From positions 124,001 to 188,000 of the IMG/VR virus record IMGVR_UViG_3300042340_000379: a stretch of DNA of 64,000 nt; one strand, given 5' to 3'. A program made the position numbers and the translations under genes. The notes under the pieces were generated by a model. It saw only the letters and a list, made by a program, of their open reading frames with translations. It made no database searches and was not told the DNA's origin. Position 1 is the first letter of the stretch; every line of letters starts with the position of its first letter. Of the stretch, positions 1-64,000 are shown piece by piece.

Positions 1-838
1 CCCTTACAGCAATTTCTATGGGGCGAAGACTCGCTCTTTCAAAAGACACTGCTACGCCTAAAGGAAGAAATGGCAAAACTCTCTGGCGGAGCTGATCTTG
101 AAACTCATCTGTCAGTGGAGAGTCTAAATCAAGATAAACTCTAACAAAGCCAGGAGCTAGCGTTGTTACCCAAGCCCGATTAACTGGGAGATAAGAACTG
201 ATAGCGCTTTCAAGCGTTGGCCCCTGCCCGTCCTTAAACTCAGCAATCCGTTGACGGAGGGCCACGTCTGTTTCTTGAATTGTCCCGCCTGAAAGATTTC
301 CGCAGATAGACCCGTCAGAAGCTCTTTCATATCCAACAATCGCCTTTACTTGTAAGAGGCTAGGATTATTTGTCGCATTAAGGTAAAGGGGAGTCCCAGA
401 GGCTAAATTTGCCTCAGCTCCCTCAGCCACACTTAAAACATCTACAGTTATGTCTAAAGTTGGAGTAACAGTAATCGGGCCTTCAACAGTGATGTACTGA
501 AGCCCTCGATTAAGCTCTGTAAGAAGTGTGCCTCTAGGTACGATTAAAGAAACATTTGCGTCAGTAGAAAAAATAACAGTACCTCTAGCCAAAGTTCCAG
601 GCTTTCGGTAGATATTAAATTGAGCCACCGCGTAGTCGTCAAGATATGAACCTGACATTTTAGCTGGGTCTAAATTGTCTAAAGTTTCTTGAAGACGGTT
701 ATCTTGTTCTAGAGTAACTGAAGAGGCTGAACGGACTATTGCACTTAAAACAGACCCAGGGCTCAGATCATCGGCGGGAGAGTTCGCAATAGTTAGAGCG
801 GCTATCATAGCCTGCTGAATTTCTTCTAGAGATCTCAT
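1..838 (-). CDS. Baseplate J-like (P2 gpJ / Mu gp47) wedge protein, runs off the left end of the window
   Basis: Not in the ORF track. ATG at 838 overlaps the stop of the upstream gene (ATGA). Manual translation MRSLEEIQQAMIAAL...GSYLDDYAVAQFNIYRKPGTLARGTVIF...SGGTIQETDVALRQRI matches the gpJ motifs G.yLD, R..a..A.G.v and GG.d.EtD..LR.R. Confidence 0.85.
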   Translation of the reverse strand, partial: MRSLEEIQQAMIAALTIANSPADDLSPGSVLSAIVRSASSVTLEQDNRLQETLDNLDPAKMSGSYLDDYAVAQFNIYRKPGTLARGTVIFSTDANVSLIVPRGTLLTELNRGLQYITVEGPITVTPTLDITVDVLSVAEGAEANLASGTPLYLNATNNPSLLQVKAIVGYERASDGSICGNLSGGTIQETDVALRQRIAEFKDGQGPTLESAISSYLPVNRAWVTTLAPGFVRVYLDLDSPLTDEFQDQLRQRVLPFLPLGVAVSFERASLRPIEIAVR

Positions 839-1317
839 AGCTGGTAATTAAGTAATTGAATAGCGTCCCGGCCTCGAATACGGTACTTAATCTCAAATGT
901 AAGAGGGGAGTTCATAGAACCTTTATTCCCTGTCACATTCAAGATTTCAATCCGGCCATCTATCTCAGCCGCCTTTTTCAAGTAATTAATAATCTCATTT
1001 ACTAAAGCATCTGACTTTAACGAGGATAGCTTTGAGTAAGTCTTATTTTCAAGATTAGAATTAACAAGTCGGATGCCTGTATGAGCTCTATAGTACCGTT
1101 CATAACCTCCAGTCCCTGTGGATAGCCTCCGCATTAGAGAGGTAATAATTGACCGCGCTCCAGATGCTAAGGCAAGATCTCCTTCTGAAATACCTAACTC
1201 AAAGTTCTCGCTTTGGTAATCAATCGTAATGTCAGAGCCTAGCCAAGGCTCAACATCAGCTACCTTAAAGGGTCTCGGTGTGCCAGCAAGAGAAGTAGAG
1301 TTGCGATCGTAGAACAT
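835..1317 (-). CDS. Baseplate wedge / sheath initiator, gp25/gpW-like
   Basis: 160 aa with GDLAL..G..SI...L.RRL.T and DGRIEIL..., immediately upstream of baseplate J. Confidence 0.65.
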   Translation of the reverse strand: MFYDRNSTSLAGTPRPFKVADVEPWLGSDITIDYQSENFELGISEGDLALASGARSIITSLMRRLSTGTGGYERYYRAHTGIRLVNSNLENKTYSKLSSLKSDALVNEIINYLKKAAEIDGRIEILNVTGNKGSMNSPLTFEIKYRIRGRDAIQLLNYQL

Positions 1318-1854
1318 TTACGCCAAGTTTATAGCTGAAATAGCCGCGCCCATCTTACATTCTAAAGTTGATGTTGGACTGGGAACTGTCCAACATTTCT
1401 CAACTTGCTTTATAGGACTCTGATTCAAATACTGAGTAACCCTTAATCTGTACGTGCCTTCCGGAAAAGAACCTCGTACTTGAGCTTTACAGTAGCCAGG
1501 GTTTAGCTCATCATTGCCAGTTAAGATTAATCTAGAGCCATAGAAGAGTTGCCATCTGATTCCACCCTGGCGACTAGTAATGCATTGAGCGCAAAATTTA
1601 GACTCCTCGGTACCAACAAAAAATAACTGGGGAACCAAAATAGTAAATGACGGCTGGGCTAGTTTCCACCAGGTTAAAACTTTTCCAACTGAAACAGAAG
1701 AGGAGTTAGATAGTTTTACACCGTAAGTTGTGTCATTATAAGTTTGGGTAATAATTCCGAAGCTTGACTCAAATTGAACTCGTGCGCCAATAGCTAGCTT
1801 TCTAAAACTAGAAACGGTGGCGTAATCTTCTTCTTGACTTACAACAGTAATCAT
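1318..1854 (-). CDS. Hypothetical virion/baseplate-region protein
   Basis: 178 aa beta-rich ORF, translationally coupled within the baseplate operon. Confidence 0.6.
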   Translation of the reverse strand: MITVVSQEEDYATVSSFRKLAIGARVQFESSFGIITQTYNDTTYGVKLSNSSSVSVGKVLTWWKLAQPSFTILVPQLFFVGTEESKFCAQCITSRQGGIRWQLFYGSRLILTGNDELNPGYCKAQVRGSFPEGTYRLRVTQYLNQSPIKQVEKCWTVPSPTSTLECKMGAAISAINLA

Positions 1855-3011
1855 AAAGTAGGTCTAGTTATAGATTGATCAGGCAAATTCTCATCTCGGT
1901 TATAAACCGGGGCGGTGATAGGAGAGGTTGAAATTCTTCCAGCAGGAGAGATACCGGCATAAGCTCCTGCTGTTCCCTGAGGTGGTGATACAACTTCTTG
2001 GCTTCCCATTTGAATACCCCCTGCTGACTGCGTTTGAAGTAAAGAAGTTTTCTCGTAGATAGGAACTTCTGAAAACTTAGAAGGTTTATGTCTTTCAATT
2101 ACTTCAATAGGAATCCTACCCGGCGCAGCAACTCTAGCTCCATTAATCATAACTGGAGAACCACTAATTCTAAGAAGACCAGCGGCCCCAACATTTGCTG
2201 AAGAACCATATACAGTAGTTGTGCTGCCTGAAAGGGTTAGTCGATCGGCATGAATAGTATATTGATTCGCCCTCTGTAAGACATTCTCTGCATTTACCGT
2301 CCAGTTTTCAAACTCAAAGCCAGCTCTTAAAGCAGTTATAGTTAACTTGCCCCCATCTTGATTAAAGCCTTTCTCAGCGCCAACTGTAATTAATAGGTCG
2401 TCTGCGTACAGAATTCTCTTGCCTGCTTGTTCAGTAACCGTTGCCGCAGAAACTTCGTAATTATTTGCGTGAATTAGAAACTTGTTTGACTGGTGAGTCT
2501 CAAACTCTGACCTATAAAAAGAGCACTGGCTAAATAGCTGGTATAGATCAGAAATAACATGGGTGTAAGCTGACTGTTGAAGTAACTGCTTTGCGTTAAG
2601 GAGAGCGGCACCCGTCTCTAAAACATAGGTTGTTGAAGAGATCGTATTAAGGGTTGACGAAGAACGAATGTCAGCACCGGCTAAATTAACTTGCCTACCT
2701 TGGCCATAATCTTGAAACGTTCTTGCTACCTGGCCAAGATGTATACCAGCAGAAATTAGTATGTCTTTATAGTCGTCAAAAACATTCCCGAGAATAGACT
2801 CAAGAATAGGAATGTCCTTATCATAGTGAGCGTCTCGAAGAATTGCCCTAGTTGTACCAACTAAACGATCAAGCGTAAATGCGTCTTGATATTGAGTAGA
2901 TGCCTGGGCAGTCTGAGTTTCTGTTTGACTAAACAGGCCTAGCTGGGCCGGGTTTAGAAAACCGTAGTGCTCATACAGTGCTGTGGCTAAGGGATTAATT
3001 AAATCTTCCAT
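1851..3011 (-). CDS. Putative baseplate spike-related protein (beta-helix-like central part)
   Basis: 386 aa; short repeating beta-strand pattern (LLRISGSPVMING) typical of gp5/gpV C-terminal regions; operon context. Confidence 0.45.
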   Translation of the reverse strand: MEDLINPLATALYEHYGFLNPAQLGLFSQTETQTAQASTQYQDAFTLDRLVGTTRAILRDAHYDKDIPILESILGNVFDDYKDILISAGIHLGQVARTFQDYGQGRQVNLAGADIRSSSTLNTISSTTYVLETGAALLNAKQLLQQSAYTHVISDLYQLFSQCSFYRSEFETHQSNKFLIHANNYEVSAATVTEQAGKRILYADDLLITVGAEKGFNQDGGKLTITALRAGFEFENWTVNAENVLQRANQYTIHADRLTLSGSTTTVYGSSANVGAAGLLRISGSPVMINGARVAAPGRIPIEVIERHKPSKFSEVPIYEKTSLLQTQSAGGIQMGSQEVVSPPQGTAGAYAGISPAGRISTSPITAPVYNRDENLPDQSITRPTL

Positions 3012-4360
3012 TATGGCTTAAAGTCCAGAGGAATATTTTCAAAAAGGAGACTGTTTGACATAAGCTCTTGACCTACAGCTCGAGCAGAGCCATAGCCAGC
3101 TTCAGCAATCTCAACGGTTATCTTCTCAGGCTTATTCGCTTTGAGAACTCTACGTTCTGGGATAAAGCTTGCGTCACCTGACGACTCAAGGGTAATCGCC
3201 GCAGAAGAAACGGTTGCGCTTAAAAGCGTAATCGTAAATGTCATAAATTGGCTAGTAATATATTGGTCAGCTGCTAGCAAAATAACAGCTTCACGAGTTC
3301 GAACAGGTGAAGCAGGCCTATAAGTTAGACCAGGTTCTACTTGTAGACTAATTTCTTTAATTCCAAACCCTACCCGACCTTCTAAAAGAATAGAAGGTTT
3401 ACCTGATTGAAGAAGCCAAGCTTGTGCCATCTTGTGATATGACTGGGCATAGCTCGCCGCGTATTCAAAATTAAACATTGCCATAGACGTAAAAGCGTCC
3501 GAGACCTGAGCAAACAGCTCAGCCAACTTATAGGGCTGAGTTACATCAGATAGTATAAGTCCATCTGCTGTTTTGTAAGCTTCCAGCAAACTCTGCACTG
3601 CCTCAGCTTGAAATGCTAAAAGGAGGCCAGCGGTATACCCAATAGAAAGAGTAGACCTTACAAACTGAAGCGCGGTTTCTGGGTCGTATCTAGGTAAGCC
3701 CCCTCCAAACCTATTAGAAATACTTTGAAAGTATTCAATTACTTGAATAAGGTTGTGGTCAAACTCACCAAAAAGAAGCCTGTACTTTAAGCTACTAACG
3801 GAAGCTTCTGTTAGCCCACTGCGAATTAGAAGAGGATGCTCTAGACGAGCGGCTTCAACAAGTTTTGTCTCAAGCACATCAAAGTAAGACTCATGCTCAT
3901 AAAAGCACAACTGTTTTAAAAGTGCTGGAATCTTTAGTGATGCATTAGATAAACCGTGATCGCGCCAAAAGAGATCCAACAACTGTTGGACAACTTGAAT
4001 CGGCTCACCTTGAAGACCGTACTTAACAGAGACATACCCAAGAGAGCCTAAGTGACCAGCTAAGGAAACAGACTCATCCCGTCTTACATTATGCTGACGG
4101 TGAGGAAAGTACTGAAAGAATCGCCTGGCGTGCCTAGTTAGCTTTCCTTCTGATTGAGAAACCGAGCGAATAACCAACCGAATTATTGTAGCGAGTAGTG
4201 CCCCTTTTAGTTCGGCAGTATTTTCTATATAAAATGGATCATAAAAATTAGCCAGCCGCTGAGCTTCTAATCTAGATTTAACAACTTGAAGATGCGTCTG
4301 AATATTTGGGTTGCTTTTAGCTCCATAACGGATGTGGTCTGGTTCAATTAGATAGATCAT
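3011..4360 (-). CDS. Hypothetical protein, baseplate operon
   Basis: 449 aa ORF with overlapping start/stop junctions to both neighbours. Confidence 0.65.
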   Translation of the reverse strand: MIYLIEPDHIRYGAKSNPNIQTHLQVVKSRLEAQRLANFYDPFYIENTAELKGALLATIIRLVIRSVSQSEGKLTRHARRFFQYFPHRQHNVRRDESVSLAGHLGSLGYVSVKYGLQGEPIQVVQQLLDLFWRDHGLSNASLKIPALLKQLCFYEHESYFDVLETKLVEAARLEHPLLIRSGLTEASVSSLKYRLLFGEFDHNLIQVIEYFQSISNRFGGGLPRYDPETALQFVRSTLSIGYTAGLLLAFQAEAVQSLLEAYKTADGLILSDVTQPYKLAELFAQVSDAFTSMAMFNFEYAASYAQSYHKMAQAWLLQSGKPSILLEGRVGFGIKEISLQVEPGLTYRPASPVRTREAVILLAADQYITSQFMTFTITLLSATVSSAAITLESSGDASFIPERRVLKANKPEKITVEIAEAGYGSARAVGQELMSNSLLFENIPLDFKP

Positions 4361-7128
4361 TGGCGATACCCAAATTCCTGTTTGATTAGACGAACCATTC
4401 GTTCATACGCTTTAGGATGTGCTGGAAGCCACTCCCCCGTTTTCAGATAAATAAGTTGGGTAAAGAACTCGGGCAACTCCCCAAACATAAGATGCTCCGT
4501 GCTTTTTGTGAGAGTTGGTTCATTATTCTCAATCCAACTTACCAACTCTAGAGGATTCTCTATCAACTTTGTTGTATCAAGGGGCGTGTATAAAAGAGTG
4601 CTCATTGCCTCAGTTAAAGGAAGTTCTGTAATCCGTTCGACTATTTCGGGACTACACCCAGAGACACTTCGAACAAATTCTCTATCATTTACACCCATTG
4701 TCTCAAGAGTAGATGAGGTAGCGAGCTGAAATGACAGAGGTGCAGTTGCACCGACAGCTTTTAGAACCGAGGTTACTGATTGATTGTCCTTTACAGCTTT
4801 AACCTCTTTTGCAACCTGGGCCGGAATCCCATAACTTTCAAGGAATGCTTCTAGTGGATTTTTTGATGTAGAAGTGTCATAAATAGGGTTTGGGAGAGAT
4901 GGGGAGATCGGGTTAGTTGTAATCGCGCCAACTAGATTTGAGGGCCACTCGCTAAAGTCAGCAATGTTAAAGTTCTCTTTATTCTGAATAGGAATTTTAC
5001 CTACATCAAGATAACCGTCTTTCTTAATAGAAGAGGCATGACAACTAACGTCAAAAGACGGAATCTGGTATTGCTCAGCAGCTGGGATAGACGGAGAGAT
5101 AGACGCATCCTCACCAAACGCTGAAAGACATTCAAGTGTGGATAAAAGAAGAGGAATAGGAGAGCCCTGGCGAGTTTCAGATAAGTTTAGCTCAGGCCAC
5201 TCTCCAAGATACCCACCTCTATTAAGAGTCTCATCTTCAGACTCTGACGGCTCGAGCTGGTCATAAGGAAGTGCAACCTCAAATGTAGTAGAAGCTAAGA
5301 AATCTTGAATCAAGCCATCGGGCAAAAAATCTAAAACTCCCTGAATATTTAGACCCCCTACCGTTTTGGCAAGGTCAAGTCCTAACGTAAGATTACCTCC
5401 GTCTACTTTTGCTGAGAGCGGGCCTAAGGTTACGCCAGAAATCTTCCCGTCTTCAGAGCTAATTCCAAGTTGAAGCTGGGAGGGAAGCTTCTTATTTAAC
5501 TCAGCTACCCCAAAGTTATAGATCGCCTCGGGATTGATAAAGACAGAATTACCGTCTAAAGAAAATACGCCCTTTAGTTCAGCAGGCAGATAGTTAGTAA
5601 GAATCTGAAGCGCGGCCTCTGGGTTTTCCACTAAGCCAACAGCCATTTGAATCTTGGCAATTAACTGCTCAACAGAAAACGGCTTTGAAGTAATCGTCTG
5701 GTCTCCATACTCTAGTTGAGCTAGCTGTTGCAGCTCAATTGGAAGAGTGCATCTAAGGGCATCAATCGCAATTGTTACTGGGTTACCAATTGTCGTTTCT
5801 ACAACTAGAGCTTTGCCCTCTGAGATAAAAAGACCAGGCGTGATTCTAAGCGCTGTTACTCTATCTGAACCATAAGTTTCAAACTTAAGGCTGGCTGGAA
5901 GTCTATTGTTAAGACCCTTAAGACACTGAACAAGAGTAGAAGGAATCTCGCTATAGGTATCGTTAGTAGTAATCTCAAATCCGCAGACGGTTAAGCGATT
6001 GGCAGTGTAAACAAAAGCTTCTTCGGCAAGAGCCTCATTGATTTTGGCTATGCCTTGACTAATGTCTAAAGTTAAATCTAAAGTTTTGAGATCTAAAGTA
6101 GTAACGCCAACCGTTGCGCGTTGATCCGACTTTCCAAATAAAAGATCCTTTATCTTTAGTGCTTTAGGAAGCCATTTGTTAAGCTTAGCCATCACATCCA
6201 CTACTCCACCCAGCCCAGCTTCCTGAGTTAGATTTTGGACTAATCCAGCCACAGGGTTGTCAGTTGTACCAGACCAGGCATCCGCCGCTAAGTTCTGAAG
6301 AAGACAGTAAACAACCTCTCGATATTTCTCATTTAGAATAGGAAGCTCAATCAACTGTTCTAAAACGTTAACCCATCCAGAATCAGCGGGGCTAGCCTGA
6401 ATCTCATTGACCTCGGTTGAGCCATCCAGCAGATTTATCCCTAGCGTGCCATCATAGATGTGGTTATAGTTTGTGACTGCTTCCCGAAGCGCGATCTCTC
6501 CCATTAAACGGTTAGTTGTTGTTGAAAACGCGCCCGTGTTTTGGGTAACCGTTTGATTCTCAGCAATGACCTCTGTACCTACAGAGACATGATAGTTAGT
6601 CGCCGTTTGGTTAGCGAAGAACATCTGGTTAGCAGGCATTTCAAGATTAAGTTGGGTGCCCTCATTATCTGGTTTAGGAATATAAGATATGAATGTTAAA
6701 CCATCCATACTCACCGCCGCTGGGGCTAGCCAAGGTGATGAGACTACAGGAAGATCAGTTCCAAGTTGAAGGGCCCCTTCACCCACTTCATCATTCCCGC
6801 CATGCTGAAAAATCTCGCCCAGGCGGACAGACATGCTTTGCCCCACCTCACCCGTTACAAGCCTAGCACCCGGCCTCGGTGGCGGCGGCAGGAAGCCTCC
6901 TCCATTAAATAGACCAAAGCCCGTTTGGTTAACTTGCCTTAGACCTGACGGGGGTTCAGATGCTAAATATTTGCCATAATAAATATGCTCAGGAGATTGA
7001 AGCGCTTGAGCCATGCGAATATGAAGAGGATATCCCTGGCCCACACGAGCCTGCATGGATCGATGCTTCTGATAGAAGCCCAAGTTCTGCCCGCCAACTG
7101 AGCGCTGGCTGTCGGAGATAGAAGTCAT
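4357..7128 (-). CDS. Large baseplate/central-spike-like protein
   Basis: 923 aa; N-terminal GGGFLPPPPRPGARLVTG resembles the gp5/gpV OB-fold P..G..V motif; next minus-strand gene after the hub gene. Confidence 0.45.
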   Translation of the reverse strand: MTSISDSQRSVGGQNLGFYQKHRSMQARVGQGYPLHIRMAQALQSPEHIYYGKYLASEPPSGLRQVNQTGFGLFNGGGFLPPPPRPGARLVTGEVGQSMSVRLGEIFQHGGNDEVGEGALQLGTDLPVVSSPWLAPAAVSMDGLTFISYIPKPDNEGTQLNLEMPANQMFFANQTATNYHVSVGTEVIAENQTVTQNTGAFSTTTNRLMGEIALREAVTNYNHIYDGTLGINLLDGSTEVNEIQASPADSGWVNVLEQLIELPILNEKYREVVYCLLQNLAADAWSGTTDNPVAGLVQNLTQEAGLGGVVDVMAKLNKWLPKALKIKDLLFGKSDQRATVGVTTLDLKTLDLTLDISQGIAKINEALAEEAFVYTANRLTVCGFEITTNDTYSEIPSTLVQCLKGLNNRLPASLKFETYGSDRVTALRITPGLFISEGKALVVETTIGNPVTIAIDALRCTLPIELQQLAQLEYGDQTITSKPFSVEQLIAKIQMAVGLVENPEAALQILTNYLPAELKGVFSLDGNSVFINPEAIYNFGVAELNKKLPSQLQLGISSEDGKISGVTLGPLSAKVDGGNLTLGLDLAKTVGGLNIQGVLDFLPDGLIQDFLASTTFEVALPYDQLEPSESEDETLNRGGYLGEWPELNLSETRQGSPIPLLLSTLECLSAFGEDASISPSIPAAEQYQIPSFDVSCHASSIKKDGYLDVGKIPIQNKENFNIADFSEWPSNLVGAITTNPISPSLPNPIYDTSTSKNPLEAFLESYGIPAQVAKEVKAVKDNQSVTSVLKAVGATAPLSFQLATSSTLETMGVNDREFVRSVSGCSPEIVERITELPLTEAMSTLLYTPLDTTKLIENPLELVSWIENNEPTLTKSTEHLMFGELPEFFTQLIYLKTGEWLPAHPKAYERMVRLIKQEFGYRQ

Positions 7129-7201
7129 ACAAATGGTAAGCTAGTATTCAACATACTAATTTGTTCAACGTAAATCTAACTGTTCATTCAACCCCAAAAT
7201 T

Positions 7202-7669
7202 ATGTCAGCAAAAGAAGATCAATCTGTAATTCTATGGAATCCGGTAAACTGCCTTATTGTTGTTGACACAATGACAGACGGAGATAACTATCCATTCTTA
7301 GTCATTCAACAGACCAGCTCAGAATCAGAGCCTCTCTACGTAATCATCCCTTCCCAAGAACCTTTATCTAAATCAGACATCCGTAAAATGGGTGCGAGTT
7401 TTGGGGCGTTTATGAAAGGCTTTGACCTTTGGGATGAGCCGATCAGAACTGTTGACGTTACTATTTTTGATAATGATGGAATTGGTGAGTCAGCTGTTCT
7501 AGCCTCCTATCTTAAAAAGAATGGAATGGAAGAACTACTAAAAAACTGCTCTGGTAAGAAAACTCGAGAGGTTGTTCTCATAGATATGAGCGCGGAGGGT
7601 CAGGCAAGTGACTCAATCATTCGAGATCTACGGTATGCTTTCTCGAGATGTGTACGAGTGGGTTTATAA
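7202..7669 (+). CDS. Hypothetical protein (accessory cluster)
   Basis: 155 aa ORF, first of a tightly packed plus-strand cluster. Confidence 0.6.
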   Translation: MSAKEDQSVILWNPVNCLIVVDTMTDGDNYPFLVIQQTSSESEPLYVIIPSQEPLSKSDIRKMGASFGAFMKGFDLWDEPIRTVDVTIFDNDGIGESAVLASYLKKNGMEELLKNCSGKKTREVVLIDMSAEGQASDSIIRDLRYAFSRCVRVGL

Positions 7670-7808
7670 GACTCTCTACTCCTCAAAAGAAGAGGCACAA
7701 TCCGTTGGCAGAAAGCTAGAGAAGATGGGAAAGCTTCCCGTTGGTCCAATCCTATGGAATGTTTGCCCTAGCACAACTCCATGCCCTGAATTAGTAAAAA
7801 GAGATTAG
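7635..7808 (+). CDS. Small hypothetical protein
   Basis: ATG at 7635 within track ORF 7608..7808; fills the gap in the cluster. Confidence 0.35.
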   Translation: MLSRDVYEWVYKTLYSSKEEAQSVGRKLEKMGKLPVGPILWNVCPSTTPCPELVKRD

Positions 7809-7812
7809 TCAG

Positions 7813-8100
7813 ATGACTGAGTCAAAAATAAAAGTGTTTGTCCTTCAAGGAGACCCTAGAGATGACGAAGGAGAAATTCTAGCTATCCATCAAGATAGAG
7901 AATCTCTGAGACCTGCCATTATAAAATACCTCAAGTCAAAAAATATTGATGAGTACGAAAGCAACTCAGAAGTCGGCGGCTGGACTAGCGTAAGAAAGTT
8001 CAACCAGTGGGCTAAAGGCAAAACAATTGATGAGTTGCTGAGTATTCATCCGCACTGCTGTACTCCCTACATTACAGAATGGTTCGTTTCATATGGCTAG
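7813..8100 (+). CDS. Hypothetical protein
   Basis: 95 aa; KVFVLQG..D.GEILAIH start is typical of small phage early proteins. Confidence 0.6.
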   Translation: MTESKIKVFVLQGDPRDDEGEILAIHQDRESLRPAIIKYLKSKNIDEYESNSEVGGWTSVRKFNQWAKGKTIDELLSIHPHCCTPYITEWFVSYG

Positions 8101-8204
8101 AGCCTACCTAGAAGTAACTTTTGACAAAAAGTTAATCCGCCGTTTTGGTGGCAACAATCAAGAGGTAAGAGAACTGCGCTATCAATATATGAACGAAGGT
8201 AAAA

Positions 8205-8534
8205 ATGACTGACACATCTTTTGAATGGCGAGGGTTTCAAGTTAGAGTTAAAGTGTCCAGTGGCAATAAACGTGTGTACCTCTACACCAAAGCAAACAAA
8301 GAACAGTCTCCAGCGCGTTTTGACGCGAAGGTTTCTAGTGATATCCTTGAGTTGAAACCAGTGATGACTATAGCCAGTATTGAAACAAGGGATAGCCAAA
8401 AGATTTCAGAGTTTCAAGAGTTAGCTGCTGCGACTCTAATCATAAGAGATCACATAGAGCATGGGCGTTTTGAAAGATGGATTGAGCAGTGCGAGCTGGA
8501 CAAATTAATCCAAAATGATGAAATCAGTATCTAA
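8205..8534 (+). CDS. Hypothetical protein
   Basis: 109 aa, preceded by GAAGGT RBS. Confidence 0.6.
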   Translation: MTDTSFEWRGFQVRVKVSSGNKRVYLYTKANKEQSPARFDAKVSSDILELKPVMTIASIETRDSQKISEFQELAAATLIIRDHIEHGRFERWIEQCELDKLIQNDEISI

Positions 8535-8540
8535 AATCAA

Positions 8541-8804
8541 ATGCTCCAACATCAAAAAGTCGTAAGCTTCACCGTCACTCTTAATAAAGAGGCGTATAAG
8601 GAAACGATCGGCCCCGTGCCCATTCGACTTCATCAGCCACGTACTATTCTTTACGCTACATCGCTTAATTGGAATGGAGAGATTACTTCAGCGATAAAAG
8701 AGTCTCTTATTATGAGTTACTGGAATAAAGTTGGCGGGACAGGAAGCCAAAATATTCCAGAAAAGATGAGCCAAGATCTATTCACTATTGAGATTAAAAT
8801 ATGA
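8541..8804 (+). CDS. Hypothetical protein
   Basis: 87 aa, ATGA coupling to the next gene. Confidence 0.55.
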   Translation: MLQHQKVVSFTVTLNKEAYKETIGPVPIRLHQPRTILYATSLNWNGEITSAIKESLIMSYWNKVGGTGSQNIPEKMSQDLFTIEIKI

Positions 8805-9103
8805 AAGCATTACAAAAAATGGGCTACAGAGAAATGAAGGAAGGCCTCTGGGGAAAGCCTATTGGTCACTCAATTCTTATCTATAGAATAAAGGAAAAAA
8901 CTCTTTATCACCAAACAGTTGGAATAACAGATCGGCCTATTACTTGGGATAGCCAAAATATCGACTATGAAGTCGAGAACTTTCTAGAACTCATCCAAAA
9001 TACTGAGGCTGAGTTTGCTATGGGCAGCGGAATGTCCTATCACCAACCGCATGATTTGAGCTTTTTAACTCAAAGAGAAGTTATAGAAACACTACTTCAA
9101 TAA
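8801..9103 (+). CDS. Hypothetical protein
   Basis: 100 aa, coupled to the previous gene, converges on the hub gene. Confidence 0.6.
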   Translation: MKALQKMGYREMKEGLWGKPIGHSILIYRIKEKTLYHQTVGITDRPITWDSQNIDYEVENFLELIQNTEAEFAMGSGMSYHQPHDLSFLTQREVIETLLQ

Positions 9104-12100
9104 GGACTCAGTAATACAAGCTCACTAGTCCATCCCTGGCTACCTGCCGAGTTTAGCGTATGCCGTACACCCTCGATTCTCCAAATAGATCGAGGGTCTT
9201 GCGTGAACCCAGACTTTCGCCAGTGATTCTCGCCCCACTCTTCAGTTGTCGCTGCTGCGTTATCTCCCTCAGTATCCTTTTCTACAACCGTGGCTGTTTC
9301 TTTTTTAGTGGCAGAGCAAAAGATGTCCTCAGCGCTCTTCTTAAACTCAGCTTTTCTAGCCCTAATTTTATAGTCTTCATCAACTCGCTCATAGCCGTCA
9401 GGTGAAGGTTCAGATGAATAGTTCCCTGTAAGAGGGGCTGAAGTCTCAGCTCTAGATTCAATTCCCTGGCGCGTAACTTCTAATGCACTCAGGTAACTAG
9501 CACGAGTCGCGCCTTCATACTCAACAATAGACTGTCGCTCATCAATATAAGTCTGAAGAGTCTGAGAGTAAATAGGTGAGTTAATAGTTTGAACCAGCTC
9601 GCCAGGGGTTAACGAAGCATCACCTAACACAGTCATTGATGCCGTGCGCAACTCTTTAGCATAGAGACGAGCAACTGAAGCTGCAACCGCTGCCGCCTCT
9701 CCAATATTTTTGATCGTCTCGTCAACAATGTACATGTTGCGGCCACCAATTTCATGTCCTCGAAGAAACGCGGGCCTGGCTGACATGTGCATAATAATCG
9801 CGTCACCGGCCACACTCCCGTTAGGAGATTGGTTAGCAATAAAGAAGTTAGTCTTCATACCAAGAGAGGACAGCTCTTCTTTGAAGTTGATCGTCATCTG
9901 GTTGTAATCAACCTGGCCAAAGATGCGACTGTAGTCAAACGTTTGGGTAAACTCGCAACCTTCAGTCTCTAGCCTTTCTATAATGGACTCAAACGAGGGC
10001 TTAGGAATGCTACCAGAAACCTGCGGGGGAATAGTACGGTGGTAGTACGTCCTGTAAAATCGCTTAGGGTCAGCTAAGCCTGAAACATCATTTACTCTAG
10101 GGGTGTAATAGAACTGCCCGTCAAGATGGTTCATAAAAGTCTCAGTTGGGTAAGGTTCCTGAGCTGAGAGAACTCGAATAAACTCAATCGGAATCTGAGT
10201 TTCAATTGAGAAATCTTTGCTGATAATATCAACCGAGTAGGGTAATCGCCCGGTAAAGATGTTAAACCTCATTTCTGAGTCTAGGTCTAATAACTCTTTT
10301 GGGTTAGAAGTGCGAGCGCGGCAAGGGATAATATCTTTAGAAAATTCGTTTTTACATGTGTAGAAAAAGTCGGGGCGTTTTGCTTCTGTTAAAGGTCTAA
10401 CAAATGAATAACCTCCCGGCCCGCTAGAGCTTTCAGAAGGAGAACCTGTAAATGTGGGATCAGCACCTCCTAAATGGCTACCTAAAAAGTCATAAATTTG
10501 TTGAGGGGTTTTAGTTCCTTGACTAGGGTAACAAAAAGATCCATTGCTTCTTGGAATGCTGGCCCACTCACAAGCAATTTTATCTAGCACAGTAGGCCAG
10601 TCTTGTTTAAGAACCGCGTCATAAGCCCCTCTTTGTTTAAGAAGATCGATCGCAGCTTTGTCTTGATTCTCAGGACTAAAAGATGTCAAGCCCAATTTGC
10701 GAACTAGCCCATCCCAAGTTCTTATAAGAAATTGATATCGACCACTAGCAGATGACCGTAATCCAGTTCCTAAAATCTGGCGAGGGTGATCGCGATAGCC
10801 ATTATTAAATAAACGGCCAGTATACTGAACGTTGTAACCTCGATCACTTCCAGCTATTGTGCTAGTACCCTCTGCCCACGCGATCATATCTAACACCGCA
10901 CGAAGATTTGGGTCAGAAGTTCCTGACGCAGTTGTTGGTTGAGATGGCTGGGGAGTTGGTGTGGGTGCTGCTTGAAGTGCTTCTCCTCCAGACCCAAGTT
11001 CTACATTATAAACAGCAGGGTCTTGATGAAGCATCTGCAAAGAGACACCATCTGGAAAAGTGACTGCGGTGTAAAGGCCTCCACCACCCCGATCACTAAT
11101 TACTCCAGAAATCTTTTCTATAGGAACAGTTGAACGAATCTCTGTTCCTATAGAAGCTGCATAATCGATACCATAGTGCTTGCGTCCGTACCTCGCAGTT
11201 CTGCCAGGGTTTCTAGTCCAGTGTTCAGATGTAATTTGGACACTACCTAAAGGAACTCCATTTAAGGCAATACGGTTGGCATGTTCGTCTGTTACTCTAT
11301 TTCTGCTCGGGTCATAAGAGCGGGCGTATTGAAGATGGAGGTGAGGCCCTGTACCAACACCTGTTTGACCTGTGATTCCTAATAAAGCTCCAGTCCCAAC
11401 AGTCGCAGCACCCCCTCCACCTCTTAAAGCATTACCAGAACTACTGTTGTACTGAACATAAAAGCCCAAATCTTGAATAAAGCCCTTCTTAATAACTCGG
11501 CCATTTAGATTGCAGTCGTCAGTCTCACCTTGAATAGCAACATGGCCAATTCCCAACTGGGAAATCTTTAGGATCAAATCTGACCGCAAGACATTCTCGT
11601 TTCCTTTTGCAAATGCTTTTGCGAGTGTGCTAGCGTTCTTGTCATTACCGTATGATGGATCAAATGTTACTTCGCTATCAGACAGGTAACGAACACGATC
11701 TCGACACTGGATTGTTAATGAGATACCCTTTGGCGTTCCTATGGCTGCGATTGTGTCGATCACGCCAATATAGTTTCGTAAAAGAAGGGAGTTTTCTAGA
11801 TCCTCAGGAGCGACAGGTCGCATTGTCGGCAAATAGCCCATCCAAACGCAAATTTCATCCTCAGGGCCGAGTCTTGAAAGAACTTCCTCGTTGTCAATTT
11901 TCTTTTTGTAAAGAGGTAGTTCAGGTGGCATATCATGAACTGAAGTCAAGTTACATGACAATGAAATTGTTGCCGTCGAACTTGCAAAAAATCTCTGTTG
12001 ATAAACCGTCGCACTACTAATTACCCATTGGGAGGGCTCAGAATGAACGTTCGAGAATAAGATCTGAGTATGGTCAAGACTCGTGATCGCCCAAACCGGG

Positions 12101-12171
12101 ATAGCACCCTGACTTCTCATGTGACATTTATCCCCAAGGGTTGGATCGAATCTCGGTTCGGGAATACTCAT
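9097..12171 (-). CDS. Baseplate hub (gp27/gpD-like) tail-associated lysin with inserted M23 peptidase and lambda-type lysozyme domains
   Basis: Hub motifs GVIDTI...LTIQCRD and ASMTVLGDASLTPGE...WRIEGVRHTL...GWTSELVL. M23 motifs HYGID and GTGPHLH. Lambda lysozyme motifs LRAVLDMIAWAEGT, SASGRYQFL..TW, FSPENQD and EWASIP. Confidence 0.85.
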   Translation of the reverse strand: MSIPEPRFDPTLGDKCHMRSQGAIPVWAITSLDHTQILFSNVHSEPSQWVISSATVYQQRFFASSTATISLSCNLTSVHDMPPELPLYKKKIDNEEVLSRLGPEDEICVWMGYLPTMRPVAPEDLENSLLLRNYIGVIDTIAAIGTPKGISLTIQCRDRVRYLSDSEVTFDPSYGNDKNASTLAKAFAKGNENVLRSDLILKISQLGIGHVAIQGETDDCNLNGRVIKKGFIQDLGFYVQYNSSSGNALRGGGGAATVGTGALLGITGQTGVGTGPHLHLQYARSYDPSRNRVTDEHANRIALNGVPLGSVQITSEHWTRNPGRTARYGRKHYGIDYAASIGTEIRSTVPIEKISGVISDRGGGGLYTAVTFPDGVSLQMLHQDPAVYNVELGSGGEALQAAPTPTPQPSQPTTASGTSDPNLRAVLDMIAWAEGTSTIAGSDRGYNVQYTGRLFNNGYRDHPRQILGTGLRSSASGRYQFLIRTWDGLVRKLGLTSFSPENQDKAAIDLLKQRGAYDAVLKQDWPTVLDKIACEWASIPRSNGSFCYPSQGTKTPQQIYDFLGSHLGGADPTFTGSPSESSSGPGGYSFVRPLTEAKRPDFFYTCKNEFSKDIIPCRARTSNPKELLDLDSEMRFNIFTGRLPYSVDIISKDFSIETQIPIEFIRVLSAQEPYPTETFMNHLDGQFYYTPRVNDVSGLADPKRFYRTYYHRTIPPQVSGSIPKPSFESIIERLETEGCEFTQTFDYSRIFGQVDYNQMTINFKEELSSLGMKTNFFIANQSPNGSVAGDAIIMHMSARPAFLRGHEIGGRNMYIVDETIKNIGEAAAVAASVARLYAKELRTASMTVLGDASLTPGELVQTINSPIYSQTLQTYIDERQSIVEYEGATRASYLSALEVTRQGIESRAETSAPLTGNYSSEPSPDGYERVDEDYKIRARKAEFKKSAEDIFCSATKKETATVVEKDTEGDNAAATTEEWGENHWRKSGFTQDPRSIWRIEGVRHTLNSAGSQGWTSELVLLSPY

Positions 12172-12215
12172 CTAATAATCTATTCATAAATATACTTTGA
12201 CCTTAACTGCCTAAG

Positions 12216-12244
12216 TTGCAAGCTAAGTGCGCAAGGTATATAGT
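12216..12244 (+). promoter_or_regulatory. Sigma70-type promoter P1 of repeat RNA 1
   Basis: TTGCAA-17 bp-TATAGT. Confidence 0.65.
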
Positions 12245-12249
12245 AGAGA

Positions 12250-12360
12250 AGTCGCCTCCGCTCTCCTCTGCTCACCTCGACTCAGCTCAGCTCTTCTCCA
12301 CTCGACTCAACTCGGCGTTTTGCAAACCCTCAGTCCTAACCGGCTGGGGGTTTGGCCTTT
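12250..12360 (+). ncRNA. Putative small RNA 1: (CUC-NN)12 array plus 3' hairpin
   Basis: 12 perfect CTCNN pentamers at 12256-12315; stem CAAACCCTCAGTC/GGCTGGGGGTTTG at 12323-12354. Confidence 0.6.
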
Positions 12361-12403
12361 CTACCCCTTTATGTAAAGCAGGCTCGCCACCCAGCCAAGC
12401 AGC

Positions 12404-12433
12404 TTGCACCTAGTCGCGGCAGTGTGTTAGATT
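12404..12433 (+). promoter_or_regulatory. Sigma70-type promoter P2 of repeat RNA 2
   Basis: TTGCAC-18 bp-TAGATT with extended -10 TGn. Confidence 0.55.
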
Positions 12434-12437
12434 GTTC

Positions 12438-12576
12438 AAGTCAGCTTCGGTTGACAAAAACCGCCTCTTCTCGGCTCAACTCCACTCTGCTCTACTCGAC
12501 TCAACTCAACTCGACGTAGCCTGAAAATGGCTAAAGAAACCCCAGGAAGTTTAGGCCTCCTGGGGTTTCTACTTTG
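12438..12576 (+). ncRNA. Putative small RNA 2: 5' cUUCGg hairpin, (CUC-NN)10 array, 3' terminator-like hairpin
   Basis: GTCAGC-TTCG-GTTGAC at 12440-12455; 10 CTCNN units at 12465-12514; AGAAACCCCAGGA/TCCTGGGGTTTCT stem at 12535-12570. Confidence 0.65.
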
Positions 12577-12602
12577 TATCTACTCTGGGCTTTTAGGCCC
12601 AG

Positions 12603-12631
12603 TTGTCGTTCTGAAGATTACAAACTAGAAT
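12603..12631 (+). promoter_or_regulatory. Sigma70-type promoter P3 of repeat RNA 3
   Basis: TTGTCG-17 bp-TAGAAT. Confidence 0.6.
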
Positions 12632-12635
12632 TGAA

Positions 12636-12735
12636 AAGTGCTTAGGCACAGCGTCTCAACTCAACTCGGTTCATCTCAACTCGACTCCCCTCATCTCCAC
12701 TCAACGCAACTCGTCTGCCTGGGAAGGCTGTTAGA
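12636..12735 (+). ncRNA. Putative small RNA 3: 5' hairpin, (CUC-NN)12 array, short 3' hairpin
   Basis: GTGC-TTAG-GCAC at 12638-12649; 12 pentamers at 12655-12714 (two variant triplets, TTC and CGC); GCCT-GGGA-AGGC at 12717-12728. Confidence 0.6.
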
Positions 12736-12764
12736 GCATGCCCTAACCAAAACTCCACCCTATA

Positions 12765-13502
12765 CTAAAGAGCGAAAGTGTTTCCGTTTTGCAAAGCCCA
12801 AGTAGGCCGAGCATCATTAACAATAGTGGCCTGGTTATAAAATACAGAGTTTGTATTCTGACTGTCCGCAGGCGTAAAGGGATTACCAACAACAGTCCCG
12901 GCCCACACAGACGAGGAATCGACGTAACTGATCCCTTCAGCCAGGCCTTCCCAACGAACAGCAATTACTGAACGTCCGGCCATCGCGCCGATAGTCATAC
13001 TGTCAACTTTACAATAGACCAATCTATATTGGCCGACCGAGTGACGCCGACGACGGGAGTTATCATTTCCGTTGACTAGCAGTTCGCCAAGATTATTGTT
13101 CCGAAGATCAACGTTGTTGAGTGACCGTTCGTCAAGTTCAGGTGCAGAAAGATCAAAGGTGATTACCATCCTTGGGCTGCGACCAATGCGCATTTCACGA
13201 CGAATGTCATCAAAGCCAAAGGTAGACTCTAGAAGACGGGTGTCAATAAGACCCCGTTCTAAAACCCAACCGAACTGAAATTCACCATCAAGCATTCGGG
13301 GAATGCGTTGGTTAAATTCCATGTAAGGCTCAGTCGCGTTTCGGATAGTTAGCTGGATGCTGGTAAAGCGCCCAACTAAAAGCTGGTTGCCGGTCGCTTG
13401 GTCAATGACCCAGACATCGGCGTCAAAGCCCTGCATTGGATCCTTAATAGAATTATTAATCGCGGCCCCAGCAGGGGAAGAATTTGCTGTGAAAATTGCC
13501 AT
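12765..13502 (-). CDS. Tail tube protein
   Basis: 245 aa directly downstream of the sheath; beta-strand pattern of tube proteins (VGRFTSIQLTI, FGWVLERG, YRLVYCKVDS, VRWEGLAEG). Confidence 0.7.
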   Translation of the reverse strand: MAIFTANSSPAGAAINNSIKDPMQGFDADVWVIDQATGNQLLVGRFTSIQLTIRNATEPYMEFNQRIPRMLDGEFQFGWVLERGLIDTRLLESTFGFDDIRREMRIGRSPRMVITFDLSAPELDERSLNNVDLRNNNLGELLVNGNDNSRRRRHSVGQYRLVYCKVDSMTIGAMAGRSVIAVRWEGLAEGISYVDSSSVWAGTVVGNPFTPADSQNTNSVFYNQATIVNDARPTWALQNGNTFAL

Positions 13503-13542
13503 GTTAGCTTATCGGGGGTTAAGGTCTACTGGGGTGGAAAAC

Positions 13543-16500
13543 TTACTGGGTTTGCAGGCTCAGGGAATCTGCAATTTCTCGGGTAACGCTGACCCTGATA
13601 AAGTCAGCCGGGTATACTGGCGTGTAGAGCAACGCGATGTTTAGAATGCCCTGAGAGATAGTGGTTGGTGTGTTGTTACTTTCGTTACAAATCGTGTTTC
13701 GGAAGCTCGAGATTCGCCCTTCACGGGTCAGGCTTTGAAGATAGGCGTCAACCGCAACTGCTACCTGGGCTCTTAAAGAAGTGGTGTTCCTATTTGAGCG
13801 AACCCACACTAGATTAAGATACAGGTCGTGAAGAATTTGGTCAGCCATCCGTCGCACAGAGACGTACCGATCACTACTGTTAGAAGTAGTTGACAAACCA
13901 TTTAGAAACTTATAGACTCCAAGGCCCGCGTCGTAGAAGAGAACTTCAGTCCGAGCGCGAGTGACGGCATCCAGATAGGTTGTGTTTGAAGGAGTGTCAA
14001 CAGAAACGACGCCATTTGGAACCATTCCCTCGCCAGCAGCAGCGGGAGATATTTCAGGAGGGTTAGCTGCCAACAAACCTACATAAAAGCCAGCCCCAGG
14101 AGTATTGTTAAAACCGCTAACTCCAGCCATTGAGGTGTGCCCACCAACCAAAACAATTCGAGGATTGTTCTGGGCAGAGGCTAAGCTCAAAGCTTGAGTC
14201 CCAGAAAGATTACGGGGGGCTTGAATAACACCCGTTCTTAGACCAGTAGAAACATTAGCCCGATTGACCTGGCCAATAATCTCTTCGGTCACGCCCGAGA
14301 AGTTACGGTCGCCCGCATCATACCCAGCGGCATATAAGATTGAAATATCTTGACCTTCTAGCTCCTGAACAGCCTGGCGAAGAATAGCAGCTCGATCGGC
14401 AGCAGGCAAACTTGCAACAACAGTGTCTTGGCCTTCACTCAAGTAAATATTTTGGAGATAAGAATCACCAAAAGCCGCTTGAGCATAAAGAGGAAGAGAG
14501 AACGAGCTGGTAGATTGGTTTGCGGTATTAAAGACAGGAATGCGATCGCCATAAGACGGCGCAAGTCGAACAGGAACTTTATTTAGTTCTAGTTCAGTCA
14601 ACTCTTTACCATCAACAGCGGGTAGATAGTAACAACGAACCAGTCGGCTATTAGCCGAGGCGTTAAACAAACCGTCAGTTTCAACATCCCGAGTCGAAAG
14701 CGCCATCGTTTCCGAACCAGGAACATTTTGGTAAGAAGAACTATCTTCATCTAAAACAAAGAGAGTAAACTGACCGTCCCGTCCGGGGGTGACACTAACC
14801 TTAAGCTTATTGCCGTAAGCACCTTCTGATAAGGCTACAACTCGAAGCAGTGGGTCAGAATCAATAGAGTAGAAATCTTGATAAGCAGCGCTGGAACCAT
14901 CAATCGCCCCACTAAACCTTAGATCCGCTCCATACTTAGAGTTGGAATCGGAAATGTTGCTAGAGTTAAACAAAAGGTCATCAGCAGTAACACCAGAAGA
15001 CACCCCCTTAACTTCGCGAGTTAGAGTAGCCCGAATGCGATTTGCGTCAGTGCCTGTATACCCGGTGGCAAGACTCAGAGTTGGGGGATTCAAGTTAGCC
15101 GAAATAATAGGCTCTCTAAGAAGACCCATCATCATCGCGTCAAGTTCAATCGCTTCTTTTAGTTCAGTGAGAATTTGGGAAGCTGTCATACCAACCGAGA
15201 AGTCTTGCTCGCCAGCAGCAGAACCTAAAGCTACGGAAGCATAGGCAACAGGAACGTTAAACGTACCCCCCTTAAGAAACGCAATCTTATTAGAGGTCGA
15301 AATGCCTGGTAGGTCAACTTGAATGCCAGACGAGGGAGCAAAGATAACTCCATCTTCACGCTCAAACAGAATGCGATTGTCAAAATTGTTAGCTTGAACA
15401 GCTTCAGTTGAAACAAGAAATGCGTCAACAAGAGCGTTGCGGTCGTCTACCTCAAAAGCAGTCTGAATGAATTTATACTCTAGAGGATCAGAAACTGTGC
15501 CGACAGTAGTTGCGGCAACAGGGCCAGAAAGAGTACCAGAAATAGTAGCCGATGAAACAGAGGCAGGAGTTTGAGTGCCAACTGTAAATTTTGACCCGTT
15601 GGAAAAGTTAATTTCAAAGCCGGGGTCAAGTCGGTAAGGAACAGATGCTACAGAAAGAGAAACAGCTCCGTTTATCGCGTTTGAAGAAACAGTAACGCTA
15701 GCCGAAGGATTTTTTACGTACTCTGGGAGACCGCCAGATCTTGCCCTAAATGTGGAAGAGAAGATGTAGAGATTCTTAGAAGTTTCGTAGAGAGAAACCG
15801 AAGCGTTAGTCAGAACGGTCGCGATCTGCCCTTTAACTAAAAACCGAACTCGGTTTGGGTTAGAAGGGTCATCAGCAGCAACTGACATTACCATCAAGGG
15901 AGTGCTAGAAGTGCTGTTAAAAACAACCGCTGAACCAGAGTACAAAAGCCGACCGGGCTTTAAGTTAGCAACAAAAGATTGGTTGCTTTCTAAAGTGCGA
16001 TCAGCGTACATCCATTGAATCTGGTTCTCAACAGAACCAGAAACTGGAATATAAGTTGCAGGGGCGCTAACCGTCGCGGTTGATGAGATGATTTGCTCAA
16101 CAGATGGAATAGCGCCTTGGGGAATGATAACTCCAACAGAGGTTGAGCTTAAAACGCCTTTTAGAGAAACCGGGTTATTTGAGGGGTCAGCGTTTTCAGT
16201 TAGCTTAAAACTTGCGTTAGAAAAGTAGAGATAGCTGTCTTTTGCTAGACTAGTGCGAAGACTTGCAATCTCAAGAGTTTTAATCTGGCGAGCAGAATAA
16301 GTCGCGGCAGGTAGAGTGCCTGGATTTTTAGTGACGGTTGCAGTCGTTGCAGAAGCAATGGTAATTTGCATACCATTAGTTAAAACGTAAACTTGTCCAA
16401 CTACCGGAACACCGTCAACGTTAGTTAGAGTAGAAAGAGTTAAAACATCATTTAGAGCTAACGTTACGCTAGAAGCGAGAGTAAAGCCAATTGTGTTTGA

Positions 16501-17070
16501 CCGGCCAGTCAAAGCCGTCGAAACAACAAAACCAGGATCACCTTTCAAATACTCTTCAGCGACGTACTCAAAAAGACCCAGCCCATTGTAATCAACACTA
16601 CTAGGAAGAGCGCTAGTATCTCGAACGTTAAGTAAGCCAGCTGCCCGAACAGTCTCAAAGCTCTGGCCAACGTATCGAACATTCAGCTTTAGACCAGTAG
16701 TTTGAACTTGATTGCCAGCATTAAACTGCTGGATGTTGCCAATAAAACCAACTTGAGCTTGGTTAGTAGGAAGAACGTTGGCAAACTTTAGATCAAGAGT
16801 AGCTGCGGTAGCCCGAGGGGTAGCGCGAGAAATGACAATGTCAGTTGCACCTTGAAGTAGAACCTGACGAACAGCAACCGCACCAGGAGAGTTGTCATCT
16901 CCATAGAGATAGGCTGCATCTTGCCGGTTAGTAACTCGGACTGCACCACGAGGGCCTCGACGAAAAATACCGGCAATGCCCACCCGGTTGCGGTAGTTTG
17001 TATTGAATGGGATAGGCCCGACGAGAGTTTCCTGAAAACTAACGTTAGGAAAAGATAGTTGTTGGTTCAT
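13543..17070 (-). CDS. Contractile tail sheath protein, enlarged by a long insertion
   Basis: N-terminal FPNVSFQE..GIAGIFRRGP; ALSEGAYGNKLKVSV; C-terminal YVSVRR...AYLQSL...ICNESNNT...GILNIALLYTPVYPADFIRV. Confidence 0.9.
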   Translation of the reverse strand: MNQQLSFPNVSFQETLVGPIPFNTNYRNRVGIAGIFRRGPRGAVRVTNRQDAAYLYGDDNSPGAVAVRQVLLQGATDIVISRATPRATAATLDLKFANVLPTNQAQVGFIGNIQQFNAGNQVQTTGLKLNVRYVGQSFETVRAAGLLNVRDTSALPSSVDYNGLGLFEYVAEEYLKGDPGFVVSTALTGRSNTIGFTLASSVTLALNDVLTLSTLTNVDGVPVVGQVYVLTNGMQITIASATTATVTKNPGTLPAATYSARQIKTLEIASLRTSLAKDSYLYFSNASFKLTENADPSNNPVSLKGVLSSTSVGVIIPQGAIPSVEQIISSTATVSAPATYIPVSGSVENQIQWMYADRTLESNQSFVANLKPGRLLYSGSAVVFNSTSSTPLMVMSVAADDPSNPNRVRFLVKGQIATVLTNASVSLYETSKNLYIFSSTFRARSGGLPEYVKNPSASVTVSSNAINGAVSLSVASVPYRLDPGFEINFSNGSKFTVGTQTPASVSSATISGTLSGPVAATTVGTVSDPLEYKFIQTAFEVDDRNALVDAFLVSTEAVQANNFDNRILFEREDGVIFAPSSGIQVDLPGISTSNKIAFLKGGTFNVPVAYASVALGSAAGEQDFSVGMTASQILTELKEAIELDAMMMGLLREPIISANLNPPTLSLATGYTGTDANRIRATLTREVKGVSSGVTADDLLFNSSNISDSNSKYGADLRFSGAIDGSSAAYQDFYSIDSDPLLRVVALSEGAYGNKLKVSVTPGRDGQFTLFVLDEDSSSYQNVPGSETMALSTRDVETDGLFNASANSRLVRCYYLPAVDGKELTELELNKVPVRLAPSYGDRIPVFNTANQSTSSFSLPLYAQAAFGDSYLQNIYLSEGQDTVVASLPAADRAAILRQAVQELEGQDISILYAAGYDAGDRNFSGVTEEIIGQVNRANVSTGLRTGVIQAPRNLSGTQALSLASAQNNPRIVLVGGHTSMAGVSGFNNTPGAGFYVGLLAANPPEISPAAAGEGMVPNGVVSVDTPSNTTYLDAVTRARTEVLFYDAGLGVYKFLNGLSTTSNSSDRYVSVRRMADQILHDLYLNLVWVRSNRNTTSLRAQVAVAVDAYLQSLTREGRISSFRNTICNESNNTPTTISQGILNIALLYTPVYPADFIRVSVTREIADSLSLQTQ

Positions 17071-17122
17071 ATTACTTTTCTAGCTTTGTTTGTTTTATCA
17101 AAATGAAGACGGTCAAGGGTGG

Positions 17123-18370
17123 TCAATCGCTAGCGAGAATTACGCCAATAGCTCTTCCTCTATTAATTTCTGTTCCTTCAGAAGGTCTAATTAAACTGAC
17201 ACTAAAAAATCTGTCGGCTGGAAGGGAAAGCTCTCCAGCTGTCTTAAACGTAATTACTTGTGTCTCTTCCCCAACATCAAACTCGAGAGAATCCAAAGGA
17301 TATTCTAAATCCTCAAAATGAATAGCTAAAGCGGGAAGGGGGCCAGTGCCCGTAACCTGCCAGTTAACTTCGCTAATAATATCCAGGTTTCCGATTCTTG
17401 TAACAGTAAACGTAAATTGAGTCTGCTCTGTCAAGGCAACTTCACTAGTTGTCTGAGAAGTAATGCTCAATGTTGGAGGGGTATATCCTGGATACTGTAT
17501 TACAGTATATAGATCTACAGCATCTCGGACTGGGCTATTTGTCCAAGGCTCTTCTCCCTCTTCAGGTTCAGGAGGAACAAAGTAGTTAACTAAGTTTTCA
17601 AAGTCAACCTCAGTTGACTCATCTTCAATTAGAAGAGTTTTGACTGTCTCGACTATAAATAGACCTTGGTTTGAACGAGCGAGGTTTGTCTCATAAATAT
17701 CAAATTCAATTACTGTTTCAGCCCTGTGAAACACTAAGTTCTCTGGATTGGTTTGACTAATTGTTGATGTAGTTGGATAGTTTGTATAAAGAATAGATGG
17801 GTTGCGAATACCGTAAGGCTGAAAATGACCTATATCTCGGACTATGTACCGAATCATAGTCATTAAGTCTCGAAGCATTTCTTCAGAAGGGACAACATAA
17901 ATGATTGCTTCCCCTGTTACTTCAGCTGGTTCGTCTTGATTAGCAGGCTCGACTAATTCAAAACGCTGGCCAAAAGGCCCGTATTCTTCACTCTCTTGAA
18001 GAGAATAGGAGACAGCAATAGGAACATCAAAACTTGCCTCAATAATAGAGGCTTGAATCGTAAGCCTAAATCTCGTGCGATCAGAATATTCGCCAGGGTC
18101 AGGCCGACCCATTGTGTAATGCTCATTTTCTAGAGAGGCTGTCGATGTGTATCCACCTGTTGGAAACACGGATAGCGTTAAGCCAGGCTCTGGTAATTCA
18201 AGACCCGAGTAAGTTCTAAATTTCTGGACAGCAACTCTAACTGGTGGCTGACCAACCGGGGTACCCACTTCAAAAATGGGCAGCTCTTGCATGAGAGGAT
18301 GCTTCTGAAGTGCAAGCGCTACTGCTAGTACAACTTGCCGGTCAGTGGCTGAATAAATCCTATCTGCCAT
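17123..18370 (-). CDS. Putative neck/tail-terminator protein with C-terminal Calx-beta-like Ig domain
   Basis: C-terminal FTFTVTRIGNL...VNW...LEFDVGEETQVIT...FFSVSL..PS...AIGVI fits Calx-beta; lies upstream of the sheath. Confidence 0.55.
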   Translation of the reverse strand: MADRIYSATDRQVVLAVALALQKHPLMQELPIFEVGTPVGQPPVRVAVQKFRTYSGLELPEPGLTLSVFPTGGYTSTASLENEHYTMGRPDPGEYSDRTRFRLTIQASIIEASFDVPIAVSYSLQESEEYGPFGQRFELVEPANQDEPAEVTGEAIIYVVPSEEMLRDLMTMIRYIVRDIGHFQPYGIRNPSILYTNYPTTSTISQTNPENLVFHRAETVIEFDIYETNLARSNQGLFIVETVKTLLIEDESTEVDFENLVNYFVPPEPEEGEEPWTNSPVRDAVDLYTVIQYPGYTPPTLSITSQTTSEVALTEQTQFTFTVTRIGNLDIISEVNWQVTGTGPLPALAIHFEDLEYPLDSLEFDVGEETQVITFKTAGELSLPADRFFSVSLIRPSEGTEINRGRAIGVILASD

Positions 18371-19962
18371 TAGTAAAAGTAGAAAGGATCATGCATAGCT
18401 TCAAACTGGCGGGTAGCATCATTAACATTGTCTAGAAGTTTGGAACGACTAAAGCCAACCATCTTAGGTGTTCCAGCTAAATCAAGCCCAGTAGTTGTAG
18501 TCACAGTTTCAGCAGCTCTTGCATAAGTCGCCCGTACTCTTAAAGAGCGAGGCTTATTTGAGAATTTGCTATAAGGGCCATTATAATCACCCAATGAAAT
18601 TTCTATATCAGCCGGAACCTGAAGAATATCAAGAACAAGAATAACCTGAGGATTCATTACCGACCAAGCAAATAGCTCTAGAACAGCTACAGGGTCAGCG
18701 GCTGTTGAAGGGTCGTTGCGAATAATCGCGGAAACCATAAAGTTTTCGTCTCTACTAGCCGTGATTGTATTGAGAAGACTTAAAGCAAACTGTTGATAGC
18801 GCTCAGCGTCTAGAGTTTCTTGTTGAGCACCCGTTACTCGGTTGAATGGCACAGTAATTAGAGTTTCATCAGTAACTGGGAACCTTAGTTGGTACTGATC
18901 AGTTGTGGAAGCATTAACAAGAGAGTTCTTTCTGATATACAGAATTGTTGGCAGGAACTCATCCTGTGTTGTGTCCTGAGCCTCACCAATTTTACTAGCT
19001 ACAAAATATGTTGCGCGGGTTAAAAGTAGAACACTATTAAGTGGGTACTTTGACATGTTTTCAACATCTAGTCCCCACATAAAGGGAAGGTCAGTTGAAT
19101 CATAATCTGCGCCAGCTTGAAACTTAAACTGGATTGTAATTAGGGTGGCTGTTCTATCAACCACCACCGTTCTAGGACTCAGTTCAATGTAGTGAGTGTT
19201 TTGTACGCCAGAAAGAACAGGGGAAGCTAAAAGGTTCCCACCATCTACAGTAAGAGAAGCTTCATTAATTTTGTCGGCTATGTCACTAACAATCTCTGCT
19301 GTAGAGAGGTTTCCTGGAGTGTAGACAATTGGAGTGAGGTCTGACAGCGTTCCAGGGAATGTTATGTAAACAGAAAGAGGAATCTCAAGTTGGTGAGTTA
19401 GACGTTGGAAATAAATGCGGCCAGTATTGACTTCATCTTCAGTAGCAGCACTAGTTGAGCCAGATGGCGCATTAGCCGGAATCTCAAGTAAAAACTTTAG
19501 CTCGCTAGTTGCTCTATCTTTAAGAGCTTCAGCATGAGCAAGTTGCTCTTTTAATGTCGCAAACTGAGAGATTAATTCAGCGGCTGCGAAGCAAGCAGAT
19601 ATGCGCCGGATACCATCTGCAAATTTGTTCTGGTACTCAGAAACAAGCTCTCCAGTAGCCGGGGAATAGATAAACTTTTTAACGTCATTAATACCGGCAT
19701 AACGCCAGTTGCCTTCAGAGTCTTTAGCAGAACCAAGAATTAAGCCAATCTCAGGGTCAGCATGGTCTGTAATGGCATAATAAATTTGTTTTACAGGAGT
19801 GCTCTTTAACAACACTGAAAAACGCCTCACCATTTGAGCTAAAGAATTCAACTCTGGTGAAGCGTTTATAAGTTGCGCGTCTGTTGCGCTCTCGATGGCA
19901 GTCTCGAGAGCAGCAAAAGTCGGGTTGTTATACGAAAAGCGATCGCCAAACGTAAACGTCAT
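18370..19962 (-). CDS. Putative head-tail connector/neck protein
   Basis: 530 aa between capsid and sheath genes; helical N-terminal part followed by beta-rich domains. Confidence 0.45.
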   Translation of the reverse strand: MTFTFGDRFSYNNPTFAALETAIESATDAQLINASPELNSLAQMVRRFSVLLKSTPVKQIYYAITDHADPEIGLILGSAKDSEGNWRYAGINDVKKFIYSPATGELVSEYQNKFADGIRRISACFAAAELISQFATLKEQLAHAEALKDRATSELKFLLEIPANAPSGSTSAATEDEVNTGRIYFQRLTHQLEIPLSVYITFPGTLSDLTPIVYTPGNLSTAEIVSDIADKINEASLTVDGGNLLASPVLSGVQNTHYIELSPRTVVVDRTATLITIQFKFQAGADYDSTDLPFMWGLDVENMSKYPLNSVLLLTRATYFVASKIGEAQDTTQDEFLPTILYIRKNSLVNASTTDQYQLRFPVTDETLITVPFNRVTGAQQETLDAERYQQFALSLLNTITASRDENFMVSAIIRNDPSTAADPVAVLELFAWSVMNPQVILVLDILQVPADIEISLGDYNGPYSKFSNKPRSLRVRATYARAAETVTTTTGLDLAGTPKMVGFSRSKLLDNVNDATRQFEAMHDPFYFY

Positions 19963-20420
19963 CAGATTGCGCCATTCGCCTCAAGAATGCGATCGCACTC
20001 AGCAACAACAGACGCATAATTAGGAAAGCGAGTTTTCACTGCTTTGATTCTAGCTAGATCAACCGGATTTGCTTCCTCAAGATCAAGGACATAAGCCTTA
20101 ACCTTTGAGTGATGCGCATCTGATTCTAAAGGAAGAACTACTTCGTCTTCGCTAGTTTCAGCTAGCTTAGCCGAGTCAACCTGAAGACCAACAACCAGTT
20201 TAGTGTCTTCAGTTGGTTCGGCCTTAACTTTTACAGGCTTTTGGTCAGTAACCAAGTGAACATGAAAAGCGCCAGGGTAGTAAGAGATCAGCTTTTGGGC
20301 CACTTCATCTTCTACAGTCAGCACATCACCAGAGTAGACAGCTGAAAGCTCACCGGGTTTCCATTGCCCCTCAGTGAGGGGGACATTTACGTTGCTAATA
20401 ACAATCAGGGTGTGAGCCAT
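19962..20420 (-). CDS. Hypothetical head-region protein
   Basis: 152 aa, coupled within the head operon. Confidence 0.6.
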   Translation of the reverse strand: MAHTLIVISNVNVPLTEGQWKPGELSAVYSGDVLTVEDEVAQKLISYYPGAFHVHLVTDQKPVKVKAEPTEDTKLVVGLQVDSAKLAETSEDEVVLPLESDAHHSKVKAYVLDLEEANPVDLARIKAVKTRFPNYASVVAECDRILEANGAI

Positions 20421-21103
20421 TAGATAACGATTTCAACCTCTTTAGCGTCTACAGTTGCGGTGACAACATCACCAGTTGCAGCAGTAGTAGAAGTAACAAC
20501 TGCAATTAGTAAAGAGCTGTCGTAACGAACGTAATGAGCAGCAGGGGCAGATAAGAAAGGCGAAGAAACGTCTTTGCTATGCACCATTTTCTCAGGAGCA
20601 ACACCCACGGTAGCCCCAACAATCTCGTTGTGGGGAAGATTCCCGTAATCAAGAGTCGGGGGATCAAAGATGATATCGTGTTTAGCCCAGGCGCTGCCAG
20701 AATACTTGTAGAAATTAACGAGTTTGAAGTACTCGCCCATGTCTACAGCATGAAGACGCACGGGGCCAGTGCCTCCAGTAGGAGGAGCTGCGGCGTTAGA
20801 AGCAGGGGCAGAAGTTACAACTGGGTTGGCGCGAGTGGGAAGAACATAAATGGGAGTCACAACAGTTGCAGAACTGGGAACCGCTGCAACGGTAACAGAA
20901 CTCGCGCCGATAGAATACTTCTTACCATCGAGCCGAACAACGCCAGCAGCATAAGGGATGGTTAGAACATCAGTGGTAGCGTTATAGGCTACAGTCCCAA
21001 TGGTAAGGCCAGAAACGACCCCACCGTAAGGATAAACTCGCATCCCGCCGCGCATTGCCTGCGGGAAGCGATCAAAGTCAAATTGTTGGCCGACAGATGG
21101 CAT
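20420..21103 (-). CDS. Putative capsid cement/decoration protein
   Basis: 227 aa, V/T/A-rich, immediately downstream of the major capsid gene. Confidence 0.5.
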   Translation of the reverse strand: MPSVGQQFDFDRFPQAMRGGMRVYPYGGVVSGLTIGTVAYNATTDVLTIPYAAGVVRLDGKKYSIGASSVTVAAVPSSATVVTPIYVLPTRANPVVTSAPASNAAAPPTGGTGPVRLHAVDMGEYFKLVNFYKYSGSAWAKHDIIFDPPTLDYGNLPHNEIVGATVGVAPEKMVHSKDVSSPFLSAPAAHYVRYDSSLLIAVVTSTTAATGDVVTATVDAKEVEIVI

Positions 21104-21149
21104 GGATTACTCCTAAAAAGCAGATTGGCGAGATGGTGAACAAAAAGAT

Positions 21150-22478
21150 CTAGAAAGTACCGAAGCTTTCCATCGAACCCAGAATGAGGGTATCGTTGAT
21201 CTCAGTAGCTTCACACACAGTGAGGATAGCAATCCACTCTGGGTATTTAGCAAAGGGAAGGAAAGAGTCACCCATCTGCATAGTCCGTCCGGGAGGAGAA
21301 GGAGGCTGCTGGTCAGGGCCAGTTCGCATCCACAGACCAGGAGAAGCATCAGGAGATTCACCCACACAGTGGTGAGTAAGACCGAGAGTTTCCTGGGCAT
21401 CTTGGTAATGGCGGGGTGCCATCAGAGCAACCTTATTCGGGGGCCAGTAGTTGGTGACAGTGTTGGTCTGAGGATGGCGGAAGAGACCGTCAAGAATACG
21501 GATTTTTACACCAGCAATAGCTTCAATGTCCCCACCTGGGCCGTAGCTAATAAACTGAGGACTGGTGACAGCACCCACTCCAGTCGCAGTAATGCTGCGA
21601 CCACCAGGCTGACCATCTGCGCGAGCATAATCACCAAAGAGACCCAGTTGACCTGAGTAAGCTTTCACAAACTCGTTTTCTTGAATCACAGTATAGAGTT
21701 CGCTAGAGATAACCATCTCAGTGAACTTATTCTTGTTGGTCTTCCAAAGGAAGTGCTTAATAAGGCGCAGAGTGCGAACAAGATCAGCTTGCGGGTGAGT
21801 CCAAGGGACGCCAGCGCGACCATTGGCATCAGTAAAGAGAAGAGCCTCAGTCCGACCTTTATCGTTAGTCAACGCGGTAGCTGCGGTATAAGCAGTACCA
21901 GTAATAGTTGCGTTAGCTGCTACAGTAGCGTTAAAGCCTTTGTAGTGGAAAAGGTTGTGAACAGGAATGTGGGTCGAAACGTTGATCGACTGGTTGGTGC
22001 GGGGGTCAGTATAATTAATCCCACCCAGCAGAACTTGAGCCCGGAAAAAGTCCATCGTCCGCTTGTGACGATTGATCATTTTCCGCACACGATCAGCGAT
22101 GATTTGTTGAGGGTTGTACTGATCGTTGTAGGTACCAGCTTTGCGCAGCTGGTTGATCAGGCCTTGGTCAAGAAAGTCATCTTCACGAACAACAGCGGGA
22201 GAAACTTCGCGCCGACGAATGCGCTCATTCTCAGCGAAGTTACCAGCAGGAACGCCAAAGCGAACAATGGGCATAATGCCTAAACCTTCAACAACCTGTT
22301 CGATTGTGATGGTACGCTCAGGAATATTCTGAGAAGGGAAAACATCGTCTAAAGAGCCGATTTCAATCTGCTCGTAAGAACGGGCCAGCATAGTCAGGTT
22401 CAAGGAACCTAGCGCTGTAACGTCACCGATGTATTCGTAATTTGTTGAGGAGGGGGTTAACTCGGGATGCGTAGACAT
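21150..22478 (-). CDS. Major capsid protein (HK97 fold, lambda gpE-like family)
   Basis: 442 aa downstream of protease/scaffold; LDDVFP, IMPIVRFG, AQVLLGGI.Y and C-terminal FLPFAKYPEWI pattern of gpE-type capsids. Confidence 0.8.
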   Translation of the reverse strand: MSTHPELTPSSTNYEYIGDVTALGSLNLTMLARSYEQIEIGSLDDVFPSQNIPERTITIEQVVEGLGIMPIVRFGVPAGNFAENERIRRREVSPAVVREDDFLDQGLINQLRKAGTYNDQYNPQQIIADRVRKMINRHKRTMDFFRAQVLLGGINYTDPRTNQSINVSTHIPVHNLFHYKGFNATVAANATITGTAYTAATALTNDKGRTEALLFTDANGRAGVPWTHPQADLVRTLRLIKHFLWKTNKNKFTEMVISSELYTVIQENEFVKAYSGQLGLFGDYARADGQPGGRSITATGVGAVTSPQFISYGPGGDIEAIAGVKIRILDGLFRHPQTNTVTNYWPPNKVALMAPRHYQDAQETLGLTHHCVGESPDASPGLWMRTGPDQQPPSPPGRTMQMGDSFLPFAKYPEWIAILTVCEATEINDTLILGSMESFGTF

Positions 22479-22494
22479 TTATCAGTCAGGTTCC

Positions 22495-23760
22495 TTAATA
22501 GAGTTGAGCGGAACGCTGACGCTGTTCGCTCAATTGGTTATGCTTTTGGATAATGTGAGCGTAAGGATTTTCATCCGAAACATTAGAGCCTTCAGCGTTC
22601 TGGTCAGAAGTATCATCTGATTGAGAACCTTGCTGCTTAGTCAAAAGCTGGGCATTTTGAGCGCTCATTTCAGATAAAGCGGTAAACACAGCCTCTTCTT
22701 GTTCAGAAGGAAGACCAGCTGTAATAACAGCCTTAAAAGAATCTTTAACAGGCTGGCTTAAATTAAGCTTTTCAATTTTGTCGAGCTTAGAAGCAAGTTC
22801 TTGGCGAGCAAGTTTTTGATTTGCTTCATCGGCTGAAGCTTTTGCTTTCTCAGTCTCAAGCCGCTGGGTCTCAACCTGCTGGGCAAGAGTAATTAGCTGA
22901 GAAGCCAGTTGAGAAGGATCAGCAAAACTTTCGGAAGCAGGGGCCGCAGGTTGATTTACAACAGCGGGTGCTTCGATAGTTTCAGGCTGAGCCGAGGTGG
23001 CTTGAGTTGTAATCATAGAACCTGGTGATTTATCAGTCTGGGTTAAGCTAAACACAAATGTATTTGCCAAGTCTGCGCAACTTGAGTAAACTTCTGTCAG
23101 AGCAACGTTTCGAGGCATCCGGGTTAAGAAAGGGCGGTTGGTTAACGCGCAGCCAACCAACAGAGTCCCAAGGGATTCTCCGTTTTCTTTAGAAACAGCA
23201 TTCCGAATAATTTCAGCCGAGGAATACCTAAAGTAGTCTTCAGCAACTTGGTAATAAGCATCAGGCTTAGCATCAAATTCTCCAAAGAGAGTATCGCCAA
23301 GTTGATACAAACGATCCAAGAAAGCAACAGCAGGAGCACCTTCCATAGTGTCCCGATTAATCGGGTGGCCATAGAATAAAGGAGGCTCATACCCAGTTAC
23401 ATTCGCGTTGAAGTTGCGCATCATATCCGCAAAGTCTTCAGTAGTAAATGAGATCGGCCCATACTCTGGGTGTTCCCAAGTGCCAAGAACAGCGATAGGA
23501 ACTCGGAGTCTAAAACCCTGGCTTAAAAGAGGGCCGTATTGAAGACCAAACTCATCAGAGAGTTGGATAGTTACGGTTGCATCCCTGTTCTCGGACAGAG
23601 TTTCTGAAGTGGGTTCGTCTTCCGATAGTTCTTCAAGTACCTCTGAGCTTTTAACATTAGGCGCATCTGCCTGATTGGAGTTGTCTTCGGTAGGCTCAGA
23701 GAAGAGTTCATCAAGGTCATCGTCTAGAAGGGCAGCAATTTGGGTGGGAGTTAAAGACAT
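22495..23760 (-). CDS. Prohead protease-scaffold fusion (Mu gpI-like)
   Basis: G.W.HP.YG..., FYGH, FRYSSAEI and LVGCALTNRPFL protease motifs, then a coiled-coil scaffold. Confidence 0.85.
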   Translation of the reverse strand: MSLTPTQIAALLDDDLDELFSEPTEDNSNQADAPNVKSSEVLEELSEDEPTSETLSENRDATVTIQLSDEFGLQYGPLLSQGFRLRVPIAVLGTWEHPEYGPISFTTEDFADMMRNFNANVTGYEPPLFYGHPINRDTMEGAPAVAFLDRLYQLGDTLFGEFDAKPDAYYQVAEDYFRYSSAEIIRNAVSKENGESLGTLLVGCALTNRPFLTRMPRNVALTEVYSSCADLANTFVFSLTQTDKSPGSMITTQATSAQPETIEAPAVVNQPAAPASESFADPSQLASQLITLAQQVETQRLETEKAKASADEANQKLARQELASKLDKIEKLNLSQPVKDSFKAVITAGLPSEQEEAVFTALSEMSAQNAQLLTKQQGSQSDDTSDQNAEGSNVSDENPYAHIIQKHNQLSEQRQRSAQLY

Positions 23761-23775
23761 TTTGTATAATACAAA

Positions 23776-24603
23776 TTAAACAGCAGATTTTTTCTTGCGG
23801 TACTGAGTCATTTTTTCTTTGGCGGCATAAGCAAAGGCCTCGCTAAGCTCTGAGTCAGTAGAAAATGCGCCTTCAAGTGAGCCTGTCTTTTCTTTAAAAG
23901 CTTTCTTGTATAAAACGACGGCATAGACTTCTTGATCCTCGGGTGAAAGGTCAGGTCTAGAGTTAGCTTTTTCAGTTGCCTCAGCAAAAAGCTTTGCGTC
24001 AGAGGCCATTACGACTGGCTCTTGAGCCTTAGATTCTACCTGTTGAACTTTTGCCTCAACGGGCTTAGCTTGCTGAGGCTGACTAAAAACTTGGTGTGAA
24101 GCGCAAATATAGTTCGAGAGAACTAAAACCCCATAACTTTGGCAAGTAAGTTGGTTTAAGCTAGAGTCTAGAGTGGAAGCTTTACAAGTAGCGCAGGAGG
24201 GCGCTTGAGAAAATTCAGGAATAACGGCAGATGCATCAGCGTGGATCTTTCGGGACATCGCTGCTGGATCTGAGAGTCTTGACAATGCTTGAGCCAAAAT
24301 CTGAGACATAGATTCGCTATGATTAGATTCTGGCTGTGTAAATACAGAAGGATGGGGCTCGGTTAAAGTAGTGTAATCAGTACTGCGTGCAACAATCTCA
24401 TGAGGTTGTGCAGCAAGAGTTACAGGGCCAGGCGGCTCAGCAACCACAGGCTGAGCAGGCTGTGTCGCGGCAGACGGCTCTACAGGTTCAGAACTTGATT
24501 CAGATAAAACTTGCTCAGATGGCAGTGGGTCAACACCATTTTCTCTGCGATGTTGATTTACTGATTGAGCGAACAAGTTGTTAATAAGTTGAGTTTCCTG
24601 CAC
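23776..24603 (-). CDS. Hypothetical protein with Cys cluster and ChaB-like C-terminal helices
   Basis: GTG start; CATC..C..C..H motif; LFAEA..KA...VYAVVLYKK.FKE..G. Confidence 0.5.
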   Translation of the reverse strand: MQETQLINNLFAQSVNQHRRENGVDPLPSEQVLSESSSEPVEPSAATQPAQPVVAEPPGPVTLAAQPHEIVARSTDYTTLTEPHPSVFTQPESNHSESMSQILAQALSRLSDPAAMSRKIHADASAVIPEFSQAPSCATCKASTLDSSLNQLTCQSYGVLVLSNYICASHQVFSQPQQAKPVEAKVQQVESKAQEPVVMASDAKLFAEATEKANSRPDLSPEDQEVYAVVLYKKAFKEKTGSLEGAFSTDSELSEAFAYAAKEKMTQYRKKKSAV

Positions 24604-24683
24604 GTAAAGCGCCCATAACTATGAGCTCAGAGTAAACGCTCAGCATAAATTTACGGTGTTCAATCTAAAGGTATTAATATAAA

Positions 24684-25298
24684 ATGATGCCATCGTTTTC
24701 AAACCTACTGGCAAATAGGTGTCTCGTTTGGAACTTAAGTGGCCGGTTGGGTGGTCTTCCTAAAGAGAGAATTCCAATTCCAAGCTTGAGAGCTAGATTA
24801 GAAGTATCCGACAAGATTTTGAATCAAAAAGGAAACTCCTATGCTAGCCCTAACATATGTCAAGCCATCCTCCAAATTGAGGCAGACTTTGAGAGCCTTA
24901 TCACAAGTTCTCAAATCGAGAACGGCAAGCTAACCTGTTGGCTAGAAGATGAGTTCAGAAATTCTACTCAGCAGAGCTTCGACGTTTCTGACTGGATAGA
25001 TGGAAGCCGGTTTGGTAAATCAGGAGAGGCTATTAGCTATCAAAAGTTAATAGCCGCGCAGATGATTCGACATGGGTACTCAATCCATGAAGAAATTGGG
25101 ATTGGGTTTACTGTGCTCGACTTTGCGGGCCAGTCAGCGTCTACCAATTTGAGCCGCTGCAACTGCTCTAGCAAGCAATCGCCCTGTGAGCATATGCTGC
25201 TTGCTAAAGAGTACGCCGCGCCTGGAAATCGAAAACTGTTAAAGGAGATTATTGGTTTTGAATACGTCCCAGCTAATAGTGGTCGCTCCATTAACTAA
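24684..25298 (+). CDS. SWIM zinc-finger protein
   Basis: CNC-x6-CEH-MLLA, matching CxC-xn-CxH. Confidence 0.6.
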   Translation: MMPSFSNLLANRCLVWNLSGRLGGLPKERIPIPSLRARLEVSDKILNQKGNSYASPNICQAILQIEADFESLITSSQIENGKLTCWLEDEFRNSTQQSFDVSDWIDGSRFGKSGEAISYQKLIAAQMIRHGYSIHEEIGIGFTVLDFAGQSASTNLSRCNCSSKQSPCEHMLLAKEYAAPGNRKLLKEIIGFEYVPANSGRSIN

Positions 25299-25406
25299 AG
25301 AGACTCTCTCCCTTCGGCAGCTGCGAAGAAGGGAAGCTCCTATAGTCGATCGCATCTATATCTCTGTAGGTGCGATCGCAACACACAAACATTTGGAGGC
25401 GGCAAA

Positions 25407-25730
25407 ATGATTGAAGTAGGACAAGAATTATTCGTAACAGGTGGGAGGTACAATAGTGTTGGCTGAAAACGAGTCGAAAAGATCGGGAAAGTATATTTTA
25501 CTTTTGAGGGCGATCGCGGGCGTTTTTATATAAGCAACCTTCGAGAGGATATCAAAACCAACTATCCCAGGCAATGTTATCTGACTGATAAGGAACACTT
25601 TGAAAGACTTGAGCTTGAGAGACTAACATCGGCTATCAAGGATCGAGTCAGGTATCCTATTAATTTAGGGCAGGCGCAGGCGATCGTAGCTATTCTTGGT
25701 CTTACGTCATTGTCTAGTCATGATCAATAA
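25407..25730 (+). pseudogene. Small phage gene interrupted by an in-frame TGA at codon 20
   Basis: GGAGG RBS; MIEVGQELFVTGGRYNSVG*KRVEKIGKVYF...LSSHDQ, otherwise open for 107 codons. Confidence 0.6.
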
Positions 25731-25999
25731 GCGTATCCACAGCTATGCACCGCCTTCTATCATCGGATGGATTGGCGACTACCATCGATCGCGCAATCGT
25801 CCCAAAGCCCATCTAGGGGGCAGGCGATGTTCACATACTTCATCTCGTATCTTTGGGCTAACAGTTGGTGTAACTGAAAGCATTCATGACACTTGATAGC
25901 ATCACCTATGAAGAAAATCAAGAAATATTTATTGAAGGATTGATGGAATGTGTCTATGTGCTAGCTGAAGTGCGAGGACTGTTGTAGGAATTTTCTATT

Positions 26000-26398
26000 A
26001 TGAACACTCAAGAATTGCAGGAAGCTTACTATGAGCTTCCCTATCACACTCGGCATAAATACGTTCGTATACTCCGATTAATTGATAAGGGCGTCGATAC
26101 ACTAAACGAAATATGCGCTGAGTTAAACGAGAAACCTCAATCCTTAGACCAGAAGTTAAAACGCCTCAAGGAACTAGGAATAATTGAAAGAGACCGAAAA
26201 ACACCAAGAGGTATGCTGGAATATCAATATCGATGGGCCGATGGTATAGAGAAAGATGATCTGTTTCAACTTATGAAAGAAACTATAACTTCAGATGGTA
26301 AACTACTAGAAAAACTATCTGACTTCAATCCTGCCTGGTCTAATAAGGCGGCTATAAAATGGTTTGATTGCTTCATTGAGCTTGCGGATAAAATATAG
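26000..26398 (+). CDS. Winged helix-turn-helix DNA-binding protein (ArsR/MarR-like)
   Basis: ILRLI...TLNEICAELNEKPQSLDQKLKRLKELGIIER...YQYR. Confidence 0.75.
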   Translation: MNTQELQEAYYELPYHTRHKYVRILRLIDKGVDTLNEICAELNEKPQSLDQKLKRLKELGIIERDRKTPRGMLEYQYRWADGIEKDDLFQLMKETITSDGKLLEKLSDFNPAWSNKAAIKWFDCFIELADKI

Positions 26399-26404
26399 AA
26401 AACC

Positions 26405-27187
26405 ATGAGTTATCAACCTCGCCTTTCAGACAAAAAACTTTCCGACGCTTTAGAGAAAGCTAGCGAGCTTATCCCTGAATTCAAAGACATACAAGAGAGA
26501 GACTCTCGCTCCCTTCCTCTTCTACTCGCTACTGTGTTTGATTCTCTAGCCTACGGAGAATTAGACTTAGACTTTAATGTACTGAGGTGGGCAATTGAAG
26601 CTTATGCTGGCATTAGGCTAATTCGGTGTGTAGATCCTCTTTTGAAGATCCACGCCCAATTAGTGAAGAAGGGTTATAGCTATGAAAAACCTATTCAGTA
26701 TGCTGCGGGCGATCGATATGTAGGTTATGTTAAAGACCCGTTAGAAGACTGGTCTGTTCTATCTTTTAGCAGCCAACACCCTGGATTTATCGTTCTTGTT
26801 CGTCAGGGCAGAAAAGAAATTAGAGATGAATGTGCAAAGTGGGAGAAAGCTGGAGAAGACATTCGACTTCACAAAGCTGATCTTCTTACCCGCGAGATTC
26901 ATATTCGCCTGGCTGACAAAGAAGACGGTTCTCTATACAAAGTTTTGTCTCATGGTAAGAACTGCTTTCTAGTTGATGGGCCTAATTCAAGCCCTTTCTT
27001 TCGGTATGGAAGTTTTAACGACATTGGATTTATAGCTAGTGCAAAAGAGGACAGCTTCAACTTGTTTCAGGCTGAGGGCGCGATGGTGCATTGGAAGAAT
27101 ATGAATTGCGCTATGTATGATATGGCTTTCCTGATTGAAATCTTTGAGGAAGTTCTTGCTAAAGAAGAAGAAGAGGTGGACTCTTGA
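26405..27187 (+). CDS. Hypothetical protein
   Basis: 260 aa ORF in the accessory cluster. Confidence 0.65.
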   Translation: MSYQPRLSDKKLSDALEKASELIPEFKDIQERDSRSLPLLLATVFDSLAYGELDLDFNVLRWAIEAYAGIRLIRCVDPLLKIHAQLVKKGYSYEKPIQYAAGDRYVGYVKDPLEDWSVLSFSSQHPGFIVLVRQGRKEIRDECAKWEKAGEDIRLHKADLLTREIHIRLADKEDGSLYKVLSHGKNCFLVDGPNSSPFFRYGSFNDIGFIASAKEDSFNLFQAEGAMVHWKNMNCAMYDMAFLIEIFEEVLAKEEEEVDS

Positions 27188-27768
27188 AAACCGAATACTA
27201 CTCTATCCGTAGTCAAACAGGCGAACTACTCTACATCCACTCTAGCAGCAATGGCAATGCTGATTGTTGTGGCGATCGCACCTACAATCTAGACTATGTG
27301 GGTGACACGGTATATAAAGCTGAGGACTACACTACCGCCCTCTATGCCAGCCACCATTCAACTGAGTGGTATAACAGCACAGAAGACAGACCTAAGTGGT
27401 ATACACCCAAGATTGGTCAAGATGTTCTAACTGTAGTCAAGGTTGTAGAGACCATCGAGATTGAAGACCTGGAACCTCAATATGATCTAGCTCCTTCTTA
27501 TTCTGATGACTTAGCTTTTGTACTGAACTATAGTGCTGTTTTTGATATCGAGCACACTAAGGATCGTAATAAGACCGTATTCTTCATGAAAGGCAGAAAA
27601 GCCAAGTCAATAGATTTTCACCCTGGGAGATGTGTTTTTCGGAACCTTCATCTTGAGGGCATCACCAGTCACCCTGAATTTCCCTTAAATAAAAGAGCTG
27701 ACAAGTTCTTCCAGGAAAATCCCAATGCTTTTATTTTTGTAACTGAACCTATAGGAAAGCTAACATGA
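27184..27768 (+). CDS. Hypothetical protein
   Basis: 194 aa, TTG start with GAGGTG RBS, coupled on both sides. Confidence 0.6.
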   Translation: MKTEYYSIRSQTGELLYIHSSSNGNADCCGDRTYNLDYVGDTVYKAEDYTTALYASHHSTEWYNSTEDRPKWYTPKIGQDVLTVVKVVETIEIEDLEPQYDLAPSYSDDLAFVLNYSAVFDIEHTKDRNKTVFFMKGRKAKSIDFHPGRCVFRNLHLEGITSHPEFPLNKRADKFFQENPNAFIFVTEPIGKLT

Positions 27769-28093
27769 TCAATGACGCAATTCAACCATTTTTAGATGCT
27801 GGGTTTAAGAAATTTCCTAAAAATGACTTTCAAGAATACGCTGAATTTGGATTACAAAAACGAATTGAAGATGAAAAAGGAACCAAATATTTTGTAACTT
27901 TATACGTGTACGATTTCTCAAAAATTCCGAATTACCCAAATCCTAAAAAATTGACTTCCATTTAGATTTTCGAATTGAGTCTGAATTGCTTGACAAAGGC
28001 GTTGAAATTGACGTGGCTATCATATCTCCTAAAGACGCGCTACAGACAGCAGAGACACTTTGGATGGCCTTGAAAGGTAAATACTATGAGTAA
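27765..28093 (+). pseudogene. Phage hypothetical gene split by a frameshift at an A6 run
   Basis: The 66 aa ORF stops at 27965, but the -1 frame from the A6 run (27945-27950) reads IDFHLDFRIESE...LWMALKGKYYE* to 28093, overlapping the next ATG. Confidence 0.55.
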
Positions 28094-28487
28094 GTTTACT
28101 ATTCTAGTAAAGCATCCACCAGGAATTCAAACGCAATTTAGTAATTGTGACATTGAATACACCATCTCATTCTCTACTATTCATAAGTTTGAGACAGATG
28201 AAGCTCAAATCCTTAAAGCTTTTCAAGATGCTGTAGAAAGCTGGGTGACTTCTACAATTGAAGGTAAAGAGCGTTATCTAGTGGCAGGGCGGTATATTGA
28301 TATCGAGCAACTTCTTCGCTCGTTAGATAAACCGTCACTTCATAAGTGCTTAGCAAAACATGGGATATTAGATTTCAAAATAGCTGAACCACCTATGACG
28401 TTTGATTGTTGGAACTCTCAGACTAACCTAACGCCCCATGATTTAGACGTTGAGGATATAGGAGAATGGTCAGACGACTGGCCTTAG
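28086..28487 (+). CDS. Hypothetical protein
   Basis: 133 aa, last gene of the plus-strand cluster. Confidence 0.6.
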   Translation: MSKFTILVKHPPGIQTQFSNCDIEYTISFSTIHKFETDEAQILKAFQDAVESWVTSTIEGKERYLVAGRYIDIEQLLRSLDKPSLHKCLAKHGILDFKIAEPPMTFDCWNSQTNLTPHDLDVEDIGEWSDDWP

Positions 28488-28502
28488 TAAAAGCAAGGAG
28501 GC

Positions 28503-29924
28503 CTAAGCCAATTTCCCAGTAGGCTTCTGAGCAGTTTTAGGCCGTGCGGTCTGCAAAGGTTTCGATACCCCAGTAGGCCGACCGGCTCCCTTCACTTCTT
28601 TGTAAAGCACTTTCTTAATAAACTCGGTGTCGCCTTTATCGTGCGGGCGATCCAAAGCGCGAACCATCTGCCGAACCATTTGGTGATCAGACGCGTTGTT
28701 CGGGTTGAAATAACCTTTGTCGGTCATGCCGCTTACAACCTGCATCATAGCCACTCTATCTTCAGCTCGATCGCTATATATACGAGAGAATGAAGCGGGA
28801 TGCCTGGCTGACTCGCGGTTAAAGTTGTATTGAATTAAACGCCCAAACGCCTGGCGGGCAATCGGCATCATGAACAGATTTCTGTAATGCTCAAGGTTGC
28901 CGTAGTAAAGTTCCATCCTGCGCTCAACCCCAGCTTCGTTATTGTTGAGTTCATTAGTAATTAGGAACGGGGGAATACCAAGAGGAAGCATTTCTTGTTC
29001 ACTCACGTATCGAATCGAGTCAATAAAGATAGAACCGATGTTGTTGCCTGGGGTTAAAGAACCAACATCAGGCTTGTTTGTCCCATCTTGCTGTGGCAAA
29101 AACAGCATGTTGCCGCTTGAGTCCAGGTTCTGAATAGTCTCTTGAAATACTTCCTGAGTTGTAAGAGTTCTTTCTTCTCCAGTAGAAGGATCAATCGCTG
29201 TTCGACTAGTAGGGTAAACCGGCATTTTTACATACAGAAGCGGGTTGCCGTACCGGTCAAGTGCCGAGGCCATCATATCAACCAGGGCGTCTTTCAGCCG
29301 ATGCCATTTATAGCAAGGCGCAACCGCTGAGTAACCATAGTAGTTACCAAACGCCGCGTTGTTCGCAATATATATGGTCTTCCAAAAAGACAAGCTTTGC
29401 TCAGGCTTAAATCGATTAGGAGTTTGATAGATACCAGATTTCCAGTAGCCACCAGCTGTCTCCTTACCTTCAGTCAACATCCCATTTTTATCAGGACGGA
29501 TGACAATTGTGTTGGGCTGGTAGGTAACTAACCCATCTAGAGAAAGCGTACCAAACTTTAGGTCATACAAATTCTCGCTAACAGAGAAGCCAGCCCAAAG
29601 CGTAGTAAATATAATCTGGTATAAAACTTCATGCCACTCTTGGTTAGTGCCATCTTGGAGAGTTTGAATATTAAAATTCAGAAACTCTTGGATTTCAGGG
29701 TCTGGATGGTGAACCGGGCCCACAGTTGAAAGAATAGATTTCACCATCATATTCAAAGCTGTAAACAGAATGGTGTCTTGATAGACCATCTGCTCATACG
29801 TTTTCAGCTTTTGCATAGACGGGCGCAGGGTAGCGATCGGCATCGAACCCTGCTGACTAAAATGTCCTCGAGCCTGTCGTTTAGACTCGAACCGCTTATC
29901 TGTTACATAAAGAGATTGGGGCAC
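28503..29924 (-). CDS. Portal protein (Mu gp29 / DUF935-like)
   Basis: YEQM..D, TLWAGFSVSE.LY, FGNYYGYSAV..CYK.H..K, LDRYGNP motifs; 473 aa. Confidence 0.85.
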   Translation of the reverse strand: MPQSLYVTDKRFESKRQARGHFSQQGSMPIATLRPSMQKLKTYEQMVYQDTILFTALNMMVKSILSTVGPVHHPDPEIQEFLNFNIQTLQDGTNQEWHEVLYQIIFTTLWAGFSVSENLYDLKFGTLSLDGLVTYQPNTIVIRPDKNGMLTEGKETAGGYWKSGIYQTPNRFKPEQSLSFWKTIYIANNAAFGNYYGYSAVAPCYKWHRLKDALVDMMASALDRYGNPLLYVKMPVYPTSRTAIDPSTGEERTLTTQEVFQETIQNLDSSGNMLFLPQQDGTNKPDVGSLTPGNNIGSIFIDSIRYVSEQEMLPLGIPPFLITNELNNNEAGVERRMELYYGNLEHYRNLFMMPIARQAFGRLIQYNFNRESARHPASFSRIYSDRAEDRVAMMQVVSGMTDKGYFNPNNASDHQMVRQMVRALDRPHDKGDTEFIKKVLYKEVKGAGRPTGVSKPLQTARPKTAQKPTGKLA

Positions 29925-30194
29925 TTAGAGAACGCCAGCTTTAAATAGCTCTTCTTGAAGTTTGTAGCCTTCGAGCAGCCACATTTGGTCTTCTACTTTT
30001 TTCCTGGCAACTCTACGGCCAATCTCAAGATTGAAATTGGATGGGTCAACACAAGAGCCGCTGCCCTCTAAAGTAAAACCATTCTTCAGCTTGTAGGACA
30101 CAACCAAGCATTTGCCCCAGAAGACATGCTCTTCAGTTTCCGCTTCATCCAATAGCTTTGCAATTTGGTCTAGAGTGACCCGGTTCTGACTCAT
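29925..30194 (-). CDS. N4 gp49 / Sf6 gp66 family protein (possible Acb4-like nucleotide sponge)
   Basis: LKNGFTLEGSGSCVDPSNFNLEIGRRVA...QMWLLEGYKLQE family signature. Confidence 0.8.
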   Translation of the reverse strand: MSQNRVTLDQIAKLLDEAETEEHVFWGKCLVVSYKLKNGFTLEGSGSCVDPSNFNLEIGRRVARKKVEDQMWLLEGYKLQEELFKAGVL

Positions 30195-30261
30195 GTCTCT
30201 AATCCTAGAGTGTGCGCAATTCTGATTAAACTACCCAAGCACCCCGTTAAGGTGCTCAGGT

Positions 30262-30798
30262 TTAGAAAAAGCGTGAGGTTGAAGAAGTGGGCGCTTGAGG
30301 GAATTGAAGCTTAGAATTCTGCTCCATACGCTGCATTTCCATCTTGCGCTCGGCCTGGCGATTATGCGATTCTCGCTCGCGAACGATGTTTTCCACCTCA
30401 TGCGCAATCGCCTTTTTGAGCATGTCGTCTAAACCGTGCCTTTCAAACCAAGGGTCTTTACCTAACCAATCTTGTACAGGAATTGGTACAAGTTGGTTTA
30501 TGGCTAGCCAAGATGAAAAGTCATACTTTTTAGCAACTCGCTTGATATCATCTTGAGACTGGTTGTATTCGTCAAAAATCTGCTGCTCGGTAAGTCTGTA
30601 CCTAACACGGTCGAAAAACTCAAACAGCTCAAGAGGGTCAAGCCTTCCAACTAATTCATAGAACACATCAACAAGTTCTGTTCTATGAATGGGGAAGTTC
30701 TCTAGGAAACGATGGCCTTGCGGGATGCAAGGCTCATAGTATCCTCGGTCAACTCGCTGGCGACGGCGGATGATTTGGGCTTGAGTTCGCCACCGAGC
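30262..30798 (-). CDS. -1 frameshift extension (GT form) of the tail assembly chaperone
   Basis: The -1 frame is open from the heptamer at 30804-30798 into track ORF 30262..30666. Confidence 0.75.
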   Translation of the reverse strand, partial: ARWRTQAQIIRRRQRVDRGYYEPCIPQGHRFLENFPIHRTELVDVFYELVGRLDPLELFEFFDRVRYRLTEQQIFDEYNQSQDDIKRVAKKYDFSSWLAINQLVPIPVQDWLGKDPWFERHGLDDMLKKAIAHEVENIVRERESHNRQAERKMEMQRMEQNSKLQFPQAPTSSTSRFF

Positions 30799-31484
30799 TT
30801 TTTTGCATCATCCATGTCTGACTCATCAATAGTAAACATATTGATAAAGACGGTCGCTGCAAACTGAACGTCAGCAATGTCCCATTCATCAAGAACTGAG
30901 ATGACATCTTTAGGATGCTCTACTGGTACATCGTTTACAGCCGAGAGGCAGTAAGCCAAAAGAAACTCTTCAAGGCTGCAGCCCATTTCAGCCATGCCGG
31001 TGTACTTTTGGTCAGCAGCAAACTGAACGCCAGTAGAAGGAGTACGAAACTCAATCGAGAGATTTGGACTAGGAAAGCGCCCTTTAGGAATACGGTAAGT
31101 AGGCTGGTACTGCTTGGTAAGATTCTCAGCAATTGCTTTAGCAGCTTTAGCCTGATCTTTTGACATAAAGAAAGCTTCAGTAATCGCCACAGTTAGAAAC
31201 TGGCGGTCACGAATCGGGAAAGGCTCAAGCCGATCAACCATGTCGCGAGGCTGAGCGTCCAAAGGCTGGTCGTTGATTTCCTGCATACTCTGAGCTAGCA
31301 TTAGCTCTTCTACAGAGTATGGGTTGCGATCACGCTCAGGGTAAAGACGGCGGGCGCTGCGATAGGTGCCGTAAGTCGGCTCGTTAAAAGAGATAGAATA
31401 CTGCTTAGAAGGAAGCTTTTCTGCTGCAATGCGGATCATAAGCTTTTTATTAGGAACAATCTCATTCTCACTTTTATTAATCAA
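30702..31484 (-). CDS. Tail assembly chaperone (G form), two internally duplicated domains
   Basis: Repeats SISFNEPT..SVEELMLA..INDQP..IRDRQF and SIEFRTPS..SLEEFLLA..VNDVP..IADVQF; slippery A AAA AAG near the 3' end. Confidence 0.7.
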   Translation of the reverse strand: MINKSENEIVPNKKLMIRIAAEKLPSKQYSISFNEPTYGTYRSARRLYPERDRNPYSVEELMLAQSMQEINDQPLDAQPRDMVDRLEPFPIRDRQFLTVAITEAFFMSKDQAKAAKAIAENLTKQYQPTYRIPKGRFPSPNLSIEFRTPSTGVQFAADQKYTGMAEMGCSLEEFLLAYCLSAVNDVPVEHPKDVISVLDEWDIADVQFAATVFINMFTIDESDMDDAKKLGGELKPKSSAVASELTEDTMSLASRKAIVS

Positions 31485-31499
31485 GCAAAGTGGTCAATT

Positions 31500-32141
31500 A
31501 TGCAAAAGCTCATTTTTACTTTAATTTTAAGGTTAGGTTTGCTAGGAGCTGTACTTAGCGCGGGATTTCTCCTAGCTTTAGGCAAACTACCTGGCAAGAA
31601 TCAGCTAGCCGAGTTTGTGTTCTCAGATAAAGTTGATGTCGATGTGCGCGAGATTAAGCTGTCTGAGATCCAAGCAGTTGCTAAACTTATAACCGCTGAG
31701 CAAGATTACGAGGTTAATATTCCTCTGCGCTCAGACCGGGAAGTTTTAGGAACGGTTGTGGGTAGTACCAAGCTTATTTACATCGCAAGGGGAACCGTCT
31801 CTGCTGGAGTAGACTTAAGCAAAGTGACTATTAAGGATATTGAGAACACACCTGAAGGATTAGTCTTAAACCTACCCGCTCCAAAAATTCTCGAAACAGA
31901 ACTGGATGTATTTAAGTCTGCAGTGTTCGGGGAAAGCAAAAGTGTCTTTGGGCCTGACGTACTTGATAAGCTAGTCGTTCAGGGTCAACAAGAAGGAAAG
32001 ATTGCCATTATGGAGCAAGCTTGTAATAGCAACCTTCTCCTAGAAGCCGCCCAGAATGCTGAAAAGAGCCTGGCCGCAATTATCAAAGTTAACATACCTA
32101 ACGGTGATTGCTGGCAGGCTGAACAGACAAAAATGTCGTAA
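31500..32141 (+). CDS. DUF4230-like membrane-anchored protein
   Basis: N-terminal hydrophobic helix; YIARGTVSAGVDLSKV...LNLPAPKIL signature. Confidence 0.75.
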   Translation: MQKLIFTLILRLGLLGAVLSAGFLLALGKLPGKNQLAEFVFSDKVDVDVREIKLSEIQAVAKLITAEQDYEVNIPLRSDREVLGTVVGSTKLIYIARGTVSAGVDLSKVTIKDIENTPEGLVLNLPAPKILETELDVFKSAVFGESKSVFGPDVLDKLVVQGQQEGKIAIMEQACNSNLLLEAAQNAEKSLAAIIKVNIPNGDCWQAEQTKMS

Positions 32142-32175
32142 AGTAGTAGGGTAATCCTAAAGCTTCTATAACGTC

Positions 32176-32403
32176 ATGCTAGCCTATAAAAAAAGAGACA
32201 TTATCACTTATCAGTCTTTAGTCCTAATTATGTTAGGTCTAATTATAGCTTTGGCTTCCATTGGCTCTGTTACAATGGGGACACTCTCAAGTCGTATTGA
32301 TATTCTTGAAAAGAAAGTGGATGCTCAAGCTGATCAGCAAATAGAGCAGAAAGCTAAGTCAGAAGCGATTACTAGAGAACTCACCATCCTTGAGAATAAC
32401 TAG
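32176..32403 (+). CDS. Small membrane protein (single TM plus coiled coil)
   Basis: LVLIMLGLIIALASIG followed by heptad-rich tail. Confidence 0.55.
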   Translation: MLAYKKRDIITYQSLVLIMLGLIIALASIGSVTMGTLSSRIDILEKKVDAQADQQIEQKAKSEAITRELTILENN

Positions 32404-32404
32404 C

Positions 32405-32725
32405 ATGCAAAAGCTAATGAGAAAGCTTTTCCATCTTGGCCCTCCTGAATCGCTCATCGAAAACGTAAGCGTAAACTTTGATTCTCATCCAACTCTACCC
32501 GGCATGTTAGAGGTAGAAATTACAATCAGAGCTGTAGTCAGCCCGCATATCCTCAAGCATAAACTAACTAGTGTTGCTTTTGGCCCTAAAGGAAAACTAG
32601 AACAGTTTCTCCGTCTGGCCATGCCCTATGTCAACAGCGGAGAGAATTTAGAGGAGGTTCTTAATTTTGCCAATAAGCTTATCTCTAAAAACAAGCCGCA
32701 GAATCCTGGGACGGCTAAAAGCTAA
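32405..32725 (+). CDS. Hypothetical protein
   Basis: ATG right after the previous stop; 106 aa. Confidence 0.55.
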   Translation: MQKLMRKLFHLGPPESLIENVSVNFDSHPTLPGMLEVEITIRAVVSPHILKHKLTSVAFGPKGKLEQFLRLAMPYVNSGENLEEVLNFANKLISKNKPQNPGTAKS

Positions 32726-32771
32726 GCGATTTGAGCACATTGACAAATTAAGTTTCTACTAGTCTGATGGG

Positions 32772-35700
32772 ATGGATCCCCTCTTCCCAGAATTAGACCC
32801 GGCTTTAATTGATAACCAGAACTCCGAAGTTCGAGAGCAAATCAGACGGTTAGAAAAATCAACCCCTGAAGATATTGCTCGCCAAGAGTTAACCACCCCT
32901 GACCTTAACTCCATAGGGATTAGTCGGGGGTTTAGACTTCACTACGGAGAAGTATCCGATCGCCCTGGCACACGCTACAACATGCTAGGGCAAAAGATCT
33001 ACGAACCACCGACTCTAGCAATGGAGTCTCAAGTTGGATTTTATGAGCCGGTCAGCGTTCGCGCCAACGTTTCTCTAGACCAATCCCTACAAGTTAGAGC
33101 TGTTAATGCAATCGACTCTATTAACTATGGACGTTCTGTATTAACTGGGCAGCAGCGAACTGTAACGAGTGGCTTAAACACTATGTTTGGGCGGCAGTTT
33201 AGAAGTTTAATGTATGACCAGCAAGTAAGAGCTGCCGGTCTTATGGGGTTAAGCCGAGAAGACACCCGCGCTCTTTTAGGAGAACCTGCAGTTAGAGAAG
33301 GGCTTTATCAAGACGCTGGCTTTAGAACACCCAGCCTTGAATCGATTATGGAGAATATGGGCACCGGGATGCCTAGCGCTGAACGCATCAGTGACATAAA
33401 TAGAATGGGCTTCTACGCCGATCGCTATGCAGATCCTGAGAGCGTTCAGAAACTTTATCGAGAAGTCAACCAACTAAAAAATGCCCTTGGCGATGGAATC
33501 AAATCTGTAGAAAAGCGCTATGCATACCGAAAAGTTAACGGCATGTACGAAAAAGTCCTTGTTGGCTTAAAGGTTGGAGTAAGAAATTACAATGACCTTT
33601 TTGACGGAATGGGTCTCTACAGCGGAACCAGCGCTCCTGCTGTTGAAAGAGAAACTGCTTTTAACTTTACTGTTGACTCTAAGGGCCAAGTAATTGAACT
33701 TAATACTAATAGGGTAATTAGTGGTTCGCTTATGGCCCTTGGGCCGTCCAGCATTTCTACTATTGTGGGTTCCTCTCTTATTGGAGGAGAAGGTCGCCGC
33801 CAAAGTAGTTCGGCTACAGCGCTGGGCCTTTTAGCTACTTACGCCAGGTCATCAGAGCTTGAAGCTCGGCACGGTGTTGTAGATGGTGTGTTTAACACCA
33901 TGATCGCACAAGGAGAATATGGTGCTCTTGGAAGAGTCTTTGCAGAAGCTCTTGTGTCTCGTAATGAGAAGTATGTCGCCAGCCGGGGCTTAAAATTTGG
34001 CGAAGTTGCTGGCCAAATGCTCAGCTCCGTCGGCCATAAAGATTTTAAGAAAGGTATTCATGAACTAATTGAGAGTATTTCCTATCGCGGTCTTGAGTAC
34101 TATTCCAGTCTCCATACTGTATTTAAGGAAAGCTTTGATGAAAACACAGCCCGCATGGAGCTGTTTAGAAACCGGCAGTCTCTTCTTACAGCTGCCTTTG
34201 ACCCTCTTCTAAATTACACGGGTGGGGAAGGCTCCAGATTTGATGGGTTAATTGACACCACAATGAAGCGGGTAGTTGACCTAATTCAATCTGATAGCAG
34301 TACCCAGCGGTTAAAAATTGCAGGTCAGGATGTAGACATTTCTCTATTTGATGACTTAAAAGTTGCGGCTTTAAACATGAGCCCAACAGGTCGAAGTGCT
34401 TACGACTTAAGAAAGAGTCAAGTCAGCCGCTCGATTCTGCAACTTATGATGTCGCCATTCCTAATGCCGCATGAGTCAGGCTACTCAGGGTCTCAGTCTT
34501 CCTCCCGCCTTGGATTGTTTGCCATGTCGGAAACTAGGGGTCAGCGGGGTATGTACGAGCTTTTTGCCATAAGCCCGTCAAAGCATACCCACGGAATGAA
34601 GAGCACAAAGCCTGGTGAGTACTACAAACCTATTGGCTCACAGAGCGCTAAAAGCTCTGTTATGAAATATATTGGCGGATTTTATAAATTTGACGACACT
34701 GCTGCTAAAGTAGCTGAGTTTTATGAGACAAAGACTTTATTTGCAGGTATGCCCTCATTAAAGCGTGCCAAGCTTGATGACATTCAGATTCACATGCAAA
34801 AAGCTGGATATAAAAGTTCTCGAGAGATTATCGAGAAGTATCGAGCAGAGATGCAGCTAAAAGAGGATAAAGATATTGAAGTTCTACTCATGCCATTTAG
34901 AAAGCCTGAGCAGATCTCCCAACGTCTTAAAAACTTGGTAGGGGGTAGACCCATGCTAGAAATAGCAACGGGTCTTCGCCGCGCAGTGATGAGCCAGAGT
35001 GGGCAGCAACTTCGAAGTTATTTCTCTGGAGGAGACTATGGCGTTTCCCTTGATGTGGGGAAAGCGTTAAGCGGCAACATTCCTGCCGCGCTAAATGACA
35101 TCCAGTATCAGCAGATGGAGCAAGAGAGATCGCGCATTATTGCTGAACTGGGTCTAGATGAAAAGAAAATAACGCCGAGACAGCAATCAGAGTTATCTCG
35201 TTTGCTAACCTCTCGTATGCGGGAAATTGAAACTCAGTTTAATGAAGGCGGCGGGTACATTCAAGGTAAAGCCGCTCGCTTAACCATGGTGGGCATGGGC
35301 GTGAACATGCTCTCTGACTTTATGCTCGTCAACCAGGAGTACGTCAACAACACAGCTTTTGGCTATCTACATCATTCCAAGTTTCGAGTTTCAGCTACTC
35401 AAAACGTTCGGTATGAAGGAGTGGGGCGAGTTACAGAAGCTGACCCTTATTTTGACTGGAAGACTAATCGCCTGGCGGAGGTGTTTAAAGCTGGTACCTC
35501 TATCTATCTATCACCTACCCCTCTAAAAAATGAGAGGGCAATGGAGATTCTTAAAAAGACCGCGCAAAGCATGAGGTCTGAGTTTCTTGCTCGAGGCATT
35601 AGCAAACGAGAGAGTGACGCGCAAGTAAGGCGCACGCTTCAAAGCAACTTCAAATTTTTAGAGAGCGTAGACATCAAAGATGGAGAAGTCACCAACGCAA

Positions 35701-38700
35701 CGATGCGGGCGGGTGCGTACTCGTTTGATGGGAATGATATGCGGTTCCAAGGTGAATTGGTTGGTTCCTCCCTCCGTCTTGGAATGCTGCCCACAAATAA
35801 TCGTCAGAGGTTAGGTGAGACTGGATTAAGCGGGGCGACTTCACTTGACTTCTTCGATGTAAAAATCCCCGGTGTAATCCGCTCAGTGTCTAAAGGCTTA
35901 GTTACGGTAGCCAATGACATAAACTTTGCTCCTTCTAGTGGGGGATATGAAGCAGACATTAATTTTCTGGTAACTTCAGATATTCCAAGTGGCTCTAGAT
36001 CCTCTTCTCTTACAAAAGGCCCTTGGTCTATGTATGAAAGTGAATCATTTTGGGCACGCGCTCGAGAGCAGGCTATTCAACATAGTTTTGTTTCTAAGCA
36101 AACAGCTCAAGAAGGGGTGTTTGGAATCTTAAGCCCAACCGCGTTTAAGGGTTACAACTACGAAGCTGGCTTAGATATTCTTAGGGATGCTGAATCTCGA
36201 CGGGATCTGCTAGCTATTCCTGCTGACCAAACTGCTTTTCTACTTGGTATAGCCTTTATGGAAAAAGGCGAGAAAGGCCAGCGGTTAAAAGCGGCTATGC
36301 GTGAGTATGCTAAAACTCAAAGCTTAGGCTCATCTGTCGGTCTTCTATTAGAAGATGTTAACTCGGGGTCTAGCATTGAAAAAATGCGGAATTTAATGCT
36401 CTCCACGCCTGACATTATTGAGTTTGCTGGGGGACAAAGCCTAGACCAAATGGGAGACTACCTTGCTCAACGATTTGAGACAGGAGACTTCGACCCGATT
36501 AAAAAGAGCTTAAACCGCATTGTTGGAAAAGCTCTGGACAAGTCTGTTCAAATGGAGCAGTATGTTGAAGGGCAGTCTAGTCTAGTTAGAACTTTCCAAG
36601 AAGGAGATTTTAGCGTTAGAAGTGCCGGTTTAGTTGCTGATGTACTCAATACAACTCGCCAATTAATTTATGGTGGCATGACTGTAGGTGATGACCCCCT
36701 CCAAGGATATGCTCTTGTAGACAAAGAGAAGGGCGCTCGAGTCGATCGCTTTATTGAAGATAAAGACTTCCGAGCCGCAACTTTAGATATAGCACAAAAG
36801 ATGGGAGTTAGAAGTCTGCTTCCTTCCCAGCTTAAGTTAGAGGGAGCCCTAAGCAGCCTTAAAGAAGGAGACGAACTCTACTCTCAAGTAGAGTCAATGC
36901 TCTATTTAATGCATGGTCATTTTAGTACTTCTCCTTTAGTAGCTCGCGCTTCAAATATGCTACCTAGCAGAATCCTAGTAGCCGCTGGTTCAGAAGATGC
37001 CGTAGCTCTAGAATTTCATTACTCTCTCAACTTAAGCAAGCGAGAGTTTGGCATGTTGCGCGGAACAGGCGTGGACATAGAGAAGTTTACAGACTTACAA
37101 GCCGCTTATGGCGTTGTGGCTACTCACGGCTCAGCCAACAGTACCTCTCGAATGATGCAAGTTATCAGCCCGTTTAGTACTGATAAGACTCAAGCAGGCG
37201 TGGCTAAAACAATGTCCCGTCTTATCGAGGGTTACAACGACTTTAGCGGCAAGTTCAAATTCTTAGGCAGCGTTGGAAATCTCAGCCTTCTTGATGAAGT
37301 TGTTCGGTCAATGGTGACTGGAAAGACCGATCGCACGCTACAGCTAATGGCTAGCTATGACTTAGCTAACAGAGCGCTTCGTCATCAAAAAGGTTTAGGG
37401 CAATTTACTGAGCAGACGGTAATGAACGTCGCCGGGGCCTTTAACCCAGGAAGCCTTGATTTAGACAGTGCTTCATTTAGTCAATTGGCCGACCTGGCTA
37501 ACATTTATGGGGTAAAAGGAAATACTAAAGAAGAGCTAGCCAAAGGGTTACGAGAAACTGGGCCAATACTTGGCAGAGGTATTCCCTACTATGGGCCTTC
37601 AAGAAATCCGTTCGAGATTAAGCGGATGGCAATGGCTCGGGCTGTTATTGACTTATCTAAACGACAAAAACAAAAAGGGCACGGCTCCCTAGTCTTTGGA
37701 GTCACTTCAGATAATGAAGATGTCAGAGACATCATGAAACGGGAGCGACTAAGCGCTTATGGATTTGGCTACTCAGACTTTAGGCAAGCTCTTGATTTAG
37801 TAAGTGATACTCAAACAGGGCGTCTTCTTTCTGACGGGAATGGCGACAAAGATCACGTTCAAAGAATTGCGGGGCGGCTGCAAGATCATGACCGCTCAGT
37901 AGAACTTATGATGGAAAAAGCGGCGGGCACCTCAGACACAGAGTCTTTTGTGGATGTTCTATATAAAGTAGTCTCTGGTGCTCAGCAAGTTATTGAAAAT
38001 ACTGAACGAGGTTCTGATGATTATAAGCGGGCCGAACGCTTAAGAAGTGAGGTCTATCAAACCAAGTCTCTTTTGATGCCTTTTGTTCAAACAGCTCGGG
38101 ATGGGTCGAAAGGAATCATTAGTCTGTATGACCCAACAGAAATGGGCGGTCAGTTACGATTCACCGGAACACCTGCCATTCGCTTGGGTCTTGATGTTCT
38201 GTCTAAAGTCCCCGCCCAGTTTGAGGATCACATTTCTGAGGTTGTAGATCGGCAGCGGCAGATATGGGAGATTCTCCCTGAATTCCAAAGCATTATGGAT
38301 AGGCTCACAACCGGGCCCATCATGGATGCTAACTTAGGTGAGATTTCTGTCATTGAAGAGATGCAGCGCCTGGCTATTCAAAGCCAAGAGGATGCCGCGC
38401 TTCTCTTTGGTAGCGTTATGGCCCAACGATCGCAAGGGGAGAAAATTAAGTACCCTGGCGTTTCCTTTGTTGCAGTAGCTGATTATCTAGCTACTCCTAT
38501 GGAAGCTTTTGTTGGTAGCCGGGTTATGGGAACTGGCTTAGACCAAGTTGTCCGAGATGCCCAAGCTAGCCTAAATGGAGAAGAGCGGAGAAACAATCGA
38601 TGGGAAGCAGAGAGAGAAAGGCTTCTAAAGCGAGCGGTTACTCATAGCCAATCAACTGAAAAATCAGTCCAGAATAAATTTAAGCTGGCCCAGCGTCGGC

Positions 38701-41700
38701 GTATGGAGCTTCTACGCCAGCGAGTAAACATTAGAAAAAACCTTAACGAGAATGTTGGGCGGTTAAAAGAAGAGCAGCGCGTTATTAAAAAAACTCGTGA
38801 GAGAGTTTTTAAGCAAGAACGGGGTGCAAACTACCAAGCGTATAGACTTGATGGGCTTAGCCAAAGATATAACCATGCTCAAGCTGAGATATATGGTGCT
38901 AGAGATAACTCTCAACGAGAACTGAGAGAGCTAAATCCTGAACTCAATCGATTGCGCAAAGATACAAAATTTATGCAGCGGCAGTTTGTTCAAAACAAAC
39001 TTCACCAGTTTGTTGTTGAAGGCCAGCACGTTTCTATCTTTAACAAAGAATTTATTGCTGGAATTGGCGCACGCGATGGAGTTGTGCAAAGCGAGCTACG
39101 AAGCATGATTGCTCAAGCTCCTGAGGGATTTGTCGAAGGACTTAGCTCAGGAGAAATTTCAGACCAAAACTACTATGACAAGTTTGTGTCAGTTCTAAGT
39201 AAAGTAGACCAGCAAGGTCAAAACATCTACAGAGCTGAGCTGGCCGGAATTGAAAGCGCAATGGGCCACGCTCTTAGAGATGGCTCAGGTTCTAGAAGCG
39301 ATCAGCGTCAAATCAAAAAATACATGGGGCGGCGAGCTGCCTTTAACCAAACTCAGCAAATTGGGTTTGACTTCAAACCTCAAGAATTCGCTGCTCTTCA
39401 AAAGCTTCAATCACTGACTGGCTACGTTAACAGAGCGGGTGGCCCTAGCGGCGGCTCTATTGTTAACCAGCAGCACTCAATCCAAAACGTTGAGCGTCTA
39501 AAAAACAAACAAGTCTCTGAAGGCAACCAACTCTCACTAGCTCTTGATGGAAACCAGACCGCGCTAATTGTCTCAATGTATGGCCGGTTTGGCGTGCAGG
39601 GCGGTGACTTTGACGGTGACGCTTACCAGCTCGTCTTTGGATTTAGAGACATTCAAGAGTCCTTAGTTAAATCAATCAACAAACGGAATCAGATGGAAGA
39701 TTCCAAATTGGCCCTTGAGCTTGAAATGGGGAGCGGGGAATATGGCAGAGATGTTCTTTTGCGTCGAGCCCAGCTTAGCAACCAAATTCGAGTTGAACAA
39801 CAAGGAATTGACGGTCTAATCGGAAAACTTGATAACCAATTCCAAATGGCTGGAGAGCAGATAAGCCAAGGTGTTCGTCGTCACGTCTCTTCTTTAACAG
39901 GTGTTCCCTTGTCAATTATGTTGAACAAGGACGTGTACAGTGATGAACAAGTCTCTAATATGATCGAGCAGCAACGGGGGATTACGCCTGGCTTAACCGA
40001 CTTTGGAGATTCTTATGGTGGCGAGGCCACGTCTTACGGCTTCTTATTCAACGACATTAACCAAGACCTTGGAAGTCTAAACGGAAGTCTTGGAGATTAC
40101 CTAGACACTAAATTGGAAGGAAAGCCCTACGGATTAGACAAAGCTCAGCTTAGCCAATTTAAGCAGTTGACAGAAGAAGCCATGTCTAAACTTGACTTGG
40201 TAAACTCAAATGCTTCTGAACGAGCCCAAGCCTTTGGAGTAGAGTTGGGAACTCTAAATAACCTGCGCATGAGTTTGGATACCACCCAAAAGTTCATTCA
40301 GTCAGCGGCGGGTACAGTTCTTGACATGAAGTCTTTTGATTTAATGCAAGATGCAATTGGTTATGTGGGTACTTCTCTAATCGGGGAAGGCTACAACGCA
40401 ATCACCAGCATGATAGGCCGGTCTACCCTAGCGCGAACTTTAGCTCATGGACTTGGCGCTGAGTCAATGGTCGGCTTAGACACCGCAGCCCTAAATCTTG
40501 GAGGACAAATTCAAGAAAGACTTGATTATCTATTTGCTGGTGGAGAGAAAGCAAATACGTCCAGCAATATTAAAGAGAAGTTCGCAGTCGATGAGATAAA
40601 ACGCACCGCCTATTTTGCTCAAGAGAAAAGCCAACAAATTAGCGGTAAGCTGACCATGATTCAGCAAATGATCCGAGACTCTCTAAAACCCAAAGAGGCT
40701 GGAGGTCTTATTGGAGCCATAGTTGATAACTCTGCAGATGGGGAAGCGTTCAGAGAAAAGTTTGACCGACTAGAGAAAAAGGAAGAGCGTTTAGACGCGC
40801 TACGAAACTTTGTGTCTACTAGAGCCGTTACCTCAATGGTAGATACAAATGAGCGGGGGCTCATCAACGCTTTTGGTGCCATCTTCTTAATGGCTGATTA
40901 CACCAAGGAAAGTTCTCCTGAGAAAATGCTTAGCGACAAATCTGATCGCTATAGTGTTCTGCGCCAAACTCGAGAGCTATATGAAAAACAGTCTTCCAGG
41001 CTTCAGCAAGGTAAAGGTTTAAGTTCAGATTTAGATACTATCACGCGCCTCCGTCTTCAAGACCCAGAGTTTAGAGACAAGATGGTAAATGATGATGGGT
41101 TCCTAATCCGTCAGACCGTTGTTGACTTAATCAATAGTGCTACTGCACAAGAGACAACCTCCAAATACTTAGGTTACGATGCTAATGATAGAGTTAGACA
41201 AGCCAACGTAATAAGAGAACAGTACATTGGTGCTTTAGCATCAGAGCGTGGACTTCTCGATGCTTCGTCTGACTTCTACTTTAAAAACGAGCAGCATCAA
41301 ATGGCTATGATGAGTGCTCTTAATATCAAAGAACAGGACATTCTTGGCTATACTCAAGGCCAAGTTCAGAATGTATTTTCAGATAGTAATGCAGCTTTTA
41401 AAGCTTTAACGGAAAGAACATTTGTTGAGTCAACTTATCTAGGAATGGGACAGGAAGACTTAGAGTTCTCCAGAAATGTCATTCAGGCTGGTCGCTCCTT
41501 AGAGTTTATGGAGTTTGGGAACCAAATAGCATTTGCGCCTTTTGCAGCAGCTCAAAGCGAAAACCTTGTAGCTATAGAACAGTTAATGCGTCGGGGTAAA
41601 TTAGATGACCCTGCTTTAATGAGAGAGGTTCAAATCAACAGCTCGGCAAGATTGTTTGATGCAATCGCCAAGGTCAGCACAAAACTTACCTCTCAGTATG

Positions 41701-42854
41701 GTTCTTTAGAATCAGCCATTAGTAAAGAGGAAGTGTATAAAGGCTATTCTCAAATGGCAGAGCTGGCTGGAGTATTTGATGTTAGTCGTGATGAATCTAA
41801 CATGCTTTCTTTAGCCATGGCAGCTAAACCTGACGGTAAGCAGTCTATCTTCGAGCAGCTTGCTGATTTGTCAGCTGGTCGCGCTAATGTTGAAGAGAAA
41901 TATAACCAAATTTCAGATATTCACCAGGAAATGAGTACTGCTACTGGAACTCGTAAACAGTTTCTAGAGCAGCATCTAGCTCTACTTGAAGGTTCACTTG
42001 ACTCTTATAGACAAGGAATTTCAACAAATGACACCAGCGCAGTAAGAACCGCACTGGCTGAAATTGGAAATAAAGAACGTCAATTTAGAACTGATCAGTT
42101 TAAAAAAGACGAGCGCGGCAGGCGGCTATTAATTCATAGCGCTGGAATGATGCACGTCGCGTCAGGTTCTCAAAGTATGGGCGTGGTCAATACGCTTGGT
42201 CTGTTTGCAGCCCCTGTTGTTGGAGCTGCTCTTATGAGTGGCGCTGGATTAGATGAGCGGCTAGTCCTGGGCGGGTACGATTTAATGCAGGGTCTATCTA
42301 CAGCTGAAGGATTTGCGGATAACAAAATGGCTCAGGCGACTAACAGCATGTTTATCATGAGCCGATTACGCCAGCAAATGGCCGAGCAAGAAAGTCTATT
42401 TCTAGGTTCTGTAAAAGGCGTAGCGACAGAAGCACTTTACACAGGCCTAGCAGGGCTCGCCAGCCAAGCGTCCACCAGCCTTATGCGAGCAGCCGGGGCG
42501 CGGCAGGCAGCAGGAGGTTTAGGATCCGCACTTGCTGAAGCAGTCGTGACAGCGGCTGCTTTAGCTTTTTCTCGTAAAGGAAGCCAGTATGGCGTTCAAG
42601 ACGAGGATTACAGTAGTCTAATGGCGCAATCTTTGTTAGACATGGCTCAGTCTACAGAGAACATGATACAAGCTATGATTGAGAGGGCCCAAGACATTGA
42701 GGTCGAAACAGAAGACCAAATTGTCACGTTTGACTTTGATGCATCTATGGCACCCACAGAATATGAAGAGCGGGTGACTGCTGGGTGGATTGAGTTCTCT
42801 GTTGCCTCTGATGAGTTTGATTCTGTCTACTCTGAAATTGGAAATTACGCTTAA
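32772..42854 (+). CDS. Giant protein with two-barrel RNA polymerase motifs (putative virion RNA polymerase / ejected protein)
   Basis: 3360 aa; GGDFDGD (DFDGD at 39606-39620, residues 2279-2283) preceded by VNRAGGP; hydrophobic Gly/Ala-rich C-terminus; located among virion genes. Confidence 0.7.
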   Translation: MDPLFPELDPALIDNQNSEVREQIRRLEKSTPEDIARQELTTPDLNSIGISRGFRLHYGEVSDRPGTRYNMLGQKIYEPPTLAMESQVGFYEPVSVRANVSLDQSLQVRAVNAIDSINYGRSVLTGQQRTVTSGLNTMFGRQFRSLMYDQQVRAAGLMGLSREDTRALLGEPAVREGLYQDAGFRTPSLESIMENMGTGMPSAERISDINRMGFYADRYADPESVQKLYREVNQLKNALGDGIKSVEKRYAYRKVNGMYEKVLVGLKVGVRNYNDLFDGMGLYSGTSAPAVERETAFNFTVDSKGQVIELNTNRVISGSLMALGPSSISTIVGSSLIGGEGRRQSSSATALGLLATYARSSELEARHGVVDGVFNTMIAQGEYGALGRVFAEALVSRNEKYVASRGLKFGEVAGQMLSSVGHKDFKKGIHELIESISYRGLEYYSSLHTVFKESFDENTARMELFRNRQSLLTAAFDPLLNYTGGEGSRFDGLIDTTMKRVVDLIQSDSSTQRLKIAGQDVDISLFDDLKVAALNMSPTGRSAYDLRKSQVSRSILQLMMSPFLMPHESGYSGSQSSSRLGLFAMSETRGQRGMYELFAISPSKHTHGMKSTKPGEYYKPIGSQSAKSSVMKYIGGFYKFDDTAAKVAEFYETKTLFAGMPSLKRAKLDDIQIHMQKAGYKSSREIIEKYRAEMQLKEDKDIEVLLMPFRKPEQISQRLKNLVGGRPMLEIATGLRRAVMSQSGQQLRSYFSGGDYGVSLDVGKALSGNIPAALNDIQYQQMEQERSRIIAELGLDEKKITPRQQSELSRLLTSRMREIETQFNEGGGYIQGKAARLTMVGMGVNMLSDFMLVNQEYVNNTAFGYLHHSKFRVSATQNVRYEGVGRVTEADPYFDWKTNRLAEVFKAGTSIYLSPTPLKNERAMEILKKTAQSMRSEFLARGISKRESDAQVRRTLQSNFKFLESVDIKDGEVTNATMRAGAYSFDGNDMRFQGELVGSSLRLGMLPTNNRQRLGETGLSGATSLDFFDVKIPGVIRSVSKGLVTVANDINFAPSSGGYEADINFLVTSDIPSGSRSSSLTKGPWSMYESESFWARAREQAIQHSFVSKQTAQEGVFGILSPTAFKGYNYEAGLDILRDAESRRDLLAIPADQTAFLLGIAFMEKGEKGQRLKAAMREYAKTQSLGSSVGLLLEDVNSGSSIEKMRNLMLSTPDIIEFAGGQSLDQMGDYLAQRFETGDFDPIKKSLNRIVGKALDKSVQMEQYVEGQSSLVRTFQEGDFSVRSAGLVADVLNTTRQLIYGGMTVGDDPLQGYALVDKEKGARVDRFIEDKDFRAATLDIAQKMGVRSLLPSQLKLEGALSSLKEGDELYSQVESMLYLMHGHFSTSPLVARASNMLPSRILVAAGSEDAVALEFHYSLNLSKREFGMLRGTGVDIEKFTDLQAAYGVVATHGSANSTSRMMQVISPFSTDKTQAGVAKTMSRLIEGYNDFSGKFKFLGSVGNLSLLDEVVRSMVTGKTDRTLQLMASYDLANRALRHQKGLGQFTEQTVMNVAGAFNPGSLDLDSASFSQLADLANIYGVKGNTKEELAKGLRETGPILGRGIPYYGPSRNPFEIKRMAMARAVIDLSKRQKQKGHGSLVFGVTSDNEDVRDIMKRERLSAYGFGYSDFRQALDLVSDTQTGRLLSDGNGDKDHVQRIAGRLQDHDRSVELMMEKAAGTSDTESFVDVLYKVVSGAQQVIENTERGSDDYKRAERLRSEVYQTKSLLMPFVQTARDGSKGIISLYDPTEMGGQLRFTGTPAIRLGLDVLSKVPAQFEDHISEVVDRQRQIWEILPEFQSIMDRLTTGPIMDANLGEISVIEEMQRLAIQSQEDAALLFGSVMAQRSQGEKIKYPGVSFVAVADYLATPMEAFVGSRVMGTGLDQVVRDAQASLNGEERRNNRWEAERERLLKRAVTHSQSTEKSVQNKFKLAQRRRMELLRQRVNIRKNLNENVGRLKEEQRVIKKTRERVFKQERGANYQAYRLDGLSQRYNHAQAEIYGARDNSQRELRELNPELNRLRKDTKFMQRQFVQNKLHQFVVEGQHVSIFNKEFIAGIGARDGVVQSELRSMIAQAPEGFVEGLSSGEISDQNYYDKFVSVLSKVDQQGQNIYRAELAGIESAMGHALRDGSGSRSDQRQIKKYMGRRAAFNQTQQIGFDFKPQEFAALQKLQSLTGYVNRAGGPSGGSIVNQQHSIQNVERLKNKQVSEGNQLSLALDGNQTALIVSMYGRFGVQGGDFDGDAYQLVFGFRDIQESLVKSINKRNQMEDSKLALELEMGSGEYGRDVLLRRAQLSNQIRVEQQGIDGLIGKLDNQFQMAGEQISQGVRRHVSSLTGVPLSIMLNKDVYSDEQVSNMIEQQRGITPGLTDFGDSYGGEATSYGFLFNDINQDLGSLNGSLGDYLDTKLEGKPYGLDKAQLSQFKQLTEEAMSKLDLVNSNASERAQAFGVELGTLNNLRMSLDTTQKFIQSAAGTVLDMKSFDLMQDAIGYVGTSLIGEGYNAITSMIGRSTLARTLAHGLGAESMVGLDTAALNLGGQIQERLDYLFAGGEKANTSSNIKEKFAVDEIKRTAYFAQEKSQQISGKLTMIQQMIRDSLKPKEAGGLIGAIVDNSADGEAFREKFDRLEKKEERLDALRNFVSTRAVTSMVDTNERGLINAFGAIFLMADYTKESSPEKMLSDKSDRYSVLRQTRELYEKQSSRLQQGKGLSSDLDTITRLRLQDPEFRDKMVNDDGFLIRQTVVDLINSATAQETTSKYLGYDANDRVRQANVIREQYIGALASERGLLDASSDFYFKNEQHQMAMMSALNIKEQDILGYTQGQVQNVFSDSNAAFKALTERTFVESTYLGMGQEDLEFSRNVIQAGRSLEFMEFGNQIAFAPFAAAQSENLVAIEQLMRRGKLDDPALMREVQINSSARLFDAIAKVSTKLTSQYGSLESAISKEEVYKGYSQMAELAGVFDVSRDESNMLSLAMAAKPDGKQSIFEQLADLSAGRANVEEKYNQISDIHQEMSTATGTRKQFLEQHLALLEGSLDSYRQGISTNDTSAVRTALAEIGNKERQFRTDQFKKDERGRRLLIHSAGMMHVASGSQSMGVVNTLGLFAAPVVGAALMSGAGLDERLVLGGYDLMQGLSTAEGFADNKMAQATNSMFIMSRLRQQMAEQESLFLGSVKGVATEALYTGLAGLASQASTSLMRAAGARQAAGGLGSALAEAVVTAAALAFSRKGSQYGVQDEDYSSLMAQSLLDMAQSTENMIQAMIERAQDIEVETEDQIVTFDFDASMAPTEYEERVTAGWIEFSVASDEFDSVYSEIGNYA

Positions 42855-42885
42855 AGCCCTCGTTCGTTTAACCCCTATCTATTAA

Positions 42886-43084
42886 TTGACACTCCTCAGC
42901 CTAAAGGCGTGAGGATTCTTGGACTCACTATTGCCTGTAGGACTTGTCCTAGCATGGTCTTACTTAGTGATACCTAGTCTTGCAACTAGCTTCTCAAGCG
43001 TGAATTGCCGTATGCCCTGCGGTACTACACCTATTCTAATATAAAGCCGTGCTAGAAGCACGGGGTTTTAAACCCATTTTTTCG
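42886..43084 (-). mobile_element. Non-autonomous IS200/IS605-family element (about 200 bp, both ends plus omega-RNA-like region, no tnpA/tnpB)
   Basis: Minus strand ends AGAATCCTCACGCCTTTAGGCTGAGGAGTGTCAA (right-end hairpin plus TCAA); left-end hairpin CCGTGCTTCTAGCACGG; internal GTACCGCAGGGCATACGGCAATTCACGCTTG resembles tnpB 3' ends. Confidence 0.75.
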
Positions 43085-43126
43085 ATAAAAACCTTTTCTT
43101 TGTAAGGATTAGAGACAACCGGCGAT

Positions 43127-44002
43127 CGTCAAGAATCCTTGGACGCCAAGATGGCACAAAGAACCCCCTTTGGGGGGTGGAGGACTTGTGAGCGAGGATG
43201 CCTTTGTTATTAAGAACCTGGGTATGAGTTCTCGAATAGCCATTCACCCTGAACCATTCCTCCCGTTTTTGAAAGGCGATCTACAATCTCGGTCGTAAAA
43301 GCCGTCTTGGGCTTTGTGTTGATCCGCTGGGCTTCAATGTCTGCAACTCTAAGGTCATACTTCGGGCCGTCAGGTATCTGGTCAGCAGAGAGCTGGTCAG
43401 TCGCAGTCCTCATGTTTTTTACATACTGCTGATAGTCGTTCCAACCCATTTCCTTTAGCTGGTCGAGGGTATATATTCGGCTACCCTCTCCATCGACCAA
43501 GACTATGTACTTGATATTCTCCTGAGCCAGAGGGGCTGAGAGCCAGTCGCCCACGTCTAGGGTGCCCAGTTCATTCTTGTACCCCATACTCTGGCCCCAG
43601 GGTCTACATGCTTCGGCTGACTGCTCATGCCAGAACGCAGCGACCATCTCTGTATGATTGTTGCGATCGATGGTGGCTTGCTGATCGATCGATATCGTCT
43701 CGGTTGGGTCGATGTCTGGGGAGACTTCTACCTCTCCGCATTCGTAGTAAGACTGCGCAGCGACATCCTGCTTAGGCCTTTCTGCGAGAATCTTGGGCGC
43801 TACGAATTGCGATCCCGCCACGATCGCGCCAACGCTAGATAGCGTCAGTATTGTGGAAACAATCTTGCTCATAAGTTTCGTCCGTTGTGGTTGTAAAGGT
43901 CGGTCCACAAGAATACGTTTACTCTTGTCGACACTTTTTAGTATACGCCTAATTGCCGATCGCCACCCGTCAAGAATCTTTGGATGCCAAGATGGTCAAA
44001 GA
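43127..44002. repeat. About 35 bp imperfect direct repeats flanking a secreted-protein gene
   Basis: CGTCAAGAATCCTTGGACGCCAAGATGGCACAAAGA (43127-43162) vs CGTCAAGAATCTTTGGATGCCAAGATGGTCAAAGA (43968-44002). Confidence 0.7.
43210..43872 (-). CDS. Exported or membrane-anchored hypothetical protein
   Basis: ATG at 43872 gives an N-terminal signal/TM segment MSKIVSTILTLSSVGAIVAG; opposite strand to its neighbours. Confidence 0.65.
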   Translation of the reverse strand: MSKIVSTILTLSSVGAIVAGSQFVAPKILAERPKQDVAAQSYYECGEVEVSPDIDPTETISIDQQATIDRNNHTEMVAAFWHEQSAEACRPWGQSMGYKNELGTLDVGDWLSAPLAQENIKYIVLVDGEGSRIYTLDQLKEMGWNDYQQYVKNMRTATDQLSADQIPDGPKYDLRVADIEAQRINTKPKTAFTTEIVDRLSKTGGMVQGEWLFENSYPGS

Positions 44003-44038
44003 TCCATTGGCATAGCAACTCATCATGTTAGTCTAACA

Positions 44039-44200
44039 ATGGAGGAAGCAAACGCCTTTGTTCAAGCCTGGTCACAAGATAACCGGCCTCACATTCAAAA
44101 TATGCCTGAGGCTGCTAAGCTTAAGGCAGGCGATCGAGAGTTCTTTATTAGTGGGATACCTCCCGAAGCTTTCGACAAAATGTTTTCTGACGAAGAATAA
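44039..44200 (+). CDS. Small hypothetical protein
   Basis: 3' part of track ORF 43793..44200 from ATG 44039; followed by a hairpin and T-run near 44235-44268. Confidence 0.3.
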   Translation: MEEANAFVQAWSQDNRPHIQNMPEAAKLKAGDREFFISGIPPEAFDKMFSDEE

Positions 44201-44316
44201 TAATGGATCTCTCTACTGCCTGTAGAGATTAATAGAAAGACGGGCTGCATCCAGCGGCCCTCTTTTTTGCCAAAAATTGAACGGTTTAGCTAAGCTGCCG
44301 CTGGTAAGCTTAGTAA

Positions 44317-44832
44317 ATGAGCGCCTCTACCCCCCTTATTGGAATTGCCCACCAAATTACCCGGTTTCTTAGAGACCAGGTTCACCTTATGGCGATAGGG
44401 AATACTGTCACACCCTGGGCTACAGAAGGAATCGCGCCTTCTATTCCAACTACTCTGCTAGCTCTTCCTGAAATCTGCGGCTACTTCCCAATCAAAAGAG
44501 CAAGCCCAATTGTCCCTCACCAAAATGGAGAGATTCTTTCAGATGGGAGAAAATGGATTGAAGTTCATGGAAATGAGACAGACCTAGCCGCCGCTGCTTG
44601 TCGAGCTATTCTGTTTGAAGCCGACATTCGCCACTCGGTTATTCCTATTCAAGTTCTTAAATATAGAAGCGCGGGGCTGTTCACAGGCTGCTTTGTCAAT
44701 GAGGCGATCGACGCTCAAAGCTTCTTTCTGCCTAACGAAATCGTTGGCTACTTAGACAGCGCTTGGTACTTTCCTGCAATAGAAGTTCAAAGCAATCAAA
44801 TTCAAACTCTCCAACTTATTAGGAGATTCTGA
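44317..44832 (+). CDS. Putative baseplate structural protein
   Basis: MAIG.T.TPW..E..P..P......PEICGY pattern, seen in ~170 aa baseplate proteins of large myoviruses. Confidence 0.55.
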   Translation: MSASTPLIGIAHQITRFLRDQVHLMAIGNTVTPWATEGIAPSIPTTLLALPEICGYFPIKRASPIVPHQNGEILSDGRKWIEVHGNETDLAAAACRAILFEADIRHSVIPIQVLKYRSAGLFTGCFVNEAIDAQSFFLPNEIVGYLDSAWYFPAIEVQSNQIQTLQLIRRF

Positions 44833-46232
44833 TGCTCGCAAACTTTGCTCTCCTAACAGGTTTAAGAGCGTTAATTGACCGCTTTGGTGGTCGGCAAAAC
44901 ATTCCCGAAGAAGAAATTACGGCTTTTATTGGAGCTCAAGCAACAGGCTCTACAGCCAGAGCTGATATAGAAAAGTTGTTTGAAACTCTTGAAGAAGCTC
45001 CTGAGATTATAGAAACACTTGCAGAAGAAGCTGCTGTAAGGTCTATTCTTTCAGACCTTTCTCCAAACTTACAGTACGAAGATGAATCCCAAAATGGATT
45101 CTCTGCTTATGGTTACTTAGACTCAATTGTTTCTTCAGGTGGTGATAGCGCTAGGATCACTCGGCTCTTCGACCCTGACCGGCAAGACTACTTTGGAATC
45201 AAATACTACGACAAGTTTACTGGCAAAGGGCGCTACTTTAGATTTAGTTTATTGCCCGCCATTGAGAACAAAATCTCTCCTTTAATTCCTGGGCAAACAG
45301 TCCCAGGAGTTCAACCTGGCATTATGATCAATACCGCCATGCGCCACAGGAATATTTTAATTCCTGGCTCTACTCCTGTTTATCAAGCAATTGGCCTCGA
45401 GTCCGTTGAGATTCGTCTTTGTGGTTTGCTTAGCGGAGATGAAACTGTTATAAATGACACGCCAGGCCCAATAACATTTACAGATAACGAGTTAGGTAAT
45501 GCAACTAGTGGGTATGACCTCGCGCAATTTTTTAGAGAAGAAGTTGTAATTCCTGGGGTTCCTGTTGATGTTGAAATCTATGCTTCAGCAGGCCAAGTCG
45601 CGCCACTTCAACGAGAGGGCGCTAACCCTAACGGCTCAATTAAAATTAATGGGAGCCTTTTAATTAAAAGCTTTCGATCACTGTCAGCTCGAGCTTCAAG
45701 AGAATACTACTGCATCGATGCTTTTCTTATCAACTATAAATTAGAAAAACGAGCCGACCCTAAAGGAACTCAAAGCGCGGCAGACCTTGAGATTTGTCAG
45801 CTTTCAGCTCAGCAATGGAGAGAAAGCATAGGTGCTACAGATACATCTCCAGAGTCAGCTAGAGAAGGAAATCAAAATTCACCAGCTCCAGCCGAAGGGC
45901 AACCCGCAACCCCTACAGTAGTCCAGTTACCAGAACCTGTATCAAACGCTTGCTTAACCCTTCTTGCATCTAATGGGTTTGACATTTCAGATTTAAACAA
46001 AGCCCCTGAGCCCCCTCCTGTTCCAAGCACTGTTCCTGCTGCAATGGTTGGAGAAGGAGAGAGGGATAATAATGCTACAACGCCAGCTACAAGTGAAGTT
46101 GGAGCAAATGCTCAAACTGCTGGACAAGCTGCTCAACAGGGATTAGAAAATTTTTCTAATGTTGTTGGTGCTCAAGAACCTCTAAGAGCCCCTCAAGTGC
46201 TTATACAAAGAAACACTCAAGTAGCCCCTTAA
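44832..46232 (+). CDS. Putative tail tube initiator / baseplate core protein with low-complexity tail
   Basis: IPGSTPVYQAIGLESVEIRLCG resembles the P2 gpU-type P..Q..G....I.L.G motif; coupled operon. Confidence 0.45.
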   Translation: MLANFALLTGLRALIDRFGGRQNIPEEEITAFIGAQATGSTARADIEKLFETLEEAPEIIETLAEEAAVRSILSDLSPNLQYEDESQNGFSAYGYLDSIVSSGGDSARITRLFDPDRQDYFGIKYYDKFTGKGRYFRFSLLPAIENKISPLIPGQTVPGVQPGIMINTAMRHRNILIPGSTPVYQAIGLESVEIRLCGLLSGDETVINDTPGPITFTDNELGNATSGYDLAQFFREEVVIPGVPVDVEIYASAGQVAPLQREGANPNGSIKINGSLLIKSFRSLSARASREYYCIDAFLINYKLEKRADPKGTQSAADLEICQLSAQQWRESIGATDTSPESAREGNQNSPAPAEGQPATPTVVQLPEPVSNACLTLLASNGFDISDLNKAPEPPPVPSTVPAAMVGEGERDNNATTPATSEVGANAQTAGQAAQQGLENFSNVVGAQEPLRAPQVLIQRNTQVAP

Positions 46233-46237
46233 CTTTT

Positions 46238-47542
46238 ATGCTGCCGATCGCACTACAAAATCATATCGCGGCGGTATCCGAACAGTTCGGAGGATATTCT
46301 GCTGTTGAAAAGCTAATTCCTAAAAGCCAGCTCTACTATCTTTCGCTTTTTCCAGGCCCATTTTTTGTAACTTCTCCCTGGGTTCTATACAGCGCTCAGT
46401 TTGAAAACTACGCCCCTGAGTTAAAGTTAGCTGGGCATATTCTTGGCGAGCAATACAAAGTTTATAACCGAGAGCTATCATTCCTCTTCAAAGGAAACTC
46501 CGCTCTTTTTGGAGAATCAGAACAAGAAAAGCTTCTAATTAACTCTGCTTACAATGGTGAGTTCTTCCATATTCAAGTTAGCACTCAGTATGGCCCAAAA
46601 CTTGTAGTCCTCTGGGTATCAAAAGTTGTTCCTAGAAATGTTCAAGAACGAGCCGGACGAGCACTCAGGGAAAGTGTTAAGCCAGTTAGCCAAAACTCTC
46701 ATGAAATATTTCTCAGCTCTGAAGGATTTTCATCAGTAAGAATCTACTCTTACAGAGGTGTTTCAAAACTAACTGCTAAAGAAATAGAAAATTCGGGACA
46801 AGCGGAAGTTATTGAAATTACTAATGGAAGAACGATTAGACTTACTCCAAAAGTCAGTACTTGGTATGCTTTTGAAGCCAACGGAAGCTCTTTAAGAGTA
46901 GCGCCTACAGGAGTGGGTGAAGAGCGGTGGACAAATCATGGCGATGTTTACCATTTTGAGAGTCAAAATCAATACTTAGTCGGCAGGGACAAGCTTGATC
47001 TAAGTGATTTTTCGCTTAGTCGTCAAAATCAAGCCCATCTCTTTGGCCAGTTAACAAGCCCGCTGGTAAGTTCAGGAGCTATTAGTGGGAGTAGTGAATT
47101 TGCAGGAATTCCGTCAGAACCAACTCAGTTGCTTGTTACTGGATCAATTATTCGTAAAGGCTTGCTAACATCTGTAAATAGTGATAATATTAACCCACGA
47201 ATTGTCGTTTTTGGTCTAGGGGTTATTCAAGGGGCAAGCCTTGAATTAAGTGGAGGGGAGTTTAATTCAACTACTATAACTTACGGGTCTATAGAAGGAA
47301 ACTCTCCAAGTTCAACTGCTGCCTTTGAACAAAAGATTGAAACTTCTGGCTTGATTACTGTAGAGCCTATATTAGTCTCTCCGTTTACTCAAGAGTTTCA
47401 AGAAAGCGCGTTTGAAAGCTTCTTTATACCTAGAAGTACAGGATCGCTTGAGTTACAGATTTTTCCCCTCTACTTAAATATAAATTTCGATTTTTCCGAC
47501 ACACATAGTTCACTAACACTAGGGCTCCTAGGAACGCTATAA
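46238..47542 (+). CDS. Hypothetical structural protein
   Basis: 434 aa, beta-rich, in the virion operon. Confidence 0.55.
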   Translation: MLPIALQNHIAAVSEQFGGYSAVEKLIPKSQLYYLSLFPGPFFVTSPWVLYSAQFENYAPELKLAGHILGEQYKVYNRELSFLFKGNSALFGESEQEKLLINSAYNGEFFHIQVSTQYGPKLVVLWVSKVVPRNVQERAGRALRESVKPVSQNSHEIFLSSEGFSSVRIYSYRGVSKLTAKEIENSGQAEVIEITNGRTIRLTPKVSTWYAFEANGSSLRVAPTGVGEERWTNHGDVYHFESQNQYLVGRDKLDLSDFSLSRQNQAHLFGQLTSPLVSSGAISGSSEFAGIPSEPTQLLVTGSIIRKGLLTSVNSDNINPRIVVFGLGVIQGASLELSGGEFNSTTITYGSIEGNSPSSTAAFEQKIETSGLITVEPILVSPFTQEFQESAFESFFIPRSTGSLELQIFPLYLNINFDFSDTHSSLTLGLLGTL

Positions 47543-47543
47543 A

Positions 47544-48188
47544 ATGCCAAACATTCAAGGCAAAGACGCTAACAACGCAACTATTTTTATCCGCTCAACT
47601 CGGGCGGGGACGGACTTAGATCCTCATTCTTCAAATGAAGATACTATTGATCGGCTTGGCCCTGTTGGCGAGACTGCACCAGCTAGTGATACAGCCAGCT
47701 CTGGGCTAAATGGGCGATTGCAACGGATAGCCCAGCGACTCACATCATTAATCAGCGGGATAGGAGCTACCAACGACGCAGCCGCTACCAGTGACACAGG
47801 GACGTTTAGCCTAATTTCGCTGGTTAAGCGACTGCTATCTAGGCTGGGCGCGACCCGGCTTTATGTCGCCACTACAATTGCAACCAGTGGAGACAATACG
47901 GTAATTTCTGCCCCTGCTGCTGGGGTGCGAATCGTTATTACTGGTTTGCGGATTCAGAATAACACATCCACGACAACCACACTTTTGTTAAAAGATGGTG
48001 CGGCCACAACTGTATCAAGACTTAGGGCTGTTAGCGATGGGAGCGGCCTGAGTGAAAACTATGGGCTTGGGGATGAGATTAGGCTGACTGCCGCAACAGC
48101 CTTTGTTATTAACCTTAGTGGGGCAAATTCCCACGGGGTTTCTGTGCGTTATTGGCTTGAAAATGCCTCAACCGGGCTACCTATTTAG
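47544..48188 (+). CDS. Putative fibre / receptor-binding module protein
   Basis: T/A/S-rich; repeated A..DT....L....RL helices followed by a beta-sandwich C-terminus. Confidence 0.5.
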   Translation: MPNIQGKDANNATIFIRSTRAGTDLDPHSSNEDTIDRLGPVGETAPASDTASSGLNGRLQRIAQRLTSLISGIGATNDAAATSDTGTFSLISLVKRLLSRLGATRLYVATTIATSGDNTVISAPAAGVRIVITGLRIQNNTSTTTTLLLKDGAATTVSRLRAVSDGSGLSENYGLGDEIRLTAATAFVINLSGANSHGVSVRYWLENASTGLPI

Positions 48189-48199
48189 GAATATGCAAA

Positions 48200-48733
48200 A
48201 TGACGTTATTGATGGGTTCAGTAATTGGATTTACCTACGACCAACAGGCCGAACCGAGTAGCCCTACCGCTGGGCAAACCTGGCGAGAACGCAGTAGTGG
48301 CGACGTTATCATTGGCGAATGGGAATGGTCTGGGAGCCTTTGGCTTACTTCAACACCGTCTCTTTCTGTACCCTTTGAAACTACCTCTTTCTCCTTAACG
48401 GCTGCGTCTTCTACTAGGTGCATCATTGGTGTCAGAGCCGTAGTCGTTGAAGTAGGATTTTTCGCGCGGATGACCGTACCGCCTTTGGACGCAGCTAACA
48501 GTTACCTAGTTACTATTAATTATGGCAGGGGCGATGGTGTTGCGGGATCTACTGCGCTTGGATCTGCACAAACGTTAAACGCCAACGAAATTAGCTATAA
48601 AAGCTCAACGTTAAATGTCTTGGGTTTAAACGCATACAACAACCATGCCGCCTACTTTACGATGACAATATCTGCGGGAACTCCGGGTGCCGTTCGTTTT
48701 AATCCTTATGCTTTGTATAAAAGGGTGCGCTAA
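48200..48733 (+). CDS. Putative fibre-associated protein
   Basis: EPSSPTAGQTW...WEWSGSLW motif common in phage fibre/appendage proteins. Confidence 0.5.
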   Translation: MTLLMGSVIGFTYDQQAEPSSPTAGQTWRERSSGDVIIGEWEWSGSLWLTSTPSLSVPFETTSFSLTAASSTRCIIGVRAVVVEVGFFARMTVPPLDAANSYLVTINYGRGDGVAGSTALGSAQTLNANEISYKSSTLNVLGLNAYNNHAAYFTMTISAGTPGAVRFNPYALYKRVR

Positions 48734-49149
48734 TGCAAATTACAATCACGACCGCAGACGAATTAATGCACGGCCCTTTTGAAGTAGTGGATGGAGCGCC
48801 CAATCTATCTAGTATTGCCAGCCCCAATACCCAATCCGCATTGGCCGCTGCCTATGCCGCTGGGAGCTACGCTACCTATACCCCGCCGCCAACAACCATC
48901 ACAGCACCACCCACACCCACCCCCTCGGCCTTCCGTGCGGCTCTAGCGCAGACCGCTACCTGGATAGCCTGGGCTGAGACTCTATCCTTCGTGAGATACA
49001 TCAACCTCACGACCGCCGCCGCCCTAGACAACTGGGCCGAAGCGCAGGCCATCTACAACGCCATCAAGGCCACCACTTCACCGCCAGAGGCATCAATTAC
49101 AGCCTGGCAGGCGTTGGCGGATGATAACGGCATTCCTATCACGTTCTAA
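48733..49149 (+). CDS. Putative fibre assembly chaperone-like protein
   Basis: 138 aa, Ala-rich, coupled after the fibre-like genes; higher GC. Confidence 0.45.
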   Translation: MQITITTADELMHGPFEVVDGAPNLSSIASPNTQSALAAAYAAGSYATYTPPPTTITAPPTPTPSAFRAALAQTATWIAWAETLSFVRYINLTTAAALDNWAEAQAIYNAIKATTSPPEASITAWQALADDNGIPITF

Positions 49150-49275
49150 GCCTCCTCCCAGCCCCGCCATGGCCCCGCCATGGCTTTAATCGTCAACACA
49201 CAGGCAAAAACGATTGATGCATTCTTGCCACAACTATTGGAGCTATAAGCAAAGTAACCCTTCTCATCCACCTAG

Positions 49276-49569
49276 CTAAGTTAAGCCAACGCGCTCATCA
49301 ATATGTTGCAGCAAAGTGTAAAGAACAGACAGCTGGTTTATTTCCATTGGTGATAAACCTCTTTCTTGCATTCTTCTTATATTACGAATAAGAAGATCAA
49401 AATGGCGCATATAGTAGAAATCAACTAACTGCCGAACAGCAAGGTCATGACTAAGCCCATGCTGTTCGGCAAACTCATCGATCGCTATTTTAACAGGGTC
49501 ACTAACTAATAGTCTGCACTTACTGTTTGCAGTTGTTCTGTGGCTTGCGAGTCTTGAGTCTTTTGGCAT
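49276..49569 (-). CDS. Ribbon-helix-helix-like small regulator
   Basis: RLLVSDPVKIAIDEFAEQHGLSHDLAVRQLVD strand-helix-helix pattern. Confidence 0.5.
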   Translation of the reverse strand: MPKDSRLASHRTTANSKCRLLVSDPVKIAIDEFAEQHGLSHDLAVRQLVDFYYMRHFDLLIRNIRRMQERGLSPMEINQLSVLYTLLQHIDERVGLT

Positions 49570-49772
49570 GGTTCAAAATCAGGGTCACAGTTTATCAATA
49601 AATACTCGCCGTTTAGAACGACCGGCTTATCAGAATAAACCCATACCCCGTCACCTAATGTAATCGCGTAATGGTCACTTGAAATTAAAAGGCAGTTGTC
49701 CTGAACTTTTGCATATTTAGCCAAGTAGGCTAAAACTTTAATCAGATTAATTAGCTTAGTTAACAAAGACAT
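49506..49772 (-). CDS. Small spike-associated hypothetical protein
   Basis: 88 aa with short beta repeats ending VVLNGEYLLINC; next to the PAAR-like gene. Confidence 0.45.
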   Translation of the reverse strand: MSLLTKLINLIKVLAYLAKYAKVQDNCLLISSDHYAITLGDGVWVYSDKPVVLNGEYLLINCDPDFEPCQKTQDSQATEQLQTVSADY

Positions 49773-50007
49773 TTGGACTCCCTTGAATAGCTATACCCCG
49801 CCCTGAATTACGATCGCCAATCCTATGAACCGCTCGATTGCCAGCAAAAACAGTAGGCGAACCACTAATTGCAAAAAAGTTAGTAATTATATCTCCAACT
49901 GATGAGGCCTTTCTATTGTTGACAAAAACGTTTCCAAAACAACGAGTCACAGGCCTTTTCCCCACAAAAGTTGTCTCTAGATCCCTAAGTCTAGTCCAAG
50001 CTGGCAT
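49756..50007 (-). CDS. PAAR-like spike tip protein (T4 gp5.4-like)
   Basis: NVFVNNRKASSVGD, GSPTVFAGNRAVHRIGD and GSPNVFVN repeats. Confidence 0.8.
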   Translation of the reverse strand: MPAWTRLRDLETTFVGKRPVTRCFGNVFVNNRKASSVGDIITNFFAISGSPTVFAGNRAVHRIGDRNSGRGIAIQGSPNVFVN

Positions 50008-50785
50008 TTGTAAAATCCTTTATAGTCAGACTGTTTTTGATTTGATTATAGAGCTCAGTTTTTAAGTTTGTGCTCAAAGTAAAGTCAGGCATATAATCTA
50101 AAGTATAGCTTGAGAGCCCGTGAGAAGAAGTAAACCCAAAGCTGTAATCAATCATTAGCTTGTCAACAACTTCGATCGCTAACTTCTCGACACTCTTTGT
50201 TTCTACCGTAACCCCATACACAACACGGTCAGGTAGGGCTTTAAGTGCAGCGGGTGTAAGTGGTCTATACACATTTAAGCTCACAAATGGGTAGTCTTCT
50301 AGCAAAATTGTCTCTTCATCGAGAAGTCTCTGCCGTCGAGTTTTTTCAGCAAGTAGTAGTTTCAGTTCCCATTCATAAGGAAGTCCATTGTAAGGCTCGT
50401 TAACAAACCGGGCGACAACACTTTCTGAAAGACTAACCTCATCAGTCTGAGACCACAGCTCAAATGGCCCCTTTTGATAAACTGTTCCGTCATAAGCTTC
50501 TTCAAGCAAAGCAGGAGTCGCAGATGTTTCTTCCGAAAGTAAAACATAACTATGGATAAAATAAGCAAACTTTACTTCGAGTCGGTTAGGCCAAAGCGTC
50601 AGTGAAAGCTTGAATGGCCGATTTGATAAAGCTTCGAGAGACTGAAAGCGGAAAATTTTGTTGTCTAAAAGATTTAACTCATACTGCCATTGCTGATAGA
50701 GAAAGGGGTCGTCTAAAGATTCAGTCCTATAGAAAAGAGGAAACGTGTCTCCCTCAAAGTCAAAATCGCGGAAAGAAATTTGCAT
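49991..50785 (-). CDS. Hypothetical protein, possibly baseplate
   Basis: About 264 aa from ATG 50785; coupled to the PAAR-like gene. Confidence 0.55.
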   Translation of the reverse strand: MQISFRDFDFEGDTFPLFYRTESLDDPFLYQQWQYELNLLDNKIFRFQSLEALSNRPFKLSLTLWPNRLEVKFAYFIHSYVLLSEETSATPALLEEAYDGTVYQKGPFELWSQTDEVSLSESVVARFVNEPYNGLPYEWELKLLLAEKTRRQRLLDEETILLEDYPFVSLNVYRPLTPAALKALPDRVVYGVTVETKSVEKLAIEVVDKLMIDYSFGFTSSHGLSSYTLDYMPDFTLSTNLKTELYNQIKNSLTIKDFTNASLD

Positions 50786-50830
50786 GAAAAATCCCAAGCT
50801 GTACCTCTAAGTATAGCTTGGGATTTTCAT
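50784..50830. terminator. Long hairpin downstream of the parR-like gene, overlapping the next start codon
   Basis: ATGAAAAATCCCAAGCTGTAC / GTATAGCTTGGGATTTTCAT inverted repeat. Confidence 0.55.
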
Positions 50831-50847
50831 CAACAAAAGGTAAACTT

Positions 50848-51138
50848 TTAATCGTCCATATCTAACTGTATATCAGAAAACTCAACCCCTCCTGTAGAAG
50901 GAGAAGATATTTTTGACTGCTGATATTCGTAAGCAGTTGGTGCATAGTTAGCCGAAAATGACGGGCTAGACGATCTAAGTTGGGGTTCCGGCATTTGTTG
51001 AGAAGTTCGATAGCTCCTAAGAAGAAAGGCAAATACTTCAACGTTAGTAACTTTTCTCGAGAATTCTTCTTTGCTTAGCTCCTGCCTGATGTTTTCTAAT
51101 TCTTCTTCTAGTTGACCCGTTAAAGCGATCTTTGCCAT
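50848..51138 (-). CDS. ParR-like centromere-binding adaptor
   Basis: 96 aa directly after parM; N-terminal strand-helix-helix, disordered linker, acidic/hydrophobic tail (FSDIQLDMDD). Confidence 0.6.
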   Translation of the reverse strand: MAKIALTGQLEEELENIRQELSKEEFSRKVTNVEVFAFLLRSYRTSQQMPEPQLRSSSPSFSANYAPTAYEYQQSKISSPSTGGVEFSDIQLDMDD

Positions 51139-51144
51139 CTTATC

Positions 51145-52200
51145 TTAGGCTCCCACTGTTACAGCATGTCGGTTTAAGTTATCCAATGCCATAATGTTAG
51201 CAAAATCAGGGTGCTGAGGAACATAAATTCCAGCATTTGCGGGAAGCCGACCTTTAAACAAGTAAGCACAGCCACCAAACAACATACGACCGGAAGTAGG
51301 AACAAACTGATTAAAGTTGTTTCGAATCTCACCTTGAACTAACTCAAAGAAGTTAGCAAGAGCATGCTTGGTAAGATCGGTGAAGTCGATCATCTCATTG
51401 TTGTCAGCAGGGTAAAAATAGGTAGAGCGCCCATTCTCTCCAGGAATAGGATTAGCCAGCGCAGTCATGACATCATCAAGGTCTAGTTGACCTCCAACAC
51501 GTTGGATCATCAAAGGATTGATTTTAATCATAGAAGCCAAAGCCTTACCACCAGCTAAAGTTGATCCTTTAACTCCATCATAGGAACTACGAAGTAGGAT
51601 GTTGTTGCGAGGGCCGATCGCAGTAATATCCAGTGTGCCGCCGCCAATGTCAGCGCCGATCACATTTCCGACAGAAGGAAGGTGGTTAAGTTCACGAGCC
51701 ATAATAATCGCGTCAACCCCTTCGGGCCGAGGAGCCTCAGGATAAATGCGAACTTTCATGTCAAATGTACCCTTGTCAGACGTATAGGTGTACTCAAAAG
51801 TATCAGTGAGTTTTTCGCGAAGGAACTCGCCTACAGTTCGGCCATCGGTTCGGCGCTTACTTGGGTCAGGTAGACTCCATTGAAGTACAACCTCGTAATT
51901 GGTTTTGTTTCCAATGGGGCCAAGAGTAGAAAGGAGAAAAGGAATAAAGTACTTGGGATCTAGCTTATCGCGGTTAACCAATCCACTCGCGGCGGCACCA
52001 TACTCAGAAGCGCGATCGCCAATATGAAAGCGACCAAAATCCCCCTCAACAATAATAGAGTCGCTGCCAGGGTCAATTGCGTCACCACCAGGAAAGATGG
52101 GAGCAACAATAGATTTTAGATAAATCGGCTGGGTGTGAATCCCATGACTAATAGCCAGAGTAGAAAAGTTGCCAACATCAATAGCGTGCTGAGTTTTCAT
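51145..52200 (-). CDS. parM: ParM/StbA-family actin-like ATPase
   Basis: Phosphate-1 AIDVGNFST, connect PEG, phosphate-2 ADIGGGTLD, adenosine LFGGCA, terminal P.FAN. Confidence 0.9.
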   Translation of the reverse strand: MKTQHAIDVGNFSTLAISHGIHTQPIYLKSIVAPIFPGGDAIDPGSDSIIVEGDFGRFHIGDRASEYGAAASGLVNRDKLDPKYFIPFLLSTLGPIGNKTNYEVVLQWSLPDPSKRRTDGRTVGEFLREKLTDTFEYTYTSDKGTFDMKVRIYPEAPRPEGVDAIIMARELNHLPSVGNVIGADIGGGTLDITAIGPRNNILLRSSYDGVKGSTLAGGKALASMIKINPLMIQRVGGQLDLDDVMTALANPIPGENGRSTYFYPADNNEMIDFTDLTKHALANFFELVQGEIRNNFNQFVPTSGRMLFGGCAYLFKGRLPANAGIYVPQHPDFANIMALDNLNRHAVTVGA

Positions 52201-52263
52201 ACAAAAATTTGGGTAATAAGTGTTCAACAGACTCCCTTAGTATAAGCTAAATTTTTGGGTTGT

Positions 52264-52408
52264 GGGCCATAAAAGGCCCGACGCGGGCCCTAATCGGACT
52301 TTCTAGGGCCCTAAAGGGCCCAACGCGGGACGTGAAGGGCCCTTCACGGGACATAGACGGCCCGACGCGGGCCCTAAAGAGACCAAAAAGGGCCCGTGAA
52401 GGGCCCTA
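52264..52408. repeat. parC-like array 1: about 14 GGGCCC/GGGAC-type boxes at 10-11 bp spacing, upstream of parM
   Basis: gggccataaaa-ggcccgacgc-gggccctaatc-ggactttcta-gggccctaaa-gggcccaacgc-gggacgtgaa-gggcccttcac... Confidence 0.75.
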
Positions 52409-52432
52409 GGCAAACTTGTATCGTACAAAAAC

Positions 52433-52816
52433 CTAAGCCCAGATTACATTCCCAGGGCGAAAGTTGGCATTAGTATCAATGCGCTTAAGCTGCAATCCGG
52501 CTGGCTCTCCTAGCTCTTGCTTAAATTCGCTATAAGAACCAAACTCAATCTTAACGCCCCGCTCCTGGTAATAAGGATCATGCTTGATCTGGGCTCGTAA
52601 ACTCTGCCACTTCTTATATAGATCCTCATTCGTCTGGCGGCTGCACTCGCAAACCCTAAGAGTCTTGTTGTATAAGGCGCGAGGACTAGCTTTTCTATCC
52701 TTCCCGCAGCTAATACATATAATAGAGTAGCGAGCGTCAGAACCGTAATCTCCAACCTCCCATCCATTAACGATTGAAGGAACCTGCTTTGTGGGTCGTC
52801 CGCGATATCGCTTCAT
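52433..52816 (-). CDS. Degenerate phage HNH-family protein with Zn ribbon
   Basis: CISCG..VCEC; YQERGVKI...F..ELG.P....KRIDTNANFRPGNVIWA, compared with the consensus DRIDN.G.Y.P.NCRWA. Confidence 0.65.
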   Translation of the reverse strand: MKRYRGRPTKQVPSIVNGWEVGDYGSDARYSIICISCGKDRKASPRALYNKTLRVCECSRQTNEDLYKKWQSLRAQIKHDPYYQERGVKIEFGSYSEFKQELGEPAGLQLKRIDTNANFRPGNVIWA

Positions 52817-52927
52817 TTTAAGTAAGGGGTAAACGCAACCTCTTTAGTTTAAGTTGTAAGCCGCAATATAGAAAGGGTTTTTAAAAACAACATCAAAATA
52901 AGTGCTACTTTAACTCCACACTATTTC

Positions 52928-52973
52928 AAGAAAGGGGCCGCTAGATCTATTAGATCTAGCGGCCCCTTTTTTT
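52928..52973. terminator. Strong intrinsic terminator, probably bidirectional
   Basis: AAAGGGGCCGCTAGATCTA-T-TAGATCTAGCGGCCCCTTTTTTT. Confidence 0.8.
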
Positions 52974-52986
52974 GAGCAAATCTAGG

Positions 52987-53114
52987 TAAGTATTTATACT
53001 TACGATCACAAAGCTGGAGAAAATATGACGCGGATTTTAAGAGACTATCTTTAACTAAGTATAAATACTTATGATCGCAAAGCTGGAGAAAATATGACGC
53101 GGATTTTAAGAGAC
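52987..53114. repeat. Tandem 59 bp direct repeat (69 bp period), each copy starting with a TAAGTAT-N2-ATACTTA palindrome
   Basis: Copies at 52987-53045 and 53056-53114 differ at 4 positions. Confidence 0.85.
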
Positions 53115-53363
53115 CAATTATGAGGGATATCAACTATGCCCCCCTCCGACTTTGAGAAATTCAAAGCATCGAAGGTACGGGTATGACGAGTTTGCTCACC
53201 ACAATTTTTGTGCGTGAGAACAACTCATCTCTTTGATTGAATGTAATTAAACATTTCACATCAAAGACTTAGTTTATTTCTCATTCACAACACAAGCTAT
53301 CTGTACTTACTCTCTTACATGAATGAGTACAGATAGCCTACCTACCACGCATCTACACACCCA

Positions 53364-53400
53364 AGCCCGTGCCTACACCCTAGGCACGGGCTTCTTTTTT
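53364..53400 (+). terminator. Hairpin plus T-run upstream of the first early-type gene
   Basis: AGCCCGTGCCTA-CACCC-TAGGCACGGGCT followed by TCTTTTTT. Confidence 0.6.
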
Positions 53401-53432
53401 ATTCACCTAGTACACACCAAGGAGAACACATC

Positions 53433-53804
53433 ATGTCTATCTCTTCTTTTCTCATTCCATCCATTAAAGGACTAGTCAAGCTAGGACTGCAAGACAGCAA
53501 CCCACTGTGGGTGCATGACTGTATTCATGCACACGTATCTACACAACTACCACCCATACCCATGGGTACACACCAGGTGACTGGTGTTGATGGTCTATCC
53601 ATCAAGGAGTTCTGGGGTACACACCCACACACACCTACCTACCCAGGTGAACTAGATGAGGCACGGGTTGGGATACATCAGTTCCTAGCCTCACCACTAG
53701 GTAGCCCTTGCTACCTAGCTAGGTACATCTACTGGTGTACCTACCTAGCCACACAGGGTATCAACCCTGTGATGGTGACCTATCACCACTGGAGGTCTAT
53801 GTAA
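53433..53804 (+). CDS. Early-type hypothetical protein (His/Pro-rich)
   Basis: AAGGAGAACA RBS; 123 aa. Confidence 0.65.
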   Translation: MSISSFLIPSIKGLVKLGLQDSNPLWVHDCIHAHVSTQLPPIPMGTHQVTGVDGLSIKEFWGTHPHTPTYPGELDEARVGIHQFLASPLGSPCYLARYIYWCTYLATQGINPVMVTYHHWRSM

Positions 53805-53852
53805 TGACCTATCCATACAGGTACCCCTATATAGAGACCCCTCTATATAGGG

Positions 53853-53914
53853 GGCCTTATATACACCCCCCTACACCATGGTGGTTTAACTAGGTTCGAT
53901 TCCTAGGTAGGGCC
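53853..53914 (+). ncRNA. tRNA-like element (acceptor-like stem plus T-arm, no canonical D-arm)
   Basis: GGCCTTAT/GTAGGGCC stem; CTAGG-TTCGATT-CCTAG T-arm. Confidence 0.4.
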
Positions 53915-53974
53915 TTGCCCGTAGCTACTTCTAGCTACGGGCTTTTGTTTATTTACCCATAGAGAACAAACATC

Positions 53975-54370
53975 ATGCAATCACTCACTTCCCTTACAGC
54001 AGAACGGGATTTTAAAAAGGCCTGTTCAGAAAAGTACCAAATGGTTTCCCTAGACAGGCGGCTTGTTTGTCAGGTAGCTCGAAAGCTACCTAAACAGCGC
54101 CGGATAAAAGCTATGGCCCACCTGCTAGAAGAGTACGGCAGGCAAGAGGCAGTTCCGACAGGCGAGCTAGTGGATAAGCTTTTTGCCCTGGATGCCGTTT
54201 ATAAAATTAACGACTTGGTAATCGGGGTAGATGTGACCCTCGATAAATCTCGAATTGTAGAAAAACGGCAAAAACTGTCTTCCTTATCTGAAGCCCACAA
54301 AGCTTTAGGTATCGACAGAACAATAGTGTTTTGTCCAAAGATCCATAAGGATCTTCAGTCTGCTCTCTAA
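53975..54370 (+). CDS. Hypothetical protein, possible PD-(D/E)xK-like fold
   Basis: GAGAACA leader; D.LFALD....IGVDVT...K pattern. Confidence 0.6.
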   Translation: MQSLTSLTAERDFKKACSEKYQMVSLDRRLVCQVARKLPKQRRIKAMAHLLEEYGRQEAVPTGELVDKLFALDAVYKINDLVIGVDVTLDKSRIVEKRQKLSSLSEAHKALGIDRTIVFCPKIHKDLQSAL

Positions 54371-54443
54371 ACCCTTTAATTCATAGCCGAGCCACAGGCT
54401 TAATTGTTCATGGCAAAACGCAAACATTACCTGGAGAACATCT

Positions 54444-54644
54444 ATGTCTTTTCATGGAATCTATTACAACCACGCCGCTTCAAACCAAGAGTGGATTCGT
54501 CGCTACACCAAAATTGTATGCATTGGCGCTTGTAAGTGCCAAGACGGGAAAAAGCGCGTGGCCTACATCGCCAGCTTTGGCGATCAGAACAAAGACTTCA
54601 TCCGCCGCAAAGAAGCTGAAGCTTGGATTCAATCTAAGCTCTAA
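54444..54644 (+). CDS. Small early-type hypothetical protein
   Basis: GGAGAACA RBS; 66 aa. Confidence 0.65.
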   Translation: MSFHGIYYNHAASNQEWIRRYTKIVCIGACKCQDGKKRVAYIASFGDQNKDFIRRKEAEAWIQSKL

Positions 54645-54662
54645 TCCCAATCTTTTTATCAT

Positions 54663-55216
54663 GCACGCCCAGTAAAGCCTGGGCTTTTTTGTGTCTAAAA
54701 CTATCTGGAGAACATCAAATGTCTACTCAAATCTTTTCCACTGCCCAAGCTTGCGCCGATGAAATCGCCAAGCTTCGCGCCCAGGGCGTTGCTTGCCGTC
54801 TTCAGAAAGTTGAAGGCGGTGGCTTCACCGTCGTTCTCATGAACGGTAAAGCCCAGCCTCAGAGCAAAACTAAAGCTAAAACTGATCCTGCTCCTCACAT
54901 CCAAATTCGCCAAACTCTCGATGGCGGCGTGTGGTGCAACAAGGGTGCAGGGTTCTACCCTGTCGTCAAGTTCACCTTGGATGAGGCTATCAAAGCTTTG
55001 ACTGATCGGTCTTACGTAAAGACCGACAAGAACCTGGATACGAAGAACTACAACACGACTTGGGAGTTTAGTCTTAAGTCTCTTGTAGAAAAGGATGAAG
55101 CTGAAGAGTGGGGCAATCAAAACGATATGGACGATGAGCTGTACATGAATCGCAACGGCCTCCTCTAGTCAACAACCTTTTATCACGCACGCCCAGTAAA
55201 GCCTGGGCTTTTTTGT
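54663..55216 (+). repeat. Intergenic repeat B: two identical 30 bp hairpin/T-run copies (54663-54692, 55187-55216)
   Basis: GCACGCCCAGTAAAGCCTGGGCTTTTTTGT. Confidence 0.9.
54719..55168 (+). CDS. Early-type hypothetical protein
   Basis: GGAGAACATCAA-ATG; 149 aa. Confidence 0.7.
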   Translation: MSTQIFSTAQACADEIAKLRAQGVACRLQKVEGGGFTVVLMNGKAQPQSKTKAKTDPAPHIQIRQTLDGGVWCNKGAGFYPVVKFTLDEAIKALTDRSYVKTDKNLDTKNYNTTWEFSLKSLVEKDEAEEWGNQNDMDDELYMNRNGLL

Positions 55217-55238
55217 ACTTATTTAGCGGAGAACTTCA

Positions 55239-55418
55239 ATGGCCCTCTTTCTCTTCATTCTCTTTTTCATTTCCCTCTGTCTTTTCTTTGCAGAGGACAA
55301 AGTAAGCCAACCCAGAATTACGCCTGACATGCTCCTTAGCAAAAAAGGCAAGCCTCTATATGGGGCAACTTTGCAGGCTCGCATCGAAAAGCTAGAGCGA
55401 GCTGGGTACATCCTTTAG
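55239..55418 (+). CDS. 59 aa membrane-anchored protein sharing a 31 aa motif with the downstream polymerase
   Basis: Not in the ORF track; GGAGAAC RBS; MALFLFILFFISLCLFFAEDKVSQPRITPDMLLSKKGKPLYGATLQARIEKLERAGYIL. Confidence 0.75.
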   Translation: MALFLFILFFISLCLFFAEDKVSQPRITPDMLLSKKGKPLYGATLQARIEKLERAGYIL

Positions 55419-55492
55419 TTCACAGCCGAGCCACAGGCTTAATTGTTCATGGCAATTTTCAAGCAACAACTAATCAACTGGAGAACAAACCC

Positions 55493-58400
55493 ATGAAATC
55501 CTTCACCAAATCTCTGAATTCTTTTGTTACCCGCTCCTTCTCTGTGGGTAAGCGCCAAATGATCTCTAAGGTCAAAATCGTTCACTCTAAGCGCGAGTTC
55601 ATCTCGCGTGTTTCTGGCACCTTTCGCCAGCGCTTGAACCCTGCTACTCCAAAGTCCATTTTTGCTTGGGACGATGTTCAGCTCTCCTTAGCCTTTACTT
55701 ATGGCCAAGGTTCTCTAGGAATCAAAGCTGACCGCGCCAACGCTGGCATTGGGTTTGGTAGTGATACCAAACCTAAATCTAAATCTGTTAAGTCCGATTC
55801 CATCAAAATCGCACACACCTTTAAGGAGATCCTCGCCCAAACCAAAGCTACCGCTGTCAAAGTCTTCGAGGCCATTTCCACCGTTTCTAAACTGATTACT
55901 CCCGATCTTCTGCTCTCTTCTACAGGTAAGCAGCTCTATGGAGCTGCTCTTAAAAACCGGATTGCCAAACTTGTTCGTGAGGGCTACGCAGCCCCTGTTT
56001 CTCAACCTGCAGCGGTAAAGGCCGTTGACTTCATGGCGCTTGCTCAAGAGCGCTGCGCCCAAAGCCTTGCTGCGATCGAAGCAGCTATGGGCTTCACATC
56101 CACGGGCACCGTTGTGGCCATGCTTCAATCCGGCCAGGAGCCTGCGCCCATTGCGCGGCAGTCCGCCTCAAATATGGAGAACATCTCATTGTTTGAACTC
56201 AGGGCAAAAGAATTTCCAGCTCCTTCTGTCGAGGAGCTAATGTCTGACCTAAATGGCGATCGCGCCACCCGCGCTGAAAAGTGCAAAGCCATCTTGGCTA
56301 AGCACAACCTCAACACAGTTGGTGAGCTGATCGCTCGCGGCATGGTGTCTCGCACCCGCAAAGACTTCTGGCTCGATAGTGCAAGCACTGCGTTCAGTGT
56401 GATGCTACTGGGCCACACTCTTGGCCAAATGCCCGCGCCTCTGGACTTCAAGGCTGGGAATACCTACCTGGTAGGTTTCCCTCTGTTTGATCGCACCTCT
56501 GGCGACAAGCAGATTTCCCCGTACAAGTGCGTCATAGGAGATATCGATCTCCTGATGGCGTCTGTTCGTAGAGAAGAGCACGACATAAAGAACCTATCTT
56601 CTCCTGCTACCAAGAAGGTGTTTAAGAAGCACTTTAAGGTGCTAGAAGATAACTGCAAAGCCCTGGGCCTGTGGTTGTCTAAGGACGAAGTGGCTAACAT
56701 GGCCGCTGCGTTGGCCATTAATGAAGTGGCTACCAAGCCCACCACTTTCGCGGTGCTGGCTTCCCACCTCTGCGAAGTCCTTGATGCTATGGGCATGATG
56801 CCCAACCGCGTGTATGCGGTGAATGCTGCGTGGAACCTTCCCCGCTACAAAGCGGATCGCGTTATTGTGCGTAAGTTGGTAACCGCACTGCTGCGGGCCC
56901 AAGAGGGCATCGGCATGACAGGGTTCAAGTTCATCGACATGTCCACCAGCGAGCAAACTGGTGAGCTATTTGATGAAGTCGTTATCTGTGGCCAACGCTT
57001 TGTCATGGATGACGAAGGCGTTATCTTTGATGACGCAGGTACATCAAAACGGCTAAACCAGATAATGTTGGCTGCTCCCATTAAGGTAGGCCGCAGTCTA
57101 CACCCCAACGAGTTCTCTATCTTGAGCGCTCACGACGTGTTGTTGTATCTGCTGGACAACATTGTGCTGCCCATGCTCAACCGAAAGGATGTCAAATCTG
57201 ACAAGAGCTTGGAAATCAGCCGTGTTGAGGAAACCAACGCTCGTGCTGCCCAGTCCATCAAATCGTTTATTGGCAAATCCATGCCTCTAAACGAGCGGGC
57301 TGTTGCGCTTGGTGTTGAAGATGCTGCCTCCAGCATTCTGACCAGCGGCGAAATCAGCTGCGTTGTCAAGTGGCATCAATCTCTCTTCCGTCGCAACATT
57401 GCGGCTGAGGGTTCAGCAGAGATCGCCATCTTCAAAGAAGGCATGCTAGTTGGGCCTGATAGTCCCTACAAACGCTCGGCTGATGCTACCGAGTATATGA
57501 TCTTTAGCCAAATGGAGTTAAAGACCTCCACCAATTTCACCGACTATCACCCTCTCATCGAGCCTATGATCGCTCATGGCAAAGTGATTCAGCCTTTTGG
57601 CAACATGAATGCTGTAAGCCTTTCTGCTCACGGTACTCACTATGCCAACCTTGATGTGAGCATTCAGAAAGAAGCTGTCAAAGCTTTCTGGGCTAACCAA
57701 GGCCTTGATGAGCAACAGCTGCGCTCTAAGTTCAACCTTGAAGGTGTAGTCGGTGATGTGTGGATGCACATTGCTGAAGAAACCCTCAACTTCTTGTCCT
57801 ACAAGGGCTCTAAGCGTTTCAAGCGCTCGGCTAACTTGTACGCTCAAGTCACCAGCTTCGCGTTTGAAGAGACCAGCCGCTTCCAGTGGTCTGGTCACGT
57901 TGATCACCAGATCACCGGCCTGGCGCTCAAGGCTGTGTTAGCTCCTAGCTACGTTTTCTCTGGGCCTGGTATGGCCTATATGAACTCGCACAAGCGTGCT
58001 CAATACGAGATGCGCTACCCCTTGGCTGGTGGCATGCATGACTACTACGATCGCGCTGCTGTGTTCAGTAACTTCGCGATTGATGATACTGCTATCATCA
58101 CCAATCCTCTCACGGGCTGGAGCCATATTGACCTGGACATCAAAGTCCGGGAAGGGCAGGAGACTGGCTTGTTTATCGTGAACGAACATGGCCATCAGGT
58201 TCCTCTAAAAGCTGAGCACAATGGTGTGCTTTGCAAAATTCGTTTCCGCACTGTCGATAAGTTCTCCGTTAACGGCGTATTGGAGTGTCGCCTCTTTTAT
58301 AAAGTGTCTGAGTACGACTTCAAACTGCGGGCTGGCTATAAAGCCATGACTACCTATCATGACGGGTCGATCTTTGACCATAACGCCTACGCTCCCGAGT

Positions 58401-60982
58401 GGGACATCATCATCCCTGGTGATGCCAACAAAACCCTCGACCTTTTAACTTGCTTCCTCCCCGAGGCTGCTGAGTCATTCGGTCGCGCTCCTGAGGGCAC
58501 TTTGGTTGATGGCGTTGATGTACGTGCCCTGCTGCGTTCACTTAATGCTGAGGCATTTGGTCGTGAGGGCATCATTAAAGATGCGCCCAACGACAGCCTC
58601 TATGTCAACATGCTCATGTTGAATGAGGGTCGCTACGAGCAACTCCGTAAGTTGTTCATGACCGCATTTGGTCAAGTTATATGGATGAGCGTTGAGTCTG
58701 TAGAAATGCAGATCTTTGTCAACAAATTCTATTCTGCCAACGTTGCTGGTGGTGGCAAATGGCGCGAGCTGTCTGAAGCTGAGCTGGAAACAGTTGCTAA
58801 AGATGGTCTACCCAAGGGTGCTCGCGGCTTCTGCGACACCGCTGATATCAATGACCAGAGCAACATTCTGGTTACCTACACTGAGAACGGGAAGTGCATG
58901 TCCCTTCACCGTCAGTGGGTCTACGCTTCCACGCCCGAGCTTGGCATGTACATGCTAGGTAAGCCTGAGTACACAACTGTGAGCCAGGCCGTTTCTGAAT
59001 CCAGCGTTATGGGCAACGTCATCTATGACCTGGCCCTACGTAGCAACAAAGCTGCGTTGGAATTCGTCAACCGTGGCGAAATCAACCGCGTGCGCTACTC
59101 TCTTATCCATCGCCTAGCAAAAGGCCTTCCTATTGCTATTGATGGCGGCGAAATTCCTGTGATGAAAATCCAGGGCTCGATCGCTGAAATCGTGGGTAGT
59201 TGCAGCGCCAACTTGGCTGCTGCATACGCGGAAGGGCCTAACCAGTTCTTCCAAGTACTCCTGGAAATCTGCCAGGACAAAGTGCTGCGCTTTGAAGCCG
59301 ACAACAGCACCTGGGTTAGCATCTACCTCCCTCTTCTCGCTTCTTACGGCGGGCAGGATCTTGAATCCAACGAAGGCATGACTCTTGCTAGCAAAGTCTA
59401 TGAGTTGATGACCTCTTGGTACAACGGGGCCGACCCTAAGTCTCAGGGCATCAAAGTCATCGCGGGGGAAATCTCCAAGATGATGAATAAGTTGGCCGAT
59501 GGTGGCCGGATGCAGAAGTCTTTGACCTACGGCCCTAAAGGCGTAGGTTTCAAGGTCGCCGCATTGCCCAACATTCCTACTGGGGAAGTGTGGGTCTATG
59601 CTGGCGGTGAAGTCTTTGCCAAAATGCGCAAGCTGTTTGGCAAAGACTTTGCTGAAAACGCCAAAACTGGCGATAGCTACATCGGTCTGGTGCGTGCGCC
59701 TATGACTCGTGTTGCTGTGCTCAAAGTCGTAGTCATCACCAAAGATGACAACCGCGCCTTGGCCTACAAACTCAATGGCGTGCAGGGCTACATCAGCCCA
59801 TTCTCCCAGTATTTCAACATGGGAGACTTTGACGGTGATGGTGACTTGTCTATGGACGTTAGTGATATCGTCCGTAGCGGTGAGCTTCAACAGGACTCTT
59901 TTGCGTCCATGCTCAAGTTCCAGCGGGAAACCCTGGGCTACGACATGATGCTACCCGAGTTCTGGAAGTCTGCTGCACCCGAGCAGTACTACGCCGACCA
60001 CTTCTATGTACAGAGCTACACCTCTGTCATGGCTAAAATCGGTGGGCGCGGCCTGAACTTGGAATCTTCCGAGAAGGCCAACGTCATCACCCGTGCTCAA
60101 CTGCTAGCCGGTGAGCACGGTGCAATCGGTCAGCAGACCGGCTATGTGTCCAGCTCATATCAAACCCAGTTCTTTATCACGCTGGCAGCTGAGATTCTGG
60201 GTCACCACAACGTAGCTGCATTCGAGTGGATTAAAGGCTCCACCTATCAAACCCAGGCCTTGTACGAAGTAGCGTTAGGCGGCTACTCTCCTGATATGTG
60301 CCGCGTGGCGTTTGGTCTTCTTGACCGCGCCTTCCGTTTGAGCACCACTCAAGATTGGTGGCTAAAGCGTGTTGACGCTGAGGTTGCCGGTATGTTGCTT
60401 GACGGTACCAAGCACACAGCTTCTTCTCTCCTAGGTACCGAGCCTATGGATAAAGAGAAGACCCTGTTCACTTCCCTGAGTGAAGGCCAAGTGTTCCCCG
60501 CAATGCAGGCTTGCGGTTTTGGCTGGAATGGCTTTGAGGATGACCGCAACCAAGTGCAACAGTTTGTTAAAGCTGCTGCGCTCGCTGGCGTTGCTAAAAA
60601 GCGTGTCAGCGAAATCAAGAACGATGATGCTGGAATTGGTAGCGGCACCTACCAAAAGCTGGTGAAAACCTACGGCAAGAACATGGCCCTTGTCATGTGT
60701 CTTGCTCAACGTCTAATGGACATCAGCCGTAATAAGGCTGAGTTTGGTAAGGACTACGACAACGAACTCCGCGCTGAACTCGACCAAATGCTCAAAGGTG
60801 TTAAAAGCGATTCTATTTCCGTCGATCTCTATCGTCGGATTGAGAAGACCCTAGACGACTCTGTGTCCGCAGAAGTCGTAAGCTATGACAGCGCTGCTAT
60901 CAACAAGCTTTGCCGCTTTGTTGAAACCGAAGACGCTGCTCCCATTACTCTGGAGGTTGCTGCCCAAGTTATCGCCAATTAA
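55493..60982 (+). CDS. Single-chain two-barrel DNA-dependent RNA polymerase candidate (non-virion / early)
   Basis: 1829 aa; beta'-like LVRAP and NMGDFDGD (DFDGD at 59825-59839, residues 1445-1449); beta-like FKLRAGYKAM...WDIIIP; GGAGAACA RBS. Confidence 0.8.
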   Translation: MKSFTKSLNSFVTRSFSVGKRQMISKVKIVHSKREFISRVSGTFRQRLNPATPKSIFAWDDVQLSLAFTYGQGSLGIKADRANAGIGFGSDTKPKSKSVKSDSIKIAHTFKEILAQTKATAVKVFEAISTVSKLITPDLLLSSTGKQLYGAALKNRIAKLVREGYAAPVSQPAAVKAVDFMALAQERCAQSLAAIEAAMGFTSTGTVVAMLQSGQEPAPIARQSASNMENISLFELRAKEFPAPSVEELMSDLNGDRATRAEKCKAILAKHNLNTVGELIARGMVSRTRKDFWLDSASTAFSVMLLGHTLGQMPAPLDFKAGNTYLVGFPLFDRTSGDKQISPYKCVIGDIDLLMASVRREEHDIKNLSSPATKKVFKKHFKVLEDNCKALGLWLSKDEVANMAAALAINEVATKPTTFAVLASHLCEVLDAMGMMPNRVYAVNAAWNLPRYKADRVIVRKLVTALLRAQEGIGMTGFKFIDMSTSEQTGELFDEVVICGQRFVMDDEGVIFDDAGTSKRLNQIMLAAPIKVGRSLHPNEFSILSAHDVLLYLLDNIVLPMLNRKDVKSDKSLEISRVEETNARAAQSIKSFIGKSMPLNERAVALGVEDAASSILTSGEISCVVKWHQSLFRRNIAAEGSAEIAIFKEGMLVGPDSPYKRSADATEYMIFSQMELKTSTNFTDYHPLIEPMIAHGKVIQPFGNMNAVSLSAHGTHYANLDVSIQKEAVKAFWANQGLDEQQLRSKFNLEGVVGDVWMHIAEETLNFLSYKGSKRFKRSANLYAQVTSFAFEETSRFQWSGHVDHQITGLALKAVLAPSYVFSGPGMAYMNSHKRAQYEMRYPLAGGMHDYYDRAAVFSNFAIDDTAIITNPLTGWSHIDLDIKVREGQETGLFIVNEHGHQVPLKAEHNGVLCKIRFRTVDKFSVNGVLECRLFYKVSEYDFKLRAGYKAMTTYHDGSIFDHNAYAPEWDIIIPGDANKTLDLLTCFLPEAAESFGRAPEGTLVDGVDVRALLRSLNAEAFGREGIIKDAPNDSLYVNMLMLNEGRYEQLRKLFMTAFGQVIWMSVESVEMQIFVNKFYSANVAGGGKWRELSEAELETVAKDGLPKGARGFCDTADINDQSNILVTYTENGKCMSLHRQWVYASTPELGMYMLGKPEYTTVSQAVSESSVMGNVIYDLALRSNKAALEFVNRGEINRVRYSLIHRLAKGLPIAIDGGEIPVMKIQGSIAEIVGSCSANLAAAYAEGPNQFFQVLLEICQDKVLRFEADNSTWVSIYLPLLASYGGQDLESNEGMTLASKVYELMTSWYNGADPKSQGIKVIAGEISKMMNKLADGGRMQKSLTYGPKGVGFKVAALPNIPTGEVWVYAGGEVFAKMRKLFGKDFAENAKTGDSYIGLVRAPMTRVAVLKVVVITKDDNRALAYKLNGVQGYISPFSQYFNMGDFDGDGDLSMDVSDIVRSGELQQDSFASMLKFQRETLGYDMMLPEFWKSAAPEQYYADHFYVQSYTSVMAKIGGRGLNLESSEKANVITRAQLLAGEHGAIGQQTGYVSSSYQTQFFITLAAEILGHHNVAAFEWIKGSTYQTQALYEVALGGYSPDMCRVAFGLLDRAFRLSTTQDWWLKRVDAEVAGMLLDGTKHTASSLLGTEPMDKEKTLFTSLSEGQVFPAMQACGFGWNGFEDDRNQVQQFVKAAALAGVAKKRVSEIKNDDAGIGSGTYQKLVKTYGKNMALVMCLAQRLMDISRNKAEFGKDYDNELRAELDQMLKGVKSDSISVDLYRRIEKTLDDSVSAEVVSYDSAAINKLCRFVETEDAAPITLEVAAQVIAN

Positions 60983-60987
60983 TCGCT

Positions 60988-61141
60988 AGGGCCCTATAGG
61001 GCCCGCAAAAGTCCGATTGGGGCCCAACGCGGGCCCTTTACGTCCCGTGAAAGTCCTTTTAGGGCCCGCGTTGGGCCTTTCATGTCCCGTCGAGGGCCCT
61101 AAACGTCCCGCAAAAGTCCGATTAGGGCCCGTCAAGGGCCC
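60988..61141. repeat. parC-like array 2: phased GGGCCC/GTCCC boxes, inverted relative to array 1
   Basis: AAAGTCCGATTAGGGCCCG is the exact reverse complement of CGGGCCCTAATCGGACTTT at 52284-52302; 10-11 bp period. Confidence 0.75.
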
Positions 61142-61473
61142 AACCCCTATTTTGCTGCGCTCTACCCTGCGCGGTTAGAGGGGGAATGTTAGTTTTATTT
61201 GTTTGTTGTTAGCAGGTTTAGCTAATGGCAGTGGGTCTGTGTGTTATGCGGTTGGGCGGCAGGATGTAGATGCTAATAGGTATTTATGGCAGCACTATTA
61301 TTTAATTGGAGCCTGGTCGCAGCGATCGCGCTGTGTATCTGGCTCGACAAATGATTTGCCGACTGCCGTCCCCTGTGCGCGATGCGTTGGGACGGCAGCG
61401 GGAGAAAGAAACGCAAATTGCCGTGACTTAATGTCCGGCAGTTTGTAATCCGTTGAATTAGAGACTTGCTGCT

Positions 61474-62154
61474 ATGTCTACTTCCTCTTCTGTCTACACC
61501 GAAAATTTCTCCCTAGAGCACGAAGTCACTTGCAGCCACTTTGCTGCGCAGCTCGCAGCCAAAACTGAAGGTCGCTGTCTGGAAGTCTCTCGTGAGCTCG
61601 TCCGTGGGAAAGATCACGACGCGCTCTTTAGCCTAAGCTGCATTTTCCCAACCGAGAGCGATAATGGGGTTGTAGTACAAATCGCTCTCAGTGGGTACCT
61701 AGATGCGTCTAGTATGAACATCAATGGAAACCTGTATAGGATGGCCGTGCCGTTCACAAAAGGTGACCAGCGCCAGACTGACAAGCCCATGCGAATCAAG
61801 ACTGGGGCTATGAAGCCTCAGGAGTTCAAAGGTCTTCTCTCTGACGAGACCATTCTCGAGTTGCAGAAGTGGGCGGAGTTGAATGCTGGCGCAAAACGCG
61901 CTAGCTTTGACCTGGAGATTCCTGAAGGGGTGGATCTGTATTTCACTTTGTCCTTCCGTAAAGGAAAGGAAAACCCTTATGCAGTAGACCCGCTGCATAT
62001 CCTGAAAATGGATATCATTGGTGGTCTCTTGCAGGAGGTTGAGAAGCCCTATGGGACAAAAGTTGGGGGTGTGGAGGATTCCCGTTTAGCTGCAAAGAGA
62101 GCTGCCCTTGCTGCTTCCACCCTGCCCACGCCTGCTGACGATGACGTGATGTAA
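61474..62154 (+). CDS. Hypothetical protein (possible SSB-like, acidic C-terminus)
   Basis: 226 aa, beta-rich, ends PADDDVM. Confidence 0.6.
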   Translation: MSTSSSVYTENFSLEHEVTCSHFAAQLAAKTEGRCLEVSRELVRGKDHDALFSLSCIFPTESDNGVVVQIALSGYLDASSMNINGNLYRMAVPFTKGDQRQTDKPMRIKTGAMKPQEFKGLLSDETILELQKWAELNAGAKRASFDLEIPEGVDLYFTLSFRKGKENPYAVDPLHILKMDIIGGLLQEVEKPYGTKVGGVEDSRLAAKRAALAASTLPTPADDDVM

Positions 62155-62224
62155 GGTTCTATGCAAGCTGCCGTAATCCTACAATAGGGTTGCGGCAGTT
62201 TGTATTCACTCTTGGAGAAATCCC

Positions 62225-63031
62225 ATGAAAGCTATGACCATCATCCTGTCTAATGCCTTGACTGAGCTAGTTTCTTCTGCAGGAAACTGGGACGAGCAGA
62301 AAAAGGTAGAGACCTTTCAAGAGTCACTAGAAGAGTTATCTCGCAAAGGGGAGCTTCCCCTTTGCGAGATAACGCTAGACATAAAAGAGAGCCGTAATTA
62401 TTACGGCTTGATCGCCTATCTCGAAAATGTCAATGTCTCTCTCTTTGAGAGAGGCTTTCGGCAGACGACTGTCGAGAGCTTCAAGGTCACGACACCCTAT
62501 TCCATCAAGGAGGTGAGGAACAAAATCCTCAAATCCTTGCTTACCAATTCAGCGGTTGTCCCTGCTGAATTGGTAAAGTGGCTCAAATTTGAGCCACTGG
62601 TGTTCGGGCTAGACAAGAATTTCGTTCACGGACTCGCACCAGGTCACTACTCAGGGGAAATGCTGATAGTGAAAAAGGGGCTGTTCGCAAGAACACCCTG
62701 CTATCCCATGCCCATTAAAGATACGGAAGGCTGGGAATCAGCCTTCATTGATGGAACGTATGTATACAAGACGCCCTCGTCTTGGAGTGCGAGTTTGGTC
62801 TCGCGTGAAGATGAGGATAAGGCTGAGGCTAAGGCTGAAGCCGATGCCTCAATCCAGCAGATTGAGAAGGCCCAGCAATACGTAGGCTGGACAATCAGCG
62901 CGATCGCCAGTGGAATAGTCACTCTTACCTCTCCAACTGGAGAAGTAACTCAATTGACTTCCAGACACAGTGTCTGGAATTATGGGGATAATTCCGAAGA
63001 CTGGATTGATATAGGGGGGATCTCAATCTAG
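62225..63031 (+). CDS. Hypothetical protein
   Basis: GGAGAAA RBS; 268 aa. Confidence 0.7.
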   Translation: MKAMTIILSNALTELVSSAGNWDEQKKVETFQESLEELSRKGELPLCEITLDIKESRNYYGLIAYLENVNVSLFERGFRQTTVESFKVTTPYSIKEVRNKILKSLLTNSAVVPAELVKWLKFEPLVFGLDKNFVHGLAPGHYSGEMLIVKKGLFARTPCYPMPIKDTEGWESAFIDGTYVYKTPSSWSASLVSREDEDKAEAKAEADASIQQIEKAQQYVGWTISAIASGIVTLTSPTGEVTQLTSRHSVWNYGDNSEDWIDIGGISI

Positions 63032-63177
63032 TTTCCATAAACTGCCACTGGCGATCGCGCTGGCGGCAGTTTGTATTCAATCGAGGCAACCACTACTCAC
63101 CCCTGAGCCTCGCAGGGAATGCCCAAGAAAACCACTTTAATCATTTAGCGCACCGCCGGGAGTAGCGCCCCGGCATT

Positions 63178-63405
63178 TTGGGAGATACCATCGTGGACGC
63201 CGAAACCGCATACGAATGTTTTGTTGGATCTATAACGCCTTTTGAATTTGTCGATAAATTTGACTGTTTGGGCGATGCTATTAAGCAGCTAATAGCTGAA
63301 GAATGGTGGGCTGGCACAGGCCAAGTAGCCCCTGACAATCTGGCTGAACTCATTCGTGAGTACGCTGCCGATTGGTTAATTGCTAACTATGAGTCTATCC
63401 TATGA
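63178..63405 (+). CDS. Small hypothetical protein (start uncertain)
   Basis: 75 aa acidic ORF. Confidence 0.4.
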   Translation: MGDTIVDAETAYECFVGSITPFEFVDKFDCLGDAIKQLIAEEWWAGTGQVAPDNLAELIREYAADWLIANYESIL

Positions 63406-63529
63406 CCACTACGCCTGTCCCTATGCCTAGACTCCCTGCCCGTATAGCCCAGGCGATCGCCAGCCTGGGCATAACTACCCTACTGCCGTGACTAGGAGTC
63501 ACGGCAGTTTGCTGTCAACAAAAGCCAAC

Positions 63530-63823
63530 ATGTATATTCCAGAACTCGACTGCCTTAGAACAGAAATTGTTCATCGGAGGCTTACAGAGGACAAAAACTT
63601 TTACCTATCTGTTCGAGAGTCTCTTTCGAGAACCAGTGGCGAGAAAGACTATGACCGCTTTGAACATTGGAGTCATGGGTTTGAAAAGCGGCTTAGAACG
63701 GCTACTGCTAGAAAAGATATGAGAGCCAAAATGAGGGAGGAGCGTAGATTCTCAGCTCTCTTCCGTGAGGGCTGGTTAGCTTGCGATCGCCTTCTTCAAC
63801 CCGAGTTCTATCCCAACCCCTAA
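63530..63823 (+). CDS. Hypothetical basic protein
   Basis: ATG 63530 after a hairpin; 97 aa. Confidence 0.5.
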   Translation: MYIPELDCLRTEIVHRRLTEDKNFYLSVRESLSRTSGEKDYDRFEHWSHGFEKRLRTATARKDMRAKMREERRFSALFREGWLACDRLLQPEFYPNP

Positions 63824-63841
63824 CCCAATAAGGAGAGGTTA

Positions 63842-64000
63842 ATGGTTATTACCTATAAAGTAAAAAGTCTCACAAGCAGCGGTTGCTTAGTAGAACCCCC
63901 TAATTGCGGGCCCTACTACAATCTATACCGTCCGTTTAGCAGTAGCTTTGAGAGTGAAGAGAGTGCTCTCGCTGCCATACATGAGTGCCTGCTGAAGAGC
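63842..64000 (+). CDS. Hypothetical protein, runs off the right end of the window
   Basis: AGGAGAGG RBS; open frame MVITYKVKSL... Confidence 0.5.
   Translation, partial: MVITYKVKSLTSSGCLVEPPNCGPYYNLYRPFSSSFESEESALAAIHECLLKS

What the first reader, a model, noticed from the sequence alone, without database searches (positions are those of the whole stretch)
60988..61141. Second centromere-like array, inverted, 8.6 kb away and right after the polymerase stop
Seen in sequence: the same box vocabulary and 10-11 bp phasing as 52264-52408, with a 19 bp exact reverse-complement match. The two arrays bracket the HNH-like gene, the 59 bp tandem repeat, the early cassettes and the 1829 aa polymerase. 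Inference: two parC-like sites could loop or silence the early/polymerase region, coupling partition to lysogeny. If the genome ends lie near 53 kb, they would instead sit one on each arm of the linear DNA.
Basis: partly seen in the sequence, partly recalled or inferred. Interest (0 to 1): 0.65.

Follow-up and report, generated by a model that had tools for sequence, protein, structure and literature searches.

The report
Seven phased centromere-like arrays, jumbo phage
The flagged repeat is real, but it is one of seven near-identical arrays of helically phased GGGCCC-type boxes on one 26-kb arm of a 208-kb lake-water phage; the first array is the centromere/operator of an actin-like (ParM/Alp7A-type) DNA-segregation operon, so one small adaptor protein probably coats all seven.

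Summary
Observation confirmed: 60989-61141 holds 15 boxes (core G-[G/T]-C-C, eight exact GGGCCC) at strictly alternating 10/11-bp steps. It starts 6 nt after the stop of the 1829-aa gene and shares a 19-nt exact reverse-complement match with 52284-52302.

The "two bracketing arrays" picture is an artefact of the window edge. The 207,855-bp genome has seven such arrays (112 boxes), all between genome 176.3 and 201.9 kb. All are intergenic and all have the same polarity relative to local transcription. A motif-free periodicity scan ranks exactly these seven first.

Array 1 lies directly upstream of a complete type II partition cassette:
- an actin-like ATPase;
- a 96-aa adaptor with a ribbon-helix-helix-like layout, whose acidic tail is predicted to dock on the ATPase (ipSAE 0.64, best control 0.01);
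- a terminator.

Best reading (confidence 0.5): the adaptor coats all arrays. Array 1 is the centromere and auto-operator. Arrays 2-7, including the finding, are extra centromere/operator or roadblock sites at the boundaries of ORFan early cassettes. This is functionally closest to omega/parS of pSM19035, but with an actin motor.

Binding is inferred, not shown. Close relatives keep the arrays; more distant relatives with the same gene order lack them. I rate it a new variant of a known kind.

The parts
60989..61141 (+). Array 2 (the finding): 15 phased boxes over 153 bp, 6 nt after the stop of the 1829-aa gene
   Evidence: steps alternate 10/11 throughout; 8 exact GGGCCC. Polarity (GTCC, TTAGGGCCCG) runs with plus-strand transcription. 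A roughly 95-97% identical lake strain (run X7) keeps it, with spacer changes and unchanged boxes.
52264..52406 (-). Array 1: 14 phased boxes over 143 bp, directly upstream of the actin-like gene; parC-like centromere/operator
   Evidence: Relatives L005 (99% identical Alp) and L002 (83%) keep GGGCCC boxes with differing spacers.
52239..52245 (-). TTATACT, a -10-like element 18 nt downstream of the last box of array 1 and about 40 nt upstream of the alp ATG
   Evidence: (tagc)TTATACT is conserved in L002, L003 and L005; TATACT is also present upstream of alp in L057 and L060.
51145..52200 (-). Actin-like ATPase (ParM/Alp7A-like); ATG at 52200 (the ORF list gives a TTG at 52227)
   Evidence: Pfam ALP_N 4.7e-5 (24.1 bits, below the 26.3 cut-off) and Alp7A_like_C 8.7e-5 (22.8 bits, above the 22 cut-off). 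PHROG 691 'partition protein' 3.7e-8. Foldseek top hits are Ta0583, Alp7A 5ec0 and ParMs at E 1e-9 to 1e-5, on a low-confidence model (pLDDT 54). Actin-fold motifs DVGNFST, DIGGGTLD and GGCAY are visible in the translation.
50848..51138 (-). 96-aa ParR/Alp7R-like adaptor: N-terminal strand MAKIALTG, two helices, disordered linker, acidic tail EFSDIQLDMDD
   Evidence: sequence. AF2 gives helices at 8-23 and 32-48 and a disordered rest. The tail (residues 75-96) is predicted to bind the actin-like protein: ipSAE 0.64 vs best control 0.01, partner pLDDT 54-55, at least 68% contact agreement. A gene of this size follows alp in all relatives. No Pfam RHH hit; Atlas RHH neighbours score only 0.82-0.83.
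50788..50827 (-). Intrinsic terminator-like hairpin closing the alp-parR operon
   Evidence: Inverted repeat I19, 17-nt arms, 94% complementary; sequence with T-run.
55493..60982 (+). 1829-aa putative YonO/crAss-type two-barrel RNA polymerase whose stop abuts array 2
   Evidence: GDFDGDGD at residues 1444-1451. 24 of 30 Atlas look-alike clusters carry PF05183 RdRP (scores 0.92-0.93). No Pfam or PHROG hit. Homologues at 37-46% identity sit in syntenic phage contigs.

Best explanation
The element is a lake-water jumbo myovirus of about 208 kb, probably a cyanophage. It carries a type II (actin-type) DNA-segregation cassette: array 1, then an Alp7A/ParM-like ATPase, then a 96-aa adaptor with a ribbon-helix-helix-like layout, then a terminator.

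Proposed mechanism:
1. Adaptor dimers bind the G-[G/T]-C-C boxes.
2. The boxes recur every 10.5 bp, so all sit on one face of the helix. GC boxes alternate with A/T spacers, which favours bending. Each 143-226-bp array (14-22 boxes) would therefore be coated into a ParR/parC-like solenoid.
3. The acidic tails of the bound adaptors capture the actin-like filament.
4. At array 1 this complex would be both the centromere and the auto-operator of the alp operon.
5. The array in the finding (array 2) and arrays 3-7 are further copies of the same binding platform. They sit at the boundaries of the plus-strand early ORFan cassettes.
6. They would give the filament six more attachment points on the same 26-kb arm.
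7. They abut stop codons, terminators, -10-like elements or start codons, so they would also act as operators or roadblocks that insulate or time those cassettes.

Shown computationally: the array anatomy, the genome-wide count and placement, the cassette composition, the predicted tail-ATPase contact, and array conservation in close relatives.

Inferred: that the 96-aa protein binds the boxes, that the same protein binds all seven arrays, and what arrays 2-7 do.
For: - Seven arrays and no others; 112 boxes; steps of 10 and 11 alternate (53 x 11, 52 x 10); G at box position 2 in 112/112 and CC in 109-110/112.
- All arrays are intergenic and co-oriented with transcription.
- Array 1 lies immediately upstream of a conserved TATACT and the alp-parR operon.
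- Actin-like identity of the ATPase.
- Adaptor layout, and a predicted docking of its tail on the ATPase: 0.64 vs 0.01 control. This mark was reached by 51 of 78 solved complexes and 2 of 108 mismatched pairs.
- Between strains and relatives the boxes stay while the spacers change (L002, L005, X7).
- The adaptor's N-terminal strand differs where the upstream repeats differ: AKIALTG/AKIVVKG go with GGGCCC arrays, whereas TRVHLTD and NYRISD go with no GGGCCC.
- The flanking genes of the arrays are not paralogous, so the arrays are kept for their own sake.
- Precedents: Alp7R is an RHH protein that binds nine repeats in alp7C (bioRxiv 10.1101/098954). R1 parC has two sets of five iterons (PMC2241845). 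pSM19035 omega binds six parS arrays that overlap promoters (PMC9499535). A ParMR pair without parC-like repeats does not bind its own promoter DNA (bioRxiv 10.1101/2025.06.27.661541).
Against: - No direct evidence that the 96-aa protein binds DNA. It has no Pfam RHH hit and no PDB sequence hit, and Atlas RHH neighbours are only leads at 0.82-0.83.
- The adaptor/array covariation rests on three lineages only.
- Distant relatives with the same alp-parR synteny (L057, L060, L055) have no phased arrays at all. A relative with 60% identity in the polymerase C-terminus has no array after the stop. The arrays are therefore dispensable for the conserved Alp function.
- A conserved TTTGTAC-type palindrome next to array 1 could be the ancestral adaptor site.
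- Phased GGGCCC arrays also occur beside unrelated genes in other viral contigs, for example upstream of a primase-helicase.
- Only array 1 is linked to the par genes.
- The docking prediction may reflect memory of the solved ParM-ParR peptide complex (4a62).
Confidence: 0.5

Rival explanations
1. The arrays are primarily transcription-control platforms of a seven-unit regulon. They would be operator, activator or insulator arrays for host RNA polymerase or the phage's own YonO-like polymerases, bound by a factor other than the 96-aa protein. The alp operon would simply be one regulated unit, and the arrays would have no centromere role.
For: - All seven arrays lie at unit boundaries with the same polarity relative to transcription.
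- Intrinsic terminators precede arrays 4, 5 and 6.
- -10-like TATACT, TAAAAT or TGGTAAAAT elements lie 15-20 nt after the last box of arrays 1, 5 and 6.
- Six of the seven arrays have no par gene nearby.
- The phage encodes two giant GDFDGD polymerases that may need their own control sites.
Against: - No other DNA-binding protein was identified. The ten largest right-arm ORFs have no Pfam or PHROG hit.
- No shared promoter motif follows the arrays, and the sigma-70 scan found none there.
- Arrays 2 and 7 are squeezed between a stop codon and the next gene (array 7 ends 15 nt before an ATG), leaving no room for a promoter.
- 14-22 phased boxes is far more than typical operators need, and matches segrosome-type coating.
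Confidence: 0.25
2. The arrays are replication-origin iterons, giving multiple origins on the early arm.
For: Tandem 11-bp GGGCCCTGTTT repeats sit upstream of a Toprim/DnaB-like primase-helicase in unrelated viral contigs L047 and L012. A/T-rich stretches follow arrays 5-7.
Against: - Seven copies within 26 kb.
- No initiator, primase or helicase gene next to any array.
- Array 1 is positioned exactly as a parC, upstream of the actin-like operon.
- The arrays are absent from relatives that share the replication and early architecture.
Confidence: 0.05
3. The arrays act as RNA (attenuators, terminators or processing sites formed by GGGCCC hairpins) or encode heptad-repeat peptides.
For: - Array 2 as RNA folds at -87 kcal/mol, z = -5.0 against shuffles.
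- The first two boxes of array 1 plus TTTTT score as a terminator.
- Two of three frames are open on both strands, giving GP-x-K-V-L-L repeats.
Against: - Strict 10/11 alternation over up to 226 bp is a property of the B-DNA helix, not of RNA folding or of a reading frame.
- Box order differs between arrays, so there is no common fold.
- There is no Rfam match.
- There are no consistent start codons, stops occur in every array-spanning frame of arrays 1, 5 and 7, and phase slips occur in arrays 1 and 5.
- GGGCCC shows no synonymous variation, which coding Gly-Pro would allow.
Confidence: 0.05
4. One reading: two parC-like sites pair or loop to silence the region between them, or mark the two arms of a linear genome.
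For: Arrays 1 and 2 are inverted relative to each other and do flank the divergent early control region and the polymerase gene.
Against: Five more arrays continue rightwards. The inversion follows gene orientation. The record's ends lie elsewhere and overlap by 145 bp.
Confidence: 0.03

Closest known systems
Type II partition loci: Alp7ARC of Bacillus plasmid pLS20 and ParMRC of plasmid R1
   Same: - Gene order: iteron array, actin-like ATPase, small adaptor.
- The array lies just upstream of the operon's promoter-like element.
- The adaptor has an N-terminal strand-helix-helix layout and a C-terminal tail predicted to dock on the ATPase.
- The iterons are helically phased direct repeats. R1 has 2 x 5 iterons (PMC2241845); alp7C has nine repeats (bioRxiv 10.1101/098954).
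   Different: - Seven arrays per replicon instead of one, with 14-22 boxes each (112 in all).
- A palindromic GGGCCC core alternates with weaker G-T-C-C boxes in a 21-bp super-unit.
- The host replicon is a 208-kb tailed phage with no plasmid replication genes identified.
- Sequence similarity to Alp7A is only at Pfam-threshold level.
omega (RHH ParB)/parS of plasmid pSM19035
   Same: One small centromere-binding protein is proposed to coat several arrays of short contiguous repeats at the heads of different transcription units, combining partition and global regulation. pSM19035 has six parS sites of 7-10 heptads that overlap the promoters of copS, delta and omega (PMC9499535).
   Different: - The motor there is a Walker-type ParA, not an actin-like protein.
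- The repeats there are 7 bp and contiguous, not 10.5-bp phased.
- In pSM19035 the regulated genes are plasmid maintenance genes; here they are phage ORFans.
- Regulation here is inferred only.
AlpAC/alpS of Corynebacterium prophage CGP3
   Same: A phage-encoded actin-like protein with a DNA-binding adaptor that recognises sites near its own operon. It is used for phage DNA transport and replication rather than plasmid inheritance (PMC4446434, PMC5539076).
   Different: No sequence relationship was tested here. This report did not check whether multiple long phased arrays occur in CGP3. CGP3 is an integrated prophage; this element has no recognisable integrase.
Multi-site centromere/regulator systems with ParB-type proteins (RK2 KorB with its OB sites; N15 SopB with four dispersed sopC sites). 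Recalled from general knowledge, not checked here.
   Same: Partition-protein binding sites are dispersed over a replicon, often in promoter regions, linking segregation and gene control.
   Different: Those use HTH ParB proteins, single palindromic sites and ParA motors. Here there are long phased arrays and an actin motor.

Membership tests
Type II (ParMRC / Alp7ARC) partition locus | Actin-fold NTPase (ParM/Alp) | tested here: met
   Pfam Alp7A_like_C 22.8 bits (cut-off 22) and ALP_N 24.1 bits (cut-off 26.3, just below). PHROG 691 'partition protein' 3.7e-8. Foldseek top hits are Ta0583, Alp7A and ParMs, E 1e-9 to 1e-5, on a pLDDT-54 model. Phosphate-1, phosphate-2 and adenosine motifs are present.
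Type II (ParMRC / Alp7ARC) partition locus | Small adaptor gene immediately downstream of the ATPase, with a ribbon-helix-helix DNA-binding domain | tested here: inconclusive
   Position and size are met in this phage and six relatives. The AF2 monomer shows an extended N-terminus plus two helices. There is no Pfam RHH hit and no PDB sequence hit. Atlas RHH_6, MetJ and RHH_1 neighbours score only 0.82-0.83.
Type II (ParMRC / Alp7ARC) partition locus | The adaptor's C-terminal tail binds the ATPase | tested here: met
   Complex prediction: ipSAE 0.64 (runs 0.62-0.67) vs best control 0.01; partner pLDDT at least 54; at least 68% contact agreement; interface at adaptor residues 75-96. This is a model-based result only. 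Solved ParM-ParR peptide complexes exist, so the pass may be partly from memory.
Type II (ParMRC / Alp7ARC) partition locus | Centromere of tandem, helically phased iterons next to or overlapping the operon promoter | tested here: met
   Array 1: 14 boxes at 10/11-bp steps, ending 18 nt before a conserved TTATACT and 64 nt before the ATG.
Type II (ParMRC / Alp7ARC) partition locus | The adaptor binds the iterons; the locus stabilises a replicon | not testable with these tools
   Needs EMSA, footprinting or ChIP and plasmid-stability or imaging assays.
omega/parS-type centromere-binding global regulator (pSM19035, type Ib) | Walker-type ParA motor partnered with the RHH protein | tested here: not met
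   The motor gene next to the adaptor is actin-like, not a Walker ATPase. So this is not a member of the family; the resemblance is functional only.
omega/parS-type centromere-binding global regulator (pSM19035, type Ib) | Several repeat arrays overlapping the promoters of different operons | tested here: inconclusive
   There are seven arrays at unit boundaries, all co-oriented. -10-like elements follow arrays 1, 5 and 6, but arrays 2 and 7 leave no room for a promoter, and no sigma-70 promoter was scored there. No transcript data are available; no RNA runs hold the phage.
Replication-origin iterons | Adjacent initiator or primase-helicase gene and a single origin context | tested here: not met
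   The flanking ORFs have no Pfam or PHROG hit, and there are seven copies. The comparison arrays in L047 do sit beside a primase-helicase.
Known structured RNA families (Rfam 15) | Match to a covariance model at the gathering score | tested here: not met
   No match in the window or in the 20 kb to its right.

The most novel reading that the evidence does not exclude
A phage actin-segregation adaptor has been expanded into an organiser of a whole genome arm. Seven solenoid-forming arrays (112 phased boxes) would turn the 26-kb early arm into a multi-centromere. At the same time they would act as protein roadblocks or insulators that gate the phage's own YonO-like RNA polymerases from one ORFan cassette to the next. 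Intracellular positioning of the genome and the temporal programme would then be run by one 96-aa protein. This would be a type II counterpart of omega/parS or KorB, so far undescribed for actin-type systems or for jumbo phages.
Probability: 0.2. Interest if true: 0.8.

Novelty: new variant of a known kind. Interest (0 to 1): 0.62.

Why it matters
Type II (actin) partition systems are textbook one-centromere machines. Here the same kind of iteron platform is copied seven times along the early arm of a jumbo phage that also carries two giant single-chain RNA polymerases.

If the adaptor binds all arrays, this is a natural example of a centromere protein recruited as a genome-wide regulator or insulator in a virus. 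It would also be a tractable system: one 96-aa protein and one 4-bp core motif. It could be used to ask how phages position and time large genomes in cyanobacteria-like hosts.

The "bracketing pair" is an edge effect of the 64-kb window.

Tried and rejected
- Phage and plasmid collections (blastn of 50800-52500): no match.
- IMG/VR scan with a strict array pattern and with the Alp protein: nothing.
- Looser three-box pattern in IMG/VR: 49 hits, mostly high-GC chance hits. The few real arrays sit next to a primase-helicase, GP88 or ribonucleotide reductase, not par genes.
- Two metagenome scans: zero hits, then five chance hairpins in high-GC contigs.
- Sigma-70 promoter scan: no promoter scored at the arrays.
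- Shared downstream motif (TTATACT and others): not enriched after arrays 2-7.
- Profile search of the adaptor alignment, and sequence search of the actin-like protein (Alp), against PDB: no meaningful hit.
- AF2 models are of modest confidence: adaptor pLDDT 62, Alp pLDDT 54.
- Paralogy of array-flanking genes: none.
- Coding reading of the arrays: rejected.
- RNA reading: no Rfam hit, and the fold stability is explained by the palindromic boxes.
- Integrase and resolvase searches: nothing over the cut-offs, so no statement on lysogeny is possible.
- No RNA-seq run holds the phage, so transcription around the arrays could not be examined.
- TTTGTAC-type motifs are not clustered elsewhere in this genome or in the relatives.

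Full report
**1. What the element is**

The window is bases 124001-188000 of a single 207,855-bp viral record. IMG/VR classes the record as linear, and CheckV estimates it as 97% complete. GC content is 45%.

- The record's ends overlap by 145 bp, differing only in a G10/G11 run. The assembly therefore closes on itself or has a short terminal repeat.
- It is a tailed phage. It has a tail sheath (PHROG 30392, 3e-52), a Mu-type portal (PF06074, 1.7e-13) and a lysozyme/M23 tail protein.
- The octamer GCGATCGC occurs 37 times; I estimate about two by chance. This fits a cyanobacterial host, which is an inference.
- Only lake-water metagenomes hold the sequence, and none is an RNA library.

**2. 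The observation**

Positions 60989-61141 read as 15 boxes with a G-[G/T]-C-C core, eight of them exact GGGCCC. Centre-to-centre steps alternate 10 and 11 bp without exception.

- The first box begins 6 nt after the TAA stop of the 1829-aa ORF.
- The 19-nt exact reverse-complement match to the first array is confirmed: 52284-52302 against 61113-61131.
- In the window, 15 of 21 GGGCCC sites fall in the two clusters. The whole window would hold 9.5 +/- 2.7 by chance.

**3. Seven arrays, not two**

A scan of the whole genome shows seven arrays.

| Array | Genome coordinates | Boxes | In window? |
|---|---|---|---|
| A1 | 176264-176406 | 14 | yes (52264-52406) |
| A2 (the finding) | 184989-185141 | 15 | yes (60989-61141) |
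| A3 | 188988-189140 | 15 | no |
| A4 | 191035-191208 | 17 | no |
| A5 | 193271-193496 | 22 | no |
| A6 | 196598-196750 | 15 | no |
| A7 | 201785-201927 | 14 | no |

- Together they hold 112 boxes and 105 steps: 53 of 11 bp and 52 of 10 bp.
- Only two phase slips occur: 11,11 in A1 and 10,10 in A5.
- G at box position 2 is invariant (112/112). The two C positions hold in 109 and 110 of 112 boxes. Position 3 is G in 82 boxes and T in 30.
- 176 of 202 intra-array GGGCCC pairs are in phase modulo 21, against 14% expected.
- A motif-free scan for 10.5-bp GC periodicity ranks exactly these seven places first (power 3.9-7.5; next best 1.6).
- Outside the arrays, GGGCCC occurs at roughly the chance rate: 32 sites in 208 kb.
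- The arrays are polar: GTCC 29 against GGAC 2, and TTAGGGCCC 28 against GGGCCCTAA 11, when each array is read in the local direction of transcription.
- GC boxes alternate with A/T-rich spacers at the helical repeat. From general knowledge of DNA mechanics, this pattern favours directional bending or wrapping (inference).

**4. Context of the arrays**

All seven arrays are intergenic.

- **A1** is on the minus strand, between an HNH-like ORF (PHROG HNH endonuclease, 7e-9) and the actin-like gene.
- **A2-A7** are on the plus strand, inside the uninterrupted plus-strand block that runs from about genome 177.4 kb to the end of the record.
- The inversion of A2 relative to A1 therefore follows the strand switch at about window 53 kb.
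- Intrinsic terminators precede A4, A5 and A6.
- A2, A3 and A7 follow the upstream stop codon by 6, 48 and 2 nt.
- -10-like hexamers lie 15-20 nt after the last box of three arrays: TATACT at A1, TAAAAT at A5 and TGGTAAAAT at A6.
- A7 ends only 15 nt before the next ATG.
- The ten largest ORFs of the right arm have no Pfam or PHROG hit.
- The flanking ORFs are not paralogous. The arrays, not gene cassettes, are what is repeated.

**5. The cassette at array 1**

*The ATPase.* ORF 51145-52200 (minus strand) is an actin-like ATPase.
- Pfam Alp7A_like_C scores above its cut-off and ALP_N just below its own.
- PHROG "partition protein" scores 3.7e-8.
- The three actin-fold nucleotide-binding motifs are visible in the translation.
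- Foldseek on a low-confidence model returns only actin-like proteins at the top: Ta0583, Alp7A 5ec0, several ParMs and R1 ParM with the ParR peptide.

*The adaptor.* The next gene (50848-51138, minus strand) encodes 96 residues.
- It has a short N-terminal strand (MAKIALTG), two helices (8-23 and 32-48 in the AF2 model), a low-complexity linker and an acidic tail.
- The tail is predicted to dock on the ATPase with ipSAE 0.64 against a best control of 0.01. Partner pLDDT is 54-55 and at least 68% of contacts agree between runs. In calibration, this mark was reached by 51 of 78 solved complexes and 2 of 108 mismatched pairs.
- The prediction supports binding but does not prove it, and it may draw on known ParM-ParR complexes.

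*The end of the operon.* A terminator-like hairpin closes the operon at 50788-50827.

This is the anatomy of a type II partition locus. An RHH fold for the adaptor is likely but was not demonstrated.

**6. Relatives**

| Relative | Similarity | What is seen |
|---|---|---|
| L005 | 99% Alp identity | Array 1 kept, boxes conserved |
| L002 | 83% Alp identity | Array kept, boxes conserved, spacers different |
| Strain in run X7 | about 95-97% identical | Array 2 kept after the polymerase stop with three spacer changes and intact boxes; downstream cassettes rearranged |
| L003 | 62% Alp identity | No GGGCCC; other repeats instead; adaptor N-terminal strand differs (TRVHLTD) |
| L004, L057 (172-kb contig), L060 | 37-39% | Same gene order kept: alp, adaptor, a conserved ~265-aa ORF (seen in L004 and L057), divergent early region, giant polymerase. 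No phased arrays anywhere in the stretches seen. Adaptor begins NYRISD |
| L061 | 60% in the polymerase C-terminus | No array after the stop codon |

The arrays are therefore a recent, lineage-specific elaboration on a conserved Alp module. Box sequence appears to track the adaptor's N-terminal strand, but this rests on three lineages only.

**7. Interpretation**

The most economical reading is that the adaptor binds the boxes and coats every array.
- A1 would be the centromere and auto-operator.
- A2-A7 would be extra platforms that multiply filament attachment points, and that act as operators or roadblocks at cassette boundaries.
- Functionally this resembles omega/parS of pSM19035, where one RHH centromere protein binds six repeat arrays that overlap promoters (PMC9499535). 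The motor here is actin-like, so this element is not a member of that family.
- Alp7R/alp7C (nine repeats; bioRxiv 10.1101/098954) and R1 ParR/parC (two sets of five iterons; PMC2241845) are the closest family members. They have a single centromere.
- Phage use of an actin-like system has a precedent in CGP3 AlpAC (PMC4446434, PMC5539076).
- A cyanobacterial ParMR pair that lacks parC-like repeats does not bind its own promoter DNA (bioRxiv 10.1101/2025.06.27.661541). This underlines the diagnostic value of the repeats.

Rivals considered, with the evidence given in their own sections:
- a separate transcription factor;
- origin iterons;
- an RNA or peptide reading;

The strict helical phasing and the invariance of the box against variable spacers point to recognition of double-stranded DNA. 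There is no Rfam match and the arrays are not credibly coding.

**8. Limits**

- No binding or expression data exist.
- Adaptor-array specificity, the role of arrays 2-7 and the lifestyle of the phage are all inferred. No integrase reaches the cut-off.
- Other phased GGGCCC arrays occur in unrelated viral contigs next to non-partition genes. The motif alone is therefore not diagnostic.

**9. Verdict**

I rate this a new variant of a known kind. Interest is moderate to high, because seven long phased arrays tied to an actin-type partition module on a jumbo phage have, to my knowledge, not been described, and the hypothesis is directly testable.

Noticed in passing
window 55493-60982 (+) and 32772-42854 (+): Two giant ORFs (1829 and 3360 aa) each carry a GDFDGD motif. 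Atlas look-alikes of the 1829-aa protein are mostly PF05183 RdRP clusters, 24 of 30. These look like YonO/crAss-gp66-type single-chain RNA polymerases. The larger one lies among virion genes, so it may be a packaged early polymerase. Homologues in relatives are fused to helicase, NADAR and macro domains.
   Followed up: partly
window 52987-53045 and 53056-53114: Two tandem copies of a 59-nt element sit at the strand-divergence point. The element begins TAAGTAT(T/A)TATACTTA and ends GACGCGGATTTTAAG. Its core is conserved in L003, L004, L057 (about 5860-5915) and L060 (about 1845-1905). It is a candidate early promoter or origin. The ORF called at 52921-53133 (-) over it is probably spurious.
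   Followed up: partly
window 52412-52431: The palindrome AAACTTGTATCGTACAAAAA lies between the HNH-like gene and array 1. TTTGTAC...GTACAAA equivalents sit at the same place upstream of alp in L002, L003, L004, L057 and L060. It could be the ancestral adaptor site or the site of another regulator. A few more copies occur in the genome.
   Followed up: partly
window 49991-50797 (-): A 268-aa ORF with no Pfam or PHROG hit always follows the adaptor gene (L002, L004, L057). It may be a conserved third gene of the Alp cassette.
   Followed up: no
window 61435-61454, 62192-62211, 63063-63082: The cassette-boundary repeat GCGGCAGTTTGTATTCA lies about 30 nt upstream of start codons. The strain in run X7 lacks exactly the 871 bp between the last two copies and has about 2 kb of different sequence after array 2. 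The early arm is therefore a mosaic of swappable ORFan cassettes. L057 has analogous hairpins ending in CGGCGGTTTGATTT between its cassettes.
   Followed up: partly
window 61017-61178 (+); L001 946-1143 and 3018-3338: The 21-bp array unit leaves two of three frames open on both strands, which generates spurious ORFs encoding GP-x-K-V-L-L heptads. These were the only 'paralogues' among right-arm ORFs in an all-against-all blastp. Gene callers may annotate them as proteins.
   Followed up: yes
loci L012 (811-895), L047 (847-930), L017, L027, L033, L006, L030: Unrelated IMG/VR contigs carry their own phased GGGCCC arrays. One example is eight tandem GGGCCCTGTTT units upstream of a Toprim/DnaB-like primase-helicase, which looks like an origin. 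Others lie near GP88 and ribonucleotide reductase genes.
   Followed up: partly
genome ends (G000:C1 1-145 and 207711-207855): The record's two ends share 145 bp, differing only by G10 vs G11, although IMG/VR classes the record as linear without end repeats.
   Followed up: yes
window 52433-52816 (-): A 127-aa HNH-endonuclease-like ORF (PHROG 374, 7e-9) lies between the divergent control region and array 1. It is present in L002, L003 and L005 but absent at this position in L057 and L060.
   Followed up: no
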